From assembly GCA_964106645.2 (NCBI GenBank), contig OZ067038.1: 64,000 bases of DNA; one strand, 5' to 3'. Below, piece after piece: positions 1 through 64,000 of the stretch. Under the pieces are notes generated by a model. It was not told the origin of the DNA. It searched no databases and was given only the letters and a program-made list of their open reading frames with translations. The position numbers and the translations under genes are program-made. Every line of letters begins with the position of its first letter. Within the stretch, counting starts at the first letter, position 1. This DNA comes from Podarcis pityusensis (lineage: Eukaryota).

Positions 1-719
1 CTATGTCTGCACTTTGCTTGCCCTGTGCCTAGAAAGCACAGTTCCAAGGTTTTCTGCTTGTCCCATGCTTTCTACACGCAGGTCTAAGCAGCTTTTTGTT
101 TGCCCCCCCACTTTCCCCAGGAAAACCCACTCTAACAATGAATCAGAGCAAATGTCAATCCACAAAAAATCCAACTTACATATGCTCCAATTCAGTGATA
201 AAGAGCGGGTTTTCACGGGGAAAAGAGGTGGGGAAAGTGGAAGTGTGGGTGAGCCCTAGGGCTCAAATGCTTCATAAGGGGATACAGATCCAGGACAATA
301 TGGGACATTGTTGTTTCTCCCAGGCATTCCATCCTGCCCATCTGTATCTGAGCCTGAAAGACCAAGGTAAAGCAAGATTAAGCTGAGAACAAGTTGTAAG
401 CAAGCACAACCTGTGATACGGCACAGCAAGAACAGACAGTTTTAACCCAAACCGGGGGTGGGAGGGAGAGAGAATCATTAAATACACATGACTGATATAA
501 GACTGATATAAGACTGTTTCTTATGCATATCTCATGTCAGATCAGTGGCCCATCTTGTCCGAGACTGTCTAGTTCAACTGGCAGTGGCTGTTTAGAGCCC
601 TGTTTCCAATTAAAAAGGATCTCGGGTGATGCCAGGAATTGAGCATGAAACCTTATGCAAGCAAAGCTCCATTAATGAACTATACCCAAGATACATGAGA
701 TGAGGAGAATATTATTGTA

Positions 720-835
720 GAGCGGGAAAGGGCACCAGGGTCATCTAGTCAACCCCGCTATGCAGGAATCTCAACTAAAGCATCTGTGAAAGACAGTCGT
801 CCAACCTCTGCTTAAAAACCTCCAAAGAAGGAGAG
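720..835 (-). mobile_element. CR1 LINE 3'-end fragment
   Basis: GGGTCATCTAGTCAACCCC...CCAACCTCTGCTTAAAAACCTCCAAAGAAGGAGAG matches the 3' end of the CR1 copies at 11063 and 29087. Confidence 0.75.
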
Positions 836-1616
836 ATGGAAAAGATGCTCGAATCCCTAAACAAGCCTCATATGTAAAAGTTAAAAGCACTTTCCCAGCA
901 ACAAAAACTCTCGTCTTCTGGCTGCTATTTCCTTTTCCCAAGACGAGACTCGGGGCTCCAAAGGCAGAGATCAGGCAAGGAAACCCTCGGCTCTCTCAGA
1001 CACGCGCACGTACTTCAGGCGTCCAGAGCGGGCGGCGACCCGCCGACAGGCCCGGGAAGCTCTGGCAGCGCAATTGCCCTCTTGGCCGCCCCAGCCGAGC
1101 ACGGCCAGACCGGGAACACCTTGCGGACGGGCCTGCCTGGCCGCGAGCGCGGCGGGACCGGCCGCCCTTCGCCTCCCCGTCCCTCCGCGGCCTCGGCCGG
1201 GATTGCCGGGAGGGAGGGAGGGAGGGCGGACGCCGCCCAGCCTCGCCCCATGGGCGTCTCCGCGCCGCAGCCGCCGCATCTCTCGCGCCCGTCCCCCGTT
1301 ACAGACTCACCCTGGGGCGCCTCGGAGGGCGGAGGGGCGAGGCGGGCGCGGCTCCTGGACCACTCGCCCTCGCCGCCAGCAGAGATCAATGAAGGGGCTC
1401 CGGCGGCCCAAGGGCGGCTCCCTCCCCTCCGCGCCCAGGGAGAGCGCGCCGGGGCGGCACGGGGGGGGGGCAAGGCCGGCGCAGGTGTCGATCAAGGACC
1501 CCAAGGCCCGCCCCCCCCTCAGCCCAACGTGGGGGGCAGCGGAGACGGCGGCTCAAAAGCGCCCGCCAAGGCAGCAGGCGGGGCCCTGATTGGCGCTCCC
1601 AGGCGTCAGTCACCCC

Positions 1617-1617
1617 A

Positions 1618-1653
<36 letters not shown>
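1617..1653. repeat. (CA)n microsatellite
   Basis: Visible directly in sequence. Confidence 0.95.
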
Positions 1654-1655
<2 letters not shown>

Positions 1656-1957
1656 CGTCCATTCACCCCCCCCCGCAGGCCGCCCCCCCCGCCCGCGGCC
1701 CGTGAAATGGGGGGAGCGAAAAAGGCGCCTTTGGAAGGCAGCGGGCGAAAGCTGCTCATCTCTTTAAAGGGGGGGGCAGCGCATCCTCGCCGCCCGACCT
1801 GAACAACACAACTACTGAGGGGAAGAAGAACAATCACAATAACCATCCTCATCCATCCCCCCCCCCGAGAAGAACTGCCCCCCCGCCGCCGCCGCCAGGG
1901 AGGGAGGGAGGGAGGGAGGAGGGTCGGCGGGGAAGTCGCGCCGCCGCTTACACTGAC

Positions 1958-2160
1958 CTGCGTGCGAAGACGGGAGGCTGAGGGGCGAGGGGGGCGGCGG
2001 CGAGGGACCCTCACAGCGGCAGCCGGCGGCGGCGGCGGGGAGGAGGAGGCAGGAGGGACACGCGCCCGACGGGCCCTTTGGCGCTGGCACAGCGGTGCGC
2101 GCGCCGCCAACGGAATCAGCCCGTGACGGCACCCGCCATCTTGGAGTTTTCGGATGGAAA
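1958..2160 (-). other. Putative non-coding first exon (5'UTR) of the left-hand gene
   Basis: On - strand ...CTTCGCACGCAG|GTCAGT donor at 1958/1957, downstream of the YY1 element. The ATG in the YY1 motif opens only a 6-codon uORF. TSS position is approximate. Confidence 0.45.
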
Positions 2161-2186
2161 ATCACGTGGTCAAAAATCCGCTTCAG

Positions 2187-2226
2187 ATATATATATATAT
2201 ATTTATATATATATATATATATATAT
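2187..2226. repeat. (TA)n microsatellite inside the core promoter
   Basis: Visible directly in sequence; one internal TTT interruption. Confidence 0.95.
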
Positions 2227-2852
2227 GTATTGCTTCCCTAAGCCAATCAGGCAGCGGCGCTATTAATAGCCCCGTTTCCCTTTTTCTTCCTCTCCCCCTC
2301 CCTGCAAAAAATAAAACATCCCCGCCCCCTCCGCACCGGAAGTGGAGTGGAGGCGAGCTCGGCGGGAGCGGGAGGCGCGTCCCCGAAGCCGCCCAAGACG
2401 GGGCTCCGCATCTCGGCGGGCGGGCGGGCGGGGGGGACCGACGGGCAGCTCCAGGCCTCCCCCCGCCTCGCCCGGGGAATGCGGCCCCTCGCGCTCTCCC
2501 CCCCGCCAGCCCAGGTGAGGGGCCTCCAGTCCCCGCCGCCCGCCTCCCACCTCGGACCCCGCCCAAACGCCCCGCATCTCGCCCAGGGCCCGAGCGAACT
2601 CGCAGCTCTGGTACAAAAGCAGCATAAATGTGCACGTATGTATTGGGAGGACAGAGACCTACGTTTGTTTCCTACTCAGCAAATGCATTGAGGAGGCTAT
2701 ATAAATTATTATTCTCACGTATCACTGGAGATAGAACCCATCTGGGTTTTCCATCTAAGGTACAAAATGCCTTCGGACAAGCCCAGAAGTAATTAGATTG
2801 CAACCCCTCTGTCACTTCAGCTCAGGAGTAAGGGACATTTTCCTGGACTGTG

Positions 2853-3085
2853 CAGTGATACCTCAGTTTATGAACGTAATCCATTCCTGAAGTCCGTTCT
2901 TAAACCAAAACCATTCTGAAACCGAGGTGCGCTTTCCCTAATGAGGCCTCCCGCAGGCAGTGCCCTTCCACCATTCGGATTCCATTGTTAGACCAAGGTA
3001 AAGCCAAGACACTATTTCCAGTTTTGCGGAGTTTGTAAACCAAATCGTTTTTAAACCAGATTGTTCTTAAACCGAAGTACCACTG
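2853..3085. mobile_element. Tigger/pogo-type MITE
   Basis: Termini CAGTGATACCTC...GAAGTACCACTG followed by TA; related to the 17594-17810 copy. Confidence 0.8.
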
Positions 3086-3087
3086 TA

Positions 3088-3328
3088 CAGTCATACTTCG
3101 GGATAGATACGCTTCAGGGTAAGTATTTTCGGGTTGCACTCCGCGGCGACCCAGAAGTAACAGAGCGTGTTACTTCCGGGTTTCCCCGCTCACGCATTCG
3201 CAGACAGTCAAAATGACATCATGCGCGGAAGCGGCGAAACACGCAGACATGCAGTCGCATCTTACATTCTGTTCAGGATGCGAACGCGGCTCTGGAACTG
3301 ATCCCGTTCGCATCTCAAGGTACCACTG
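3088..3328. mobile_element. Second Tigger/pogo-type MITE abutting the first
   Basis: TA|CAGTCATACTTCG...CAAGGTACCACTG|TA; shares the TA at 3086-3087 with the preceding MITE. Confidence 0.75.
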
Positions 3329-3364
3329 TATAATATACAGTCATTGGAATCTGTCCATAAGCAC

Positions 3365-3618
3365 CTGTTGCTTTGTCTCAGCTTCTGCCAACCTAGCAGT
3401 TCAAAAGCATAGCAGTGCAAGTAAATAAATAGGTACCACTGTGGTAGGAAGGTAAACAGCATTTCTGTGTTTAGAAGTGGTTTACTCTGGTGGCCACATG
3501 ACCCAGAAAAGCTGTCTGCAGACAAACACCGGCTCCCTTTAACTGAAGCGAGATGAGCACCGCACCCCATAGTCAAATTCAACTGGACTTAACTGTCCAG
3601 GGGTCTTACCTTTACCTA
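3365..3618 (+). mobile_element. Sauria SINE (5'-truncated)
   Basis: Core CTGCCAACCTAGCAGTTCAAAAGC...GTGCAAGTAAATAAATAGGTACC and TTTACCT tail. Confidence 0.85.
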
Positions 3619-3619
3619 C

Positions 3620-4925
3620 CAATGGGGGGGGGAAGTACACCCTCTTTGAATTCTGTGGTTTTACATATTAGAACATAATAAAAATCATGTGTTCCTTAGG
3701 TTTTAAAATTAGGTAAATATAACCACAGATGAACAACAACACAGGACATATTACACTGTGTCAAGATTTATTTAACAAAAATAAAACCAAAATGGAGAAG
3801 CCATGTGTGAAAAACTAAGTACACCTTACGATTCAATAGAACCACCTTTAGCAGCAATAACTAGAAGTAATTGTTTTCTGATGACTTTATCAGTCTCTCC
3901 CATTGTGGTGGAGGATTTTTGGCCCACTCTTCTTTACACCATTGCTTCAGTTTGTTGGGTTTGCTGGCATTTGTTTATGCACGGCTCTCTGGTCTGGATT
4001 TTGACTGGATCATTGCAACACCTTGATTCTTTTCTTTTTCAGCCATTCTGTTGTCGATTTGCTGATGTACTTGGGACCATTGTCCTATTGCATGACCCAA
4101 TTTCAGCCAAGCTTCAGCTTTTGGGCAGATGGCCTCGAGTTTGACCCTAGAATACTTCTCTGTACAGAGGAGTTCATAGTCGGACTCAATGACTCCAAGG
4201 TTCCCAGGTCCTGTGGCTGCTGAACAAGCCCAATTCATCACCGCTTCGCCACCCTGCTTGACAGTTGGTACGAGGTGTTTGTGCTGATATGCTGTGCTTG
4301 GTTTTGGCCAAATGTGGTGCTGTGCATTTTGGCCAAACAACTCCACTTTGGTCTTGTCTGTCCAAAGGACATTGTTCCAGAAGTCTTGTAGTTTGTTCAG
4401 ATGCAACTTTGTAAACTCTGCTGCCATGTTCTTGTTAGAGAGAAGAGACTTTCTCCTGACAGCCCTTCCAAACAACCAACTGTATACTGGTTCAGTCTTT
4501 TTCTAGTTGTACTGTCATGAGCTGTAAGACTGATGCTAAATGAGGCCTGTAGATCCTGTGATGGAACTCTTGGGTTTCTTGCAATTCTTCTGAAAATTGC
4601 ACTGTCTGACCTTGGGGTGAATTTGCTGGGACGTCCACTCCTGGGAAGATTGGGAACTGTCTTGAATGTTTTCCGCTTTTGAATAATCTTTCTTACTGTA
4701 GAATAATGCACGTTAAATTGGGTAGAGATGGTCTTATAACCCTTCCCAGTTTCATGGGCAGCAACAATTGCTTCTCTAAGAGCATTGCTGAAGTCTTTCC
4801 TCCTTGGCATTGTGTTAAAACACATCTGAATGCGCCATCAAACTGCTAAAAATTTGACTTTTGTAGAGATAGTCACAATTGCTGATGATCAATTAACCAA
4901 CACCTGTCTGCTACTTAGCCTCATA
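3620..4925 (-). mobile_element. Tc1-like (Sleeping Beauty-type IR/DR) DNA transposon, degenerate
   Basis: Transposase from ATG 4810: MPRRKDFSNALREAIVAAHETGKGYKTIS...LPRSGRPSKFTPR (paired-like HTH, GRPS linker), frameshifted into VLWTDKTKVELFG...PTVKQGG..NWACSAATGPG. The left TIR has a repeated AAGTACACC motif (~3633 and ~3817). No right TIR seen. Confidence 0.9.
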
Positions 4926-5422
4926 ATGATCCTTGTTTTATTTATTTTCTCATAAATAGATCACAATTTACATTTATAGCACTCCATATAACAGTGTGAC
5001 TTGCCGTCAAACCACCTTGGAGTTCAGTGTCAAACAGTTTTCAGTTCATCACCTAAGCCATATGTTAGCAACTGGACCACATAATAGCATAAATTCCTTC
5101 CAGCATTATTTACTGTTTTTCCTTGCAAGAGTGCACCCAAACCTTTAACAGGTTTCATTTGGGAATCTGTTGTATCTATTTGAAGATTGCATTCAGTTAC
5201 TCAACACTTCCTTATTTGATCTGTAAGCCAGTGCACTATTGTGATCAAAATGATTACTTCGTAAGTAGTCCTGACATGTTAGAACCTTGTTAAAAAGAAA
5301 GATGATGAATGTTCATATTCAACTGATGAAGTAGGAGATGCATTTTAATTCATTAAATGTATAATAATTTCAAAAAAGTTATTTAAATACTAAATGCAAA
5401 GTGCCAAAAGCCTTTCACATAC

Positions 5423-6875
5423 AGGTCATTCCATATCAAGTGATCCTACTTTTTTACCCCATGTCATCCTACTTTCTTAACATTTTGTATATTTGTTGAA
5501 TGATCAAAACTAAGTTTAAATCTAAAATTTTACAGTTACAACAAAATACTGTACATAGCAAACAAAATTATGACACCACTGGAACTCTTTAACTGGTGCC
5601 AAGATAACACTCCTTCTACCGGGTTGTCATTTTCAACAAATGAGGAGTGCAGAAAAGAACATTCCTAAAACAACTCTTTGAAACAGTGAAATCAATCAAG
5701 GGAATACAAGGATTTCATTGCTTTGTTCCATCTACATCCAGTCCAACAGAAATTGTGACCAAAGTGTACTCCTTTAGCAATGAGACTGAGAAGTTCGACA
5801 CTGAAGGAGGTACAAAATCTCTGGATATGGCTGAGATAACTAGGTATGTAACCTGTGAATACAATAAAAAATGGTGGTTGACCTGTGTGCCGTCGGTGGA
5901 CTATGAAAGTGAAGACGTAACTCTGCCCTTCTGACACTTGCCGGGCTCAGTGTCATAATTTGCTTACACATCTAGTTGGGATGTTCTTAAGGTAAGGCGA
6001 GCAGAAGTTCTAACACCGGTCAAACCAAGGACTGCAACTGGCCACACTTACACTTTGACAAAAAATGAAACATCATGTGCAACAAATTCTATTGACAAGT
6101 GTTTGGTATAAAGTATAATTAATGGAAGAATAAATGTTTTAGACCCGTTTGATGTGTAAGGTTTTTTCCATAATTTTGTTTGATATGTATTTTGTTGTAA
6201 TGTTCATGAAATGAAGTACTAACAGGGATGCTTTCAAAGCGTCAATTCTATCATGCAACAGCAAGTTACCACTGTGCTGTGGAACACATTTTAAAAAGAA
6301 AAGCCTCACTAGCTTTTCAGATACTGTTTAATTGAATAACTTTTTGAAGAAATGCCTGAAGTAACTGATATTATACTTTGAAGTCTTGTTTATTCTGTTA
6401 TACTTTACCCAAAGGAAGACTCATTTATCCTAAATAGAACCCAATAAGCCCAACATGTATGTACAAAATATGTTTTTAATGTTATCCCTTTGAGATACCA
6501 AGAAGTATACCTTAGAAGTATGAAACAATACAATTTGGAGAAAATTTTTAATCGTTTTTAAAAATAACTTTAAAAAATTAAATTATGTAACTTTAAATTT
6601 TAAAGTGGGCCCATCATATGACATTTGAAGAGATTGGTTTTTTATTTTTGAAATATCTCAATTCTGGGCTGAGCTTTTAAGGTTTTTGTGTAGTCTGGCA
6701 ATGTCCCCCCAAAAATGAAATTTGAAACCCTCATAACTCAAAAACAGGATGAGATAAAAAAATTAAAATTTTAGATTTAGACTTAGTCTTGATCATTCAA
6801 CAAGTGTACAAAGTATTTAGAAAACTGGATGACATGAGGGGGGAAAAAATTGGATCACTTGATAGGGAATGACCC
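5423..6875 (+). mobile_element. Internally deleted DNA transposon with ~110-bp TIRs and 4-bp TSD, tentatively Sola2-like
   Basis: AGGTCATTCCATATCAAGTGATCC...AATCTAAAATTTT (5423-5531) is the inverse of ...AAAATTTTAGATTTAG...GGATCACTTGATAGGGAATGACCC (~6766-6875). ATAC flanks both ends. Transposase C-terminal remnant FETVKSIKGIQGFHCFVP...YVTCEYNKKWWLTCV at 5647-5934. Confidence 0.65.
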
Positions 6876-8499
6876 ATACATTACCTGCGAGTCACACTTA
6901 AAATGACCCTGCAAGGCAGGCAAGTATGCTACAAAAGGTGGCTGAAGTTGAGGGATAGTGGTTGCATCAAGCCATGCAATAATTGATGAAATTTAACAAG
7001 AACCAGAGACTTCCATCTCATACCTCTTGATCTTAGCCATTAGAGCTGGAATCTTATGTACGCATAATTAGGAGTAAACCTCATTGAATTCAGTGGGACT
7101 AATGCTACTAAGTGCGCATGCAGATGGCTTTTCCCTCTAGCCCAGCAACAAGTGGCCAACAAGATGCCTGCAGGAGACCCCCAAGCAGAGCCAGAGTGAA
7201 ATAGAACTCCCCTGATTGTTGTTCCCAAGATACTGATATTCAGAGGCTGGGGTGACACGGTCTGAAGCTTGTACTATGAGAGGCTAGGGAGGCAAGCAAA
7301 CCAGCCAAAACAATTCCTCTTTCTTGTTAACTTCAGCACTGCCACCAGGAAGATATCTTTATTTTTCTCTGGCTGCTTCCTCTAAGTACTCGTTTAACCT
7401 TCAGGACTTTAATTAGTCCAGTCAACCTACTCCCAACACTTGGTACAGTGTTATGGCACTTAGACATGGCGCAAATAACAGGGTCTCAGACCAGTTTTTC
7501 CCGAAACCAGTTATGCTTTTACTTAGAATTTGGTATGGTAACAAGTTATTTAAAAATGAGAAATTGTTCTTAGAAAAAAGGTGATTTTTCGGTTTGTGTA
7601 CTTACCCATTATAGAAAATAAAACATAATTAGAAACTAATCACATTCCTTTACCTATTCTAGATAACCAAGCCAGTATTTTAATTGCATCACTCAGTTTA
7701 GTTTCTGAATCTCTCCAGCATCCTGAAAGTCCTATTCCTATACTTCCTCTGATCTTGCAGGTAGCATACAGCCATCATGACTGATAGGTGTCATGCCACT
7801 TTGCTTCTGCTTTGTGGTTCTCTGACATCACCCTCAGATCTACCTCAACTTCACTGGACCACCTTCTCCCTAAGGTGTACAGCCCTCACCGGGGTTCCTG
7901 CTAGGTATCTAGGATCTCTTGATTTTTGCTGCCACCACAGACACAAACTATCTGATTCCACCTTTAGTGAGGCCAGTCAAGAAACACGTGTATAATAAAA
8001 CAACTTTATTGATAACAGAACTAATAAAAGTAATCAAATATTAATTCAGCACACAGAAGCATATGGTTTTAGTTATGTAGTTAGAATTTATGTATTTAGT
8101 TAGGGTTACAAGTTATTCTGATTCATATAAACACTCCTACCTATTCTACCTTTCCAAAAATACCTAAGCTAAATCCTCCCTCACCATTTATCCCAAAACT
8201 ATTACCAGTAACAACACTGACCCTATTCCATCTCACTAGCCCAATATACTCTCAACCACGTTCAGTCCCAACTAGTATTCAGACTGCCCCTCAAAATTCC
8301 TATCTCGTCACCACTCACTTCCAATGTTCCAAGCACGCTCCCTCCCTCTCCCAGCCAACACTTAGCCTAATTCATCTAATCTAATTACCTCCACATTTAA
8401 CACTACACACTATCAGAACATCACAGCAGCCATTGCTGCTTGCCTCATCTTTCATAAATTGGTCCGATTTCCTTTTAAAACAAACTGATGGCCATCACT

Positions 8500-9010
8500 A
8501 CTGTCTTGTACAGTATAGCAAATTCCATAGTTGTAAAGTACTTTGCCCTCTGACTCTTCCATTTTCAACTTCATTGGAACACCCCAGGTTTTAATATTAT
8601 GAAAGAGTAAGGAAAAAAATCTCTAACCACCTTCTCCACACCATCTATAAATTCATACCCTATCACAGCTGCTACATCAGCATTTTCATTGAGTTACCCA
8701 TCTTGACCCCACAATTTTTACCACCCTGAATGATGTGGTGTCATTACAAACATTGCAACTTCACTGCTCATCTCTAAACTTCAGATTATTCACGTTAAAA
8801 GGTACAGGTCCCAATACAGATCCCTGCAGGACCTCACTTCATACATCTATCCATTGTGAGTATGGTCCATTTATTCCTTTTTCTGCATCCTTTTCTTTAA
8901 CCAGTTACAGATCCATAAGAGAATCTGCCATCTTATCTAATGACTGTTAAGTTACTCAGAAACTCTTGATAAGAAACTTTATTAAAACCTTTTTGAAACT
9001 GTAGGTACAA
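8500..9010 (-). mobile_element. Old degraded CR1-like RT fragment
   Basis: GGTCCCAATACAGATCCCTGCAGGACCTCACTT resembles the reverse of the CR1 '[10 protein letters not shown]' region. Confidence 0.5.
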
Positions 9011-11062
9011 AATTAATACTCCAGGGATGGGAACACAAACTTTTAAAATAAAGGAAAAGTTGCGTCTGGTTGCATGCATTATTTATCCCTCCCCAAATCA
9101 ATTTAACTTTTCATTATCCAAAACAGTTTTTAATCTAAATTAAAAGAACAAAGTATTTCAATCAACAGACTGAAAAAGATTGTTTCATTTGAGCCATGAC
9201 ACATTACAGCCCAACACCATGAAAAATCTTGCAGCAGTGGTCTGGTGGAGAGAAGGAAAATGGGGTACCAGCAGAACTGGAAGACATTGACTCAGACTTT
9301 GGGGAGGGGGAGAAGTCTGCTTCAGTGCCATCAGACACATTGGGTGCCACATGACAGCTGCCTCATGATGCCTGGGGCACCTCCCACCCCCAAAAAACCT
9401 CCTCCCATCAAGGAGGTGCCAGCGGGCAGATCAGACACAAAGCCTCCAGCTCCATGGACTCCAGCTCCATCGCCAAGGACACAAAGATGGCTGCACCTGC
9501 ATGAACAAACTCAGCAAACCCAGACAGTTCAAAGGAGTGCCACTTACTTGCCCAGTCCTGTTTCTTGGAGCGCCAACCATATTAATGCCAGTATCCATTC
9601 TGCTCTTCAAAATGAGAGTCTGGGGGACATGGCCCAGTTTGTGCTTAGTCAGATATTTTAACCTCTGCTGCAAATGCTAACCAGTGTGCTTTGTAACCTG
9701 ACTTACATCCCATAGTGATCTATGCATTAAAGCTATCAGCAAAACCTGAGTTGAGAACATGAGTGCTGCATCCACCAGTGAGAGCCAGGGGGCACACAGA
9801 AATGAGGCTCTTGAGAGTGAAAAGGGTTAGTGAGACAGGACTTGTCTGCAGAAGCCATGCTGATTTTTTCCAGCAGGACATATTCTTCCCATCAGTTTTC
9901 CCAGAGCAGATTCTCTAACTGGCCTGTAATTTTCTCAATTCACGCACCTGATCCAGTTTTTTAAAAAGAGTATTATGTTAACCTCTTCCCAGTTCTAATC
10001 TTTTTGCCATACTGCCCAGAACTTTGTTTCTTGTCCCTCTTATTTGTCTCATTTCTTCAGATTCTGTTTCTGATAATGTCACTCCAGGTACCAGTATCTA
10101 TGCTCCATCTCCCGCAGTAAAAACAAACGGAAATGATTAAATCAGCTTCCTCACAATCACCGTTGCTTCCTTCAGCACACCTTTAACTCCACTGCTGTCC
10201 AAAGAACCAACCACTTCTCTAGCTGCTTATGATGTATTTAAGCACTTTTTAAATTGTTGGTATTAATATTTTTAGTGAAATGCATAGCCCATAAATTTAC
10301 ATACTGTCATAGCAATAATTAAACTCACAAACTTTAATTGCTCAGAACTTCACAGCTTTTCTTAACTGATTGTTGGTTATAGTATTCAGATCATTTCCAT
10401 AGCAGTGAAGAGTTCTGAAAATGTTCAAAGAAAGGGACATCTGTTAGAAGGCACTCTTCACAAATTTTGCAGTGCTACCAAATCATTACTTCTTTCTTTG
10501 ACTGATAGTCTGGCTCTAGTCAGATCTAACAGAGCTAAATCTCCTCTGTACTGTCCATTATATATTACTAAATCACTAGTTAGATGATTCTAACAAATTC
10601 TAAACAACTTTAGAATTTCTCTTAAATGTACTGTTTTCGCTTTTTTTAAACAGCACATAATAATCTCCTCTAGTTTATTTTCTGAATTTTGAGGCAATGG
10701 TTGGCAATACATCCCTATGCTTGGTTTGCATAGACAAATTGGCTTACTTTGCCTTCAGTAGTTATACCAGGATGTCAAATGGAGGATTTCTACAAACAAT
10801 ATGCTGGTACCTTACATTTCACAATGCGCAGATCATAGCAGTACATAAAATTAATTAATTAATTAATTAATTAGCCACCCTTAGGCAAAGAGGCTTTCTG
10901 AGTCACTTACAAAAATCAGTACTAAGGGAGTCCCTGTCCTAAGGCTCATAATCTAAAACAGGAGTGAGGAACAGGTCTTCACTGGCTATTTATAGTGGGT
11001 CCCACTACATGATGACTACAAAGCTTAGTAATTTGTTATTTAGTACAATTCATGCAATTCAA

Positions 11063-11803
11063 GATAACAAAATGAATTCCAATAGGGATAAATTTAAGGT
11101 TCTCCACTTAGGCAGGAGGAACCAGACGCACAAATATAGGGTGGGGGACACCTGGCTTACTAGCAGTACGTGTGAAAAGGATCTAGGGCTCCTGGTGGAC
11201 CACAAGCTTAACATGAGTCAACAGTGTGATGCAGAAGCAAAAAAAGCTAATGCTATTCTAGGCTGCATCAACAGAAGTCTAGTGTCCAGATCAAGGGAAG
11301 TAATAGTCCCACTCTCTTCTGCCTTGGTCAGACCACACCTGGAATACTGGGTCCAATTCTGGGCACCACAATTTAAGAAGGATGTTAACAAGCTGGAACA
11401 TGTGGAGAGGAGGGCAACCAAGATGATCAAGGTCTGGAAACTAAGCCTTATGAGGATCGGTTGAAGGAGCTGGGTATATTTAGCCTGGAAAAGAAGGGCT
11501 GTCACATGGAAGGTGGAGCCAGCTTGTTTTCTCCTGCTCTGAATGGTAGGACTCGAACCAATGGCTCCAAGTTACAAGAAAGGAGATTCCGACTAGACAT
11601 GCGAAAATACTTTCCGACAATAAGAGCTGTTTGACAGTGGAACAGTCTCCCTCGGGAGGTTGTGGACTCTCCTTCCTTGGAGGTTTTAAAGCAGAGGTTG
11701 GATGGCCATCTATCATGGATTCTTTAGCTGAGATTCCTGCATTGTAGGGGGTTGGACTAGATGACCCTTGGGTCCCTTCCAACTCTAAAATTCTATGATT
11801 CTA
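11063..11803 (+). mobile_element. CR1 LINE, 5'-truncated, small internal deletion
   Basis: RT C-terminus NRDKFKVLHLGRRN...[20 protein letters not shown] and an ATTCTATG-type tail. Confidence 0.92.
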
Positions 11804-13305
11804 TCCTCTCTATAAGGCATTCCACTCCCCCCCCCCGCTCCACATTAGGTTTGTATTTCTCTTTATTCTTTGGAATAGTAGTGTTTTAGTGTAATCTACT
11901 TTCTCCCTAAAGCATACCACTATATGTGTTTTTCTTTTCCTGGCTTGACGTCATTTTTGTTGTTTTCTAAATTCCTTAGAATGACTGCTACATTCATGAT
12001 ATGGAAGCTTTTATCTGGCTGGGAGGTGGAGGAGGATTTTTACCCTGTGTGGCTGAAATTAACTTGTCAGAAGTTTCCAACTTTAGAAGCTTTTACAGCT
12101 CAATTGAACCATTATTCAAAACTGAATGAAGAGGCTGTAGACTATAGAAGCTCATGAAAATAAATTTCACAAGAATGCTTGTATCTGAAGTCTTAGCTCT
12201 ATGCCATTAATTTAACAGCCTCTGAAATTTGTATGTTATTTAGAAATCTACAGTCCTGTCATTATATTATTGACTATTGAGTATATGTGTGTTTTTATGT
12301 ATTGCCTTTGAAACGGTCCTAAATTTCCTGTATGTTCACCAGCTGGTTTTGTTGTCTCCCCTGGTATTCTGTGCAGAGTTGGGCTTTGGCTGCAATCCAC
12401 ACCTTGTTTATTCTTCAGTACTCCACCATGGTGTTTTGGGAGAATCTGCTAAAATGAAGGAAGATGACTCCCTTCAGCCAACCAACTTTCACGGCTACTG
12501 GTCAAAATAACCTTCAACCTGAGAAGAATTTTTGGTATCTCCTTAAATGACTCTTTTGGTAATACACCAAAGCAGGGGCACCGGATATATGGGGTGCAAG
12601 GGGCCAACATCCCCCGCCACCGCCACGTGCTCCCCACATGCCGCAGCCCCTGCGTGGGAGCCCAGGAGCCGGGAGGGGGCTGGGATGAGTAAGGACAAAG
12701 ATCGCCCTCCATGGGTCCTGCCCCTGCCCGGCACATGCCATGGGGAGAAGGAGGTCGAGGGTGGAGCCCAGCTCAGTGTGCGAGTGTTGGCATCACGGGG
12801 GCAGGATGCATCCCATGACATCACATGACATGTCACGTGATGCACCCCCATGTGGTGGGCAAGTTGGCATCCCTGCACCAAAGCATGGTAGCAGTACTGC
12901 CAGTAAGCAGAATACTATTTTCATTTCAAGAAGTACTGCCACAATGGTAATTTAAGAATCTGCTAAAAAAGAGGATATTCTGGTTCCACCAAAAGTACAG
13001 TGGCTGCCATCCTAGGCATGCCTACCTGGGAGTAAGCTCTAGGGAACACAGGAAAATTCTTAGCAAACATGCAGGCACTTGGTCTTCCAGTTTCCCACCT
13101 AAGTAAAAGAGCTGACTGCTAAACCCTGAATGAAGAAATCCCTACTTGAATGTATACGTCAAAGGGGGAATTGGCATGATGGCCATTTTTATAGTATTTC
13201 GACACCATTTTTCAACCCAATGGAAGTGACTTGCAATTAAAGTTAAAATGCATGGTTATATGACATCTCCACGTTCTGAAGCCGTTTCCTGCTCATATAG
13301 GAAAG

Positions 13306-13720
13306 TCAGTGTGGTGCAGAAGGTTGGGCTAGGACCTGGCAGAGCCGGATTTGAATCCCCACTTAGCCGCGAAGCTCACTGGGTGACCTTGAACCAGCCA
13401 CCATCTCTTAGCCCAGGAGTTGTCCGCCTGGTCCCTCCCGCCCACTGGTGGGCGTTTCAGGATTCTAGGTGGGCGGTAGGGGGTTCTACGGCACAAGCTG
13501 AATCCTCCTTCCATCGAGCACTGGGGGGCGGTAAGGAAACTTTACCATCAAGAAAGATGCCTTAGTAGGTGGTAGGTATAAAAAGGTTGACTACCCCTGT
13601 CTTAGCCTAACCTACCTCACAGGGTTGATGTGAAGATGAAACGAGGAGGAGAACCATGCACACCACCTTGAGATCCTTGGAAGATAAAGGTGGCATATAA
13701 ATGCAAAAAAAATAAAATAA
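13306..13720 (+). mobile_element. MIR/CORE-like SINE interrupted by a hAT MITE
   Basis: tRNA-like head GGATTTGAATCCCCACTTAGCC, ACTGGGTGACCTTG and CCTACCTCACAGGGTTG core. Confidence 0.6.
13414..13599. mobile_element. hAT (Charlie-like) MITE
   Basis: CAGGAGTTGTC...GACTACCCCTG with 8-bp TSD TCTTAGCC at 13406-13413 and 13600-13607. Confidence 0.85.
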
Positions 13721-14624
13721 TGTTCCATAAGAATTGGAGAGGGTGAGCACATTTTTAATTATCTGGAAGGCTTCTCAGAGGCCAGAATGGGAAGCAGAAT
13801 ACTGGAACAGATAGACCTAAGAGTGAGGAGTGGAGTGGCTACAAACCATCCCATAATATACACCACAGTGATAAATGCAACACCCTCAGAGAAGCAACAA
13901 AACAAAGCATTAAAATCAGTAAATGGGGTTCTTCCATAGTGGTGGCAGTAGCGGCGTGAAGGGCCAGATGTTACAGTAAGTCCAGACTGCCTCTTCCTTG
14001 GGTGTTGGCTCTGCTCCCTGCTTTACACAGGGCCGTCCTCTGTTTGAAGGCCTGTTTAGTCCAAGTCTGGTTAAAGAGAAGAAACCTATTGGTAGCATCC
14101 GGACAGCAGAGCAAGCCCACAGTTCACCCGGTCACAGTTCTTCCTCTATGGTGAGATATATTGTAATTCTATTACAGTGATTTTTCTATATTTCTATCTA
14201 TTTATATTAAATCAGCACATGCAGATCTGTGCAGTCTTTTTTACTCTTTTCTGATGATGCATAAGTGGCTACTTTGCTCCCAGCTGCTCAAACTGCCTAC
14301 ACTGCACTGATGCAGTCTGTATTGGCACTGAGTGTTATCTCTGCATACCAGGAAGCATACCTTGCAGTGGGTATTTCAGGCTGTGGAGGATGGGATGTCC
14401 TCACTTTGGCCCAAGATGCTAATGGTCCCTTGGCTAGCTGGCTGACCAGATTTGGCTGGTCTTTCCTTGCAAGCAGTGGGAATAGGAGGACCAGCAGTTA
14501 AAGTCCAATATGACAGTCCCTGCTAATAGCTGTCCAGCTGACACTTAAATAGCCTTTGCTCACACTGCCTCTTCTATCCCTCTGGGAATGGCTTTTGATC
14601 AATTGCTGCTGCTGCTGCTGCTGT

Positions 14625-15345
14625 CGTCGTCATCCATCTGTCTCAAGAGACAGTGGGTTGCTCCTCCACAGGTGAAGTCAAACTGCTGCGTTAGCAGCAC
14701 CAAAGTGGCCTCTGCAGGGTGCAAGCCTGGGCACTGTGTATGGAGGTCCTCAGCTGCCCAGATGACCCTGCCCTCAGCCTTGCTGATGTGGCCCAAAGAG
14801 AGAGCAAGACGTTTGGCACCAGCTTGGTGGGAGGAGGCATATAAGGGGCACAAGGCACCATCCAACTGCCTTAGGACATCTACTCTGGATTTGTACAGGG
14901 TTTACTCCTTAGCCTTTTCTTCTCCCAAAGATATCTCACAAGGCAGTGGAGGTTTAGGATCAGAGTTTTCCTTCTCCTAGATGGGCTACCTAGTTGACAA
15001 GCCCTATCTGCTCCTCATGTCTCTCTACAGCACATGCAGAAATCGTCTTCTTGACCATTGGACTCACTGTTGTTCTCATCTGCACAATCCACCAGAGCCT
15101 TGTCTTCACCTGCAGGGGAAGTCCCTAACTCACCAAGGGTTTGAGACCCATCAGCTACCCTCACCTGGTTTAGCCAGCCAGTCGAAACCGTTCCTTGGGG
15201 TGTGGCTCCTGTTGCATGCTGACAGCTCTAGGAGCCACAGGTGAGAACTGAGTGCAGGGTGGGGATGAAAGGTGGACAAACTACCCCAGAAGGAGCATGA
15301 TGTGTCCCCCACCAGAGGTACTACCCCTCCGCTAACACCCCATAC
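14625..15345. mobile_element. RTE-related non-autonomous repeat
   Basis: Same sequence recurs at 42775-43670 (partly inverted). RTE assignment is from recall of squamate RTE 5'UTR-like repeats. Confidence 0.5.
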
Positions 15346-17593
15346 ATCCTGGCATTCTATCAACCATATGTAAATAGGCCAGGCTGAAGGGTACTCTTGG
15401 ATTCCCCAGTTTGCAGCTCTCTTCAGGAAGAAGTCAGCTCCTGCCCCAGACTTTGCATCTCCCTAATGTAAAGAACTGGTTTACTTGACCAGACAGAGAA
15501 GGGGCAGATGACAGGAAGGAAGGGTTTTATGGTATTATATTTTATTTTTTAATCCATGTTATAGCCTTTCAAATGTTTTTAAAAACTATATATTTAAATT
15601 CTGTTTTTAAATTGTGTGGCTTTTTTTTTTTAAAAAAAAAGCAAAAATAAAATTATGAAACTGATAAACTGAGAATGACAAATAATTCTCCTTTACCCAC
15701 CTGTTTTCTACAGGTCTGCAGTACAAAAGCTTCCCCCACTTATCAGCTCCTTAGACTCCTTCTTTGTGCTGTTTTGTGCGTGTGCAGTTGAGATTTATTT
15801 TTTTTAAGTTTGAAGAAGGTCTGCCAAGCATAATTAATATTCCTCCTCCACATTCACATTACCATTTCTCCTGACAGTAAAAATTAAAGCATCCAGTTCT
15901 ATTCATTCAGCCCCAGCCCACGGGAATTCAGTCACACAGGAAGACTTATGAGGAAGCCAAAGGTTTGTAGATCTGCAGTCAGTCAGTCAGCCAGCCAGTC
16001 AGTCATGGCGCTGCACTCATTCAGTTACTTTTGTGGACGAAGTGTCTCTTACTCCATCCGGATTGGGTGTTTGCCAGTGACACTCCTGAGCCTTGCTCAG
16101 AGAGAATGGCAGCCTTGAGAAAGCCATGCACTAGTGATTCAGTTCCCCTCTTTCTTATGATAGGAACAGCTGCCGTATTGTTGCAGTCTTCCTTGTACCA
16201 GGGAGCGTTGCCATGGGCACTGCTGCCAAGGAGCACAGAGCAGTGAATAAGAGAGGCTGTCCCCAAACCTTCAAAACTAAACCTACTTATTATACTGTGT
16301 ATTTTGTTTCAAATAACCTTTTGCCATGGGAGAAAGTTTTATTCTTGTTCTAAACATTGTTGACAGATGTATAATTCGGCTACTTAAATAGATGTTTAAT
16401 AACCAGGGAGAAGATGCCGCTAAACATTCTACTTAACATCAGGCTTATTTTCTGTGATTATTAAAATGTCATTCATTGCACTGCATTATCAGTTTTCACA
16501 GGACTTAATTTGTCAAGCATTCAAAAAGAAGATCACACAAACATTTTACAGATGTGCGTGCGCATTTGCTGAATTCTTGCCAGTAAGTAAAATAAAAAGT
16601 AAATCTGGGAGATGTTAAAGACGTCTTGCAGGTGATAAAGAGGTTGTGGCGGTGGCAACATCAAGCGCATTTGCCAAGTAAATAGCTTATCCAGATTATA
16701 AATGAATATTTACCCAACTGCACCATGACCTTTAACTGAGTCTGCGTCCAAAGACACTGTCATCAAACAAGTAAGAGTAAATAACAGTAGGAATAACAGT
16801 CATGCTGTCGGCTGCGGGGAGAATGTTAGATGGCTAGGCATTCCAGCACTGGAGAGTGGACCAGCTTTGGAAACAATTAAATTAATATTAAAACGTTCTT
16901 AGCATGGCAGAACATTGCAACACAGGAAAGGCTGTGACTTTCAGTTTAGAAGAAAGGCGGACGTGAATGAGGTTTATAACATAATTGGTTTGGAGAGAAA
17001 GAGGTTTCACCCTTTCCTAAGACTAGAACTTAGGTTCAGAATGAAGCTGATGGCCTGTAGCTTCAGGACATAGAACTCAATAGCCCAAGAGGTACAGCTA
17101 CGAGGTGTTTGTTGTTGTTTGTTGTGTGGAATTAGACAACTTCAGGGAACATTCTGTGCTTAATCACTGAACAGAAAGAACGTGTGTCTGAATAGAAACA
17201 TAGGAAGCATAAGATGCTGCCTTATATCAGGTCAGAGCAGTGGCCCATTTAGCTCACTGCCGTCCACACTGGGAGTAGCCAACATGGCGCCCTCCATTGA
17301 TTGGTGGGGCTACACTGTGTTGGAAGTGTTTAGAAATGTGGTAGCTATGTAAACATGCAAAAAAAAAAAAAAAGGAAGATGGTATATGAGGAATTAAAAA
17401 AAAAATGTTCCTCACATTCCAAAAAAAAAAAAAAACCCCAGAAGGCTTTCTTCTAGCTATAATAGGAAAGGAGAAAAGAAAGGAAAGGACACATTTTATT
17501 TTTTGCAATGCAACAGCAGCCCCAATAGCAGTTTATGCAAGAAACTGGAAAGAAAAGGTTATCCTGACAAAAGACCAATGGTTGCATAAATTA

Positions 17594-17810
17594 CAGTGGT
17601 ACCTCAGGTTAAGTACTTAATTCGTTCTGGAGGTCCGTTCTTAACATGAAACTGTTCTTAACCTGAAGCACCACTTTAGCTAATGGGGCCTGCCGCGCCG
17701 CCGGAGCATGATTTCTGTTCTCATCCTGAAGCAAAGTTCTTAACCTGAAGCACTATTTCTGGCTTAGTGGAGTGTGTAACCTGAAGCATATGTAACCTGA
17801 GGTACCACTG
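17594..17810. mobile_element. Tigger/pogo-type MITE
   Basis: Perfect 18-bp TIR CAGTGGTACCTCAGGTTA and TA TSD. Confidence 0.92.
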
Positions 17811-17915
17811 TAATAGAATTTGCAGATGGCTAAAATAAGGAACTAGCTAGAGAGGAAGATAAGGAGCAAGTGGTAATGTCTTGGAGAATACTTAAAAATA
17901 TATGGCATTACTGTA

Positions 17916-18271
17916 CAGTGGTGCCTCGCAAGACGAAATTAATTCGTTCCGCGAGTTTTTTCGTCTTGCGGTTTTTTTTCGTCTTGCAAAGCACGGTGTC
18001 GGAAAAGTTTTGGAAAAGCTTCAAAAATCACCAAAGTCTTCAAAAACCTCAAAAAAGGCTACCACACCACGTGCTATGAGTTGCTCCTCGAAGTCAAGTC
18101 GCAACTGTATTAACGGTTTTAAGAAAAAGGAAACAAACTTGCAAGACGTTTCCGTCTTGCTAAGCAAGCCCATAGGGAAAATTGTCTTGCGAAGCAACTC
18201 AAAAAACCAAAAACCCTTTCGTTTTGCGGGTTTTCCGTCTTGCGAGGCATTCGTCTTGCGAGGTACCACTG
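17916..18271. mobile_element. Tigger/pogo-type MITE (short form of the 33167-34000 family)
   Basis: TA|CAGTGGTGCCTCGCAAGACGAA...TTCGTCTTGCGAGGTACCACTG|TA; internal CGTCTTGC repeats. Confidence 0.92.
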
Positions 18272-18707
18272 TAAATATAATCTGCAAGTAGGGACAAACC
18301 TTTGAAGAGCAGTTGACAAAACAAGGGAAGTGAAGGGACGAAATGGAGTGGAGAAACTAACGGAGATGCAGCCAACTCAGGATGTCACTGAAGGATAGGA
18401 TGGGAAGTCTGCTTGGGAAGATGGGAAGATTATAAATGTATGTAAAATAAAAACTGGAAATGCATAGATATAAATAAATAAGAATGTTTTTTGTGGGGCT
18501 ACAACTCCCGCCTTTCCTGTCCATTGGCCATGCTAGATCAATATTGTCTACGGGAGTAATAATAATAATAATAATAATTTATTACGGCCGTAGGCCCATA
18601 CAGATAAAAACAAGACATAAATAACAGCCTGTGCACGTGGGAAAAAACAGCCGCTAAAACACTACTATAACAATAAAATACTATAAGATGGAATGGCATA
18701 CTACGCC

Positions 18708-21700
18708 TTAATTAGCTTGTGGTGCTCCTTGGCAACGCTTTTGGGTAAGGACAGCGACCAGGAACCTAGCCACTTTCAGGGTCGTATGGGTATCCTTATC
18801 CTGCAAGATTTGGGCAAGGTGGAATTTTGGTGGAGTACCCTCTAGTTTCTGTATGATTGATCCCAACAAATTTGCCCGTGGCACCTTGAATAAGGGGCAA
18901 GTGAACATAATGTGCTGAAGCGACTCCGGCGTCTCCTTATCACATTCGCACATGGCGGAGGCTTGGCCCTTTGAGAATCTATGTCTCAGGACATTGGAGG
19001 GAAAAACATTAAACCTCGCTTTGGTGAAGGCCAGCCTATGGGCAACAGTCGAAAGGGAGGAGAGGTATGATGGAACGCAGTAAGTTAAAGTGATACCAAT
19101 GTTCTGGGGCGAACAAACACCTCCCCCCAGCATATAATTTCGCTGTAAATCGATGTCATCCAGTCTTTGGCGGATCAGTCTTTGAGCAGTGATTTGATCT
19201 AGTTTTAGGGAATCTAAGGGAGAGATTCCATAGCTCAGGAGTTTGGCATGAATTCTACTGGTCCAAAGGCTGGAGAATTCATCTCGCCATAAGCATTGGG
19301 CAAGGTAATGGTCTGGTAATCTATGCCACAATGATAACCAATAGTTGAAGACTTGCTTCCACAGGCAAGTTTCTAAGGATGCGATCTTCAATTCTAGTCG
19401 CATGGCTGCGTTGCTTACGCACAGGGGGAGCATTAGGAGCCGACGTAGGAATTGGTTTTGCAGAGTCTCAAGAGGAGCAAGGTCTGTCATCACGGCCCAG
19501 AGCGGGGCAGCATAAGCAAGCACAGGAACCACTTTTGCCTTGAACACCTTTAGGGCCGAGGGAACATGCAAAGCTCCATCCGAAAAGAAAAATCGGAGGA
19601 GCGCATATGACAGAGTTTTGGCCTTGTTAAGTAGGTGTTGAATATGTGCTTTCCACCCCAAATTGTATTGAAAAATAACTCCTAGGTATTGAAATTTTAG
19701 GACTTGCTCTATTTTTGCTCCACCAAGCTTCCATTCGTATAATCTCCGACTTCTGGCGAAAATCAGAATCTTAGATTTAGCATGATTGATGGTTAATTGG
19801 TTGAGTTGACAATACGTGGCAAAGATCTTCAGAGCTCTGGTTAGTCCAACACGTGTATAAGATAGAATTACCGCGTCGTCCGCATATAAAAGGAGTGGAC
19901 AGCGGTAATCCGCTAGTCTAGGCGCATGTGTACTTGGAGATGAGTTGACTAGGGGTGCTCGCATGTCGCTGATGAATAGATTGAATAGGCAGGGAGCCAA
20001 TATACATCCTTGGCGCACTCCCTTGTTTATTGGTATCGAATTTGTGAGGTCGCCCGCAGGAGTAAGTCTCACTCTGGCAAGGGTACCTTCGTGGAGCTGA
20101 CTTATAAGCCATAAGAGTCTTCTATCGATGCCCTGTTTCGCAAGTTTCTCCCAAAGAATATTTCTAGGAACGCTGTCAAAGGCTGCCTTAAGATCTAAGA
20201 AAGCAGCACACAGGTAGCCCCGGGGAGGGGAGGAGTACTTCCGTGCCAGATGGTAAAGAACTATCGCATGATCAGTTGTAGAGCGTTTAATTCTGAACCC
20301 TGCTTGTTCGTGGCCAATCTGGTTAGTCTCATCTACCCATCGCAATAGTTTTGTCAGCAAAAAGCTGGCATAAATTTTCCCTATGATCGAAAGGAGGCTG
20401 ATGTTACGGTAATTTTCCGGCTCCATTGGAGAACCTTTTTTATGAATTGGTACTATAATGGCCTCCTTCCATATTTTGGGGATGAGACCAGAAGCGTTGA
20501 TTGCGTCGAAGGTTTTGGCCAAGATGCCAGCCCACCATTTTGGGTGTAGTTTGATGGCTTCAGCAGGGATCAGGTCGGGCCCTGGGGCTTTGCCCGATTT
20601 CAGCTGGGCTATTAGCTTGGCTATTTCGTCAGGATCGGTGGGAGGCCAAATAGGTAGGTGGGAAAACAGATGCATCAGATGGTCGGAGGGAGCATCTGCC
20701 TGTGAGAAACATTTCTTCAGGAACAATTCCCATGTCGGTGCAGGGATGACTGCCCTTGGGTATTTCCTCACCCTTCTGTTAATCAGAGACCAGAATTCCC
20801 TGGATCTATGTGATTTTGAAGCAGTAATCAAGGCCTGCCAGCGATTATGTTGCCACTCACGTTTGGCAATTTTCTGTGTGCGTTTGTAAACTTGCTTGGC
20901 TTGTGCATAACTAGCTGGCAGAGTAGATGCATCGGAGGTCTTATATACATTATATATAGCACGAAGGCGCTGTCTTGCTTGTTTGCACTGAGAGTTATAC
21001 CAGGGGGCACCGTAAGTATACTCGTTTCGATTTAATATTTTGGGTGGTAACCTGAAGAAGGACGTAAGATCAGTCGTATGATGGTGGAAGCGTTTCAACA
21101 CTATGCTATGCTCGTCTGAGGCAGAGCCTATGTAGGGATGGGGCCCGAGGATTTCTTTTTGAAAGAATTCCTGATACCTTTGAGCCTGGGTCTCCGACCA
21201 TTTGATTCCTCTTACTTGGAGAGATACGTTGGTTACCATCTGGGTCGCATGTCTATAGGCCTCCGACTGCCAATTCAGGGAAAGCTTGGCTACAAGGGGA
21301 AGATGATCACTAGATTGTACATTCTCGATCTTAAAGGTGGAAATACACTTAAGTAGATCACTGGAGACCAGCAGGTAATCGAGGACGCTGTTTGATTTAA
21401 CACTCAGGTGAGTGAAATCCCCTGGAATATCAGGGAGGCATGTGCGATTTAGGGGGACCAGATTTAAACGGATGGCCATTTGGTAGAGGAATACTCCAGC
21501 CTCATTAACTCGTTGGTCTTTAGAAGTTCTCCTCATGATATGTTCCAGATCATAATTATCAAGGTTTGGGATAACCCACCATTTGGCTTTGGTCAGCGAG
21601 TCCCAATTTGCTGCTGTGCGGGCATTAAAATCGCCACCTATTATGGCCGGGGTGTTAGGAAACTTGACATAGCATGAGAGCAAATGCTCTTCTAGCGAGC

Positions 21701-22091
21701 CCCATTTAGAGCCCAGTTCGGAGGAAGAACCCCCGGGTGGCAAGTAAACATTTGTAACTAGAAGTGAGATCTTTTCCCCCGCAATCAGCCCGGTAAGGGC
21801 GTAAGGAGGCAAGGCCTGTACTAGAGTAAATTTAGAATGTAAGTTGAGGGAGATGCCTATTATTAGGCCCCCTTTAGGGCGGCCTCCTTTCAGGGAGGGG
21901 CAGGCAGGGAGTTCTAGAAGCTCAAAGCCATTTAGATCAATTCTCTCTACTTCCCACGATTCTTGGAACAAGATGATATGAAACAGGTTAATATACTCCA
22001 AGAATTCTGGGTCAAGTTTTTTCCCCCTCCAGCCCGCAATGTTCCAGCTGAGGACTGATAGGGGGGAGTTCCTGTTGTAACCAATTCGCTG
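18708..22091 (-). CDS. LINE ORF2: APE endonuclease + reverse transcriptase + C-terminal CCHC zinc knuckle (no own AUG before the endonuclease)
   Basis: APE motifs SWNIAG, FQESW, YLPP, GDFNAR, LDY, SDHLP. RT motifs QAGFR, FLDLKAAFDSV, GVRQGCILAPCLFNLF, YADD, YLGV. C-terminal CECDKETPESLQHIMFTC. Open from the codon after the ORF1 stop (1127 codons). Confidence 0.93.
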   Translation of the reverse strand, partial: QRIGYNRNSPLSVLSWNIAGWRGKKLDPEFLEYINLFHIILFQESWEVERIDLNGFELLELPACPSLKGGRPKGGLIIGISLNLHSKFTLVQALPPYALTGLIAGEKISLLVTNVYLPPGGSSSELGSKWGSLEEHLLSCYVKFPNTPAIIGGDFNARTAANWDSLTKAKWWVIPNLDNYDLEHIMRRTSKDQRVNEAGVFLYQMAIRLNLVPLNRTCLPDIPGDFTHLSVKSNSVLDYLLVSSDLLKCISTFKIENVQSSDHLPLVAKLSLNWQSEAYRHATQMVTNVSLQVRGIKWSETQAQRYQEFFQKEILGPHPYIGSASDEHSIVLKRFHHHTTDLTSFFRLPPKILNRNEYTYGAPWYNSQCKQARQRLRAIYNVYKTSDASTLPASYAQAKQVYKRTQKIAKREWQHNRWQALITASKSHRSREFWSLINRRVRKYPRAVIPAPTWELFLKKCFSQADAPSDHLMHLFSHLPIWPPTDPDEIAKLIAQLKSGKAPGPDLIPAEAIKLHPKWWAGILAKTFDAINASGLIPKIWKEAIIVPIHKKGSPMEPENYRNISLLSIIGKIYASFLLTKLLRWVDETNQIGHEQAGFRIKRSTTDHAIVLYHLARKYSSPPRGYLCAAFLDLKAAFDSVPRNILWEKLAKQGIDRRLLWLISQLHEGTLARVRLTPAGDLTNSIPINKGVRQGCILAPCLFNLFISDMRAPLVNSSPSTHAPRLADYRCPLLLYADDAVILSYTRVGLTRALKIFATYCQLNQLTINHAKSKILIFARSRRLYEWKLGGAKIEQVLKFQYLGVIFQYNLGWKAHIQHLLNKAKTLSYALLRFFFSDGALHVPSALKVFKAKVVPVLAYAAPLWAVMTDLAPLETLQNQFLRRLLMLPLCVSNAAMRLELKIASLETCLWKQVFNYWLSLWHRLPDHYLAQCLWRDEFSSLWTSRIHAKLLSYGISPLDSLKLDQITAQRLIRQRLDDIDLQRNYMLGGGVCSPQNIGITLTYCVPSYLSSLSTVAHRLAFTKARFNVFPSNVLRHRFSKGQASAMCECDKETPESLQHIMFTCPLFKVPRANLLGSIIQKLEGTPPKFHLAQILQDKDTHTTLKVARFLVAVLTQKRCQGAPQAN

Positions 22092-23891
22092 TCATTTCGG
22101 GGAGGGATGTGAGTCCTTTGGAGGCAAGGCAGACCCCACGAAAAAGTCAGTTATTTTACTTTGCATAGCAGGCACCTGCTGAAGGTACCTAGTCTTGAAG
22201 TTGGTAGTGAGGTATTCTGACTGGGGCGACAAAACGGGTCTCCCGCTGGCTAACCCAAGGGCGGACACTTCAGTGGGAAACTCCACAGGATTTGCTGAGA
22301 CTGCCCCACCGCAAGGTCTAAAGGTCGCCGATGAAACCATTTGGTTTATATGTCCGGTCGGGTCTTCAATCAAATCCGGGCCATTTTTTGATGTAGGTGG
22401 GACACTCCCCTGACCTGATGCTGGCAAAGGTACAGGGGATGTTCGGCGTACTGGTACCGTTTGTATGTCGGGTCTATGCCGCTCAGGGGAGTATGAGGAC
22501 TCCAGTTCCGGCATTGATGGATTAGATGGTAAGGAGTTGTTTTGGTGGAAGGAACTCTGAGTTACACTCCTCAGCGGGGGACTCTTGGAGGGCGAGTCAA
22601 AATTTATCAAGAGTTGGGATGAGGGGCCAACTTGAGAGGCAAAACCTGGGTCTGCCAAGCGTCGGTGGGTTTTGCCCACAAGTGGGGGAGGCATGGGTTT
22701 AGGAGCTGGACTAAGGTATGGAAGACTTCCTGCTTCCTTAAACCACGACTCCGAAAAGCTGGCAGAGTTATCCTGAAAAGTGGGCAGGACTTTTCCATTC
22801 TTCTGGACATGTATGAGCTGATGATTAAGTACTTCTAGTCTATCAATTATTTCTTGTTGTTCTCTCGGTGGAAGGTCGCCAAAGGTGGCTAAAAGCTCTC
22901 TTTCCTCCGGCGGGGTCAGAGAATTACTTGCGCCAGTGGGTTTCTTTAGAGCTCGTGGGGACGTAGGGTGAGTCCAGTTTCGGTGCGGATGGATATCCTC
23001 CAGGAGAGGAGGCTCGATGTCCCGAGGTACTCCCGACCTCTCCGACAGAGTCCACTCCGTACCGTGACCAGCAAGTAGGAGGGGGTGGATCATGCTATCC
23101 ATAAAAACTCTTGTTGGGATGATATCGTACCTTGCCAAGAGTGGTTTCTGCCTGATGATAGCTGAAGGGATCCTTGGAGAGTAAAACGCAAGCATCACTT
23201 TCTGTTGCCCGAGGTGCTGGTTCAAAGGTAATACTGCAATGAGATCGCATTGTGAGATTTCTATGTTTAGGAGATTGCTTAGGTGCTTTTTAACCCCACT
23301 CAGAGTAAGCCACCTTGGTGACCCTGCCCCAATGTTTAGGCAGATTTTCTTAGGTTGCAGGGACAATGCTTGATGTTTCAGTGCAGGATTTGGTTTATAT
23401 TTAGGGATCACACTTCTTTTTTTGGTAGAAGGCAAGGACCTCTGGCACTTCAATTCCCCCGTATCTACAGTTGGTTTAAACTTTGACCAGAAGTTATCCA
23501 TTTTCTGTTCGAGGTTACATAACTGGGAGGCTAGCACATCAATCTTCTTGAATATGCAATTAAGGGTTCTGACCACAAGATGGAGATGTTCATGTTGTTC
23601 TTGTCTTGCGCAGTCCTCAGTTCCAGCGTCCTGCACCACCCTCAATGGGACACTCCCTCTTCCTCCAAGCTTGCCGTCCGCAGTTTTAGTCTGAGGTAAA
23701 AATAATTCCTCTGGTGTTGACATTGTTTCTTGAGACATTAGAGGGTAGAAACGGTTCTGAGTTTTCACCCTATAGCAGAGTTCAATGGGGTCACTCCGTT
23801 TGTCAGACACGGGGGGGTCGATTTTTAATTGTTTGGCTCTTGGGGAGGGCAGAGCCTCGTCACAATCCCTTAGGCGTTTGCCTTGGCCCAT
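22092..23891 (-). CDS. LINE ORF1 protein (599 aa from ATG 23891)
   Basis: Good Kozak context (ACG ATG G), NRFYPL motif, predicted coiled coil LNCIFKKIDVLASQLCNLEQKMD, Pro/Ser-rich C-terminal half, QSKITDFF near the end. The ORF-track start at 23957 is a TTG. Confidence 0.8.
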   Translation of the reverse strand: MGQGKRLRDCDEALPSPRAKQLKIDPPVSDKRSDPIELCYRVKTQNRFYPLMSQETMSTPEELFLPQTKTADGKLGGRGSVPLRVVQDAGTEDCARQEQHEHLHLVVRTLNCIFKKIDVLASQLCNLEQKMDNFWSKFKPTVDTGELKCQRSLPSTKKRSVIPKYKPNPALKHQALSLQPKKICLNIGAGSPRWLTLSGVKKHLSNLLNIEISQCDLIAVLPLNQHLGQQKVMLAFYSPRIPSAIIRQKPLLARYDIIPTRVFMDSMIHPLLLAGHGTEWTLSERSGVPRDIEPPLLEDIHPHRNWTHPTSPRALKKPTGASNSLTPPEERELLATFGDLPPREQQEIIDRLEVLNHQLIHVQKNGKVLPTFQDNSASFSESWFKEAGSLPYLSPAPKPMPPPLVGKTHRRLADPGFASQVGPSSQLLINFDSPSKSPPLRSVTQSSFHQNNSLPSNPSMPELESSYSPERHRPDIQTVPVRRTSPVPLPASGQGSVPPTSKNGPDLIEDPTGHINQMVSSATFRPCGGAVSANPVEFPTEVSALGLASGRPVLSPQSEYLTTNFKTRYLQQVPAMQSKITDFFVGSALPPKDSHPSPK

Positions 23892-25566
23892 CGTTATGAG
23901 TCTTTTAAAATAGCAGTGCTTAAAAGATAATAAAAGGTAGTAGAAATAGAAATACAACTGGATGTGAGCTGGCGGAAAACCAGTAAGTCGAAGGCTGCTT
24001 CCAAGGCTGCCGGAGAATGCAATTATCTGCTCATTAAAGCTGATTTACGATGCAGGCTTTACAGTTATTAGCAATGTGAACTCCTGGCATGGGCTCCAAC
24101 ACCCTGATACAATCTTCAGCAAAAACTTGAAAGGCTGGGAGCCACAGCACAAATTTTAGGGAGGATTCGAGATGAACTCCGGCAAATGCGTCTTACCTCG
24201 TCGCCATCTTCTTTTTTCATCTACGGGAGTCTTTCCCAGTGCATACCTGGAGATGCTAGAGATTGAATATGAGACCTTACACATACAAATCAATTGCTCT
24301 AAAACCCTTCCCTTGTGCTGTAATAGTACAAGAGTAACAAGAAACCTCAGTGAAAGATTCTGCCACTGAACATACCAGACTAGTAACAACGCACACCAAT
24401 GAAAATTACCAAATAGATTTCCTATGGTATCTGCAAAGATCCTGATCTTGCTCTATGCTGTTTCCTGCCGCTGATTTATAGGTGAAGTGGGAATTGTAAT
24501 CTGCATGGTTCGTTTAAGTATGAAACCCAAAGAGTATGTTTAACACACAGTATGACTTGATCTTTTAATGTGGTTTACAGAAAATGTAGTGAGACAGTAT
24601 CCCTGTTTTAACTATTGCTTTTGGAGGATAAGCAGCTAGAATGTTCAGGGAAATAGCAGACTCACTAGACTTGAATCAAAGTTGCTAAATGGTTGACTAC
24701 AACAAAGGGAAAGGCATTTTCTAGCTTGGAACAAGAATGTCACTAAATAATCTATGTACCAGACACAAGTGCCAATTTATCCCCGCGACTGTGGGTGCCT
24801 GGGGCTGTGGGTGCCATGCATGGCCCTGGCACCAAAATTTGTGGGTGCCCAGCCCCTTCATGGGGAATGTTGGGCATCCAGGGCCATAGAGAGTTGGCAC
24901 ATTAGAAGATTAAGTCAGCACAGGGAAATAATTTCTCTTTCAGAAATTAGATGTTTCAAAGATGGAGCATTTGAGATCAGATTCTATCCAGCAAGCAGGA
25001 AATAGCTGAGAATTATATAGTGGCAGAAGAAAGCTTAAATTAATGATCATGAACTGATTGAGATCAGCAAAGTGAAGTTAGCTGAACAGGGACAATGAAC
25101 TTCAAAAGACTTAAACAAACTGAAAAAATGAAGTCTGTGACCATGACCAGAATTACAAAAGCATGGCCTTGACCAGAAAAATGTGTTAAAATCCTTGAGA
25201 ACCTCTTGTTTCCTTTATGACTCGCATTATGTTTGGTTTACCATTTGTTCTTAATTTGTGTTTGAAAGTCATCGTGATGAAGTCCAGTTTTAAGCATGGC
25301 TTTTGAAAAACTGAAACCAGTTGACATACAAAGAGAAAAACATCAGAGTTAGAAAAACTGCCAAACAACTAGTAGCGTATGAAGGTTTGAGTTTGGGTTT
25401 GTAGAAGGTAGGACCACCCCCAATTTAGAGAAGAGTCAAGCATATAAAACAAGGAATACCAGGTGGTAATTTCATAGAGATTAGCTGGCATGTTGCCATT
25501 TCCCCTTGGATTATTTATTTTATTATTCTTTTGTACACCACTGTTTTGCAGCTAACAGTGAGGATA

Positions 25567-25927
25567 AAGGTAAAGGTACCCCTGCCCGTACGGGCCAGTC
25601 ATGACCGACTCTGGGGTTGCGTGCTCATCTCGCTTAAGAGGCCAGGAGCCAGCGCTGTCCGAAGACACTTCCAGGTCACGTGGCCAGCATGACGAAGCTG
25701 CTCTGGCGAGCCAGCACCAGCGCAGCACACAGAAATGCTGTTACCTTCCCGCTATAAAGCGGTACCTATTTATCTACTTGCACTTAGGGGTGCTTTCAAA
25801 CTGCTAGGTGGGCAGGAGCTGGGACTGAACGACGGGAGCTCACCCCGCCGCGGGGATTCGAACCGCCGACCATACGATCGGCAAGCCCTAGGCGCTGAGG
25901 TTTTACCCATAGCGCCACCCGCGTCCC
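25567..25927 (-). mobile_element. Full-length Sauria SINE
   Basis: 5' GGGACGCGGGTGGCGCT head, B-box GGTTCGAATCCC, (ACCTTT)n tail, 14-bp TSD TAACAGTGAGGATA at 25553-25566 and 25928-25941. Confidence 0.95.
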
Positions 25928-26343
25928 TAACAGTGAGGATAGCTAACAAATAATAAAGCACAATAAAAATACTAAAAATAGCAAAATTCCAGCAATCAGA
26001 CTAAAACATGTCACAGTATAAAAACAAAGCAATTAAATCAGTAGTTCAATCACACACACACACAAATAGACAACCTAATTTTGCTTCAAAAACCTGGAGA
26101 AACAAGGAAGATTTTGCCCAGCACCGAAGAGTAAAAAAGAAGAAGGCTTAAAGTAGATCTCCTTTAAAGTGTTTTTCCACACTCATGTTGCAACTACAGA
26201 AGAAGGCCTTCTCCCTGATAGCTACAGGTGGGATATCCTCCAGAGACGGGCTTTCGCAGAAGGTATAGAAGGTATAGTGGAATATAGCTCGGCTACATTC
26301 TGCTCAGAATGGTCACCCACTGCTGACAACCCAGTAGCAACTG

Positions 26344-26968
26344 TGTTATGAACCAGCTGACTGTTCCAAGCATGTGTAGCCCCAGGATAGCAGGACCTAA
26401 TTTCCTGGACTCACTGAGCAGACGGTTTGGTTTGTGGGCGGCTCGTGGGCCGGTTAAATGACCCCCGTGGGCTGCTTGTGGCCCATGGGCCTTAGGTTGC
26501 CGACCTCTGTGTTATCAGAATCACAAAGCCCCAGGCAGGAAAAGCCATCTCCAGAGTGGAATGCAACCCAGCCTGAACAAGTAAACTGTGCCAGCCATGT
26601 TTTAACAACAAAAGGATATGTAAATACTTTCTTTAGCCTGTGTGAGACAGGTGTGGGGACGTGTGATTGACAAGGGCGTGTCTGAATTTTCTTTCTGACA
26701 CCACTCCTCTTCTGTGACATATCTGTGAGGTTTTGATGACACTGTTGGAAATGTATTATGGGAAATTATGGGAACTTTTAAAACTTCATGTAACCGTTGT
26801 TCTGGGCTGCTGCTTCTTTGCTTGCCTTAGAGGTTGGGACCTTTGGTGCAACAAATAAAGATCAGGCCTATTGGCCACTGATTTGCTTCTTCATTACTTG
26901 GCTGAAGCCTCTTGTTTTCTGACTGATCCAAAATCCTCAGGACTAGACTATAGCGAAGTTGGGAAACA
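26344..26968 (+). mobile_element. Possible solo LTR containing a hAT-MITE fragment (~26435-26508)
   Basis: TGTTATG start, AATAAAG at ~26853, ...AAACA end. No TSD identified. Confidence 0.35.
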
Positions 26969-27973
26969 CTTTAAGCAGTGTACCCCAAGGGGTTTTTTTT
27001 GTCCTTTTCACACTTTAACACCAAAATTAAGCAGGAAAGCTTTTCCTGGGCTATACCATTCCAGTCTACAGATGGGATGGGGGGCAGCATCTTGGGATGC
27101 TTCTCTAAACCTTTCTGATACACAGAGTAATAGAATGTCAGGCTAGCCTCCCGTGGTTGGGGGGGGGGGAATCCCCCCAAGAGGAAGCAATCCTGCACTT
27201 CACATCTAAAGTGAATACAGTTAAGTGAAAGCCATGTCGCTTGATTCTTCTGATGAACTGGATAAATCATCCTGCCGGTTGGGGGTTGGAATGGGACACT
27301 AGCATTAATACAATTATATACCAACAAATGCATTCAAGGGGGTCGCAGACACTGTGAGAGAAACGAGACATTGCAAGCTGAGGAAGGAGGCAAAACATGA
27401 ATACAAATTCTAGTCCAGAAAGATGCTTCTCCTAAAAGGCAATTAGCCTCAACAGCTTTATTAAAATAGCAATAAATATAAAATGCCAATAATATGGACA
27501 AGCCAAATCAAAGCCCCAGTGTGACGACCTTCCTAAATGCATTTAATTCCTTCCTTTTTTTAATCACCTTGAATCACCTTCTGAATGCATGCAAGAGAAA
27601 TGCATGACTTTGCATTAAGTTAAAACTTTCCCTCGGGACATCTGAGTAATGAATGGGAAGGCTCTCTTCATTCGGCTCCTTTCCCCATAAATCAGCTGAG
27701 AGATTATTTCTCTCTTTTTTTCTTTACTCTGTCTTGCTGGCCAGAGGCACCTCTGTGATTGATAGCACTGACTGGCACTTGTGCTTTTTCTAGTTACAAT
27801 GTGCAGCTCCTATGACTGTGCACAATGTTCACTCTTGTCTATTTGACAGCAAGTGCTGAATGGGGAGAAAACAGGTAGCCTGCACTCACATTTTCATAAT
27901 TGCAAATGGGTGGAAGTTAACTAAGTCTTACTCAGAGTGGACCCACTGATTTTTATGAACATGACTAAGTTAG

Positions 27974-28467
27974 TGTAATGATGTCTGGCAGGCAAGCAAG
28001 TCCCGATAAGAAGTAATGACTCTCCAGCAGTTTTGTGTACATTTATTTTCAACAAAACACATTCTCGCCTCCTCGCATTGATGATAGTTGGTCAGTCTGA
28101 ATCTTCACCCCTCCCACAGCAGGAAGGACGCCAAACTCCCACCTTTCCCCTCTTGACCTTCTGCTGCCCTCTGATCTTGTCCAGTCTCCTAGAACGGGGA
28201 CTGAGAGGCTGGCCTTCGCCCTCCCCACTTTCACTTGACACAGTCTCAGACCTCTGCTTATCTGCTGATTGCCTAGCAACTCTCTGGCTGCCTTCTAACC
28301 CTCCTGCTTCTTGAGAGCTAACAGTGTCTTCTTTGGGAAGGGGGGTCAAACTGCCCTTTCTCGGCTCTGTCAGCCAGCTCTCATTTACAGAGTCAGTCCC
28401 TCTTTCACTTAGCTCAGTTTCTGAGTCTGACTCTTCCCCTGCGCTCTGGTGAGCCACATTCCTGACA
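27974..28467 (-). mobile_element. Solo LTR
   Basis: TG...CA termini with 5-bp TSD GTTAG (27969-27973 and 28468-28472); related copy at 50600 on the + strand. Confidence 0.8.
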
Positions 28468-28565
28468 GTTAGGGCCTTTAATTTCACTTTGTCTACTCTG
28501 AGTAAAATGTAGCTTCATACCACGCAATGATTTGAAGGCTGCACTCCTATACTCACTTACCTGGA

Positions 28566-28567
<2 letters not shown>

Positions 28568-28596
<29 letters not shown>
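28568..28596. repeat. (GT)n microsatellite inside a short inverted repeat
   Basis: TATACTCACTTACCTGGAAAGT ... ACTTTCCAGGTAAGTGGGTATA flank the repeat. Confidence 0.85.
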
Positions 28597-28598
<2 letters not shown>

Positions 28599-28927
28599 AC
28601 ACATACTTTCCAGGTAAGTGGGTATACACACACACGATTGTTCTATTAGGCTCTATGTTAACTAACTTATTATCTATCCTGTCGCAGCTCAGGGCAATAA
28701 AGTATTTTAAAGCATACAAACGCAACCAAAAACTTTGATTGAATAGCTATTGTGACTCAGTAGTTTAGTTGTGTCAGTTCTTCGCTCTCAGATTACATCC
28801 AAGCAGACCAAGGGTTCAAATTCCACCATTCCTCTAATGTTGGCAGCCAGCACAGGCATCTGCATCTCACAAAATGTTTGGTGGAGTCAGTAGTAGGCAT
28901 CATGCATTCACTTTCTGCAACCATTTG

Positions 28928-30288
28928 TGTTATGTACTGAAGTTCTCACCCTGGGCCAGCAGAGGGACACTGTAGATAGTTATGCAAATAAGGGATCGAA
29001 AGTGACGTTCACTGATTGGATAGTTTTAGAAAATTGTTACAGTTACGTTGTACTGGAGCTCTATATAAGCAGGCTGACTGAATCCTTAGAATCATAGAAT
29101 AGAATCATAGAATCATAGAGTTGGAAGAGACCACAAGGTACATCGAGTCCAACACCCTGCCAAGCAGGAAACACCATCAGAGCACTCCTGACATATGGCT
29201 GTCAAGCCTCTGCTTAAAGACCTCCAAAGAAGGAGACTCCACCACACTCCTTGGCAGCAAATTCCACTGTCGAACAGCTCTTACTGTCAGGAAGTTCTTC
29301 CTAATGTTTAGGTGGAATCTTCTTTCTTGTAGTTTGGATCCATTGCTCCGTGTCCGCTTCTCTGGAGCAGCAGAAAACAACCTTTCTCCCTCCTCTATGT
29401 GACATCCTTTTATATATTTGAACATGGCTATCATATCACCCCTTAACCTCCTCTTCTCCAGGCTAAACATGCCCAGCTCCCTTAGCCGTTCCTCATAAGG
29501 CATCGTTTCCAGGCCTTTGACCATTTTGGTTGCCCTCCTCTGGACACGTTCCAGTTTGTCAGTGTCCTTCTTGAACTGTGGTGCCCAGAACTGGACACAG
29601 TACTCCAGGTGAGGTCTGACCAGAGTAGAATACAGTGGCACTATTACTTCCCTTGATCTAGATGCTATACTCCTATTGATGCAGCCCAGAATTGCATTGG
29701 CTTTTTTAGCTGCCGCGTCACACTGTTGGCTCATGTCAAGTTTGTGGTCAACCAAGACTCCTAGATCCTTTTCACATGTACTGCTCTCAAGCCAGGTGTC
29801 CCCCATCTTGTATTTGTGCCTCTCATTTTTTTTGCCCAAGTGCAATACTTTACATTTCTCCCTGTTAAAATTCATCTTGTTTGTTTTGGCCCAGTTCTCT
29901 AATCTGTCAAGGTCGTTTTGAAGTGTGATCCTGTCCTCTGGGGTGTTAGCCACCCCTCCCAATTTGGTGTCATCTGCAAATTTGATCAGGATGCCCTTGA
30001 GTCCATCATCCAAGTCGTTGATAAAGATGTTGAATAAGACCGGGCCCAAGACAGAACCCTGTGGCACCCCACTAGTCACTCTTCTCCAGGATGAAGAGGA
30101 ACCATTGATGAGCACCCTTTGGGTTCGGTCAGTCAGCCAGTTACAAATCCACTGAGTGGTAGCATAGTCAAGACTGCATTTTACCAGCTTCTTTACAAGA
30201 ATTGTTCAGTTCTGTCCTGGCCTGTGAATAAACAAGAGCTGTTTGAAGAATCGCTGTGTTGTCTGATATGTTCACTCACAACTTAACA
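28928..30288 (+). mobile_element. Solo LTR split by a CR1 insertion
   Basis: TGTTATG...TTAACA termini; octamer ATGCAAAT 28982, TGACGT 29003, ATTGG 29015, TATATAA 29062, AATAAA 30227. No matching TSD found. Confidence 0.65.
29087..30202 (-). mobile_element. Young 5'-truncated CR1 LINE with intact RT C-terminal ORF (29177-30115)
   Basis: [20 protein letters not shown]...FADDTKLG...[15 protein letters not shown], 312 aa uninterrupted; (ATTCTATG)n tail. Confidence 0.96.
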
Positions 30289-31504
30289 GGCCCCACTTGA
30301 CACAATGACCAGGACCCCTCCCCCCAAGTTAACTAGGCTGGCGTACCACATTTTAAATTTCATTCTGAAAACTCAGTACGCTAAAGAATTTTATTTCATT
30401 TTTAAAAGGGATGAGGAAGGGATGTATGTAGGAAGACACTCTTGGGAAATTTCCCAATGCTCCAGATATTTTGGATGTGTGCAAAAGCAGGGTTCAAATC
30501 CCAACTCAGCCATGAAGTCCACTGGGTGACCTTGGGCCAGTTCCTCTCTTTCTCTCAGCCCAACACAGAGTAACACATGAAACCGGTCCATTCAGTTCCG
30601 TATTGTCTACACCACTGGTCTTCAGCTGGTGGGTTGGCACCCACTAACATGCTGCAGCCCCATCCAAGGTGGGTTGCAACCAGAGAGCTACCACCCTGCC
30701 AATATATGGGAAAAGATTAAGAAATGGGTCCCCAAATGCATGTATGATTCAAAGTAGGTCCTGGGTCTTCAAAGGCTGAAGATACTTGGTTTGCGCTGAT
30801 TGGCAGCAGCCCTCCAAGACTTCAGGCAGGATCTCTCCCAGTCCCACCAGGAGATGCTGGGGACTGAACCTGATGCCTTCTGCATGCTAAGCAGTTGTTC
30901 TACCACTGAGCTATGGCCCTAGCTCACCATATTGCTGTCCGGATAAAATGGAGAAGGTGGAGGCTGAAGTGTGTGTGCTCTGTGGAGGAAAGGTGGGATA
31001 GAAGTGTAAGAAGGAATAAAGTATGTCAACTAGCCTAGAAGTGAATCAACTACAGTATATTTTTATCTTACCCTCCTAATAATTTGTATATAAATTATAA
31101 AAGTGGTATATAAATTTTGTTAAATGAAAAAGAGGAAATGTTCAGACTTTCAAACAGTGTATTATGCCTGAGCCTTCATTGCTGAAACTCCCAACAGCAT
31201 TTTCATGCTCACAAACACCTGATGAAGGAACCATTGTGACATAACCCATTCAAGGAGATATAAGGGGCAACAGGCTGTCAACAGTGGCAGTAGTTGGGAG
31301 CTCCCAGCTATTAAAAAGCCACAGGAAGTCTTTTCGTACTGCCTGAGGAATTAATCCCTTATTTAACGTTCAGAATTGCTGGATCGATTTAACAGGACTG
31401 GAACTAACATTTGCTTGGATTTGGCACCATTGATAGGGAACTGCCTGCTGCGTCCTCCGCTTTGAAGTCACCCTGGTCTTTGGGCCTCCAGCACTTTCTT
31501 CAGC

Positions 31505-31822
31505 ATGTCCAACCCATCTAAGAGGCGTATGATAATGGTGTTCCACTGGGTTAGGAAGAAGCCCCTGACAGAGAAGCCGTGCTCTACCACCTCGGCCAGA
31601 CCTTCTGCCTCTGCACCGGCTTGCAACACTCCTCACATTTCACCCTACTTCACGAGGAGCAAGACACAACCCGCTCTGCTCAGGAGGTCCAGCAGGCGCA
31701 AGGTGCCGCGATTGCCGAATCTCACCGACCCCAAGTTTTTAAGATCTGTCATTGGCAGCGTTGGCCGGAAGAGAGCCCGCAGGCGTGGCAAGCCAAAGAA
31801 GACTCCGAGACTTCCAGTTTAA
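31505..31822 (+). CDS. Putative single-exon small basic (K/R-rich) protein, unknown function
   Basis: ATG with A at -3; 105 aa with ~28 K/R versus 2 acidic residues; upstream TATTAAAAA (31309) and TGACATAA (31237); locally raised CpG; no TE motif recognised. Confidence 0.4.
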   Translation: MSNPSKRRMIMVFHWVRKKPLTEKPCSTTSARPSASAPACNTPHISPYFTRSKTQPALLRRSSRRKVPRLPNLTDPKFLRSVIGSVGRKRARRRGKPKKTPRLPV

Positions 31823-32069
31823 CCGCGGACATCATAGAAGCGCGGAAAAACCTCTCTGAGGCTTTCTGAGCGGCGCGGGGGCTCTGAGGGTGGCGCAAGG
31901 GCACTGCGCACCTCCAAACCTCAAGGGGATCATCCTTGGGGGACAGGGGCACCCAGCGGCGCCACGGCTGCTCCCCTGTTTTCTCTGTTTTTTTAAAGGC
32001 CCGAGAGCGGGACGGAGTGGCAGGCGCGAAAGGGGAAGCACCACCACCCCCGCGCTGTGCTGTCTCTAG

Positions 32070-32250
32070 AAATGTATAGAAATGAAGAAGAAACTGTAAG
32101 AGAAGATGTATATTAAGAAAACCGCAACTGGGAAGGAAGGAAGTCGAGGCGTGATTTTAAGCAATGTAAATAAGATGATATTAAGAATGATTGTAAAGAC
32201 TGTTTTATTTTGTTTGTGGGAAAATTCAATAAAAAATATTATAAAAACAA
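32070..32250 (+). mobile_element. L1 3'-terminal fragment
   Basis: GGGAAGGAAGGAAGTC...AAAATTCAATAAAAAATATTATAAAAA, typical lizard L1 3'UTR and tail. Confidence 0.65.
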
Positions 32251-33166
32251 AACAAAAGAAGACTCCAGCGGGAACAGGAAAAGGGGTGAGGGCTAGGCTA
32301 GAGGCAAGAAGGCTCCAAAGCTATTTGCGGGGTGGGATTGCTTTGGAAGATGCCTTCTTACAATCTCTCCCCTTGAACCACGTAAGGACATAAGAGATGC
32401 CTGCTGGATGAGGCCACATTGGCCTGTCTAGTCCAGCATCCTGTTCTCACAATGCCCAACCAGAGGCCTGTGGAAACAAGAGCGTTTTGTATTCCCTTCC
32501 TATACTTTCCATCAACTACTATTCACAAACGTTACTGCCACTGACTGTGGAGGTAGAGCATAGCCATTGTGCCTAGTGGCCGTTGATAGCCTTCTCCTGC
32601 ATAAAACCATCCAAGTTGGTGGCCGTCACAGCTTTCTGTGGGATTGAGCTTCCAGAGGGGTAGCTGAGCATGCCTGCTGCAGCAAAAACAGGCATTAAAA
32701 GCACATTTCTCCCAAAGAAACTTAACAATTTTAGGCCAAAGGCAGGAGTGGACTTTGGTAATATGGTGCTCTGAGCAAGGACAGAATTTGGCACACCCAC
32801 CCACCCATAATATTTCTTATTTGTAAATAAAGGTTTAATTTTTATTTTGTGCCCCCTTGGCTGGCTGCCCGGTGCAAGGGACCCGCCAGAGGTGAAGCAG
32901 GGAACTGTACCTTCAATAAGAATGTAAGACAAGTCCCACTGAATGAGGCTGGCTAATTCAGCATCCTGTTTCCCACAATGGCCAACCAAATGCCTGCAGA
33001 AAAAGCCCACAAGCCAGATGTTTACCCCCCCCCCCGCCACTAGTATGCAAAGGTACACCAGCAGGTTGAATGGTTTTCAGAGAACTTGCAGTTACCAAGG
33101 CACTGGACTTAAATGAGCTCTCAGCAGGCCTTGCAGAGCCAGGCAGAGGCCCCGGCCAGGTAGATA

Positions 33167-34000
33167 CAGTGGTGCCTCACAAGATGAAATTAATTCATTC
33201 CGCAAATTTTTTCGTCTAGCGAATTTTTCGTCTTGCGAAGCACGAAATCGCATAGGAATCCATTGAAAATCAATTAATGCGTTCCTATGGTCAAAAAAAG
33301 TCCAAACAAAGCCAAATTTGGTACAACAAGAGTTTATTAAGTGCTCTTTAAAGTCACACATACTGTAAAGAGCATTTCAAAATTAAAACCCAGAATTTTT
33401 TTAAAAAAACAGCAGAGTTGCCCAATGGTCACAGAAAATCATAAAAATGCAGGAAAAAAAACAAGCTTCCAGATTCTTGCAAACCCCTCCCCAACTGTTC
33501 CCCCAGCCACCCAGCACACAGAAATTCAAATCCAGAATTTTTTTAAAAAAACAGCAGAGTGGCCCAATGGTCACAGAAAATCATAAAAATGCAGGGGGGA
33601 AAAACAAGCTTCCAGATTCTTGCAAACCCCTCCCCAACACTAAGTCCTTGAATTCCAAACACCCCAACCCAAAATCCAAAACCCCCCAAAAAAGTTTTAA
33701 AAGCTTAACTTACCAAATGGCTGCAAAAGAAGTTTTGGAAAAGCTTCAAAAATCACCAAAGTCTTTAAAAACCTCAAAAAAGGCTACTATGTACACTGCG
33801 TTCTATGAGTTGCTCCTTGAAGTCAAGTCACAACTGTATTAACGGTGTTAAGAAAAAGGAAACAAACTTGCAAGACGTTTTCGTCTTGCGAAGCAAGCCC
33901 ATAGGGAAATTCGTCTTGCGAAGCAGCTCAAAAAACGGAAAACCCTTTCGTCTAGCGAGTTTTCCGTCTTGTGAGGCATTCGTCTTGCGGGGCACCACTG
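33167..34000. mobile_element. Tigger/pogo-type non-autonomous element (long form)
   Basis: TA|CAGTGGTGCCTCACAAGATGAA...TTCGTCTTGCGGGGCACCACTG|TA; internal ~100-bp tandem duplication (~33390-33490 and ~33532-33635). Confidence 0.9.
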
Positions 34001-36349
34001 TAATGTGCCCGCCTTTTTTCTTTACCCTGGGGATAACTGAAGTCTTATAAATAAGTAAGTATATAAATAATTTTCACAAAAGTTTCATTTCAAGGCTTGA
34101 ACTGTATCCGCATATAAAGACAAAACTGAAAATATAGATATACAATTGTGAATATGCTGACCGAGGCCCCCTTTGGAATCGGAGGCCCGGGCCACGTGGC
34201 CCATATGGCCCCCCCCCCCCCCGGGCCTGGCTCTCAGTGATATGGGACAGGAGCCAAACTGTCACATCTGACAACAAATGCAGCTAAAGTACATAATGTG
34301 GGATTTCACTCCTGGTAATTCTGCCATGGTGAGAGGTTGCTCTTTTCTATATAGATTCCCAGTTGTCTCATGCAGTTTATCAGTCCTGTTCTGAAGCCTC
34401 ACCCACACAGCACTCCAAGCTCACTAGTGGAGATGGATACACCAGCTCCTCAAACGGTGCATCAAAATATCCACAAGGCTAATTGTCATTTTACAAGGAA
34501 GGTGATGGTCTTTGTCTGCTTCCTTAATATTTCTAATTCTCTAAAAAAAATTATCAGCTGCGTTTCATGAAGCAGAGGAATATATTATTTGTGGGAAAGG
34601 ATATCACATGGACTTTGCTCTCAGAGTTTTATCAAGATAATGAAGTCAATTTGCACAGAGGAAAAGAAAAGAGGAAGAGAGGTGTGGAGGAAGAGCAGAT
34701 AGGGCCAAATATCTTTAAGATCAGCAAAATGGCACGTATTCATTATACTAGGGCAGAAAGGGGGCGAAATCTGCCAATTCTGCATAAGGGGGCATTCAAA
34801 TAGTAAAGAAAATAAAGGATATTTGTTAACCAAGCTGCTGTGATACTGCATTCTGTTTTTTAAAGCACTGCAGGATGTCTGCCGAGGAAAAGGAATCAGA
34901 AAAAGGAGGAGGTAATTACTGGCTTCACAATATTGGAAGATTTCAAAGAGCCTTAGCAGGGTTGGGATTGCCAAGGAAACCTGTTCCTGGCTGCACAGAC
35001 AGAGCTCCTGCAAAACTAAGCAGAGAGTAGCTGCATGTTTATTTCACTTGGAACAAAACCAGTAAAACACCAAGTATGTTTTATATCATGTGTGTTAAAA
35101 ACACAAAGGCCCTGAAACACTTGCTAAGGCACCCTTGTAACTGTGACTCTTATTGTCCTAAGAACAGTCGTTTACAGATCTTAACTAGACAGTCTATAAA
35201 AGTCTGGTTCCATTTTATGGAAAGCTTGAATAAGTCAGAACCAGGTCCCAATAAGGCCAGGGAATGTTTCATATTCAACCACATTTTTTGCATGAACAAC
35301 TGACTTCCCTACTATCTCAGAAATATACCTAAAGTTAACACAAAATGGATTCATAAACTGCAGTAATTTCTGACTCTCTTGCTCCAGTTAAAGCTTTATG
35401 ATGAATAGTCACTGCATACATATTTTTAAATCTTCAGGTTAAGAGAAGAGTTAAGCTACTTACAAGTTCACTTACATTCTGCAGGGCATGGAAATTGAAA
35501 TTTAAGGCAAATTACAAACATAATTTGGCCTTAGTACCTTAGCACCTCAACCATCTATCTTTAAAGCAACTTATGTGGGAGGAAATTTCATTTTCTCTAT
35601 GACTGAAAACAAGTTGGCTATGACTTTATTTATCATAGGAGAATTAGCTGTGAAGTCCTAGTTCAATTTTCTTCTCAGACATAAAATTCTCATTTCATAA
35701 TTCCCCAATTATGGCTGCTATGTTGGTTACTGTGGGATACATTTAACATTACATTAATTGTCACAGGCTGTATGATTCCATTTCAAGGCCATTTGGCTCC
35801 ACTGTTTCCAGTTCTTCCCCCCATACCTGCCAGCTAAGAAATGACATTTTATTTATCTGATAGAGTCTAGTCAGTATAACAAAGGTTGTGGTAAACCTGT
35901 TAGCCTTAAAGTGCCACAAGACTCCTGCCTGTTGTTCTTAATAAACAGACAAATGAGATTACCACTCTGGAAGCTGAGTCAGTGTGGTCTGATAACTAGC
36001 GTGGCAAAAAAGGGAGAACATGGAATTGCGTTTCACTTAATTCTGTCCATGAAGCTGCAGTGCAAATATGGATAAATGTACTTTCAATGTGGCCATTTTT
36101 TATTACAACTGAAGTGGGTATTAATACTTAATACATTATATTAAGATCACACTATAAATACATGAATACAGGTCATAAACAAAAAGAAGGCAACTGTTGT
36201 CTTCATATGTGATGCTTTGGGGTAAACAAAAGCAGCCAACCCCCACCCCCAAACCTAAAAAAAGTATTCATTGTGTTCTCTTTTTATTGCACTCTAAGCC
36301 AAAATGTTCAATTAATTAATTAATTAATTATTAATTCATAATGTGTGAA

Positions 36350-36925
36350 TGTCAGGAGCGACCCAGCAGTAAATCACACTGTGCAAGTTGGAGTTAACTC
36401 TTTATTAGCAAAAAGATGGTGGACACGGGAATGTCAGGCCTAATGAGCCCAACAATTCATCCCCAGTAGGTCTTGCCTCCATGAAGCAGTTGCTGAGAAT
36501 GAAGGTCCCTGACGCCCCACAGCTGCCCAAGTCCCCTCCTCTCCAGGGTTTCCCCCCAAGCAATTGGAGACTGTGTCTGCTCATCATCAATCTCTCCTCT
36601 GCCCTTTTCACGCTTCTTCTGGTTCTAGGAGCCAAGCAGGGAGGGAAGCAGGCTGCAGCAGGAGGGGGAGACACCCTTGACATCACCAGCCTGAATCATC
36701 TCGGCCTCTTGGTGTCCCCTGCTTCAGCTTCTGCCTCTGATTTTTGACTTCTCTCAGCCACGGACTCTCGCAGCTCACTACGCTCTGTTTCCTCCTCAGC
36801 TTCTGAACCTTCCTCTTCCCAGTCTTCTCCCTTTAACCACTCATTGCTGTCCGATCACTATTCCCTGGGCTCTGAGCCTTCTTCCCTTGGAGGTTCCCCA
36901 GCTGGTTCCTCCCACCATTCTCTGT
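36350..36925 (-). mobile_element. LTR-like repeat (partial)
   Basis: TGTCAGG terminus, reverse AATAAA at ~36401, purine-rich body resembling the other solo LTRs. Confidence 0.45.
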
Positions 36926-37139
36926 GCGCAAACAGTCCATCAAATGGGCTTAATCTTCTGTTTAAACTGAAGCATTTTTTTTTCCAAATTGGGGGGGGGG
37001 AGTTACTCCAAAGAGACAGGAAAATGCTGCCTTCACTGCATTACTGAAACCTGGTGGGATGAGACTCATGACTGAAGGAAGAGTAAACCTGAGTAGCCAA
37101 CAGTTGCCGGAAGAAGGTCAGGCAGGCCAAACCTCAGAA

Positions 37140-39250
37140 CAAACTCAGAATTTCAAGGCTTAAAAATAATAATAAAGGTTTATTCAGCTATGTTCAAAGC
37201 AAAAAGAAGAACAAGCAAATAGTAGGTCCTCTGCATGGAGAAGATAGAGAAATGCTACTGGGTGACATAGAGAAAGCAGAACGGCTCAACACCTACTTTG
37301 TCTCTGTCTGACCCAAAAGGAAAGCAGTGTCCAACCTTGGAGAACAGGTGAGGTCCCTGCAGACTGAAGGCAGGCAAATATTGTCCCCATCTTCAAAAAT
37401 GGGGAAAAAGGAGATCCAACCAGTGAGCTTTACATCAATACTGAGGTAAAGGTAAGGGGCCCCTGGATGGTTAAGTCCAATTGAATTCAACTATGGAGCT
37501 CATCTCGCTTCAGGCCAAGGGAGCTGGCGTTTGTCCACAGACAGCTTTCTGGGTCATGTGTCCAGCATGACAAAACTGCTTCTGGTGCCATTGTAACTGG
37601 AACACAGTGATGAAAGCCAGAAGCATGGAAATGATGTTTACCTTCCCGCCACAGTGGTACCTATTTATCTACTTGCGCTGGTATGCTTTTGAACTGCTAG
37701 ATTGGCAGAAGTTGGGACAGAGCAACAGGAGCTCACCCCATTGCATGGATTCAAACTGCCAACCTTCTGATCAGCAAACCCAACAGGCTCAGTGGTTTAG
37801 ACCACAGTGCCTCCACCATCCCTACATCAATACTAGGAAAGGTCTTCAACAGATAATTACAAGCTTGGTGGATCGGGGGGGGGGGAGGCTGTGGATGTAG
37901 TGTATCTTGATTTCTGTGAGGCTTTTGACAAACTCCCCCATGATATGATTGCAAGGAAGCTGGTAAAATGTGGGGCTTAATGAGGTTACTGTGGATTTGT
38001 AGCTGGTTGACTGACCAAAACAAAAAAGTCAGTAATGGTTCCTCATCATCCTGGGGAAAAGTGAGAAGTGGGGTGCTGCAGAGTTCTGTCCTGGGACCTT
38101 TGTAGTTCAACATTTTTATAAACGAGTTGGATGAAGGTGTTGGGGGGATACTCATCCAATTTCTAGATGACACTAAAGTGGGAGGGGTAGCTAATGGTGG
38201 AGAAGCAGAATCAGAATTTAAAATTACCTTAACAGATTGGAGAACTGGGCCCACACTAACAAAATGAATTTCAACAGGGGGAAATGTAAGGTTCTACGCA
38301 TAGACAGCAAGAACCAGCTGCACAAATATAAGAAACCTGGCTTGCCAGTAGTACATGTGAAAAGATCTAGGGTTTTTAGTAGACCACAAGTTTCTCATGA
38401 GTCTGTAGTATGATACAGCAGCAAAAAAGGCTAATGCTATCCTAGGCTGCATTAACAAAAGTATAGTGTCCAGATCAAGGGAAGTAATATCACCATTCTA
38501 TTCTACCTTGGTCAGACCACACCTGGAATAATGTGTTCATGTCTGGGTGCCACAATTTAAGAATGATATTGACATTCTGAACATGTGCAGAGGAGGGCAG
38601 CCAAGATGATCAAGGGACTAGAAATCAAGCCTTATGAAGGAGCTGGATATGTTTAGCCTGGAAAAGAGGAGACTCAGAGGAGATATGGCAGCCCCCTTCA
38701 AATATCTCAAGGGCTATCACATAGAAGAGAGACCGTACTTGTTTTCTCCTGCTCTGGAGGGGAGTACTCAAACCAATGGCTGCAAGTTACAAGAAAGAAG
38801 ATTTTGACTAAATATATAGAAAAGTTTTCTGACAGTAAGGGCTGTTTGACAGTGGACCAGACTCCCACAAGAGGTGGTGGGCTCTCCTTCCTTGGAGGTT
38901 TTTAAGAAGAGGTTAGATGGCTGTCTGCCACGGATGCTTTAGCTGAGATTCCTGCATATGCCCGCGCTGCCCAGGGAAGGCGCACTCCTGAGGGGGGCAG
39001 GGGGCGCCCTCTCAGGCGCAGGATAGCCACTCGGGTGCATGGAGTGGTGCGCATAACCCTGCATCCAGGGGTGGAGTGAGCCGCCGATGGCGGACATTTG
39101 ACGTGCCACCCGCCCGCGACTGCCAAATGTCACCCCCCTCAGCGAAGACACCCAGGGTGGTCCGCCCCCATCGCACCCCCTTCCTCTGCCCCTGATTGCA
39201 GGGGGTTGGACTAGATAACCCTTGGGCCCATTCCAACGTTTCAGTTCTCT
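37140..39250 (+). mobile_element. Degraded CR1 LINE with nested Sauria SINE and a GC-rich MITE-like insert (~38960-39195)
   Basis: RT remnants (GTGGGGTGCTGCAGAGTTCTGTCCTGGGACC; GATGACACTAAAGTGGGAGGGG; GGTCAGACCACACCTGGAATA) and 3' GGGTTGGACTAGATAACCCTTGGG. Confidence 0.88.
37446..37820 (-). mobile_element. Sauria SINE inserted in CR1
   Basis: GGTAAAGGTAAGGGG tail (reverse) and GGTACCTATTTATCTACTTGC core. Confidence 0.85.
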
Positions 39251-42200
39251 GAAACACCATAATCACTATGAATAAACTTTTCCCTGAACAAAGAACCAGG
39301 AAGGGATTAGGCATTCAAGCTACACCAACACAACAGGGGAGCAACTGGGGGTTGCAACCACACCTTAAGCCAAAGCCAACCACTACATATCAGTGCACTT
39401 TCAAGAGGTAGACACAATTCTACACATTAACGGCGTGGTAAGCCAGTTAGGCTGTACTCATCTCTAGAGCCAGCAAGACATGCAATCTCTCTTTGCTCTG
39501 AAGAAGGCCTAGGATGGCTGTTCACTATGGTGAGGATGGAGAAGATCGTCGCCCTCATGTCTCTGGGTTTCCCATGTGTTTCTGGTTGTCCACTGTGAGA
39601 ACAGAATGCTGAACAAGACTGGGCTTGGGCCTGATCCAGCAAAGATGTTCTTATGTACTTAACACTTTGTTTCCATGGTGGCCCTGTTCTAACTTTCTGA
39701 GCCAGCTGTTTGCAATGGAATGAAAGTTCCCATTGGCTGATTACTAGACAGCCTGTTTGAGTAGATCTCATGAAAATGGCGCTATTAACTCCCCTCTATA
39801 GCCCTATATTAATAATAATAAAAAGAATGTATGTGGTGTTAGCCACCTGTGAAATAATTTCCAAACCTCTGAAGCACTTTTAGGAAGGATTACCTATGTT
39901 GTCTTAAAAACTTCAGTAAGGAGGAGGATATTTGACTCTTAGAAAATCCATGATCTTTCTTATGCATTTTGCATTAACATCACCAGCTGCCTCAGCTGGA
40001 AAGTATAATAGTATAATTTTATGTTCAGGACCCCAGGTGTCCCTGATTCACAATTTTGTATGCAAGATGTCTATTAAACATTGACCACTTTCCTTTATGT
40101 GGAAAAGAACTTCGCATTTTGTGCAAGGCTCAACTTTCAAGTTGTAGTGCTACGGGTAAGACGAGGGAATATGGGCATTTTTTAGTGCAGCTATTTGGCT
40201 AAATCATGACAAATTAACTTTAGACCATTGCCACAATTCCTGCTTGAGCCATCTACCTAGTGGTTTGTAATTTAATCTCCTAACACAGTTTACGTTATTG
40301 GGGAGAAGTACTCCAAGGTGTTTTATGGAGCCGGGGTGTATGGGAACTCCTGGGAGGCCCTTTAAATGATGTCAAGCTTCTGAACTCACACTGAGCTGCA
40401 ACACTTCAAATTTTGTATAACTGATTAATAGGCTCTACTCTGTTCTTATAGGCATCACTCTGCATATGTGCACATATGCACTCTGTGTTGCTAGAATTGC
40501 ACATTTTGCTAGCACTTATTTCTCAGATGACTTCTTACTTGAATGTAGGCAGAAATGAGCTAGGGAGCATCAGGCAGGAAAGCAGGAACTCCCAGTATAT
40601 AGGAAGAAGAAGTAGTCACTCTGGACCCTGGAGCAGACCCCTTCACAGTATACAAATGCCGCAAAGTGGATGAAATGCCTTCCGTGGCATTTAGAGTGTA
40701 TGGAGTTTGAAAGTGACATTTCCTGGACCAGAGTGGAGCAATGCTGCCATCAAGCGACACTGCAAAGGGAACTGTGTAGAATTAAAATTCAAAGTGGCCT
40801 CAGTGGAGTACTGCTCTGAAAAGAATTAGCAAAAAAAAAAATGAACCATTACATATTTTTGCAAATGCGGTGGAATGAGGCAGTAGAATCCTGAGTTGGT
40901 ACAGTACAGTGAACCACTCCACTTCAAACTACAGAGACAGAACTCTGAAATGCTTTTTCATTTTTACTCATTACTTTTTTCAAAAGTCAGCATTCTGAGG
41001 AAAAAGGTTACAGCTGAGCCCATTCCCTGCTGCACTAGTTTTTTTTTAGTTTATGAGAATTTTGTATTCAGGGGAGCATCCGGCCATACAGTTTCCCCCC
41101 CATCTGCGCCCCCTCACTGCAACACCTTAAATCTCCTACACAGGCAGTGGGAAGATGTGATCAGTCAGAAGGAGGACATGCAGTTCATCAAAGTTCAAGA
41201 ACCCCAATGAAGATTTCTCCCGTGCCATAATCCCAAAGAAAGAAAGCAGGCTGCAATATTTCAGTTGTGCAGTTCAGCTTCCTGTCAACTCTTTGGGGTA
41301 TCTTAGGGCTAGATTCAAGACTTACCTCTTAGGAACAGTGAGGCCAGCCAGGGACCTTTATAGCCAAGGAAGGATTAGAACCTAGATGGATCTCCAAATA
41401 AAAGCCAAGCAATCCACTGTAGGGCAATGGGTTAGTTAAACTTTAGCCTCTAAAGGGGGTAGTCCTAGCATCCCAGAGGAGTGCATTTATTACATGCACC
41501 GCTCACCACCATCCTCCCCCGCTAGTTAGGGGCTTGCATAAATGGGATAAATGGAATCATGCAGGGACAGAGCTCTAGTTACAGAAAAGTGGAGGTGAAA
41601 CCATCCTTACAACTTCTAGTAAATATTAGAACAGTCTCAAATCCAGTTATTTCATTCCAGGGGGCAAAAGGTAAAAGGGAACATTAACTTTTAATAATTT
41701 TCGGAGCAATATGAAAGAATATCATAAGTTTAAAAGATGCAGAACATCATCATTTGCTTTGGGTACAATGTTTTCAGCAGGAGACAATTTTCTCCAAATG
41801 ATACAGGTTGGTTTGTTGTTTTCTGGAACTCCCGCATAGTATTATCAGCATGCCTAAAGTGCTGGCTAAGCACAGGGGAAATATCTCCCAAAAATTCTGT
41901 TTCAATCTGTCCACTGTTTGAATGGTCCACTGCAGATTTGTTCAATCCACAACCAAAATGAAGTGCATTGCTTACCTTTGGATAGGAGCCATCAGCTTTA
42001 CAGTATTTTATTCCATCACACTATGAAATACCATCTTCGTTTGCATCTAAGCTACAATAACTGAGTAGGTATAGCCACTGAGAGAGAAAAAAGAAATCTT
42101 ATCAAACTAGGAGAATGGGCAGATGCTGGCACATTTAGAAAAATGGATTGGATGTGGACTAGATAAGTTTGCTCCTTCCAACTCTATGATTCTACGATGC

Positions 42201-42774
42201 TTTGCCATTATAATTATATTGCTACATTTCCATTTTATGCCATGGGGAGGAGCCCTCTCTCAAGACATAGGCAGTTACCTTCTTCCTATGTCTGTGAAGC
42301 TGCAATGCTCTAGCCTGTGAAGAGAGCAATCGTTTTCACTGGCCACCGTCCTCTACTTCCTGAAATCTAGCCATATCATTCTAGACTCTCTACTGTGGGC
42401 TAGAAGAGCATCAACTGAACCTAACTGATGCATCTGCCAAAGTCTGAGTGACCACCACGTGTCGGATCCTGAGTTGTACTTAACAGCAATAGCTGGGGAG
42501 GTGGGAGGAAGAGGATAACCTTCAAAATGCTTTTGGCTAGTTAAGTGCACTGTCTTGACATGAAACATCATTTCTTCAAGGAGGAATAAGGAGGATTTTT
42601 TCAAAAATAATTTCTTACACCTCAAGGAGGAATAAGCTACTTTGATTTAATGAGCATTCTATTAGAAGATATTCACCTTTCCACATGTAGTTCTGACTGC
42701 AGTAGGGACTCAGGAAGTTTGTCTCTTCAGACGCTAGAGCAGATGCCACTCTCTTATAATGGTTGTTTTTGGCA

Positions 42775-43670
42775 TGCGTCTGTCCTGAGAGACCATGGAG
42801 TGGGCTTTCAGGAGTGAAGTCAAACTGCTGCATTAGCAACACCCGCAACCTCCCTGGGGGGTGAGCCTGGGCAGTTTATATGGTGGTCCTGGGCTGCCCA
42901 GCTGACAAGATCCCCCTCTCAGCCTTGCTGCTGTGTATGGGGTGTTAGGGGGTGGGTAGTACCTTTGGTGGGGGGCACGTTGAACTCCTTTTGGGGTAGT
43001 TTGTTCACCTTTGGTCCCCACCCTGCACTCAGCTCTCACCTGTGACTCCTAGAAGCTGTAAGCGTGCAACAGTGGCCACACCCCAGGAAATGGCTTTGAC
43101 TGGCCAGCAAGTGCACCAACTGGGGTTTGGTGCACTTGCTGGCACCAAATTTTCAAGAAGGGGGGCAGGCCTCCTCAAAATTCCCTGGTGTCTGTGCCCC
43201 CCCACTGCAGTGTATGCTCACATCACATTTACAAGCCACTGGGCATGCACATGACATGTCAGCACACCCTGTGATGTGCACACATGGCGCAAGCATGCCA
43301 CGGGACATGCTTATGTCATGCATGCACACTGTGAGATGTGCTGGCATTCTGTGGCTCAGCCCCCTCAATCACAGGGGCAAGGCAGAGTGCTTGGGGGCCA
43401 GCTAAAGCAGGTGAGGATAGCCAATGGGTCTCAAACCCTCAGTGACCTTTGGACTTCCCCTGCTTGCTAAGACAGGCCCCAGCGGGTGGAGTGGACAATG
43501 CCAGCAGTGAGTCCAACTTTCAAGAAAGCAGTTTCCGCATGTGCTACAGAGGGAAGTGATGGGCAGGTGTGGCTCATCAACCTGGGAAGGTAACCTTGCA
43601 ATATATATTTAGGAGAATAAAGGGCTAAGGAGTAAACCCTGCACAAATCTGCAGTGGAGTCCCCAAGAGA
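42775..43670. mobile_element. RTE-related repeat pieces in opposite orientations with a nested GC-rich insert (~43107-43405)
   Basis: 42775-42935 is colinear with 14640-14790; 42950-43670 is the reverse complement of parts of 14870-15345. Confidence 0.55.
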
Positions 43671-44079
43671 GGAGGATGGCTGCTCCTCCTCCTCCTGGCA
43701 ACTCACCTTCTGCTGCCCCACAGGCACATTATGCCTCATAGCTAGGCAAGATTAGGCAACCCCAGCTTGCTGTTACTGAGCCACATGACAGCACAATGAT
43801 TATTTTAGCTGGGCAGATCACCCTCTGAATGTATGCCTAGCATATGTTTTCATGGGGTAGATTCTACTTCAGATGCATGGCATTTTATTTATATAATTTA
43901 TATAATACTATATATATATATATATACACACAATATATAATACACACACCGCCATTTTATGAATACTGTAAGTATGTAAGTAGTGAGAGCAGAAGAAAAT
44001 AACATACAAAAATACTGTGACAATTGCATGAAATAAAGCAGGGATCATTCAGACATTTCCCTAATATAAAACATCAGCA

Positions 44080-44345
44080 AGAGGCCACATAAAGGCACAA
44101 ACCCAGATGGCAACCCAGAGACATATTGACTTAGGCAACACTACTACAGGACCTAATAATGCCAACATCAAGAATTCATTTGTTTGCTCATCCTCCCAAA
44201 TGGCACATGCTTTCATTTGCCAGTAATGCCTGTCTGCATTCTCTGTAGAACAAACAGGTCAGTCTGGTCATGAAAGAGTAAATAGATACAAATGTAGCAT
44301 CAGAAAGTGCAAGATTCAGAAACCAGTGGCATTACATTTTGTTAG
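44080..44345 (+). mobile_element. Penelope-like element, GIY-YIG endonuclease remnant
   Basis: Degenerate translation resembling SFTCSSSN..YAIICQQCPSALY.GQTGQSL..RIN.HK..IR....QKPV..HF. Confidence 0.6.
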
Positions 44346-44599
44346 TGGCCATGAAAAAATAGGTAAAAAACAAGAATTCCCTGAATGCCAAGATCCAGAT
44401 TTGGGGCATGGTTGTCGCGTCCCCACACTGCCCTCTCTAAGCAGCCTTGCAAGGCTCAGATCTGGGGAGGGCAGTGCTGGCGCTAGACGGACCCAACAAC
44501 CACGCAGCCAGCTGACGTGGCACGTGGCGGGTGCAAAGCAGGCACCCCCATGCCGGCACCCCCAACGCAGCTTGGCCCGGTGCCCCTCTTCACGATCAC

Positions 44600-45870
44600 C
44601 TAATCTTTACGGAGGGGTCATAGTGTGCAATGATATCATTCGCATGCTTGAGTGTACCGAAGAGTTCAGAAAAGCTCTCCAGGGTCCAGGTGGCTTGGTC
44701 ATTCTGTTCCTCCTCTTTCCCACTTTTAGAGCTGGAGCTCAATCTCACCATTTCCTGCCGCGATTCCAGACTCAAGGCCTGTTGCCCCTAAATCATTTCT
44801 TCCACCTCCTCCTGGATGAGGTCACAAAGCCACTGCCACATAGGCACCAACTTGCGGCCAACATTGGGGCACCCATCATGCATGTATGACATCATATGCA
44901 CAACATGCAATGTGTGTGCCCACCCAGGCCGACTCAGCACATCACACCCCATCCACCAACCGTCCACCGTCTTACCTTTGTTCACCACCACTGTCGCGAG
45001 GCTGAGGCTGCCTCAGCGATGCATCCCCCCCCATGAGGCCCACTGAGACACTTTGGTGTGTTTCTTTGAGATCGCCAGAGCACCTTTCCAGAAGCTGCCC
45101 TGCTGATCATCAGAGGGACGTGCCAGTGCAAAGGCTCCCTTAACATTGAGGGGGCCTGGCCCCCTGCCAACAGATATTGAGGGGGCCAAAGACACTCTGG
45201 TGTTGGCGCACCTGCATTGCCACCAACTTGCCTCACAATCTGGACAATGTTTTCCATCTCAGTGGCAATGCCAGGGAATCCACTGAAATCGTCAATGCAT
45301 TCCTTTCATAGGTTGCACCAGCAGGAGCTCACGGTTTCAGGCTTGATGGCATCCCCTGTCTGCTTTAAGTGATGCAGTTGGTGATGCTGAAGAACTTCCA
45401 GAATGCCACGAGATCGAGATCTGGATCAGCATCCAGGACATCAAGTCAGCAAGGCAAGAGTGAGGCTGGTATAATGAGCCTTGAAGTAGTGAACCACCCC
45501 TTGATCCAAAGGCTGGATGAGTGAGGTCGTACAGCGAATGGGGGGAGAAAAGCAACTCTGACATGCTTGTGTTCAAATTGCAGTCCCTGCACGTAACCAG
45601 AAGCACTGTCCACTAGCAGAAGCACTTTGAACTCCAGCAGGTGACGCCTCATCTCTAGAACAAAGCATTTGTGGAACCAGTCCAGGAAGTTTTCAGCAGT
45701 CACCCAGGCCTTCTTGTTGGCCTGCCAGCAGACAGGCAACAGGTTCTTGTTCTTGCCTTTGAGGGCACAACAATGCCCAGACGCATTGCCAAAGAGCAGC
45801 ACAGTCAACCGATCCTTCACAGCTTTAAACTCAAGGGCACCTTTTCTGCTTTGGCAATGTAGGTCTGGTG
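44600..45870 (-). pseudogene. Tigger/pogo (TIGD1-like) transposase remnant with later insertions
   Basis: FKAVKDRLTVLLFGNASG...WQANKKAWVTAENFLDWFHKCF...KVLLLVDSA...FLPP (DDE_1 core), then IVRQVGG and WTLESFSELF...YDPS further 3'; frameshifted. Confidence 0.85.
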
Positions 45871-47524
45871 GAAGTTGGATGTGACATAAGATGTGGAGGA
45901 AGGTACAGGAGATAATGTTAATGCATAAATCAACATGTGAGAAGTAAAAACCCATCTACACCAAATCTGACATAATATATGTCTATCTGTGAAAGTAAAG
46001 TTTTTTAATTCAGGACAAGGTGTGAAGAATTAAATGTTCCATGTGAGAAGGTAAGAGAAGCATTCAGTTCTGCTTTAAACATTTTAAATGTTGTGCCAGT
46101 TCAAGAACAGCAGCACAAAAGAACACTTATCTGCAGGTGGCCACTTACAAAAGGCGTTGTTGTAAGCATTATTTAGGTATTGGAGCCTGTTTCATCATAG
46201 GAAGATTTCTGGCTGCTACTGTGTTTATAAATATGCAAAAACAGGAGGGTGGGAGGAATAACAATGTGGCAAAACCCCTCCAGTGATGGGCGCTGTATCT
46301 GATACAGTTTTATCCTGCATGTAATGGCCTTCAAGCCAATAACATGTCTACTCAGAAGTAAGCCCCATTCAATAAAATATAATTTACTCCCAAGTAGGTG
46401 TGCACAGAATTGCAAGCTTAGTCAAGAAACAAGTGGACTCTGGACCCTTGTCCCATCTCAACATGCCAACCCCCTAGAGGCTAATAAGCTTCTGAGCTCC
46501 TGGAATTTAGTCAGGAAAACAGAGTTTGGGGTTAAAGTATCGGTTAAGCAGTCAAAACAATACATCCATAGTTAGTGTTTATGAATACCAAGAGAGAGAG
46601 TGGGGGAATTCAGTTTCTCTGACCAATTTCCAGCAGGCCCAATGGCAGCACCCACCTCCTGCGCCTGTTGATGGTGCATCTGAACCCAGCAGAGCCCACG
46701 AAAGATGCCTGCCCCGCCCACTTTTAGTTTAGCCTCCATTAAAATTTCCCAGGCTGCCCCGACAAAGCATTGTTCCAAAGCCTTGTGAGAGAGCAACATG
46801 GCAGCTAGACGCTGCTGTCCTTCATAACCAGGTAAGCCCACCATGCCATGATGGAGAAGGGCCTTCCCCCAGAGGCTATTTTACTGAGGGGCCCTTCCAA
46901 TTTGGAGCCAGTCCTACTTCAGATCCCCAAATATTTGAACTTATTTACATCATCATCATTTACTGTTAATGTTTTATTGAAGACTCGGCACTGAACTACT
47001 TTCCCCACTGGACCACGCTGGCTTGTGCTTGTTCCAGCCTCCTCTGCAATTCTGTAAATAGTTTCAAAAGACTCTGATTTTATCAATATATGAAGAATAA
47101 CTGTTAAATACTCTCTACTTCCTGAGAGGGGATGTTTGAGGGGCTATGATAAGACATTTATGGGGTAGCACTGTTTGGGGTTGGGTTTCCTTTGGATGAG
47201 AGAGCACTGAGGACTCGTGGCTTTCTTGTAATGTTTGCTTTATTTACAAATATGGGGGGGACAGCTCTTACAAGGCAACAAATTTGCTACTTCCTTATCA
47301 GACCAGAGAGGTCATGCCCTCTCCCATGTCTCCCACCAATTCACACACAAAAATATCTCCCTCTGCTTTGCCTTTTCCAAAGTATAAGGTGCTGTTTTGC
47401 CCACTTATAGCCCCACAAATCTGATGTCTTGACTTAGCTGCCTTTCCCCAGCACTGAGGGATAAACCATTCAAACAGAGACCTCAATTATTTCGTTTTCC
47501 CCATCTCCCATCTGCCAGCCATTC

Positions 47525-48193
47525 CAGTGGCGTAGCGTGGGTTGTCAGCACCCGGGGCAAGGCAAGTAATTTGCGCCCCCTAACCCGTGGATTTTGCGCC
47601 CCCTAACCCGTGGAGCGCGGCCCCCCAGATGTTGCGCCCGGTGTGGCCGGCCCAGCCTGCACCCCCCACGCTACGCCACTGTAGCACAGAACACCATCCC
47701 TAATCCTGCAACTGCAAAAAGTTCTGCAACACAGCACAACAGACCGTGCAAAAGGATCGTTGTTGATGCTTTTATTAAAAAAATGTAAACAACAGCCATC
47801 TTTATTTACACTATGAGCTAACTGTCTGAGATGGGTAAAACCAATCCCAAAGGGCCCTTACAAACAGTAGATTATGCTACATTTTCCTTGTTTAAATCCA
47901 CAATGTTTTGGTTTTTTTAAATGCACTCTACCTCCCCACCCTTATACCCTTTCCACCCAAGACGTACACCTGATGCCTTTGTCACACATTACATGCACCC
48001 AACCCCTTCCCTGCAGTCAGCTAGATTTCCCTCGCAATAAACGTGGGTGGGTAGGTACCGGAGAAGGGAAACCTGAAAAGAGGAAGTGGCTGCTTTCCTG
48101 CATTCTGCCTCAGGGTCTTACTGCCCACCCTGCTCTGTTTCGTTGCTGTGTTTGCTCAAACGGAACAAAGAGCAGGGAAAGCCCCTCCCCTCC

Positions 48194-48242
<49 letters not shown>

Positions 48243-48524
48243 CCCTCCACGAGTTGTCGAGCTTGGGCAACGGCTGCGCGGCCGACAGCGAGGCGCTAAG
48301 GCGCCGGCTCCCCAGGCTGCAGCGCTTGGCCAGGCGCTGCGCTTGCATGCCTGGCCGCGCCCAGCTCGCCTCAGCGCAGCGGAAAACAGAAGCAGTGGCG
48401 GAGACGACGACCCCCCACCCCAACCAAGCCTCGATTGCTTGTCCCTTCCCTCTGGACTCGCGCCCCCCCAGGTGTTGCGCCCGGTGCGGCTGGCACCCCT
48501 GGCACCCCCCACGCTACGCCACTG
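47525..48524. mobile_element. Composite hAT non-autonomous element with a duplicated right end
   Basis: Left TIR CAGTGGCGTAGCGTGGG; right TIR CCCACGCTACGCCACTG ending at both 47681 and 48524; 8-bp TSD AGCCATTC at 47517-47524 and 48525-48532. Confidence 0.88.
48198..48239. repeat. (GA)n microsatellite
   Basis: Visible directly in sequence. Confidence 0.95.
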
Positions 48525-49172
48525 AGCCATTCTGGGCCATGGACTGGCAGGCTGTCTAACAGATGAATGTTTGGCTAGCAGCTTTTAACAATACTTGGGC
48601 TTGCTGCCAACTCTAGGGCAGCTTTCCCTGTTTTCCCAGTTAAACTAGTGACTAGTTGGGATTCCATGTTGCCTTCTGGGCCAGGCTTCCTACTAGAAAG
48701 CTGTCTAAAATACCAGTTGACCAGCTGCAGGGTGCTCATCACAGATGCAGTTCTGGTTTGGCCCTTGGAGAAGAGTGGAAGGAAGAGGACAACACTGGTC
48801 CTTACAACTCCAGAACATTCCCCCTGTTGCTATTTGTACTGTATTTGTTAGAAAATGTCTTTTACAAAGAATAAATTGTACTGGGGAAAAGAAAACATAT
48901 GTAATGTAGCGGCTGCAAAGCAGGTGAGTCCAATCAAGGTCACAGAAACTCTGAATCATTGCCCTTTTAACTTGTTAACTGCCTTTAAAAGTAAAAGAGA
49001 GAGTGTCTGTCTGTCTGTCTTAGAAGTGAGGGTGAAAGTTGGAGGTTGGCTGGTTGCATCGCCGTTATTTTGTTGACTGGGAACATGGGAGTGTGAAGAA
49101 TTCAAGCAGACTCTTTCTGGAAGAGCTTATAAAGACAGGCAAGCTATGGACTAATGATTTACACATTGCTGT

Positions 49173-49320
49173 CATGGGCATAACTGGGGGAGGGCAAAGG
49201 GGGCAGAGAGGGCTAGCTGCCCCCCATCAATAAAAATCAATAAAAATACATAGCTAAGTGAGGTTCTGCCCCGCCAACAAAAGGCCTGCACCTCTAACAA
49301 AAATCCTGGCTACGCCCATA
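49173..49320. mobile_element. hAT MITE
   Basis: CATGGGCATAAC...GCTACGCCCATA with 8-bp TSD ATTGCTGT at 49165-49172 and 49321-49328. Confidence 0.85.
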
Positions 49321-50599
49321 ATTGCTGTGAAATAATGTGTTTTTAGAGACCCTCTCTTGGTCTCAGGGAAGAGAAATAAATTGTACTGAACTTGATATAA
49401 AAATAATACAGCTTGCTAAATTGTTGCCATCCTGGCAAGTAAAGATTCACCTTCAAGTCTTGTGTAAGGAGTCTTACTTTATCAGTAAGGTTTGAGGGTG
49501 AAACCCCTATGTCACTCTGAAATAGACAACAGCCCCTAATCCTGTTACAGACATGAGGCTCTCTAAACATGGACTGGAAATTGCTTGGGTTCTGATTTTC
49601 TGTAAGAGGAAAGTGGAAATATTTCAAGTGTTCCTGTGCTGTACACCCCGATGACTCATGCCACATAGCTGCTTCTGAAAAAAGCTTACCTTGACCTAAT
49701 AGGGCAATAAAGGAGAACAAATAGTTCACATGCTGAATTATCCAGAGAGACTTAACACAGCCAATTAAAAGCTCACAAGATATTGTGTTAATTTGTTTTT
49801 TTAATTAATAAAGCACAGGTTAAGTTTAAAATAGATTCTATAAAGGCTTATTTGAAGTCTCTCAATTCATTTCTTATTAATATATTATTATGCATTAAGG
49901 GCAGCTAATCACCATTTCTTTTTATTGAATGCCCTTCTTTTTATTTAAAGTCATCACACTAACTTTTACAGAGGATTCTGATGTCAAAGCAGTGCTTAAA
50001 ACCGCCAGAGACCTGCAGGTATAGGGCGGTATATAAATTCAATAAATAATAAAAATAATAAAAGTTATCAGAGATGTTCACATTTTTCAAAAATATGAAG
50101 ATTTTACAGGCTGCTACTTTATAAATGGCATTTGCATTACAATCCTATGTATGTTCATTCAAAAGGCCTCTCTTATTGAACAAGGCATACCCACATATAA
50201 ATATAGATTAGATATAAACCCTAATATTTACATAATCACAATTATAGACAAAAGTTGTATGTTAGTGAGTAAGGATCTGAGATCTTGTAAAGCTAGTGAA
50301 CAGGGATTGGTTCTTGGAGTCTGCTGGCAGTAAACCTCTACCTGTAATCTGAACTAGGCCTTTCAGCATTACATCTTTAGTGCTTAGTTGATGTGCAAAT
50401 TATGTAATTTTATTAAGGTAATATTTGAAACCATAAGCAGAGGCCAGGCTAGTGTGGAGGTGGATGCTCTACACTAGTGTTCAGGTCTAGAATGAGGGTC
50501 TCCAGTAGATTACTCAGGATTTGAAGATTATTAGGATTTGAAGTAAAGGAGGGCAGACTCAGCCAGTATCAGCATCGCTGTCAGACAGTCTATGTCAGT

Positions 50600-51000
50600 T
50601 GTTAGGAACATGGCCCCTCCAGAGCGCAGCGGAAGAGTCAGCCTCAGAAATTGAGCTGAGTGAGCAAGGGGCTGCCTCTGCAGATAGGAGCTGTCTGTCT
50701 GAGTTTAGAGAGGACAGCCCGGATCCCTCCTTCCCAGGGAAGAAGCTGTTTGCTCTCAAGGAGAGGAAGAGTTGGAAGTTGGCCAAAGCATTGCCAGGCA
50801 ACCATCAGATAAGCCAGAGTCTGAGGCTGTGTCTTCTGGGGAAGAGACGGGCCAGCCGTTCAGTCCCTGTATGAGGAGACAGGAAAAGCTCAGAGAGCAA
50901 CGGAAGGGAAGGAGAAGAAAGGCGGGATTTTGGCGTTCTTCCTGTTGGGGGAGGGACGATGAATCAGACTGAGCAACTAATGTTAATTGGGGGGGGGGGA
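50600..51000 (+). mobile_element. LTR copy of the same family as 27974-28467
   Basis: TGTTAGGAAC...CCAGAGCGCAGCGGAAGAGTCAGCCTCAGAAATTGAGCTGAGTGAG aligns with the reverse complement of ~28400-28467; 3' end uncertain. Confidence 0.7.
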
Positions 51001-51263
51001 GCAGATAGCTTATGAGTAACTTTGATTCTGTTTGTTCAGACCTCAAACTATGCAATGGTTTCTTCCTCCTTTAAACATAGTAAGCAAGGTTAGGGCGATT
51101 GTATTATCACCATTTATTGTTGTTATGAACGGTTATTTGCATACACCTGAGTTTTGCAGAGAAATATCACAGATCTTTTCTTTTTCTTGCTTTCATGGCC
51201 TTTTGGCCCCCCTGTTTACATTGTCCCCTCCATGTATTTTATATATTTCACACAGAGAGAATC

Positions 51264-51572
51264 ATATAATCTTAGAGTTGGAAGCTACCCCGAGGATTAT
51301 CTAGTCCAACCTCCTGCAATGCAGGAAGCATTCATGACAGATGGCCATCCAACCTCTGTTTAAAAACCTCCAAGGAAGGAGAGTCCACCACCTCCCAAGG
51401 GAGACCATTCCACTGTTGATCAGCAATTACTGTCAGAAAGTTCTCTCTGGTGTTTAGTTGAAATCTTCTTTCTTGTAACTTGAATCCACTTGTTTGAGTC
51501 CTTTCCTGCAGAGCAAGAGAAAACAAGCTTGCTCCATCTTCCATGTGACAGCCCTTGAGATATTTAGAAGAT
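51264..51572 (-). mobile_element. CR1 3'-end fragment
   Basis: YLKGCHMEDGASLFS...KLQERRFQLN...[26 protein letters not shown]. Confidence 0.9.
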
Positions 51573-52439
51573 GACTTGTTTACTAGCTGGGGATAATGCT
51601 CCATGAATCTGCTGAAGTGAGATTTATGTTAATCAGTAGAGTCTACATTAAATCTGGGTCTTGTAGGTGCCACAAAATATATGGTGGTTATTTTTTGGTA
51701 TGTCTTCTTTTTGTATCACTCAGTTAACAGAAATGGAACAACAGACAGCTGTTTTTGCAAGTACATACAAATAGTGTGATGAAACATGTTTATGTAAATG
51801 TAAGTTCCACTGAAATTAATCTGGCTTCCAAATAAATGGGTTTAAAACTGGACTGAGAAACAATTAATGGGTGCAGCCAAGTGCATACAGCAATTGCCAT
51901 AAATAGGTTTCTGGGCAAAGAAGTGTTGAGCTCAACTGTCAAGGGATATTGTGATTTCCGTGCATGTTGCCTTGGGGCTGAAAAAAGGCCAGAAGCATTC
52001 ATTACTCTTATAATCTATTGTATACTATATTATTTATGAAAGTAGGTTTCCAGCAGTAAAGTTTCCTGATCTTCTTTGTGGCTTCCCTTTCTAAAATGAA
52101 TTGATTTATTTAACACCCCCCTCGGGTCAACAAACTTTGTTCCTGACCTGGCATGACTCTAGTATTTGGATCCTGGGCTGACTCTGCCAAACTATTTAGT
52201 GGTTCTGTGATAGAGGCAAATATTTTCTTAGAACAAGGTTAAACATTTTTGCCTGTGATCAGAGATATTTTTGGATTTCAGCTTCCAAACCTTTTATGGA
52301 GGCAAAACTAAGAAGTGCGTGTGATATTTTGAAGTATTCAATGGCCTGAAATAAATGCCTAAGAAGCATATTCTAAAGATTTCAGCATACTAGGCCCAAG
52401 CGGGACTCTATCTGTTCATACTTCTAGTAATTTATGAGG

Positions 52440-53230
52440 CATTTTCGAATGGCGGACTCCGAGCGAGCAGTCCCTCTTGAGGGAGCTCTCTTTATTCTCT
52501 CTTTTACAGAGGGGGAGAGAAGGTGGCCAGGCGGCGGCTGAGGGGTCTTCCTTTCTGTTCTCTTGACATTCCCTGGCGGGCTTCGGTTCCTGAGGGGGAG
52601 AGCGGAGGCTTCCCTGGGCGCGGGGCTTTCGTGGGGGCGCCCCCTGGGCGGGAGGCCCGCTGCCCCACAGCCGAGCCCTTTCTGAGGGGACTTCGCCGGG
52701 CCTTGGGCGCCGGGCTCCTCCCTCCCTCCCTCCCTCCCGCGCTCGGCCCCGCCCCCTGCGGAGAGCCCTCGGCCCGCCCCCGCCCGCCTCCCGTGCGCGC
52801 ATGCGCGGGCTGCCCCAGCCGCCGCCGCCTTCTCCTCACGCCGGAGGCGCCTGCGAGGAGAGGGAGGGAGGCGGGCAGGCAGCGCCATGGAGCTGGTCGG
52901 GGCGCAGCAGCAGCCGCAGCAGGCGGCGGGCCTGGCCGGGAGGAAGAGGCAGCCCAACCGCGAGAGGCCCGCCGCGGCCGAGGACGACGCCCTCAACCAG
53001 ATCGCCCGCGAGGTGAGCGGCGGCGGGGGGGGCGGGGGCGCCTCTCGCCTCTTTCCGCTCTTCTTCCTCCTCCTCCTCCCCGGGCGGGGGGGCGGGGCTG
53101 TCACCTCGGCCCCTCCCCTTTGACGTGGGAGCTGTCAGGTGCCGCCCCCCCCTTTCTCCCCTCCCTCCCATCAACTTCCGGGAGGCCGTTGGGGGCGGGG
53201 CGGGGGTCCAGCCCATTTGCGACCCCGGCA
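52440..53230 (+). promoter_or_regulatory. LRRFIP1: CpG-island promoter of LRRFIP1
   Basis: GC/CpG-rich; GC boxes (CCCCGCCCC) and NRF1-like GCGCGCATGCGC at ~52795 upstream of the ATG. Confidence 0.85.
52887..53012 (+). CDS. LRRFIP1: LRRFIP1 coding exon 1 (42 codons, phase-0 donor); rest of gene lies beyond the window
   Basis: GCC ATG G Kozak; ...GRKRQPNRERPAAAEDDALNQIARE|GTGAGC matches the recalled LRRFIP1 N-terminus GRKRLPNRERLTAEDDALNQIARE (LRRFIP2 has EDEALSNIARE). The next exon (AEARLAAKR...) was not found in the window. Confidence 0.92.
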
Positions 53231-54292
53231 GAAGAAGGGTTAATAAGCTCATGCATATCCCCTTAATGTGCCCCCCCCTAAAATGTTCAATAAAGTTTGT
53301 AAACACAAAGTATTGTCTTCCAAGACAAAACCGTTTATCTTAATGGCAGGGTTTGAATGAAAGGCAGCCGTCTCCTGTGCCTGGATCCATGACTGGTGTA
53401 CACACAAAGATTTGTATATTTTGTTTTATTTTGAGTGCTGCATTTATACTGCACCTTTTCCCTTTCCCGCAGCTCAAGAGGTCATGCCGGGTTCTTCGCT
53501 CCCCTCTGCTCCAGCAGTCCCCACAACAGCCCTGAGAGGCAGCTTGGGCCTTGCCCCATGGTCACCAGGGAGCTCCAAGACCAAGGGCGGATTTGAGCCC
53601 TGGTCTTTCTCCTGCACTCCAGCCACTACGCCACACTGGCTCTCTGATTTGATTAGGATAGTCACCAGCCATTCTTCTTGTAGTTTGTTTATCTATTTAT
53701 TGCAATTAGATCTCACATTTTCTCCAAAAAGATGAAGGAAGGCTTAACTTTTTATGTATTTGGGTTCTGTGTGTTGCTTCTTACGTTCCATGGCCTCTGG
53801 ACCCTGCTACTTATTTACCTTTCCCTCTTTCTCTCTGTACCTTTTGGTATTATAATATATGATCTGCCAACTGGTTATAAGGCTTCATAGTTCTCATAAA
53901 GGAAGCTGTAGCCCAGAAACACCACAGCAAACACGTTGGTCTTTAAAACATGTTTCATATACCTATAAATTCTTTCTCTCATAGGCTTTTATTGGTTCCT
54001 CTAACTTAAGGTGCTAAAGACCAGGAAAGAGGCGAGAGCTTCTGAAGTATTGTTTTGGCTGTTACTTCTTTAACAGAAGTTTGATCTTTAGGAGGTGATC
54101 TTGTTCTGCACTGTGAGCTTTGCTCACTCTTTTCTGTACTGTTCTGCGGCAACAACTTTTTGGGTGAGTTAAGTAACCTCAGGAGGGAAGTGGAAGATGA
54201 GGAAGTTGATATCTGTACTGACTCTGGTGAGATGCTTGTCCTTTTTAAACTAAAAAAAATTGCAAGTACCAAGCCCTCCAGATGGTTTAGGT

Positions 54293-54514
54293 CAGGGGTT
54301 GGCAAAGTTTTTGTGGCTTGGGCCTGTTCACAGTCCTGCAGATGCCGCAGTGGGCCAGAGTGCGCGAACACGCACGCATGCGCAAACACTATTTCCGGCG
54401 CAGAGGAGGCGTGCACAGCTTTCCATTGGCTGCAGGAGCTTCCAAGTGGGCGGCAGGGTTAAACAACCCCCATGGGCCACTTGTGGCCCATGGGCCTTAG
54501 GTTGCTGATCCCTG
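54293..54514. mobile_element. hAT (Charlie-like) MITE
   Basis: CAGGGGTTGGCAAA...GGTTGCTGATCCCTG; TSD not preserved. Confidence 0.7.
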
Positions 54515-57500
54515 GTGGTTTCCCTCCTCCCCACCCCTTTGTACATACTGTTGCTGTGTGAAGGAGAAAAGGAGAGAGAACTTCCTTTTCTGACATGTTC
54601 CCAAAGATGGTTAAACCTATATCCTTCTAACAGACTGCCCTAGCATACTGACTGGCCAGCTTGATTTTTGTGTGTCTCCATCTTTTGAGCAACATTTTAA
54701 CATTACAAAATGCATTGTTACAACATGTAACAATACAGGCAGGAAAACAATCCTTTGTAACTCTTCTCTGTTGCGTGCCATTGCCTGTAACTTTTATGTT
54801 CTTGCGAAACTCTTTAGACTTGAGTTTATGTTCAGACTGTAGTTTTAGGATATAGGAATTTTGTTAAGGAAGGGCAAAAGATTTTCCAGGTACAATGGAT
54901 TTTGTTAGTAAAATGTGTTGAGGGTATGTTGGTGAAAACTATGGAAACAAAGCAGCTTTTGTGTATCTAGATAGTTTATTCATTATTCAATCTCGTATAT
55001 TTGAGAGTTTCAAGGTAAGGCATATGGCTATGCTCCTATTTTTATATTGTTGAATTGTGTGCTTTAGTTTGCCTGCAAATCTGGATCAAACATTGATTTT
55101 GCATATTGGTTTGTAGAAAATCTATACTTCATTCAATGCATAGCTTTCTAGATTTGGACAGAATAGCAGTCTATTGTTTGATAGAAGGCACAAATGAAAG
55201 CTCCATATACGTGGAGAAAAAGGGAGTGTAAAGGCTGCTTGTAATATAAAATAAACAACAATGGCTTCTCTAACTACAGCCAGTGAAGCCTTATTTCTAT
55301 GATACTGAGCAGGTTTGGATAATGTACAAATGCTTCATAAAGGTGAAAATACGTGCTTTAAAAACCCTGGCATGTCATGTAACAGGTGATTGATTCAGGG
55401 CACACAGTTAGATCTCTCCCCACCGCCACTTGTGGCTGTACTCCCTTGAGAGAGTTTCCAGTTTCCATCTATCTTGAGCAAGTGTAATAGTAGCTGTAGC
55501 AAAGCAGGGATGAGCTGAATGCATTGTTCCCAAGCTTAGTTGCTGTCTGTCGGAAAGTGAAAGTTCAGATAGTACTAGCGCAGTGTAACATGTAGACATG
55601 ATCTCAAATAATTAAAAATTCTTACCATTCAAAATGACCAAAATATTTATAACTCATCTTTTAACAAATAGTATCCAGAACAGCTAACAAAAAAGCTCAA
55701 AACAATAAAATGCATTAGTACAGTACTTTTACTAAAATACAAAATAAAACAACAATGAAATAGTAATCTAAAAGATGTTCTATATTGCCTCCCTCTTGAA
55801 ATGCTCATCCAAAAAAACCTGATTTAACTTGCTACTGAAAGGAACTATTTCCTAGTAAGCATACCATATGAATCTTATCCTGAAAAACTTAAGTTAGGAA
55901 CATAGGATGCTGCTTTATGTTGAGTTAGACAACTGTCCCATCTGGCTCAATATTGCCTACACAAACTGGCAGTAGCTTCCCAGGGTTTCTGGCAGGGTTC
56001 TATCCCAGCCTTTCCCAAAGGTGCCATGAGTTGAACCTGACCTTGTGCATGCAAAGCTGCTGTTTTACCACTGAGCGATGGCCCTTCCTCAAACTCGTAA
56101 GCTGTCTGAACAGTTCTCATAATGCTAAATCTTCCCCAACTTTGTGCACATGAGATGTTTTAGAATACACCTCCCATCAGCCTCAGCTAGCATGGCCATT
56201 GGTTAAGGATGATGGGAATTGTAGTCCGCAACATCTGAAGGGTACCGTGGGGGCTTAGTGCTATGTGAAATGGCCTTGCATTTGTTCATTGCCCCTGCTC
56301 TCATCTCTCCTCTGGCACAGCTGTTGAGAAGGAAAGTGGAAACATGCATTTTCAAGTACCTATAGAGTTGGTTAAATCAAAACAGGAAAGAAATGAAGTT
56401 AGTTTTAACAACTGTTTGTCTGAACAAGCAGAGTTCAAACCATGTTCTATGATCCTGGCTTGTTAGGATAAACTATAATTAAATTAATCAAATTGATTAA
56501 AAGTTAAAACAATGCTCTGCAGCTGGTTGGAAACAGAAGTAGATGCTTTCTGTCCTCTTCTTTGCGGCTGGAGGGAGGGGGCAGGATTGTGGCTTGGGGC
56601 TGCATCTGAACCCGGCCACAGCTGAGCCGTATAGCAGCTTATGTAGGGTTAAGCCAGTTTGTATAGACTGCAGACAAACGACTGCATTCGGATGTAAAGC
56701 TAAACCATGGTATGTTTAGATCAACTCTTGTTTTGTTCATGTGCATGAACTGAATTATGGTTTGTTTGGTCAACAAACCATAATCTAAAACCATTGTTTG
56801 AACTTGGCTTGTGAATCTGCTTGAGCTAACTGTAGTTTATTTTTGATGGTTTGGCATCCTGACTTAATCTAGTGTGCTCCGTTGCTCAATTCTTACTTCC
56901 TGCCTGACTGCAGAGACATGAGGGGAAATTACCTCAAAAGCAAAACAGCTCACATGGCAAGGACTAGTCATGCTTCCACAGACCTCAAGCCTGCCCCACT
57001 TTGCCTTGCAAAAGACTCCTATCCCCACTCACCTCCTCAGTGAGAAGGTTTCCTTACCCATTTTGGCTGGCATTTGGAAAAAGATTAAAGGGTGTGTCTG
57101 CCCTCTTATCCATATCTCACAATGTTAAATAACTACTTGCTCAGTCCTCACTGGGCTGTTTCTGGTGAATTTTTCTTTTACTCCTTCAGGGTTTTTGTGT
57201 GTGTTTCTTTGTATTTCTGCAAATCTTGAGGTTTTTCCAAGCCTTCTCTCTGGCTCTGTAAGGATAGGCAGCCATTAAATCAATCAGTTCACGTTAGGAT
57301 ATGTGATGCCAACAGATGCAGTTGCACAGTATGATCCAAAAATGTCTCCCAAACACAGCCCCTCTGGCCTGTGTCCTTACACCCCCCATTCAATTCTATA
57401 TCCTGAATATGCAAGTTATTGCTTAACACCTATTCTTCTGCTTGGCCAGGACTGACAATTTAGTAGTATACAGGGTGCCCCAAAAGTAGGTATACAATGC

Positions 57501-58204
57501 ATACATACCTATTCTTATTTACTGATATTGTGACTTCCTAATGAAACATGGAAGGTCATGAGCCTACCAATAGTATTTTCTTTGCTTTATAGAAATGCTT
57601 GATACCCCACTGCTCATACTTAAAGGCCAGAGTAGAAGCATAAGAAACCAAGGTTTTGTATGAATATGAAGAATAATTTCTAATAGACCTTGGTTAACCA
57701 AGGTCTTTAGTGCATACATAATATACAGGGCCATAAGTATGATTACTGGAAGATCTTGATCCAGTGTCCTATTTTTAATCTAATTTAGTACTGTGTGATG
57801 TTTGTAGCAGTACATACTTTACCTTTATACTGAAATGTGCAATGGACTGTTTTCTTTAACCAAAGTGGCGTGGCTCATGGGGTTGCAGAAGGGCCCTTCC
57901 CCTTTCTAGGTTTGTCTCCAGAACTAACTGCTTTGTAACATCTGAAGTGTTTATGTGAACAATTTCCCATTCTTCCAGTTGTTTATATACCACTTTTTAA
58001 ATGCTTGATGGAGGCCAATAAATGTCAGGTAGTTTATTTGTTTCTGAGCTTGGTATGTCTTGCCTCTACAGGATGTGAGAGCAGTTTTTAAAAGGAAATC
58101 AGTGTGAACAAATAAAAGGAAACTGTACAAATTACTCATGTTGCATAAAGTCAAGTTCCTACACAATACTAAGAAATTGCACTTAGTGCGGGAATCATAA
58201 TTTT

Positions 58205-58590
58205 AAAAAAATATATTTTTATTAAAGATTTACTGGTTTACAAAAGTATACGCAATGTTTCTTTTTTTAAGTTACATTTTCTACAGATCAGTTTCATTTT
58301 TTGAGACATTAGTATTACATTAGGAAGAAAAGGGGGAAAGAAGTGGAGGGGGAATGGTGAGTGGGGTGGGGGGGGTCAATGCTTCTATGTGTGGGGTTTT
58401 GTGTCAGCATCACTTGTGTAGGTTTTCTTTACTATTCGCTCGTATTCCTTTGGTGGTGAGAGGAGTTGGGGTTGGCCTAGGGTGTGGTTGGTTGTCTTTG
58501 ATTGGGTGTAGTGAAACTTGTTTTCATGTGTGAGTGGGGAGTGTGTGTGTGCTTGGATCAGGTTAGCCAGATTGATTCAAATGCTATTGT
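58205..58590 (-). mobile_element. L1 3'-end fragment
   Basis: Reverse AATAAA and A-rich tail (TTTTTATTAAAGATTT...), G-rich stretch typical of an L1 3'UTR. Confidence 0.55.
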
Positions 58591-59354
58591 TAATCAGGCT
58601 GCCGATAACAGGAAAAAATACTTCTCAACCTTTTGACTAAGACCAAGTGTGGAAAAGAAGTATTAAAAAACCTACCAGCTGTTGTTTGGAACTAACAGCC
58701 AGTGAGTGTGTGAATGACTTGTGGGCCATAGTAATAAATAAGTTTCTTTTTCTTTTGGGCAGGGCTATTGTCTCTTCCTCCAAGGCTTTTATTAGTAATA
58801 TACACAGTTATGCATTTATATTGTTGCCTAATCTCTTCATCTCCACCCTTGCCACAATATCATGCGCCATCACGGAAGGGATATGTTACACTTTTTGAGG
58901 CTTGGTTCATTCTCTTACTATGCACAAAACACATCTGTTCTGCATGGAAGTGTGGGTGCAGTGCAGTTAAGTAATATCGTTTTCAGCATTCTCTTCTTTG
59001 CTTACTTAAGACCACATTCTGCCTATTGAATGGATACAATAAGCCGTAGGTGCTGGAGAAGTAAAAGTTGTTGTCTTTGTCTTCAAATATTGCTTACTCC
59101 TGGGATGCTGGTAATGATGGTGGTGCTGTTGTTGCTGTTTATAAAATGCTCTTCCTCCTGAAGAAGCTCAGGGCAGCAAACACATCCAGAATAATAGGAT
59201 TTAGGGCTGAATTATAGACCTGCTGGTATAGGGCTGTATGTAAATTTATAAAATAATAAAATAATAATGTTCCCAAAGCTCTCAGATAGGCCTGGTTTAC
59301 CCAAGCATGAGTTGGTAGAATGGATTGCACAACTTCTGAGACTGCAGGTGGCGC

Positions 59355-59675
59355 TGAGCCTCTTGGGCTTGCCACTCGGAAGGGGTGAGCTCCCATTGCT
59401 TTGTCCCAGCTTCTGCCAACCTAGCAGTTCAAAAGCACGACAGTGCAAGTAGATAAATAGGTACCGCTGTGGCGGGAAGGTAAACGGCATATCTGTGCAC
59501 TCTGGCTTCTATCACAGTGTCCTGTTGCGCCAGAAGTGGTTTAGTCATGCTGGCCACATGACCCAGAAAGCTGTCTGTGGACAAATGCCGGCTCCCTCAG
59601 CCTGAAAGTGGAGATGAGCCCCATAGTCGCCTTTGACTGGACTTCTCCATCCAGGGGTCCTTTACCTTTTTACCT
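59355..59675 (+). mobile_element. Sauria SINE
   Basis: CTGCCAACCTAGCAGTTCAAAAGC...AGATAAATAGGTACC...CAGGGGTCCTTTACCTTTTTACCT. Confidence 0.88.
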
Positions 59676-59877
59676 GCAGGTGGTGGGTCATATCTTGAAT
59701 GCTTCCTCTAGTTAAATATTCTTTGCAAATTTTCTAGATACAATGTAGGCAGAAACCCAGTTCTAGAAACTTTCTTCATGATGTGATTTTTCTTCCTTGG
59801 TGGTTCATATATTTTCACCAGTGGTATTCTACCTGTAGGCTGAAGTGGCATTGTCCATTCTGCCATCTCATCCCACT

Positions 59878-59878
59878 G

Positions 59879-59919
<41 letters not shown>

Positions 59920-61075
59920 TTATTACTTATACCCCACCTATCTGGCCGGGTCTCCCCAGCCACTCTGGGCGGCTCCCAACAGAATATTAGTAAAGGTAAA
60001 GGGACCCCTGACCATTAGGTCCAGTCCGACCTAGGTGGCCGACTCTGGGGTTGCAGCGCTCATCTCGCTTTATTGGCCGAGGGAGCCGGCGTACAGCTTC
60101 CGGGTCATGTGGCCAGCATGACTAAGCCGCTTCTGGTGAACCAGAGCAGCACACGGAAATGCCATTTACCTTCCCGCCGGAGTGGTACCTATTTATCTAC
60201 TTGCACTTAAACCACAGAGCCTAGAACTTGCCAATCAGAAGGTCGGTGGTTTGAATCCCCGCGACGGGGTGAGCTGCCGTTGCTCGGTCCGAGCTCCTGC
60301 CAACAGAATATTAAAAACACGATAAAACATGAAACATTCCCTAAGTAGGGCTGCTTTCAGATGTCTTCTAAAAGTCAGATAGTTGTTTATTTCCTTGACA
60401 TTTGATTGGAGGGCATTCCACAGGGCAGGCGCTACTACCGAGAAGGCCCTCTGCCTGGTTCCCTGTAACCTCATTTCTTGCAGTGAGGGAACTACCAGAA
60501 GACCCTCGGAGCTGGACCTCAGTGTCTGGGCTCAATGATGGGGGTGGAGATGTTCCTTCAAGTATACTGGGCCAAGGCCATTTAGGGCTTTAAAGGTCAG
60601 CACCAACACTTTGAATTATGCTTGGAAACGTACTGGGAGCCAATGTAGGTCTTTCAGGACCGGTGTTATATGGTCTTGGCGGCCACTCCCAGTCAAGCTG
60701 CCGCATTCTGGATTAGTTGTAGTTTCCTGGTCACCTTCAAAGGTAGTCCCACGTAGAGCGCATTGCAGTAGTTCAAGCGGGAGATAACTAGAGCATGCAC
60801 CACTCTGGCGAGACAGTCTGCGGGCAGGGAGGGTCTCAGCCTGCGTACCAGATGGAGCTGGTAGACAGCTGCCCTGAACACAGAATTGACCTGTGCCTCC
60901 ATGGACAATTGTGAGTCCAAAATGACTCCCAGGCTATGCACCTGGTCCTTCAGAGGCACAGTTACCCCATTCAGGACCAGGGAGTCCTCCACACCTACCT
61001 GTCCCATCCCCCCAAAACAGTACTTCTGTCTTGTCAGGATTCAACCTCAATCTGTTAGCCACCATCCAATCTGTT
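59878..61075 (-). mobile_element. L2 LINE 3' fragment with (TTA)n tail, interrupted by a SINE
   Basis: VHALVISRLNYCNALYVGLPLKVTRKLQLIQNAAA and RAFSVVAPALWNAL...FRRHLKAAL motifs. Confidence 0.88.
59990..60299. mobile_element. Sauria SINE with inverted 5' part
   Basis: 3' half on - strand (59990-~60207), 5' half on + strand (~60208-60302), flanked by duplicated CCAACAGAATATTA (59976-59989 and 60300-60313). Confidence 0.85.
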
Positions 61076-62438
61076 AGCTGCGATATGTAGACTTGACCTT
61101 ACTGTTTCAGCATTCTGTACTTAAAAGCTTGGGCTTTGCATCCTTCTGCAGTAAGGATTATGAGTCTCTTGTTCAACCACTCTGTGCCAGAGTGTGCCAC
61201 TCTGAAAATGTATTCTTAGCTACTGTCCTCAGGTCCTGTCTGAACATCTTTGTTATACACAATTAACCTTGTCTTTCATGCTCTCTTTGCTTTATGCAGA
61301 CATCTGGCCATGTCTGGGGGGCATGCAACAGCTCTTTTTTGATATGACTTGTATGATGTCCAATGTTATACTAAAGTGGCAGTTTTTTGTATTATACTTG
61401 GCTGATTAAAGCTGTGCTGTACCCCAAGCGGCATGCAACAAATACATTACATTATAGGTGAATGCCGTGTTTAGGAAGATTAGTTTTGGAGTGTAAGATG
61501 ATACATTTAACACCTGTCCAGAGGTTCAGTTTCAACAGGAACTGTTTTTGCTCCACAAATTTCATCTGTTTCATAATGTGAATTGTCTAACTTAAAGTTT
61601 TTGCCCTCAATTCCACAAAACTATTCCTAGAGTGTCAGAAAGAAAGAAAGTAAGAAAGAAAGAGTGCTTGTTTCTGCCAGAGGTAGAGCAGCAGCCTGAC
61701 AAGCACAGTATATAATCTGTGCTAGATGGACATGGTAACAGAATCTTAAAATAGCTCTCTGAAATAGCAGCTGCTGTCTGTTTTCTCTTAAACTTCTTTT
61801 ATGAGAATGGTGGCTACCGGCAACAGGGCATTAAAGAGAATTTACCTAAAAGATAATGCTTAAGTCTTCAGTCCTTTTTATCACAAATGCTAAAAACTGG
61901 GTCAGAGAGAGAATGAATACCGTTGGCATTCTGACTTGGGCCACTCATAGTTGTTGCTTCATGTGAAACCGAAATGGACTAAAGAAGTCCCTCTGGCATG
62001 AATATCTGGCTTTGGTAATGGCATAATCGGACATAGACAGATACACCCAGATTTGTTTCTGGGCCACTTGATTATGATGCTTTCATTCATTCATTCATTT
62101 TCCTAAAACGTATTGTGTGTGTAAAAGTAACCCTAATTCGGATGCATTTCCCACTCAAATGTTCTCGCTTAGGATGCTGATTGAGATATTTTGACAGGCC
62201 AGCTCTCAATAACTTTTCTTGCTTCTCCTACTGAAATACCGGCAACAGTTTCAATAAAGATACTGGTGCTGTACACTATAGCTATTGGGATGTAAACCAG
62301 AAAAAGATGTATTGGGTTTCTTCCTTTTGCTAAAGAGGAATTTAAGTGCTTTGTATACATATAAGGATAATTTTATTTTAAAACTTTCCTATTTCAAGTT
62401 CTCCACCATTTGAAGAGGACTTTCAAACATTGGGGGGA

Positions 62439-62558
62439 ATAATAATAATAATAATAATAATAATTTTATTATTTATACCCCTCCCATCTGGCTGGGTTTC
62501 CCCAGCCACTGTGGGCTGCTCCCAACCAAATATTAAAAACACAATACAGCATTAAACA
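62439..62558 (-). mobile_element. L2 3'-terminal fragment
   Basis: (AAT)n + TTTATACCCCTCCCATCTGGCTGGGTTTCCCCAGCCACT, same as 59878-59990. Confidence 0.8.
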
Positions 62559-62861
62559 GACTTCAGCACAGCTAGAAATATCAGACTCTGAAATTCCTTT
62601 TAAAAATGTAGTTTCCTTATGATACCCTGACATAATGTTTGGAGTTCCAGATTAATTTTTGCATTCTTAGTATTTCATGTGCTTTACTGATAATCCAATG
62701 TTTGTGTGCATTGGGCCATAGTATAGCCTTTGAACCTTGTTGAGGTGAGACATTCATTCCCAGAAATACTGAACAAGTTACCAGAAGCTATTAGAAGTTA
62801 CTGGAAGTTACCAGAAGCTGCTGAAGTACTGGTTTGTTTACTGCAGATACAAGGTCAACAC

Positions 62862-63878
62862 TAGGGCTGGGCGATATCTGGTTTTCAACATCATGATATA
62901 TCACCAGCTAAACATCGCAAATATACCAATATATCACAGTGTCTGAAAAACTGAACTATATATGGTGGGCATGAAGATTCTGCGTGCGGGTGGTAAAAGG
63001 AGCAGCCATGAACATCCGGGAGAAGGAGCAGGCAGTCCTGGATGGGTGGGGGGTGGAGGCAGGGGCTTTGCGTCCCCAATTACTGCCCAAGGTGGGGCAG
63101 GTGCATGCCAGGCAACTGCAGCATCTCAGAGGGGTAGCGCCACCACCTCTTTGAAGGGGTGATCCAGCAGGGGTGTGTGCTCAGTGCGTCTTTTCATGCA
63201 GGGAAGTGCTCTCGCAAGTTCTTCTGCCACTTGCCCTCCCCCCCACCCCCCAAAAAGATGGGGTTTGCCGAGATAGAGACGCTGTCCTGACATCTTCTCA
63301 CAGTCACACAGAGGCTCCAGTCATGTGGGACTTGCCTGTTCGCTGCTCACCTGCCTGCCCGTTAAGTGCCAGGCGCTTCCAGTGCCGCCACCAGCCATGA
63401 ATGTGAGGAGAGTGGCCAGCATCTCCGCCCAGCTGGAGGAAGCCACGGGCACTAGGGCTGCCAGCGCAGCATGGGGGCTTTCCAGTCCGGGTTGGAGGCA
63501 GGTGAGGGTGGGGCACAGAGAGTGCTGTTCAACTTCTGCACTCGCCCAGCCCTTGCCACAGGAGTCAGGCAGGGATCTCTGCAGGGGGGTGGCTGGTTCG
63601 CCCCCCCCCATTGCGCGCCATGGGCAACAGCCCCCCTAGGGCATACAGGAGAAGGAGCAAGCAGTCTTGGATGTTTCTTGGGCTGAGATAAATCGCAGCG
63701 AAGTAGCTAGAGCAGGGAGAGGAACTGCGCACAGGGACTGGACTGCTCAAATTGCTGGCAGTTATACTGCCCCCTGGTGTTTTGAACGATATATTGCAAG
63801 GTCAAATTTAATGACCTTTAATTTAATGTAGACTTCATGCTGGGAATGAATGATATAGCGATAAATCACATAGACCTA
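62862..63878. mobile_element. hAT (Ac-like) non-autonomous element carrying host-gene cargo
   Basis: TAGGGCTGGGCGATAT... / ...ATAAATCACATAGACCTA termini, GATAT-rich subterminal repeats, 8-bp TSD GTCAACAC at 62854-62861 and 63879-63886. Confidence 0.85.
63397..63501 (+). pseudogene. KCNIP4: Captured fragment resembling KCNIP4 (KChIP4) coding exon 1
   Basis: GCC ATG...[18 protein letters not shown] versus recalled KCNIP4 N-terminus [20 protein letters not shown]; followed by donor-like GCAG|GTGAGG; lies inside the hAT element. Confidence 0.75.
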
Positions 63879-64000
63879 GTCAACACCGTGAGAACTGTTC
63901 CCACACATGCACAGCTTCTAGACTGAACTGAGAGATTGTTTAGTCTGAACTCAACTCTTGAACTGTAAGGATGTGATCAGGAGAGGGGAGGCCTTGCAGC

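Follow-up and report, generated by a model that had tools for sequence, protein, structure and literature searches.

How LINE retrotransposons translate their second open reading frame is an open question, for which stop-start coupling, reinitiation, an IRES and 2A skipping have been put forward (PMC3894237). In SART1, the ORF1 stop and the ORF2 start overlap in UAAUG, and coupling requires structure downstream of this stop-start (PMC3894237). Mammalian L1 separates its frames by a spacer (63 nt in human; with two in-frame stops in rat), has a natural ORF2 AUG that is dispensable in assays (PMC11485995) and makes no fusion. The 2A/StopGo non-LTR elements (Ingi, L1Tc, some CR1/L2) recode just before the APE domain, lowering ORF2 output. 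Retroviruses offer another solution: in the gammaretrovirus MuLV, a Type III readthrough system, a structural and an enzymatic ORF are separated by a single in-frame stop. Type II sites are defined by UGA-CUA or UGA-CGG, the known structural stimulators start +8 to +12 after the stop, and in yeast the motif CAR-NBA, described for UAG, and adenines 5' of the stop are reported stimulators of readthrough (PMC3159437). No LINE with readthrough was found in the journal literature searched, nor did that literature report readthrough in the RTEX clade. Here, we describe a lizard LINE whose organization is best read as programmed readthrough into an ORF1-ORF2 fusion, a reading that we hold on the sequence with moderate confidence.

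The element lies on the minus strand of the window, a stretch of 64,000 nt from Podarcis pityusensis in which no second copy was found; all features below are on this strand. It covers 5662 bp (18558-24219) between 11-bp target-site duplications (5' copy 24220-24230, 3' copy 18547-18557), and its ORF1 and ORF2 are both intact. The 328-nt 5' UTR (23892-24219) carries a YY1-like motif (24210-24202) that includes the first AUG; behind it comes a splice donor close to consensus (GT at 24196; motif and donor together 24191-24210). It contains three short uORFs, with AUGs at 24207 (4 codons), 24090 (18 codons) and 24034 (3 codons). The 3' UTR (18558-18707) carries AATAAA at 18583-18578 and an (ATT)n tail. 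APE endonuclease and reverse transcriptase in ORF2, the target-site duplication, the simple-repeat tail and the lack of LTRs place the element among the APE-type non-LTR retrotransposons. The bicistronic APE-RT-CCHC plan, the 5' YY1-type motif and a coiled-coil-type ORF1 are shared with L1, but the (ATT)n tail instead of poly(A) and an ORF1 without significant Pfam match exclude it from the L1 clade. A C-terminal CCHC motif and a microsatellite tail are traits of RTEX elements, and both are present here alongside the two ORFs. Its relatives end in LxIExGR..C..C..EDE.HF..C, typical of RTEX, and the element is provisionally called RTEX-like (RTE-X). RTEX is distinguished from RTE by a full ORF1 (PMC3905857), in agreement with the 599-aa ORF1 found, which differs from RTEX in having no esterase. 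Rfam gave no match, and an Atlas search returned clusters without names.

ORF1 (22095-23891; ATG at 23891, stop TGA at 22094-22092) comprises, in a low-confidence model (pLDDT 35.9), a long helix (about residues 90-135), an alpha/beta region (183-261) and further helices (328-365), and it ends in a low-complexity tail of about 230 aa. It has no significant match in Pfam, and a fold search with this poor model returned generic helices only (best Z 5.3). The motif QSKITDFF (22140-22163), 15 aa before the stop and identical in three relatives, resembles a PIP box. The L1 PIP box is in ORF2p, whereas the lizard motif ends ORF1. ORF2 (1127 aa, 18708-22091; open from 22091 to 18711, TAA at 18710) encodes an APE endonuclease domain (residues 11-270, 21282-22061; WN 16-17, QE 43-44, GDFN 153, LDY 237, SDH 261), a reverse transcriptase domain (RVT_1, residues 549-807, 19671-20447) and the CCHC motif (18897-18950; C1048, C1050, H1060, C1065).

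The junction reads CCG AAA TGA CAG CGA ATT GGT TAC. That the two ORFs share one frame and are split by a single UGA, as the original prediction had it, was reproduced from the sequence: the codons after the stop are open through SWNIAG, the first endonuclease motif (ORF2 codons 15-20), and a fusion would be 1727 aa long. A single in-frame stop followed by an open frame is what readthrough needs, but the probability of two ORFs being in frame and open to the motif by chance is about 0.195, so that this layout alone is weak evidence. A ten-codon linker (22062-22091), with a C6 run at its end (22066-22061), leads from the stop to the first endonuclease strand. The AUG at 22095, which overlaps the stop as AUGA, opens merely a 27-codon out-of-frame ORF (22012-22095), again as predicted. 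The overlapping stop and AUG, together with structure downstream of the junction, recall SART1, from which the element differs in that its AUG is off the ORF2 frame. 2A skipping was rejected, as the junction translation contains no DxExNPGP motif; the lizard LINE also departs from the 2A/StopGo elements in that its complete ORF1 ends at a genuine stop codon, and it would share with them recoding just before the APE domain and a lowered ORF2 output.

How could an intact endonuclease be made from this frame? The first in-frame ATG of ORF2 (21536, codon 186) lies behind most of the endonuclease catalytic motifs, including GDFN at codon 153, and a TTG at 22001 is codon 31. In a predicted model of the domain (pLDDT 94.6), residues 11-17 form the first core strand of the APE fold, which is removed by any start behind these codons. 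Both the TTG and the ATG were rejected as functional starts because core endonuclease elements would be lost. On this model, the claim that normal initiation cannot yield an intact endonuclease is upheld: ordinary AUG initiation does not provide one.

The arrangement is not peculiar to this copy. Among six ORF1 matches, from a search covering proteins up to 1049 aa, three extend to the C-terminus, at 79-92% identity, and all three of these terminate at this same codon, with Lys as the last residue. Seventeen same-family ORF2 proteins were found; in the 15 listed, seven start at codon 186 and two at codon 31, none starts before codon 31, none is fused and none exceeds 1097 aa. No full ORF1-ORF2 fusion was seen among 13 matches of 619-1973 aa, and a search for short N-terminal fragments gave one match. 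Since three ORF1 relatives share the end codon and no fused form appeared among these proteins, the stop is, judged by protein ends, a conserved family feature and not a copy lesion. A copy-specific nonsense mutation in a single-ORF element was rejected on the same grounds, within the 1049-aa limit of the ORF1 query. Neither a sense codon in place of the stop nor an in-frame AUG upstream for ORF2, the two observations against which the original prediction was to be judged, appeared in these protein proxies. Apparent ORF1-endonuclease fusions in Naja (P0189), Phrynocephalus (P0108) and Podarcis (P0006) were left out of the counts: all three are gene models predicted on genomes, and splicing or a broken copy may lie behind them.

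Among wider relatives, six of eight lacertid-like clusters lack a start before the first motif, and two (the P0001 group, RefSeq XP_028581310.1, and P0232 of Zootoca) start with Met at codon 11, five residues before the motif, at the classic APE N-terminus. Two quick trees, both of unnamed relatives only, disagree on the Met-bearing P0001 family, which is basal in one and nested with P0003/P0004 in the other. Of the squamate-group proteins with a Met 8-25 residues before the motif, four of eight begin with MT. These starts look like AUGA stop-start overlaps in several squamate relatives, which would give the A-UGA-C of the lizard junction a historical explanation, as inherited and not selected for leakiness; like the codon-11 Met, this counts against readthrough.

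Similar junctions are found far from lizards. Six distant elements were examined in five loci, and the junction is readable in three. In L001 and in the second L005 element, ORF1 and ORF2 share a frame and are divided by a UAG (chance 0.04 and 0.023). No Met precedes the endonuclease motif of L001; the L005 element has both a Met at the classic APE N-terminus and the in-frame stop. The decayed L003 retains the UAG, with a linker just 2 nt shorter than that of L001. Around the stop, L001 and L003 are identical at 20 of 24 bases (8 of 42 upstream), and the junction keeps third positions in six of seven codons and amino acids in three of seven, with a third-position identity of 48% in the endonuclease. 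No shuffle of 20000 matched this conservation. Set against it, the endonuclease itself holds equally conserved windows, 42 of 590. All three junctions have UAG-G, the Type III context, with a stem predicted from +7 to +10, which likens them to MuLV gag-pol. A reassigned UAG is unlikely in the L001 and L005 hosts, where UAG appears once in more than 1300 and more than 2000 codons. The in-frame single-stop layout (UAG) of two distant LINEs goes beyond the original prediction. With their UAG and their position beyond the squamate cluster, these loci indicate that the layout recurs; it does not follow that the lizard family uses it in the same way.

The candidate readthrough site itself, AAA-UGA-CAG-CGA (22086-22097), resembles known contexts in part. 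UGA-C and the adenines at -1 and -2 are shared with alphavirus/tobravirus Type II and yeast sites, and CAG-CGA matches CAR-NBA (PMC3159437). The prediction that it fits the readthrough consensus thus stands for the yeast motif; the site does not match the CAR-YYA of tobamovirus (Type I, UAG-CAR-YYA), the CUA or CGG of Type II or the UAG-G of Type III. UGA-C occurs in 18% of the 2252 TGA triplets in the window and UGA followed by CAR-NBA in 0.4%, a context chosen after the fact. Downstream of the stop, where the original prediction had advised looking for a stimulatory structure, a robust hairpin is predicted (22023-22065, +27 to +69), but it begins at +27 and not at +8 to +12. No other 60-nt stretch of the element folds as stably, yet its shuffle z is only -1.5 to -1.9. 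An extended outer stem from +9, which would leave a spacer of 8 nt, is not a robust prediction, being returned only in fold windows ending near +110 to +140, and no long-range pairing partners of the post-stop bases stood out. Relative to MuLV, the lizard element would share a low fixed enzyme ratio along with the ORF arrangement; it differs in being a non-LTR element with an APE endonuclease and no protease, in its UGA-CAG and in a predicted hairpin at +27 rather than a pseudoknot. A cautionary analogy is Candida Tca2, an LTR element that likewise has two ORFs, an in-frame UGA and predicted 3' structure: no readthrough was seen when its junction was placed in a yeast reporter, and the junction contains a promoter (PMC2194720).

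Under programmed readthrough, the full-length RNA would be translated from the ORF1 AUG after ribosomes scan past the uORFs or reinitiate behind them. Most ribosomes would halt at the UGA and release ORF1p, while a small share would decode the leaky A-A-UGA-CAG-CGA as an amino acid, possibly aided by the downstream hairpin, and continue into the 1727-aa fusion. In this product the disordered tail of about 230 aa would tether endonuclease and reverse transcriptase to ORF1p. The ORF2:ORF1 ratio would be fixed and low, and the enzyme could enter an ORF1p particle, as in gag-pol readthrough. The sequences establish the layout, the family-wide position of the stop, the lack of an annotated upstream start and the recurrence of the layout in distant LINEs; from these we infer that ribosomes read through, with what efficiency, what the hairpin contributes and whether the fusion stays uncut.

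The original prediction had set this fusion against L1-type reinitiation. The family-wide stop, the lack of fused or upstream-AUG forms and the distant layouts favour it; its step from the missing AUG to the dismissal of reinitiation does not hold, because L1 ORF2p translation is reported to be AUG-independent (PMC11485995) and calicivirus reinitiation tolerates changed, non-AUG start codons (PMC5972666). It also overlooked a splice route, the codon-11 Met of the sister families and the chance that A-UGA-C was inherited from an AUGA overlap. An L1-like termination-reinitiation without AUG, compatible with the sequence but in our view unlikely, would restart at the near-cognate AUU (codon 3), or at any codon before 11, and produce free ORF2p, the hairpin helping as the SART1 structure does (PMC3894237). 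The AUU is 7 nt past the stop and about 17 nt ahead of the hairpin, and sister families retain a Met in the codon-11 position. The TURBS core, UGGGA 40-90 nt before a stop, has a one-mismatch counterpart in the UGGGG at -44, whereas its exact form is absent within 150 nt upstream. Reinitiation gives no reason for the two ORFs to be in frame and open, as they are here and in two independent loci, and by analogy with calicivirus (PMC5972666) the genuine AUG at the stop should capture restarting ribosomes and divert them off frame.

It is improbable that ORF2p comes from a spliced mRNA that lacks ORF1, in which the leader with the AUG at +13 would run from its donor (24196) directly into an acceptor just past the ORF1 stop and yield an AUG-led ORF2p. 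The donor fits 7 of 9 consensus positions, with a 7-mer core found 13 times in 128,001 positions, but nine other sites in the element score at least as high. Two AG acceptors (22047-22073; exons starting at 22071 and 22047) share its phase, giving frames of 1124 and 1116 codons with SWNIAG, and at the second 14 of 17 positions are pyrimidines; with four AGs between stop and motif, however, at least one in phase is expected in about 80% of cases. L1 RNA is spliced from 5' UTR donors, but such copies are described as dead ends (PMC5860796). The leader AUG also belongs to a promoter motif of YY1 type that LINEs commonly carry at the 5' end, as in mammalian L1s (PMC5381506). Such an N-terminus occurs in none of the 15 family proteins listed (of 17), and the in-frame layout of L001 and L005 would be left unexplained.

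Ordinary AUGA coupling, in which the family master has its AUG in the ORF2 frame and this copy or assembly a one-base linker slip, for example in the C6 run, would make the layout accidental and is doubtful to a similar degree. The AUG lies 16 codons and one base before the motif Trp, within the MT spacing of 14-19 residues in four squamate relatives, and homopolymer runs are prone to slip. Profile scores did not separate the two linker frames (-20.2 against -16.2 over ten residues, -6.8 against -11.3 over five), the profile including misplaced rows. Against this, none of the 15 listed (of 17) family proteins, those of P. muralis and P. lilfordi included, starts at the AUGA, and the same annotators who begin family members at codons 186 and 31 use the codon-11 Met of the sister family. 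Initiation at the AUGA with a change of frame at the GGGGGAAAAAAC run was rejected, since the run lies behind the WN motif. Least probable is that ribosomes reinitiate at the AUGA and then make a programmed +1 frameshift in the C run ahead of the first strand, or that ORF2 has an internal promoter and a non-AUG start, a junction promoter being known from Tca2 (PMC2194720): the AUG frame does cross CCC-C just before codon 11, but two rare events are required, and the hairpin, beginning inside the C run, is unusable as a downstream frameshift stimulator.

Returning to programmed readthrough, a wider picture can be drawn, tentatively and with rather less confidence than the reading of the junction itself. 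A widespread RTEX-like branch, with members in lizards as well as marine invertebrates, together with a eukaryotic group further removed, may make a gag-pol-style fusion by programmed readthrough, its families switching between AUGA coupling and in-frame readthrough through single-base linker changes, and in the lizard the fusion would bring the ORF1-borne PIP box to the endonuclease. If true, readthrough would add a retrovirus-like route to those known for LINE ORF2, and an enzyme covalently bound to its ORF1 scaffold would constitute a different particle design. It would also explain why gene callers trim the endonuclease off these ORF2s, and ORF-based surveys may rate intact, active families as broken.

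The lizard LINE is complete on the minus strand at 24219-18558, with an 11-bp target duplication, AATAAA and an (ATT)n tail, and the window holds no second copy. ORF1 (599 aa) runs from the ATG at 23891 to the TGA at 22094-22092, and the ORF2 frame continues that of ORF1 past the TGA for 1127 codons, ending at the TAA at 18710. The endonuclease motifs SWNIAG and GDFN fall at ORF2 codons 15-20 and codon 153, the first Met of ORF2 is codon 186, behind GDFN, and the AUG overlapping the ORF1 stop opens 27 codons in a frame other than that of ORF2. The original prediction had described this layout, and the description was exact on re-examination. The probability that ORF2 would be in frame and open up to the first motif (SWNIAG) by chance is ~0.195. 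ORF2 contains APE and RT domains and a C-terminal CCHC motif, with L1 ORF2p and R2 as its best PDB sequence matches. For the endonuclease, modelling gave high confidence (pLDDT 94.6) and a fold resembling APE1, ExoIII and the L1 endonuclease; the first strand spans residues 11-17, behind ten unstructured residues, so that translation would have to enter the ORF2 frame no later than about codon 11. ORF1 has no significant match in Pfam; its structure model, a poor one, points to one long helix, a region of alpha/beta type, two paired helices and ~230 aa of disordered tail. The nearest named ORF2 proteins, from Podarcis muralis and P. lilfordi, are 95-99% identical, and the family is therefore a young lacertid one. 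By its features the LINE is probably RTEX-like.

Elsewhere in the window, RT-bearing fragments of another LINE, presumably CR1-like and with a weak tblastn match, are present at 29177-30205 (minus) and 10952-11464 (plus), and broken transposase-like frames lie at 3975-4837 and 45446-45955 (both minus), which we take to be Tc1/mariner-like and pogo/Tigger-like. Two short elements (~17590-17840 and 17915-18270), MITE-like by eye with inverted CAGTGGTAC/GTGCC-type ends, adjoin the 3' flank of the LINE. GC-rich islands are found at ~800-2700, 47900-48600 and 52400-53300, the last likely holding a first coding exon that ends DDALNQIARE and is presumably LRRFIP-like.

Is the stop peculiar to this copy? 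Protein relatives point to a single-stop layout that is real and family-wide. Six ORF1 relatives were found, and the three that reach the C-terminus (79, 86 and 92% identity) all end at the lizard codon, with Lys; the remaining three are a protein with an early end, a partial one and a chimeric gene model. Thirteen ORF2 matches, 619-1973 aa long, include no complete ORF1-ORF2 fusion. Among the 15 members listed (of 17) in the same-family ORF2 cluster, seven begin at codon 186, two at codon 31 and six at a later codon or in a foreign exon, with no start earlier than codon 31. Six of the eight lacertid-like clusters lack a start ahead of the first motif, and Met at codon 11 is the start in two (the P0001 group, which includes RefSeq XP_028581310.1, and Zootoca P0232). 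These positions are gene-caller outputs and not DNA, and 5' truncation or caller choice can explain single cases. A sense codon in other copies or an upstream AUG had been named as speaking against readthrough; neither appeared through these proxies, and both a copy-specific lesion as the origin of the stop and an in-frame upstream AUG for ORF2 in the family seem unlikely. Eight relatives (P0009, P0098, P0136, P0155, P0146, P0168, P0212, P0218) have 75-384 open codons ahead of the endonuclease, which would suit either fused ORFs or a long linker that follows an in-frame stop. Publicly, the LINE ORF1 P0015 is named 'verprolin-like', the LINE chimera P0006 'myocyte-specific enhancer factor 2B' and the LINE ORF2 P0230 'zinc finger protein 341 isoform X1'.

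The junction is most simply read as programmed readthrough, a proposal to which we give slightly better than even chances; this weighting and those of the rivals are judgement, not computed. Leaky termination at the UGA would yield mainly ORF1p and a small share of a 1727-aa fusion. Gammaretroviral gag-pol and many RNA viruses are established cases of readthrough (PMC3159437); no report of it between LINE ORF1 and ORF2 was evident from titles and abstract openings in the literature searched, and Repbase or Dfam notes may record the layout. Routes to LINE ORF2 under discussion include SART1 coupling, reinitiation, IRES and 2A (PMC3894237), and reported rat L1 data speak against an ORF1-ORF2 fusion. 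The comparison literature also included PMC5009743, PMC5753468, PMC13517186, PMC2241872, PMC5563155, PMC11203168, PMC2861651, PMC3905857 and PMC5860796. The Tca2 junction has an in-frame UGA as in the lizard LINE, yet failed in a readthrough reporter (PMC2194720).

The predicted readthrough-type context holds in part: the bases after the stop match CAR-NBA, found behind 0.4% of the window's TGA triplets, and positions -1 and -2 are adenines, but the context is not CAR-YYA, CUA or CGG. C follows TGA in 18% of these triplets. Both CAR-NBA and 5' adenines are reported for yeast (PMC3159437). Folding 3' of the stop, a suggested check, gave a stable hairpin (+27 to +69). Of 561 windows of 60 nt along the element, none folds more stably, and most fold windows retain the hairpin, but its start at +27 compares with +8 to +12 for known stimulators (PMC3159437), and against shuffled sequences it scores a z of only -1.5 to -1.9. 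An outer stem that begins at +9 forms solely in windows with their end at about +110 to +140, and Rfam has no match.

How else could ORF2 be made? The original prediction went from the lack of an AUG to a fusion and not reinitiation, a step that does not follow, because L1 ORF2 translation is reported to be AUG-independent (PMC11485995) and calicivirus reinitiation tolerates altered start codons (PMC5972666). AUG-independent reinitiation is unlikely here, though a rival to be reckoned with. A spliced ORF2 mRNA, joining a leader AUG to an acceptor just behind the ORF1 stop, is a good deal less probable. In the leader (24219-24191, minus), the AUG stands at +13, preceded by 12 nt, in a presumably TISU-like context. 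It opens a uORF of four codons; the uORF stop overlaps a splice donor close to consensus, and two acceptors immediately after the ORF1 stop are in phase with this donor. However, in-phase acceptors are expected by chance, splice-type starts are absent from the family proteins, and the leader AUG is part of a YY1-type motif (PMC5381506). Just as improbable is AUGA coupling from which this copy departs by a slip. Of 149 representative matches plus 12 earlier ones, 66 belonged to the squamate group, where 26 scored as having the first motif and 20 were left after 6 were dropped as misplaced. Met lies 8-25 residues ahead of the motif's Trp in 8 of these 20, and four of the eight begin MT, a sign that other families may have AUGA overlaps whose AUG is in the ORF2 frame. 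The lizard AUG stands 16 codons and one base from Trp; given this spacing and the MT starts, the lizard A-UGA-C may be inherited. We infer that, under readthrough, a one-base change could have brought an AUGA overlap in frame, and that the in-frame layout would have survived as the stop was already leaky. A frameshift or internal promoter is the least probable explanation.

The single-stop layout recurs in distant LINEs. A scan of genome contigs returned five loci (L001-L005) with six LINE-type elements, three of them with a readable ORF1/ORF2 junction; L002 and L004, whose frames reach the contig edge without a stop, and the first L005 element, which is cut, are uninformative on it. The records are bacterial representative genomes of Sedimenticola, Chitinophagaceae and a proteobacterium; the loci are evidently eukaryotic DNA, probably contamination, and P0080 is a similar case. 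L001 (27% identity; in an invertebrate-type cluster adjoining the squamate cluster) has a single TAG between the ORF1 end and an ORF2 in the same frame (chance 0.04); the first Met of this ORF2 is codon 57, past the first motif. In the second, more distant L005 element, one TAG separates an ORF1 frame of 739 codons from an ORF2 that is likewise in frame (chance 0.023), with Met at codon 56, 5 residues ahead of the motif; such a Met and an in-frame stop can therefore coexist. L003, a decayed L001 relative with 16 stops and several frameshifts, retains the TAG and an 85-nt linker (87 in L001). The two agree at 20/24 bases around the stop versus 8/42 upstream, keeping 6/7 third positions and 3/7 amino acids there; third-position identity in the endonuclease is 48%. 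This match was reached by 0/20000 shuffles and equalled by 42/590 endonuclease windows, and the pattern is that of a putative nucleotide signal centred on the in-frame stop. The short conserved block around the TAG (L001 525-548, L003 2900-2923) is a separate readthrough candidate. UAG-G with a predicted stem from +7 to +10, the arrangement of Type III readthrough, occurs in L001, L003 and the second L005 element. This last (3401-9463) is GC-rich and closely follows a related element that has the same orientation. Its stop reads TAG-GGU; a strong hairpin spans +10 to +35, and a possible 4-bp pseudoknot stem was seen by eye.

Fifteen residues ahead of the lizard stop, the ORF1 C-terminus carries the PIP-box-like QSKITDFF (22163-22140, minus), a candidate PCNA-binding motif identical in three relatives (P0014, P0015, P0018). 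The pattern arises at least once in 310/20000 ORF1 shuffles, has a second match at 230 and is absent from ORF2. The PIP box of L1 is reported to reside in ORF2p (PMC11485995), and an ORF1-ORF2 fusion would therefore restore that link.

Follow-up and report, generated by a model that had tools for sequence, protein, structure and literature searches.

The element of 1,017 bp which occupies positions 62862 to 63878 (plus strand) of the 64-kb stretch of Podarcis pityusensis DNA analyzed in this work (64,000 nucleotides in all, hereafter called the window) is probably an old non-autonomous hAT transposon in intron 1 of LRRFIP1, with internal filler DNA derived from a KCNIP4-like locus and now decaying as a pseudo-exon. 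This kind of capture has already been catalogued in animals, and the LRRFIP1 element adds one lizard case. It represents a single reptile Pack-TIR with unusually complete comparators, namely an empty site, a sibling without the filler, and a candidate parental copy, and the locus could show how a hAT element gained a promoter and first-exon fragment, either by gap filling in place or before transposition. For comparison between genomes, Logan contigs from four public runs (designated X1, X3, X4, and X15) were placed on positions 61000-64000 at a likeness of at least 80%; these contigs contain holes, and absence of a sequence from them proves nothing. The window sequence itself contains no N.

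The limits of the element were read directly between two perfect copies of an 8 bp target site duplication, GTCAACAC, located at 62854-62861 on the left and at 63879-63886 on the right, the latter copy being seen in contigs as well as in the window (neither copy is assigned a strand). The 5' end of the element is TAGGGCTGGGCGATATC (TAGGGC) and the 3' end is ...ATCACATAGACCTA (GACCTA). Insertion of hAT elements prefers targets of the form nTnnnnAn, and the duplication, which reads G-T-C-A-A-C-A-C, has a T at position 2 and an A at position 7 and conforms to this preference. The terminal inverted repeats of hAT elements start with YARNG; the 5' end TAGGG fits this motif, while the reverse complement of the 3' end, TAGGT, fails at the fifth base, and the inverted repeat between the two ends comprises TAGG-C only (TAGGTC versus TAGGGC). 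Both boundaries and the duplication are confirmed by a paralogous empty site: in a contig of X1 (depth 22.2), found also in X4, position 62820 is joined to 63879 through 34 letters which align to 62821-62853 and are followed by a single copy of GTCAACAC. This contig shows the unoccupied site in a paralogous, diverged version of the flanking DNA. The original prediction of an element of about 1 kb with TAGGG..CCTA-type ends and an 8 bp duplication was therefore correct in all of these features, each of which is present in the sequence, and the empty site backs the limits. An intact duplication means that a unit with these ends has moved once, and shows only that. No transposase was detected in the element (Pfam blank), nor any hAT transposase among the large ORFs of the window. 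Two smaller units were considered and rejected as mobile elements: an inner unit at 62862-63554 has no duplication at 63555, and the empty site confirms the outer limits; a nested MITE of 102 bp at 63453-63554 (TAGGGCTG...CAGCCCTT) has no flanking duplication and no raised depth, and the paralogue contig described below also reads through its left end.

The host gene was identified from an ORF on the plus strand at 52887 which starts MELVGAQQQPQQAAGLAGRKRQPNRERPAAAEDDALNQIARE and is followed by a donor GT at 53013. In a large-library protein search two proteins matched this exon at residues 1-37, with 86% and 81% identity, the former being isoform X6 of the Anolis sagrei leucine-rich repeat flightless-interacting protein 1 (LRRFIP1; XP_060637543.2), which carries the Pfam LRRFIP domain (9e-63). 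The Anolis protein continues ...IARE|AEARLAAKRAAR (longer stretch: AEARLAAKRAARAEAREIR) exactly at the donor of the window, and on the basis of this search 52887-53012 (plus strand; 42 codons, 126 nt, phase 0) was assigned as the coding part of LRRFIP1 exon 1. The exon 2 motifs AEARLAAKRAA/EAREIR are absent from all six frames of the window, which places the element in intron 1, 9.85 kb past exon 1. The location in LRRFIP1 intron 1 on the strand of the gene, as originally proposed, thus holds, as does the shared phase, exon 1 (126 nt) and the element's pseudo-exon (105 nt) each ending in phase 0. For the 42-aa exon itself Pfam was blank, a literature search on DDALNQIARE gave no match, and a word-index search was blank, the exon being outside the length range of that search. 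In human, KCNIP4 and LRRFIP1 presumably lie on different chromosomes.

The backbone of the element is formed by two arms. The left arm (62862-63012, plus strand; recognized by motif scan and GC content) and the right arm (63674-63878, plus strand; ending ...GACCTA) carry the subterminal motifs GATAT/ATATC and ATCGC/GCGAT at 62871-62931 and at 63692-63858, and none of these motifs is found in 62936-63691. Internal to the arms are two direct repeats of 32 nt on the plus strand, a left copy (DR-L) at 63013-63044 and a right copy (DR-R) at 63642-63673, which are 88% identical; the right copy was found by repeat comparison and occurs also in the sibling contig described below. Contig depth showed that the 5' terminus and subterminal region (62862-62948, plus strand, beginning TAGGGCTGGGCGATATC) is common to an abundant non-autonomous family. 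The summed depth over 62818-62918 is 46,560, versus ~29.6 in single-copy flank. The similarity of 210 contigs in X1, 196 in X3, and 200 in X4 breaks off precisely in front of 62862, and the flanks of the contigs which end at this position are unrelated (agreement 0.33-0.35). Many contig pieces span 62859/62-62948 with ~87% identity. Hundreds of family copies thus have the first ~90 nt of the element as their terminus, and all of them end at 62862. The right arm is of low copy number (2-3 contigs, with depths of 39-51 and 32.6). Among the loose ends listed there is no large set behind 63878, and the abundant family is without this 3' terminus. The element thus has one terminus which is multicopy and another which is not.

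A relative of the element without its core was identified in a contig of X1 (depth 19.7) and also in X3. This sibling contig follows the left arm up to 62914, passes into the direct-repeat unit 63649-63675, continues with the 25 letters GTGCAGGTGGGTGGTGGGGGAGATG, enters 63639-63675 for a second time, and then goes on from 63682. The direct-repeat units are 25 nt apart in the sibling, as opposed to 597 nt in the element, and the 597 bp core is absent. The sibling is one contig with a junction rebuilt from joint tables (62914 to 63649 and 63675 to 63639), and as such is moderately firm.

Between the two direct repeats lies the filler, a GC-rich and essentially single-copy stretch of 597 bp (63045-63641, plus strand) delimited by composition and contig depth. 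Its GC content is 0.63, versus 0.42 in the arms, and it is CpG-depleted, with an observed/expected ratio of 0.30, which suggests a long-term methylated and silent sequence. Multiple TIR-flanked copies of the interior had been expected, and this expectation failed: at a likeness of at least 80% the interior is single-copy and only the first ~90 nt of the element are multicopy. In X1 the depth over 63121-63221 and 63323-63406 is 22 and 24, about what the orthologous contig contributes by itself (20.9), and the same depth of about one contig was found over both intervals in X3 and X4; owing to the holes in the Logan contigs a second full copy could have been missed.

Part of the filler has one paralogue elsewhere in the genome. 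A single contig (depth 23.6 in X1 and 5.8 in X4) matches the filler over a 5'UTR-like part at approximately 63227-63302 (plus strand) and over 63407 to ~63490, and contains no backbone. With respect to the element this contig has a joint from 63302 to 63407, a 5-nt deletion at 63241, and insertions of GAGCT after 63443 and of G after 63445, the latter two amounting to six extra in-frame bases with which it reads ...QLEEASSAGTRAAS..., i.e., EEASSAG. A paralogue is detectable at a likeness of at least 80% for only ~160 of the 597 bases of the filler. As judged from its sequence, the contig is a candidate parental copy of the filler located outside any transposon, and the suggestion that part of the interior would have a genomic counterpart reaching past the peptide into 5'UTR-like DNA is borne out by this one contig with its EEASSAG reading. 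A further component of the filler lies at 63523-63554 (minus strand), where the first 32 nt of the element recur in inverted and degenerate form, with 22 matches out of 32, including an exact run of 12 nt, TCGCCCAGCCCT; out of 1,000 dinucleotide-preserving shuffles not one scored as high. With this inverted terminus in it, the filler is probably a mosaic, assembled through at least two template switches. The transposon ends, the filler-less relative, and the candidate parental copy together fit the definition of a Pack-TIR, and the proposed hAT-type insertion with a non-transposon interior (Pack-type) is upheld by the duplication, the empty site, and the sibling contig. Two minor resemblances were observed within the filler. 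The 11-mer CACTAGGGCTG at 63450-63460, which sits within the stretch matched by the paralogue, is a repeat of the left junction including three flank bases, and at its start the filler is similar to the 25-nt G-rich spacer in the sibling contig.

The pseudo-exon is an ATG-initiated ORF of 35 codons (105 nt, phase 0) at 63397-63501 on the plus strand, followed by a consensus-like splice donor, CAG|GTGAGG (63502-63507, plus strand; GT at 63502-63503). The distance from ATG to donor and the phase were as predicted, with the ATG at 63397-63399 and the GT at 63502. The likeness to KCNIP4 exon 1 is a putative one: 15 of the first 16 residues of what we take to be the N-terminus of human KCNIP4 isoform 1 match the ORF, and the KCNIP4 N-terminus presumably carries EEASSTG, at which point human exon 1 is assumed to end. 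On the strength of this presumed N-terminus the putative origin of the filler lies in KCNIP4, at the 5'UTR and the first coding exon. The EEASSAG of the paralogue is nearer to the presumed EEASSTG, and the paralogue has two extra codons (Ser-Ser) which are absent from the element but belong to the presumed KCNIP4 protein as well. The match to the paralogue skips 63303-63406, including the ATG, and stops near 63490, short of the GT at 63502. No GT follows directly after the EEASSAG of the paralogue, where human exon 1 presumably ends, which means that either the lizard exon is different or the paralogue is not a functional exon. The CAG|GTGAGG of the element lies between the paralogue-matched piece and the inverted terminus, and may be fortuitous. 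A word-index protein search with the 104-aa ORF (against proteins of 57-182 aa) returned eight word-sharing candidates, none with E<=10; by local calibration a match of 15 out of 16 residues is worth 16.5 bits, or an E of ~500-900 in a library of 1.84 billion proteins. Comparison of the ORF with PDB gave only a spurious match, Pfam was blank, a literature search on the window peptide MNVRRV gave no match, and an exact-product look-up found no record of either the 80-aa ORF on the sense strand or the 96-aa ORF on the antisense strand. An Rfam search gave only an insignificant match to RT-1 (E 0.98) outside the element, and the neighboring high-copy repeats contain no tRNA-like sequence.

Three species, and probably a fourth, share the insertion at this site. 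Both the left and the right junction are bridged by contigs of X1, X3, and X4 (organisms A, B, and C), and X15 (organism G) holds 62901-63020 and 63850-63998. Occupation of the same site in X1, X3, and X4 indicates that the insertion is old and predates the divergence of at least three species, among which sequence divergence in this region is ~1-3%. The peptide differs between them: the X1 allele is without 3 nt at 63405, with loss of an Arg codon, and reads MNVRV, and close relatives show a Gly/Val difference at 63491 (G>V) in addition to other peptide differences.

The course of events which we consider probable would start with a non-autonomous hAT element, with the arms at ~62862-63044 and 63642-63878 as its backbone, inserting in sense orientation into LRRFIP1 intron 1 before at least three of the sampled species diverged. 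The ~600 bp of foreign DNA between the 32-nt direct repeats would have been gained by template switching while a double-strand break within the transposon was being repaired; the tandem direct-repeat units may have been a fragile site for such a break. In the course of such repair the filler at ~63227-63302 and 63407-63490 would have been copied from a locus which is still present elsewhere in the genome, and the inverted terminal sequence within the filler would represent an apparent second template switch. What remains today would be the neutral decay of a captured ATG, exon, and donor, which is two codons shorter than the paralogue, has lost a further codon in one allele, and is depleted of CpGs.

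Precedent for such a course of events is available from 370 Pack-TIRs described in 100 animal genomes, of which 208 are hAT and only 1.4% are multicopy (Tan et al., 2021; Nat Commun 12:4280, PMC8277862). For single-copy Pack-TIRs the explanation given was that a transposon already in place had suffered an internal break, which was then repaired from an ectopic template with microhomology, and most animal Pack-TIRs were put down to gap filling with a bias toward nearby parental copies (PMC8277862). As to whether the filler of the LRRFIP1 element was gained in place, or at least never amplified since, or instead was acquired before the last jump, we lean slightly toward the former. The in-place version is somewhat disfavored by the combination of the reported bias toward nearby parents and the presumed location of KCNIP4 and LRRFIP1 on different human chromosomes.

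The alternative which survives best, although we regard it as unlikely, is that of a mobile Pack-hAT family, in which the promoter and exon 1 of KCNIP4 were captured elsewhere and copies with this cargo were then transposed, one of them into LRRFIP1 intron 1, as originally proposed. The intact 8 bp duplication is in favor of it, since it records the transposition of a unit bearing these ends, and a multicopy Pack-hAT with a 5'UTR fragment is known in the frog (Tan et al., 2021; PMC8277862). It is opposed by the interior depth of about one contig over 63121-63221 and 63323-63406 in three DNA runs, by the lack of backbone in the sole second contig found for the exon region, by the absence of a further copy of the element from the 64-kb window, and by the rarity of multicopy cases among animal Pack-TIRs (PMC8277862).

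Considerably less probable is a scenario with no gene capture, according to which the interior either is native to an uncommon hAT-N subfamily or was pieced together from transposon fragments, and the likeness to KCNIP4 is mistaken or coincidental. The failure of the protein, PDB, and literature searches to return a match to the KCNIP4 sequence fits this scenario, as do the transposon-derived piece within the filler (the inverted terminus at 63523-63554), the repetition of the left junction by the 11-mer at 63450-63460, and the similarity of the start of the filler to the spacer of the sibling. Against these stand an ATG-anchored N-terminal match over 16 residues which, provided that the presumed KCNIP4 sequence is correct, far exceeds what chance would give, the six in-frame bases of the paralogue which shift its reading toward that presumed sequence, and a sibling without the core.

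Capture from a KCNIP4-like locus followed by decay remains our preferred reading, and in that case the function of the pseudo-exon is probably nil. The opposite proposal, that the captured ATG, exon, and donor act as an alternative promoter and first exon which give LRRFIP1 a chimeric KCNIP4-LRRFIP1 N-terminus, is very improbable: although the element is on the strand of LRRFIP1 with both exons in phase 0, the donor CAG|GTGAGG is near consensus, no in-frame ATG lies between the upstream stop and 63397, and several species have kept the insertion, none of the public runs containing the stretch is on record as RNA, X15 (from another species and guessed to be RNA) has a depth of 0 over 63323-63827 and of 3-7 on the neighboring intron, the peptide is not conserved (codon loss in X1, G>V at 63491, two codons fewer than in the paralogue), the CpG ratio suggests methylated and silent DNA, and the putative 5'UTR contains four upstream ATGs. 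KCNIP4 promoters are active in neurons, and we give very little credence to a use of the captured promoter, exon, and donor in some tissue, e.g., neurons, across several lizards; were it true, LRRFIP1 would have gained a novel N-terminus and be expressed in a new domain as well.

In its general features the LRRFIP1 element resembles the animal Pack-hATs, being non-autonomous and single-copy, with intact ends, a duplication, and internal filler presumably derived from a host gene (PMC8277862). The putative type of fragment, 5'UTR and first exon, is like that of the frog element hAT-N8_XT, which carries a 5'UTR of CAPSL (PMC8277862). It differs from the cases of Tan et al. in its lizard host, the words "Lizard" and "Anolis" being absent from the main text of PMC8277862, in the pre-existing 32-nt direct repeat of the backbone which brackets the filler, and in the presence within the filler of an inverted copy of its own terminus; in addition, its parental gene is a putative one. 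A literature search on hAT MITEs of lizards returned only arachnid mites. The likeness extends to the Pack-MULE and Pack-TYPE elements of plants (Gisby and Catoni, 2022; PMC8903248), which are TIR transposons with gene fragments and from which chimeric transcripts with adjacent genes are in principle possible; the plant Pack-TYPE elements are, however, often multicopy, mobilized together with their cargo, and of the Mutator or CACTA type, whereas the LRRFIP1 element is an unamplified hAT. Fragments of comparable composition, with a promoter or 5'UTR, a first exon, and a donor, which could drive chimeric transcripts when placed in sense orientation within a gene, are found in the NUBPL Helitron as well as in the LRRFIP1 element. 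This Helitron of vesper bats, which took up the promoter and first exon of NUBPL, is said to have been described by Thomas and colleagues in 2014, reportedly with many copies and documented transcripts. The NUBPL Helitron is a rolling-circle element, amplified and transcribed, whereas the element in LRRFIP1 is a single-copy element of the cut-and-paste type.

Comparison of the window with run X1, which has the same organism code, showed an uneven distribution of differences. Eight positions and two indels differ within 63012-63601, compared with one position only in ~1,750 nt of flank. For four of the differences within 63012-63601, X1, X3, and X4 agree with each other against the window.

Alignment of the Logan contigs from public DNA runs to the window showed that eight positions and two indels (63012-63601) separate the window from the contig of run X1, which carries the same organism code, inside the GC-rich filler of the hAT element; over approximately 1,750 nt of flank the same two sequences differ at only one position. 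At 63012, 63324, 63426, and 63491 the base of the window stands alone against concordant bases in X1 and two further runs, X3 and X4. This clustering of mismatches within the core could reflect gene conversion, a divergent haplotype, or a polishing error in the GC-rich sequence.

The DNA into which the hAT element was inserted (62717-62861 and 63879-64000) is itself repetitive, being represented in the Logan contigs by at least two diverged paralogous contigs, one of which is an empty site, i.e., it lacks the element and has a single copy of the 8-bp target sequence. A tandem repeat with a 10-nt period, composed of four to five AAGTTACCAG-like units (62775-62824), lies immediately 5' of the insertion. 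Two very high-copy repeats were detected nearby, at 61007-61068 (summed contig depth about 0.5 million) and at 62414-62558 (about 1.4 million). The latter looks SINE-like, since A-rich loose ends come after it in the contigs; ARAGORN identified no tRNA in either repeat, and Rfam returned at 62429-62533 only an insignificant RT-1 match.

In P0003, a 206-aa Logan contig protein, LRRFIP1 exon 1 continues directly into the intron (IARE-VRQAG...), and the same read-through is seen in the window ORF at 52887-53120 (+). P0003 is not an LRRFIP1 isoform but an ORF-caller artefact of the protein collection. A second GC-rich island (1000-2650; GC 0.59), located 50 kb upstream of exon 1 and containing (CA)n at ~1620-1655 and (TA)n at ~2190-2226, could represent an additional promoter or a first exon without coding sequence; no coding exon was recognised within it.

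Further transposable-element sequences on the minus strand of the window include a near-full-length LINE (18708-23957), in which a 621-aa ORF1 lies upstream of a 1,097-aa ORF2 that contains both an endonuclease and a reverse-transcriptase domain (Pfam 6e-34), an additional reverse-transcriptase fragment (29177-30115), and an N-terminal fragment of a Tc1/mariner transposase (4397-4825) with a Sleeping Beauty-type HTH (Pfam 1.7e-14).
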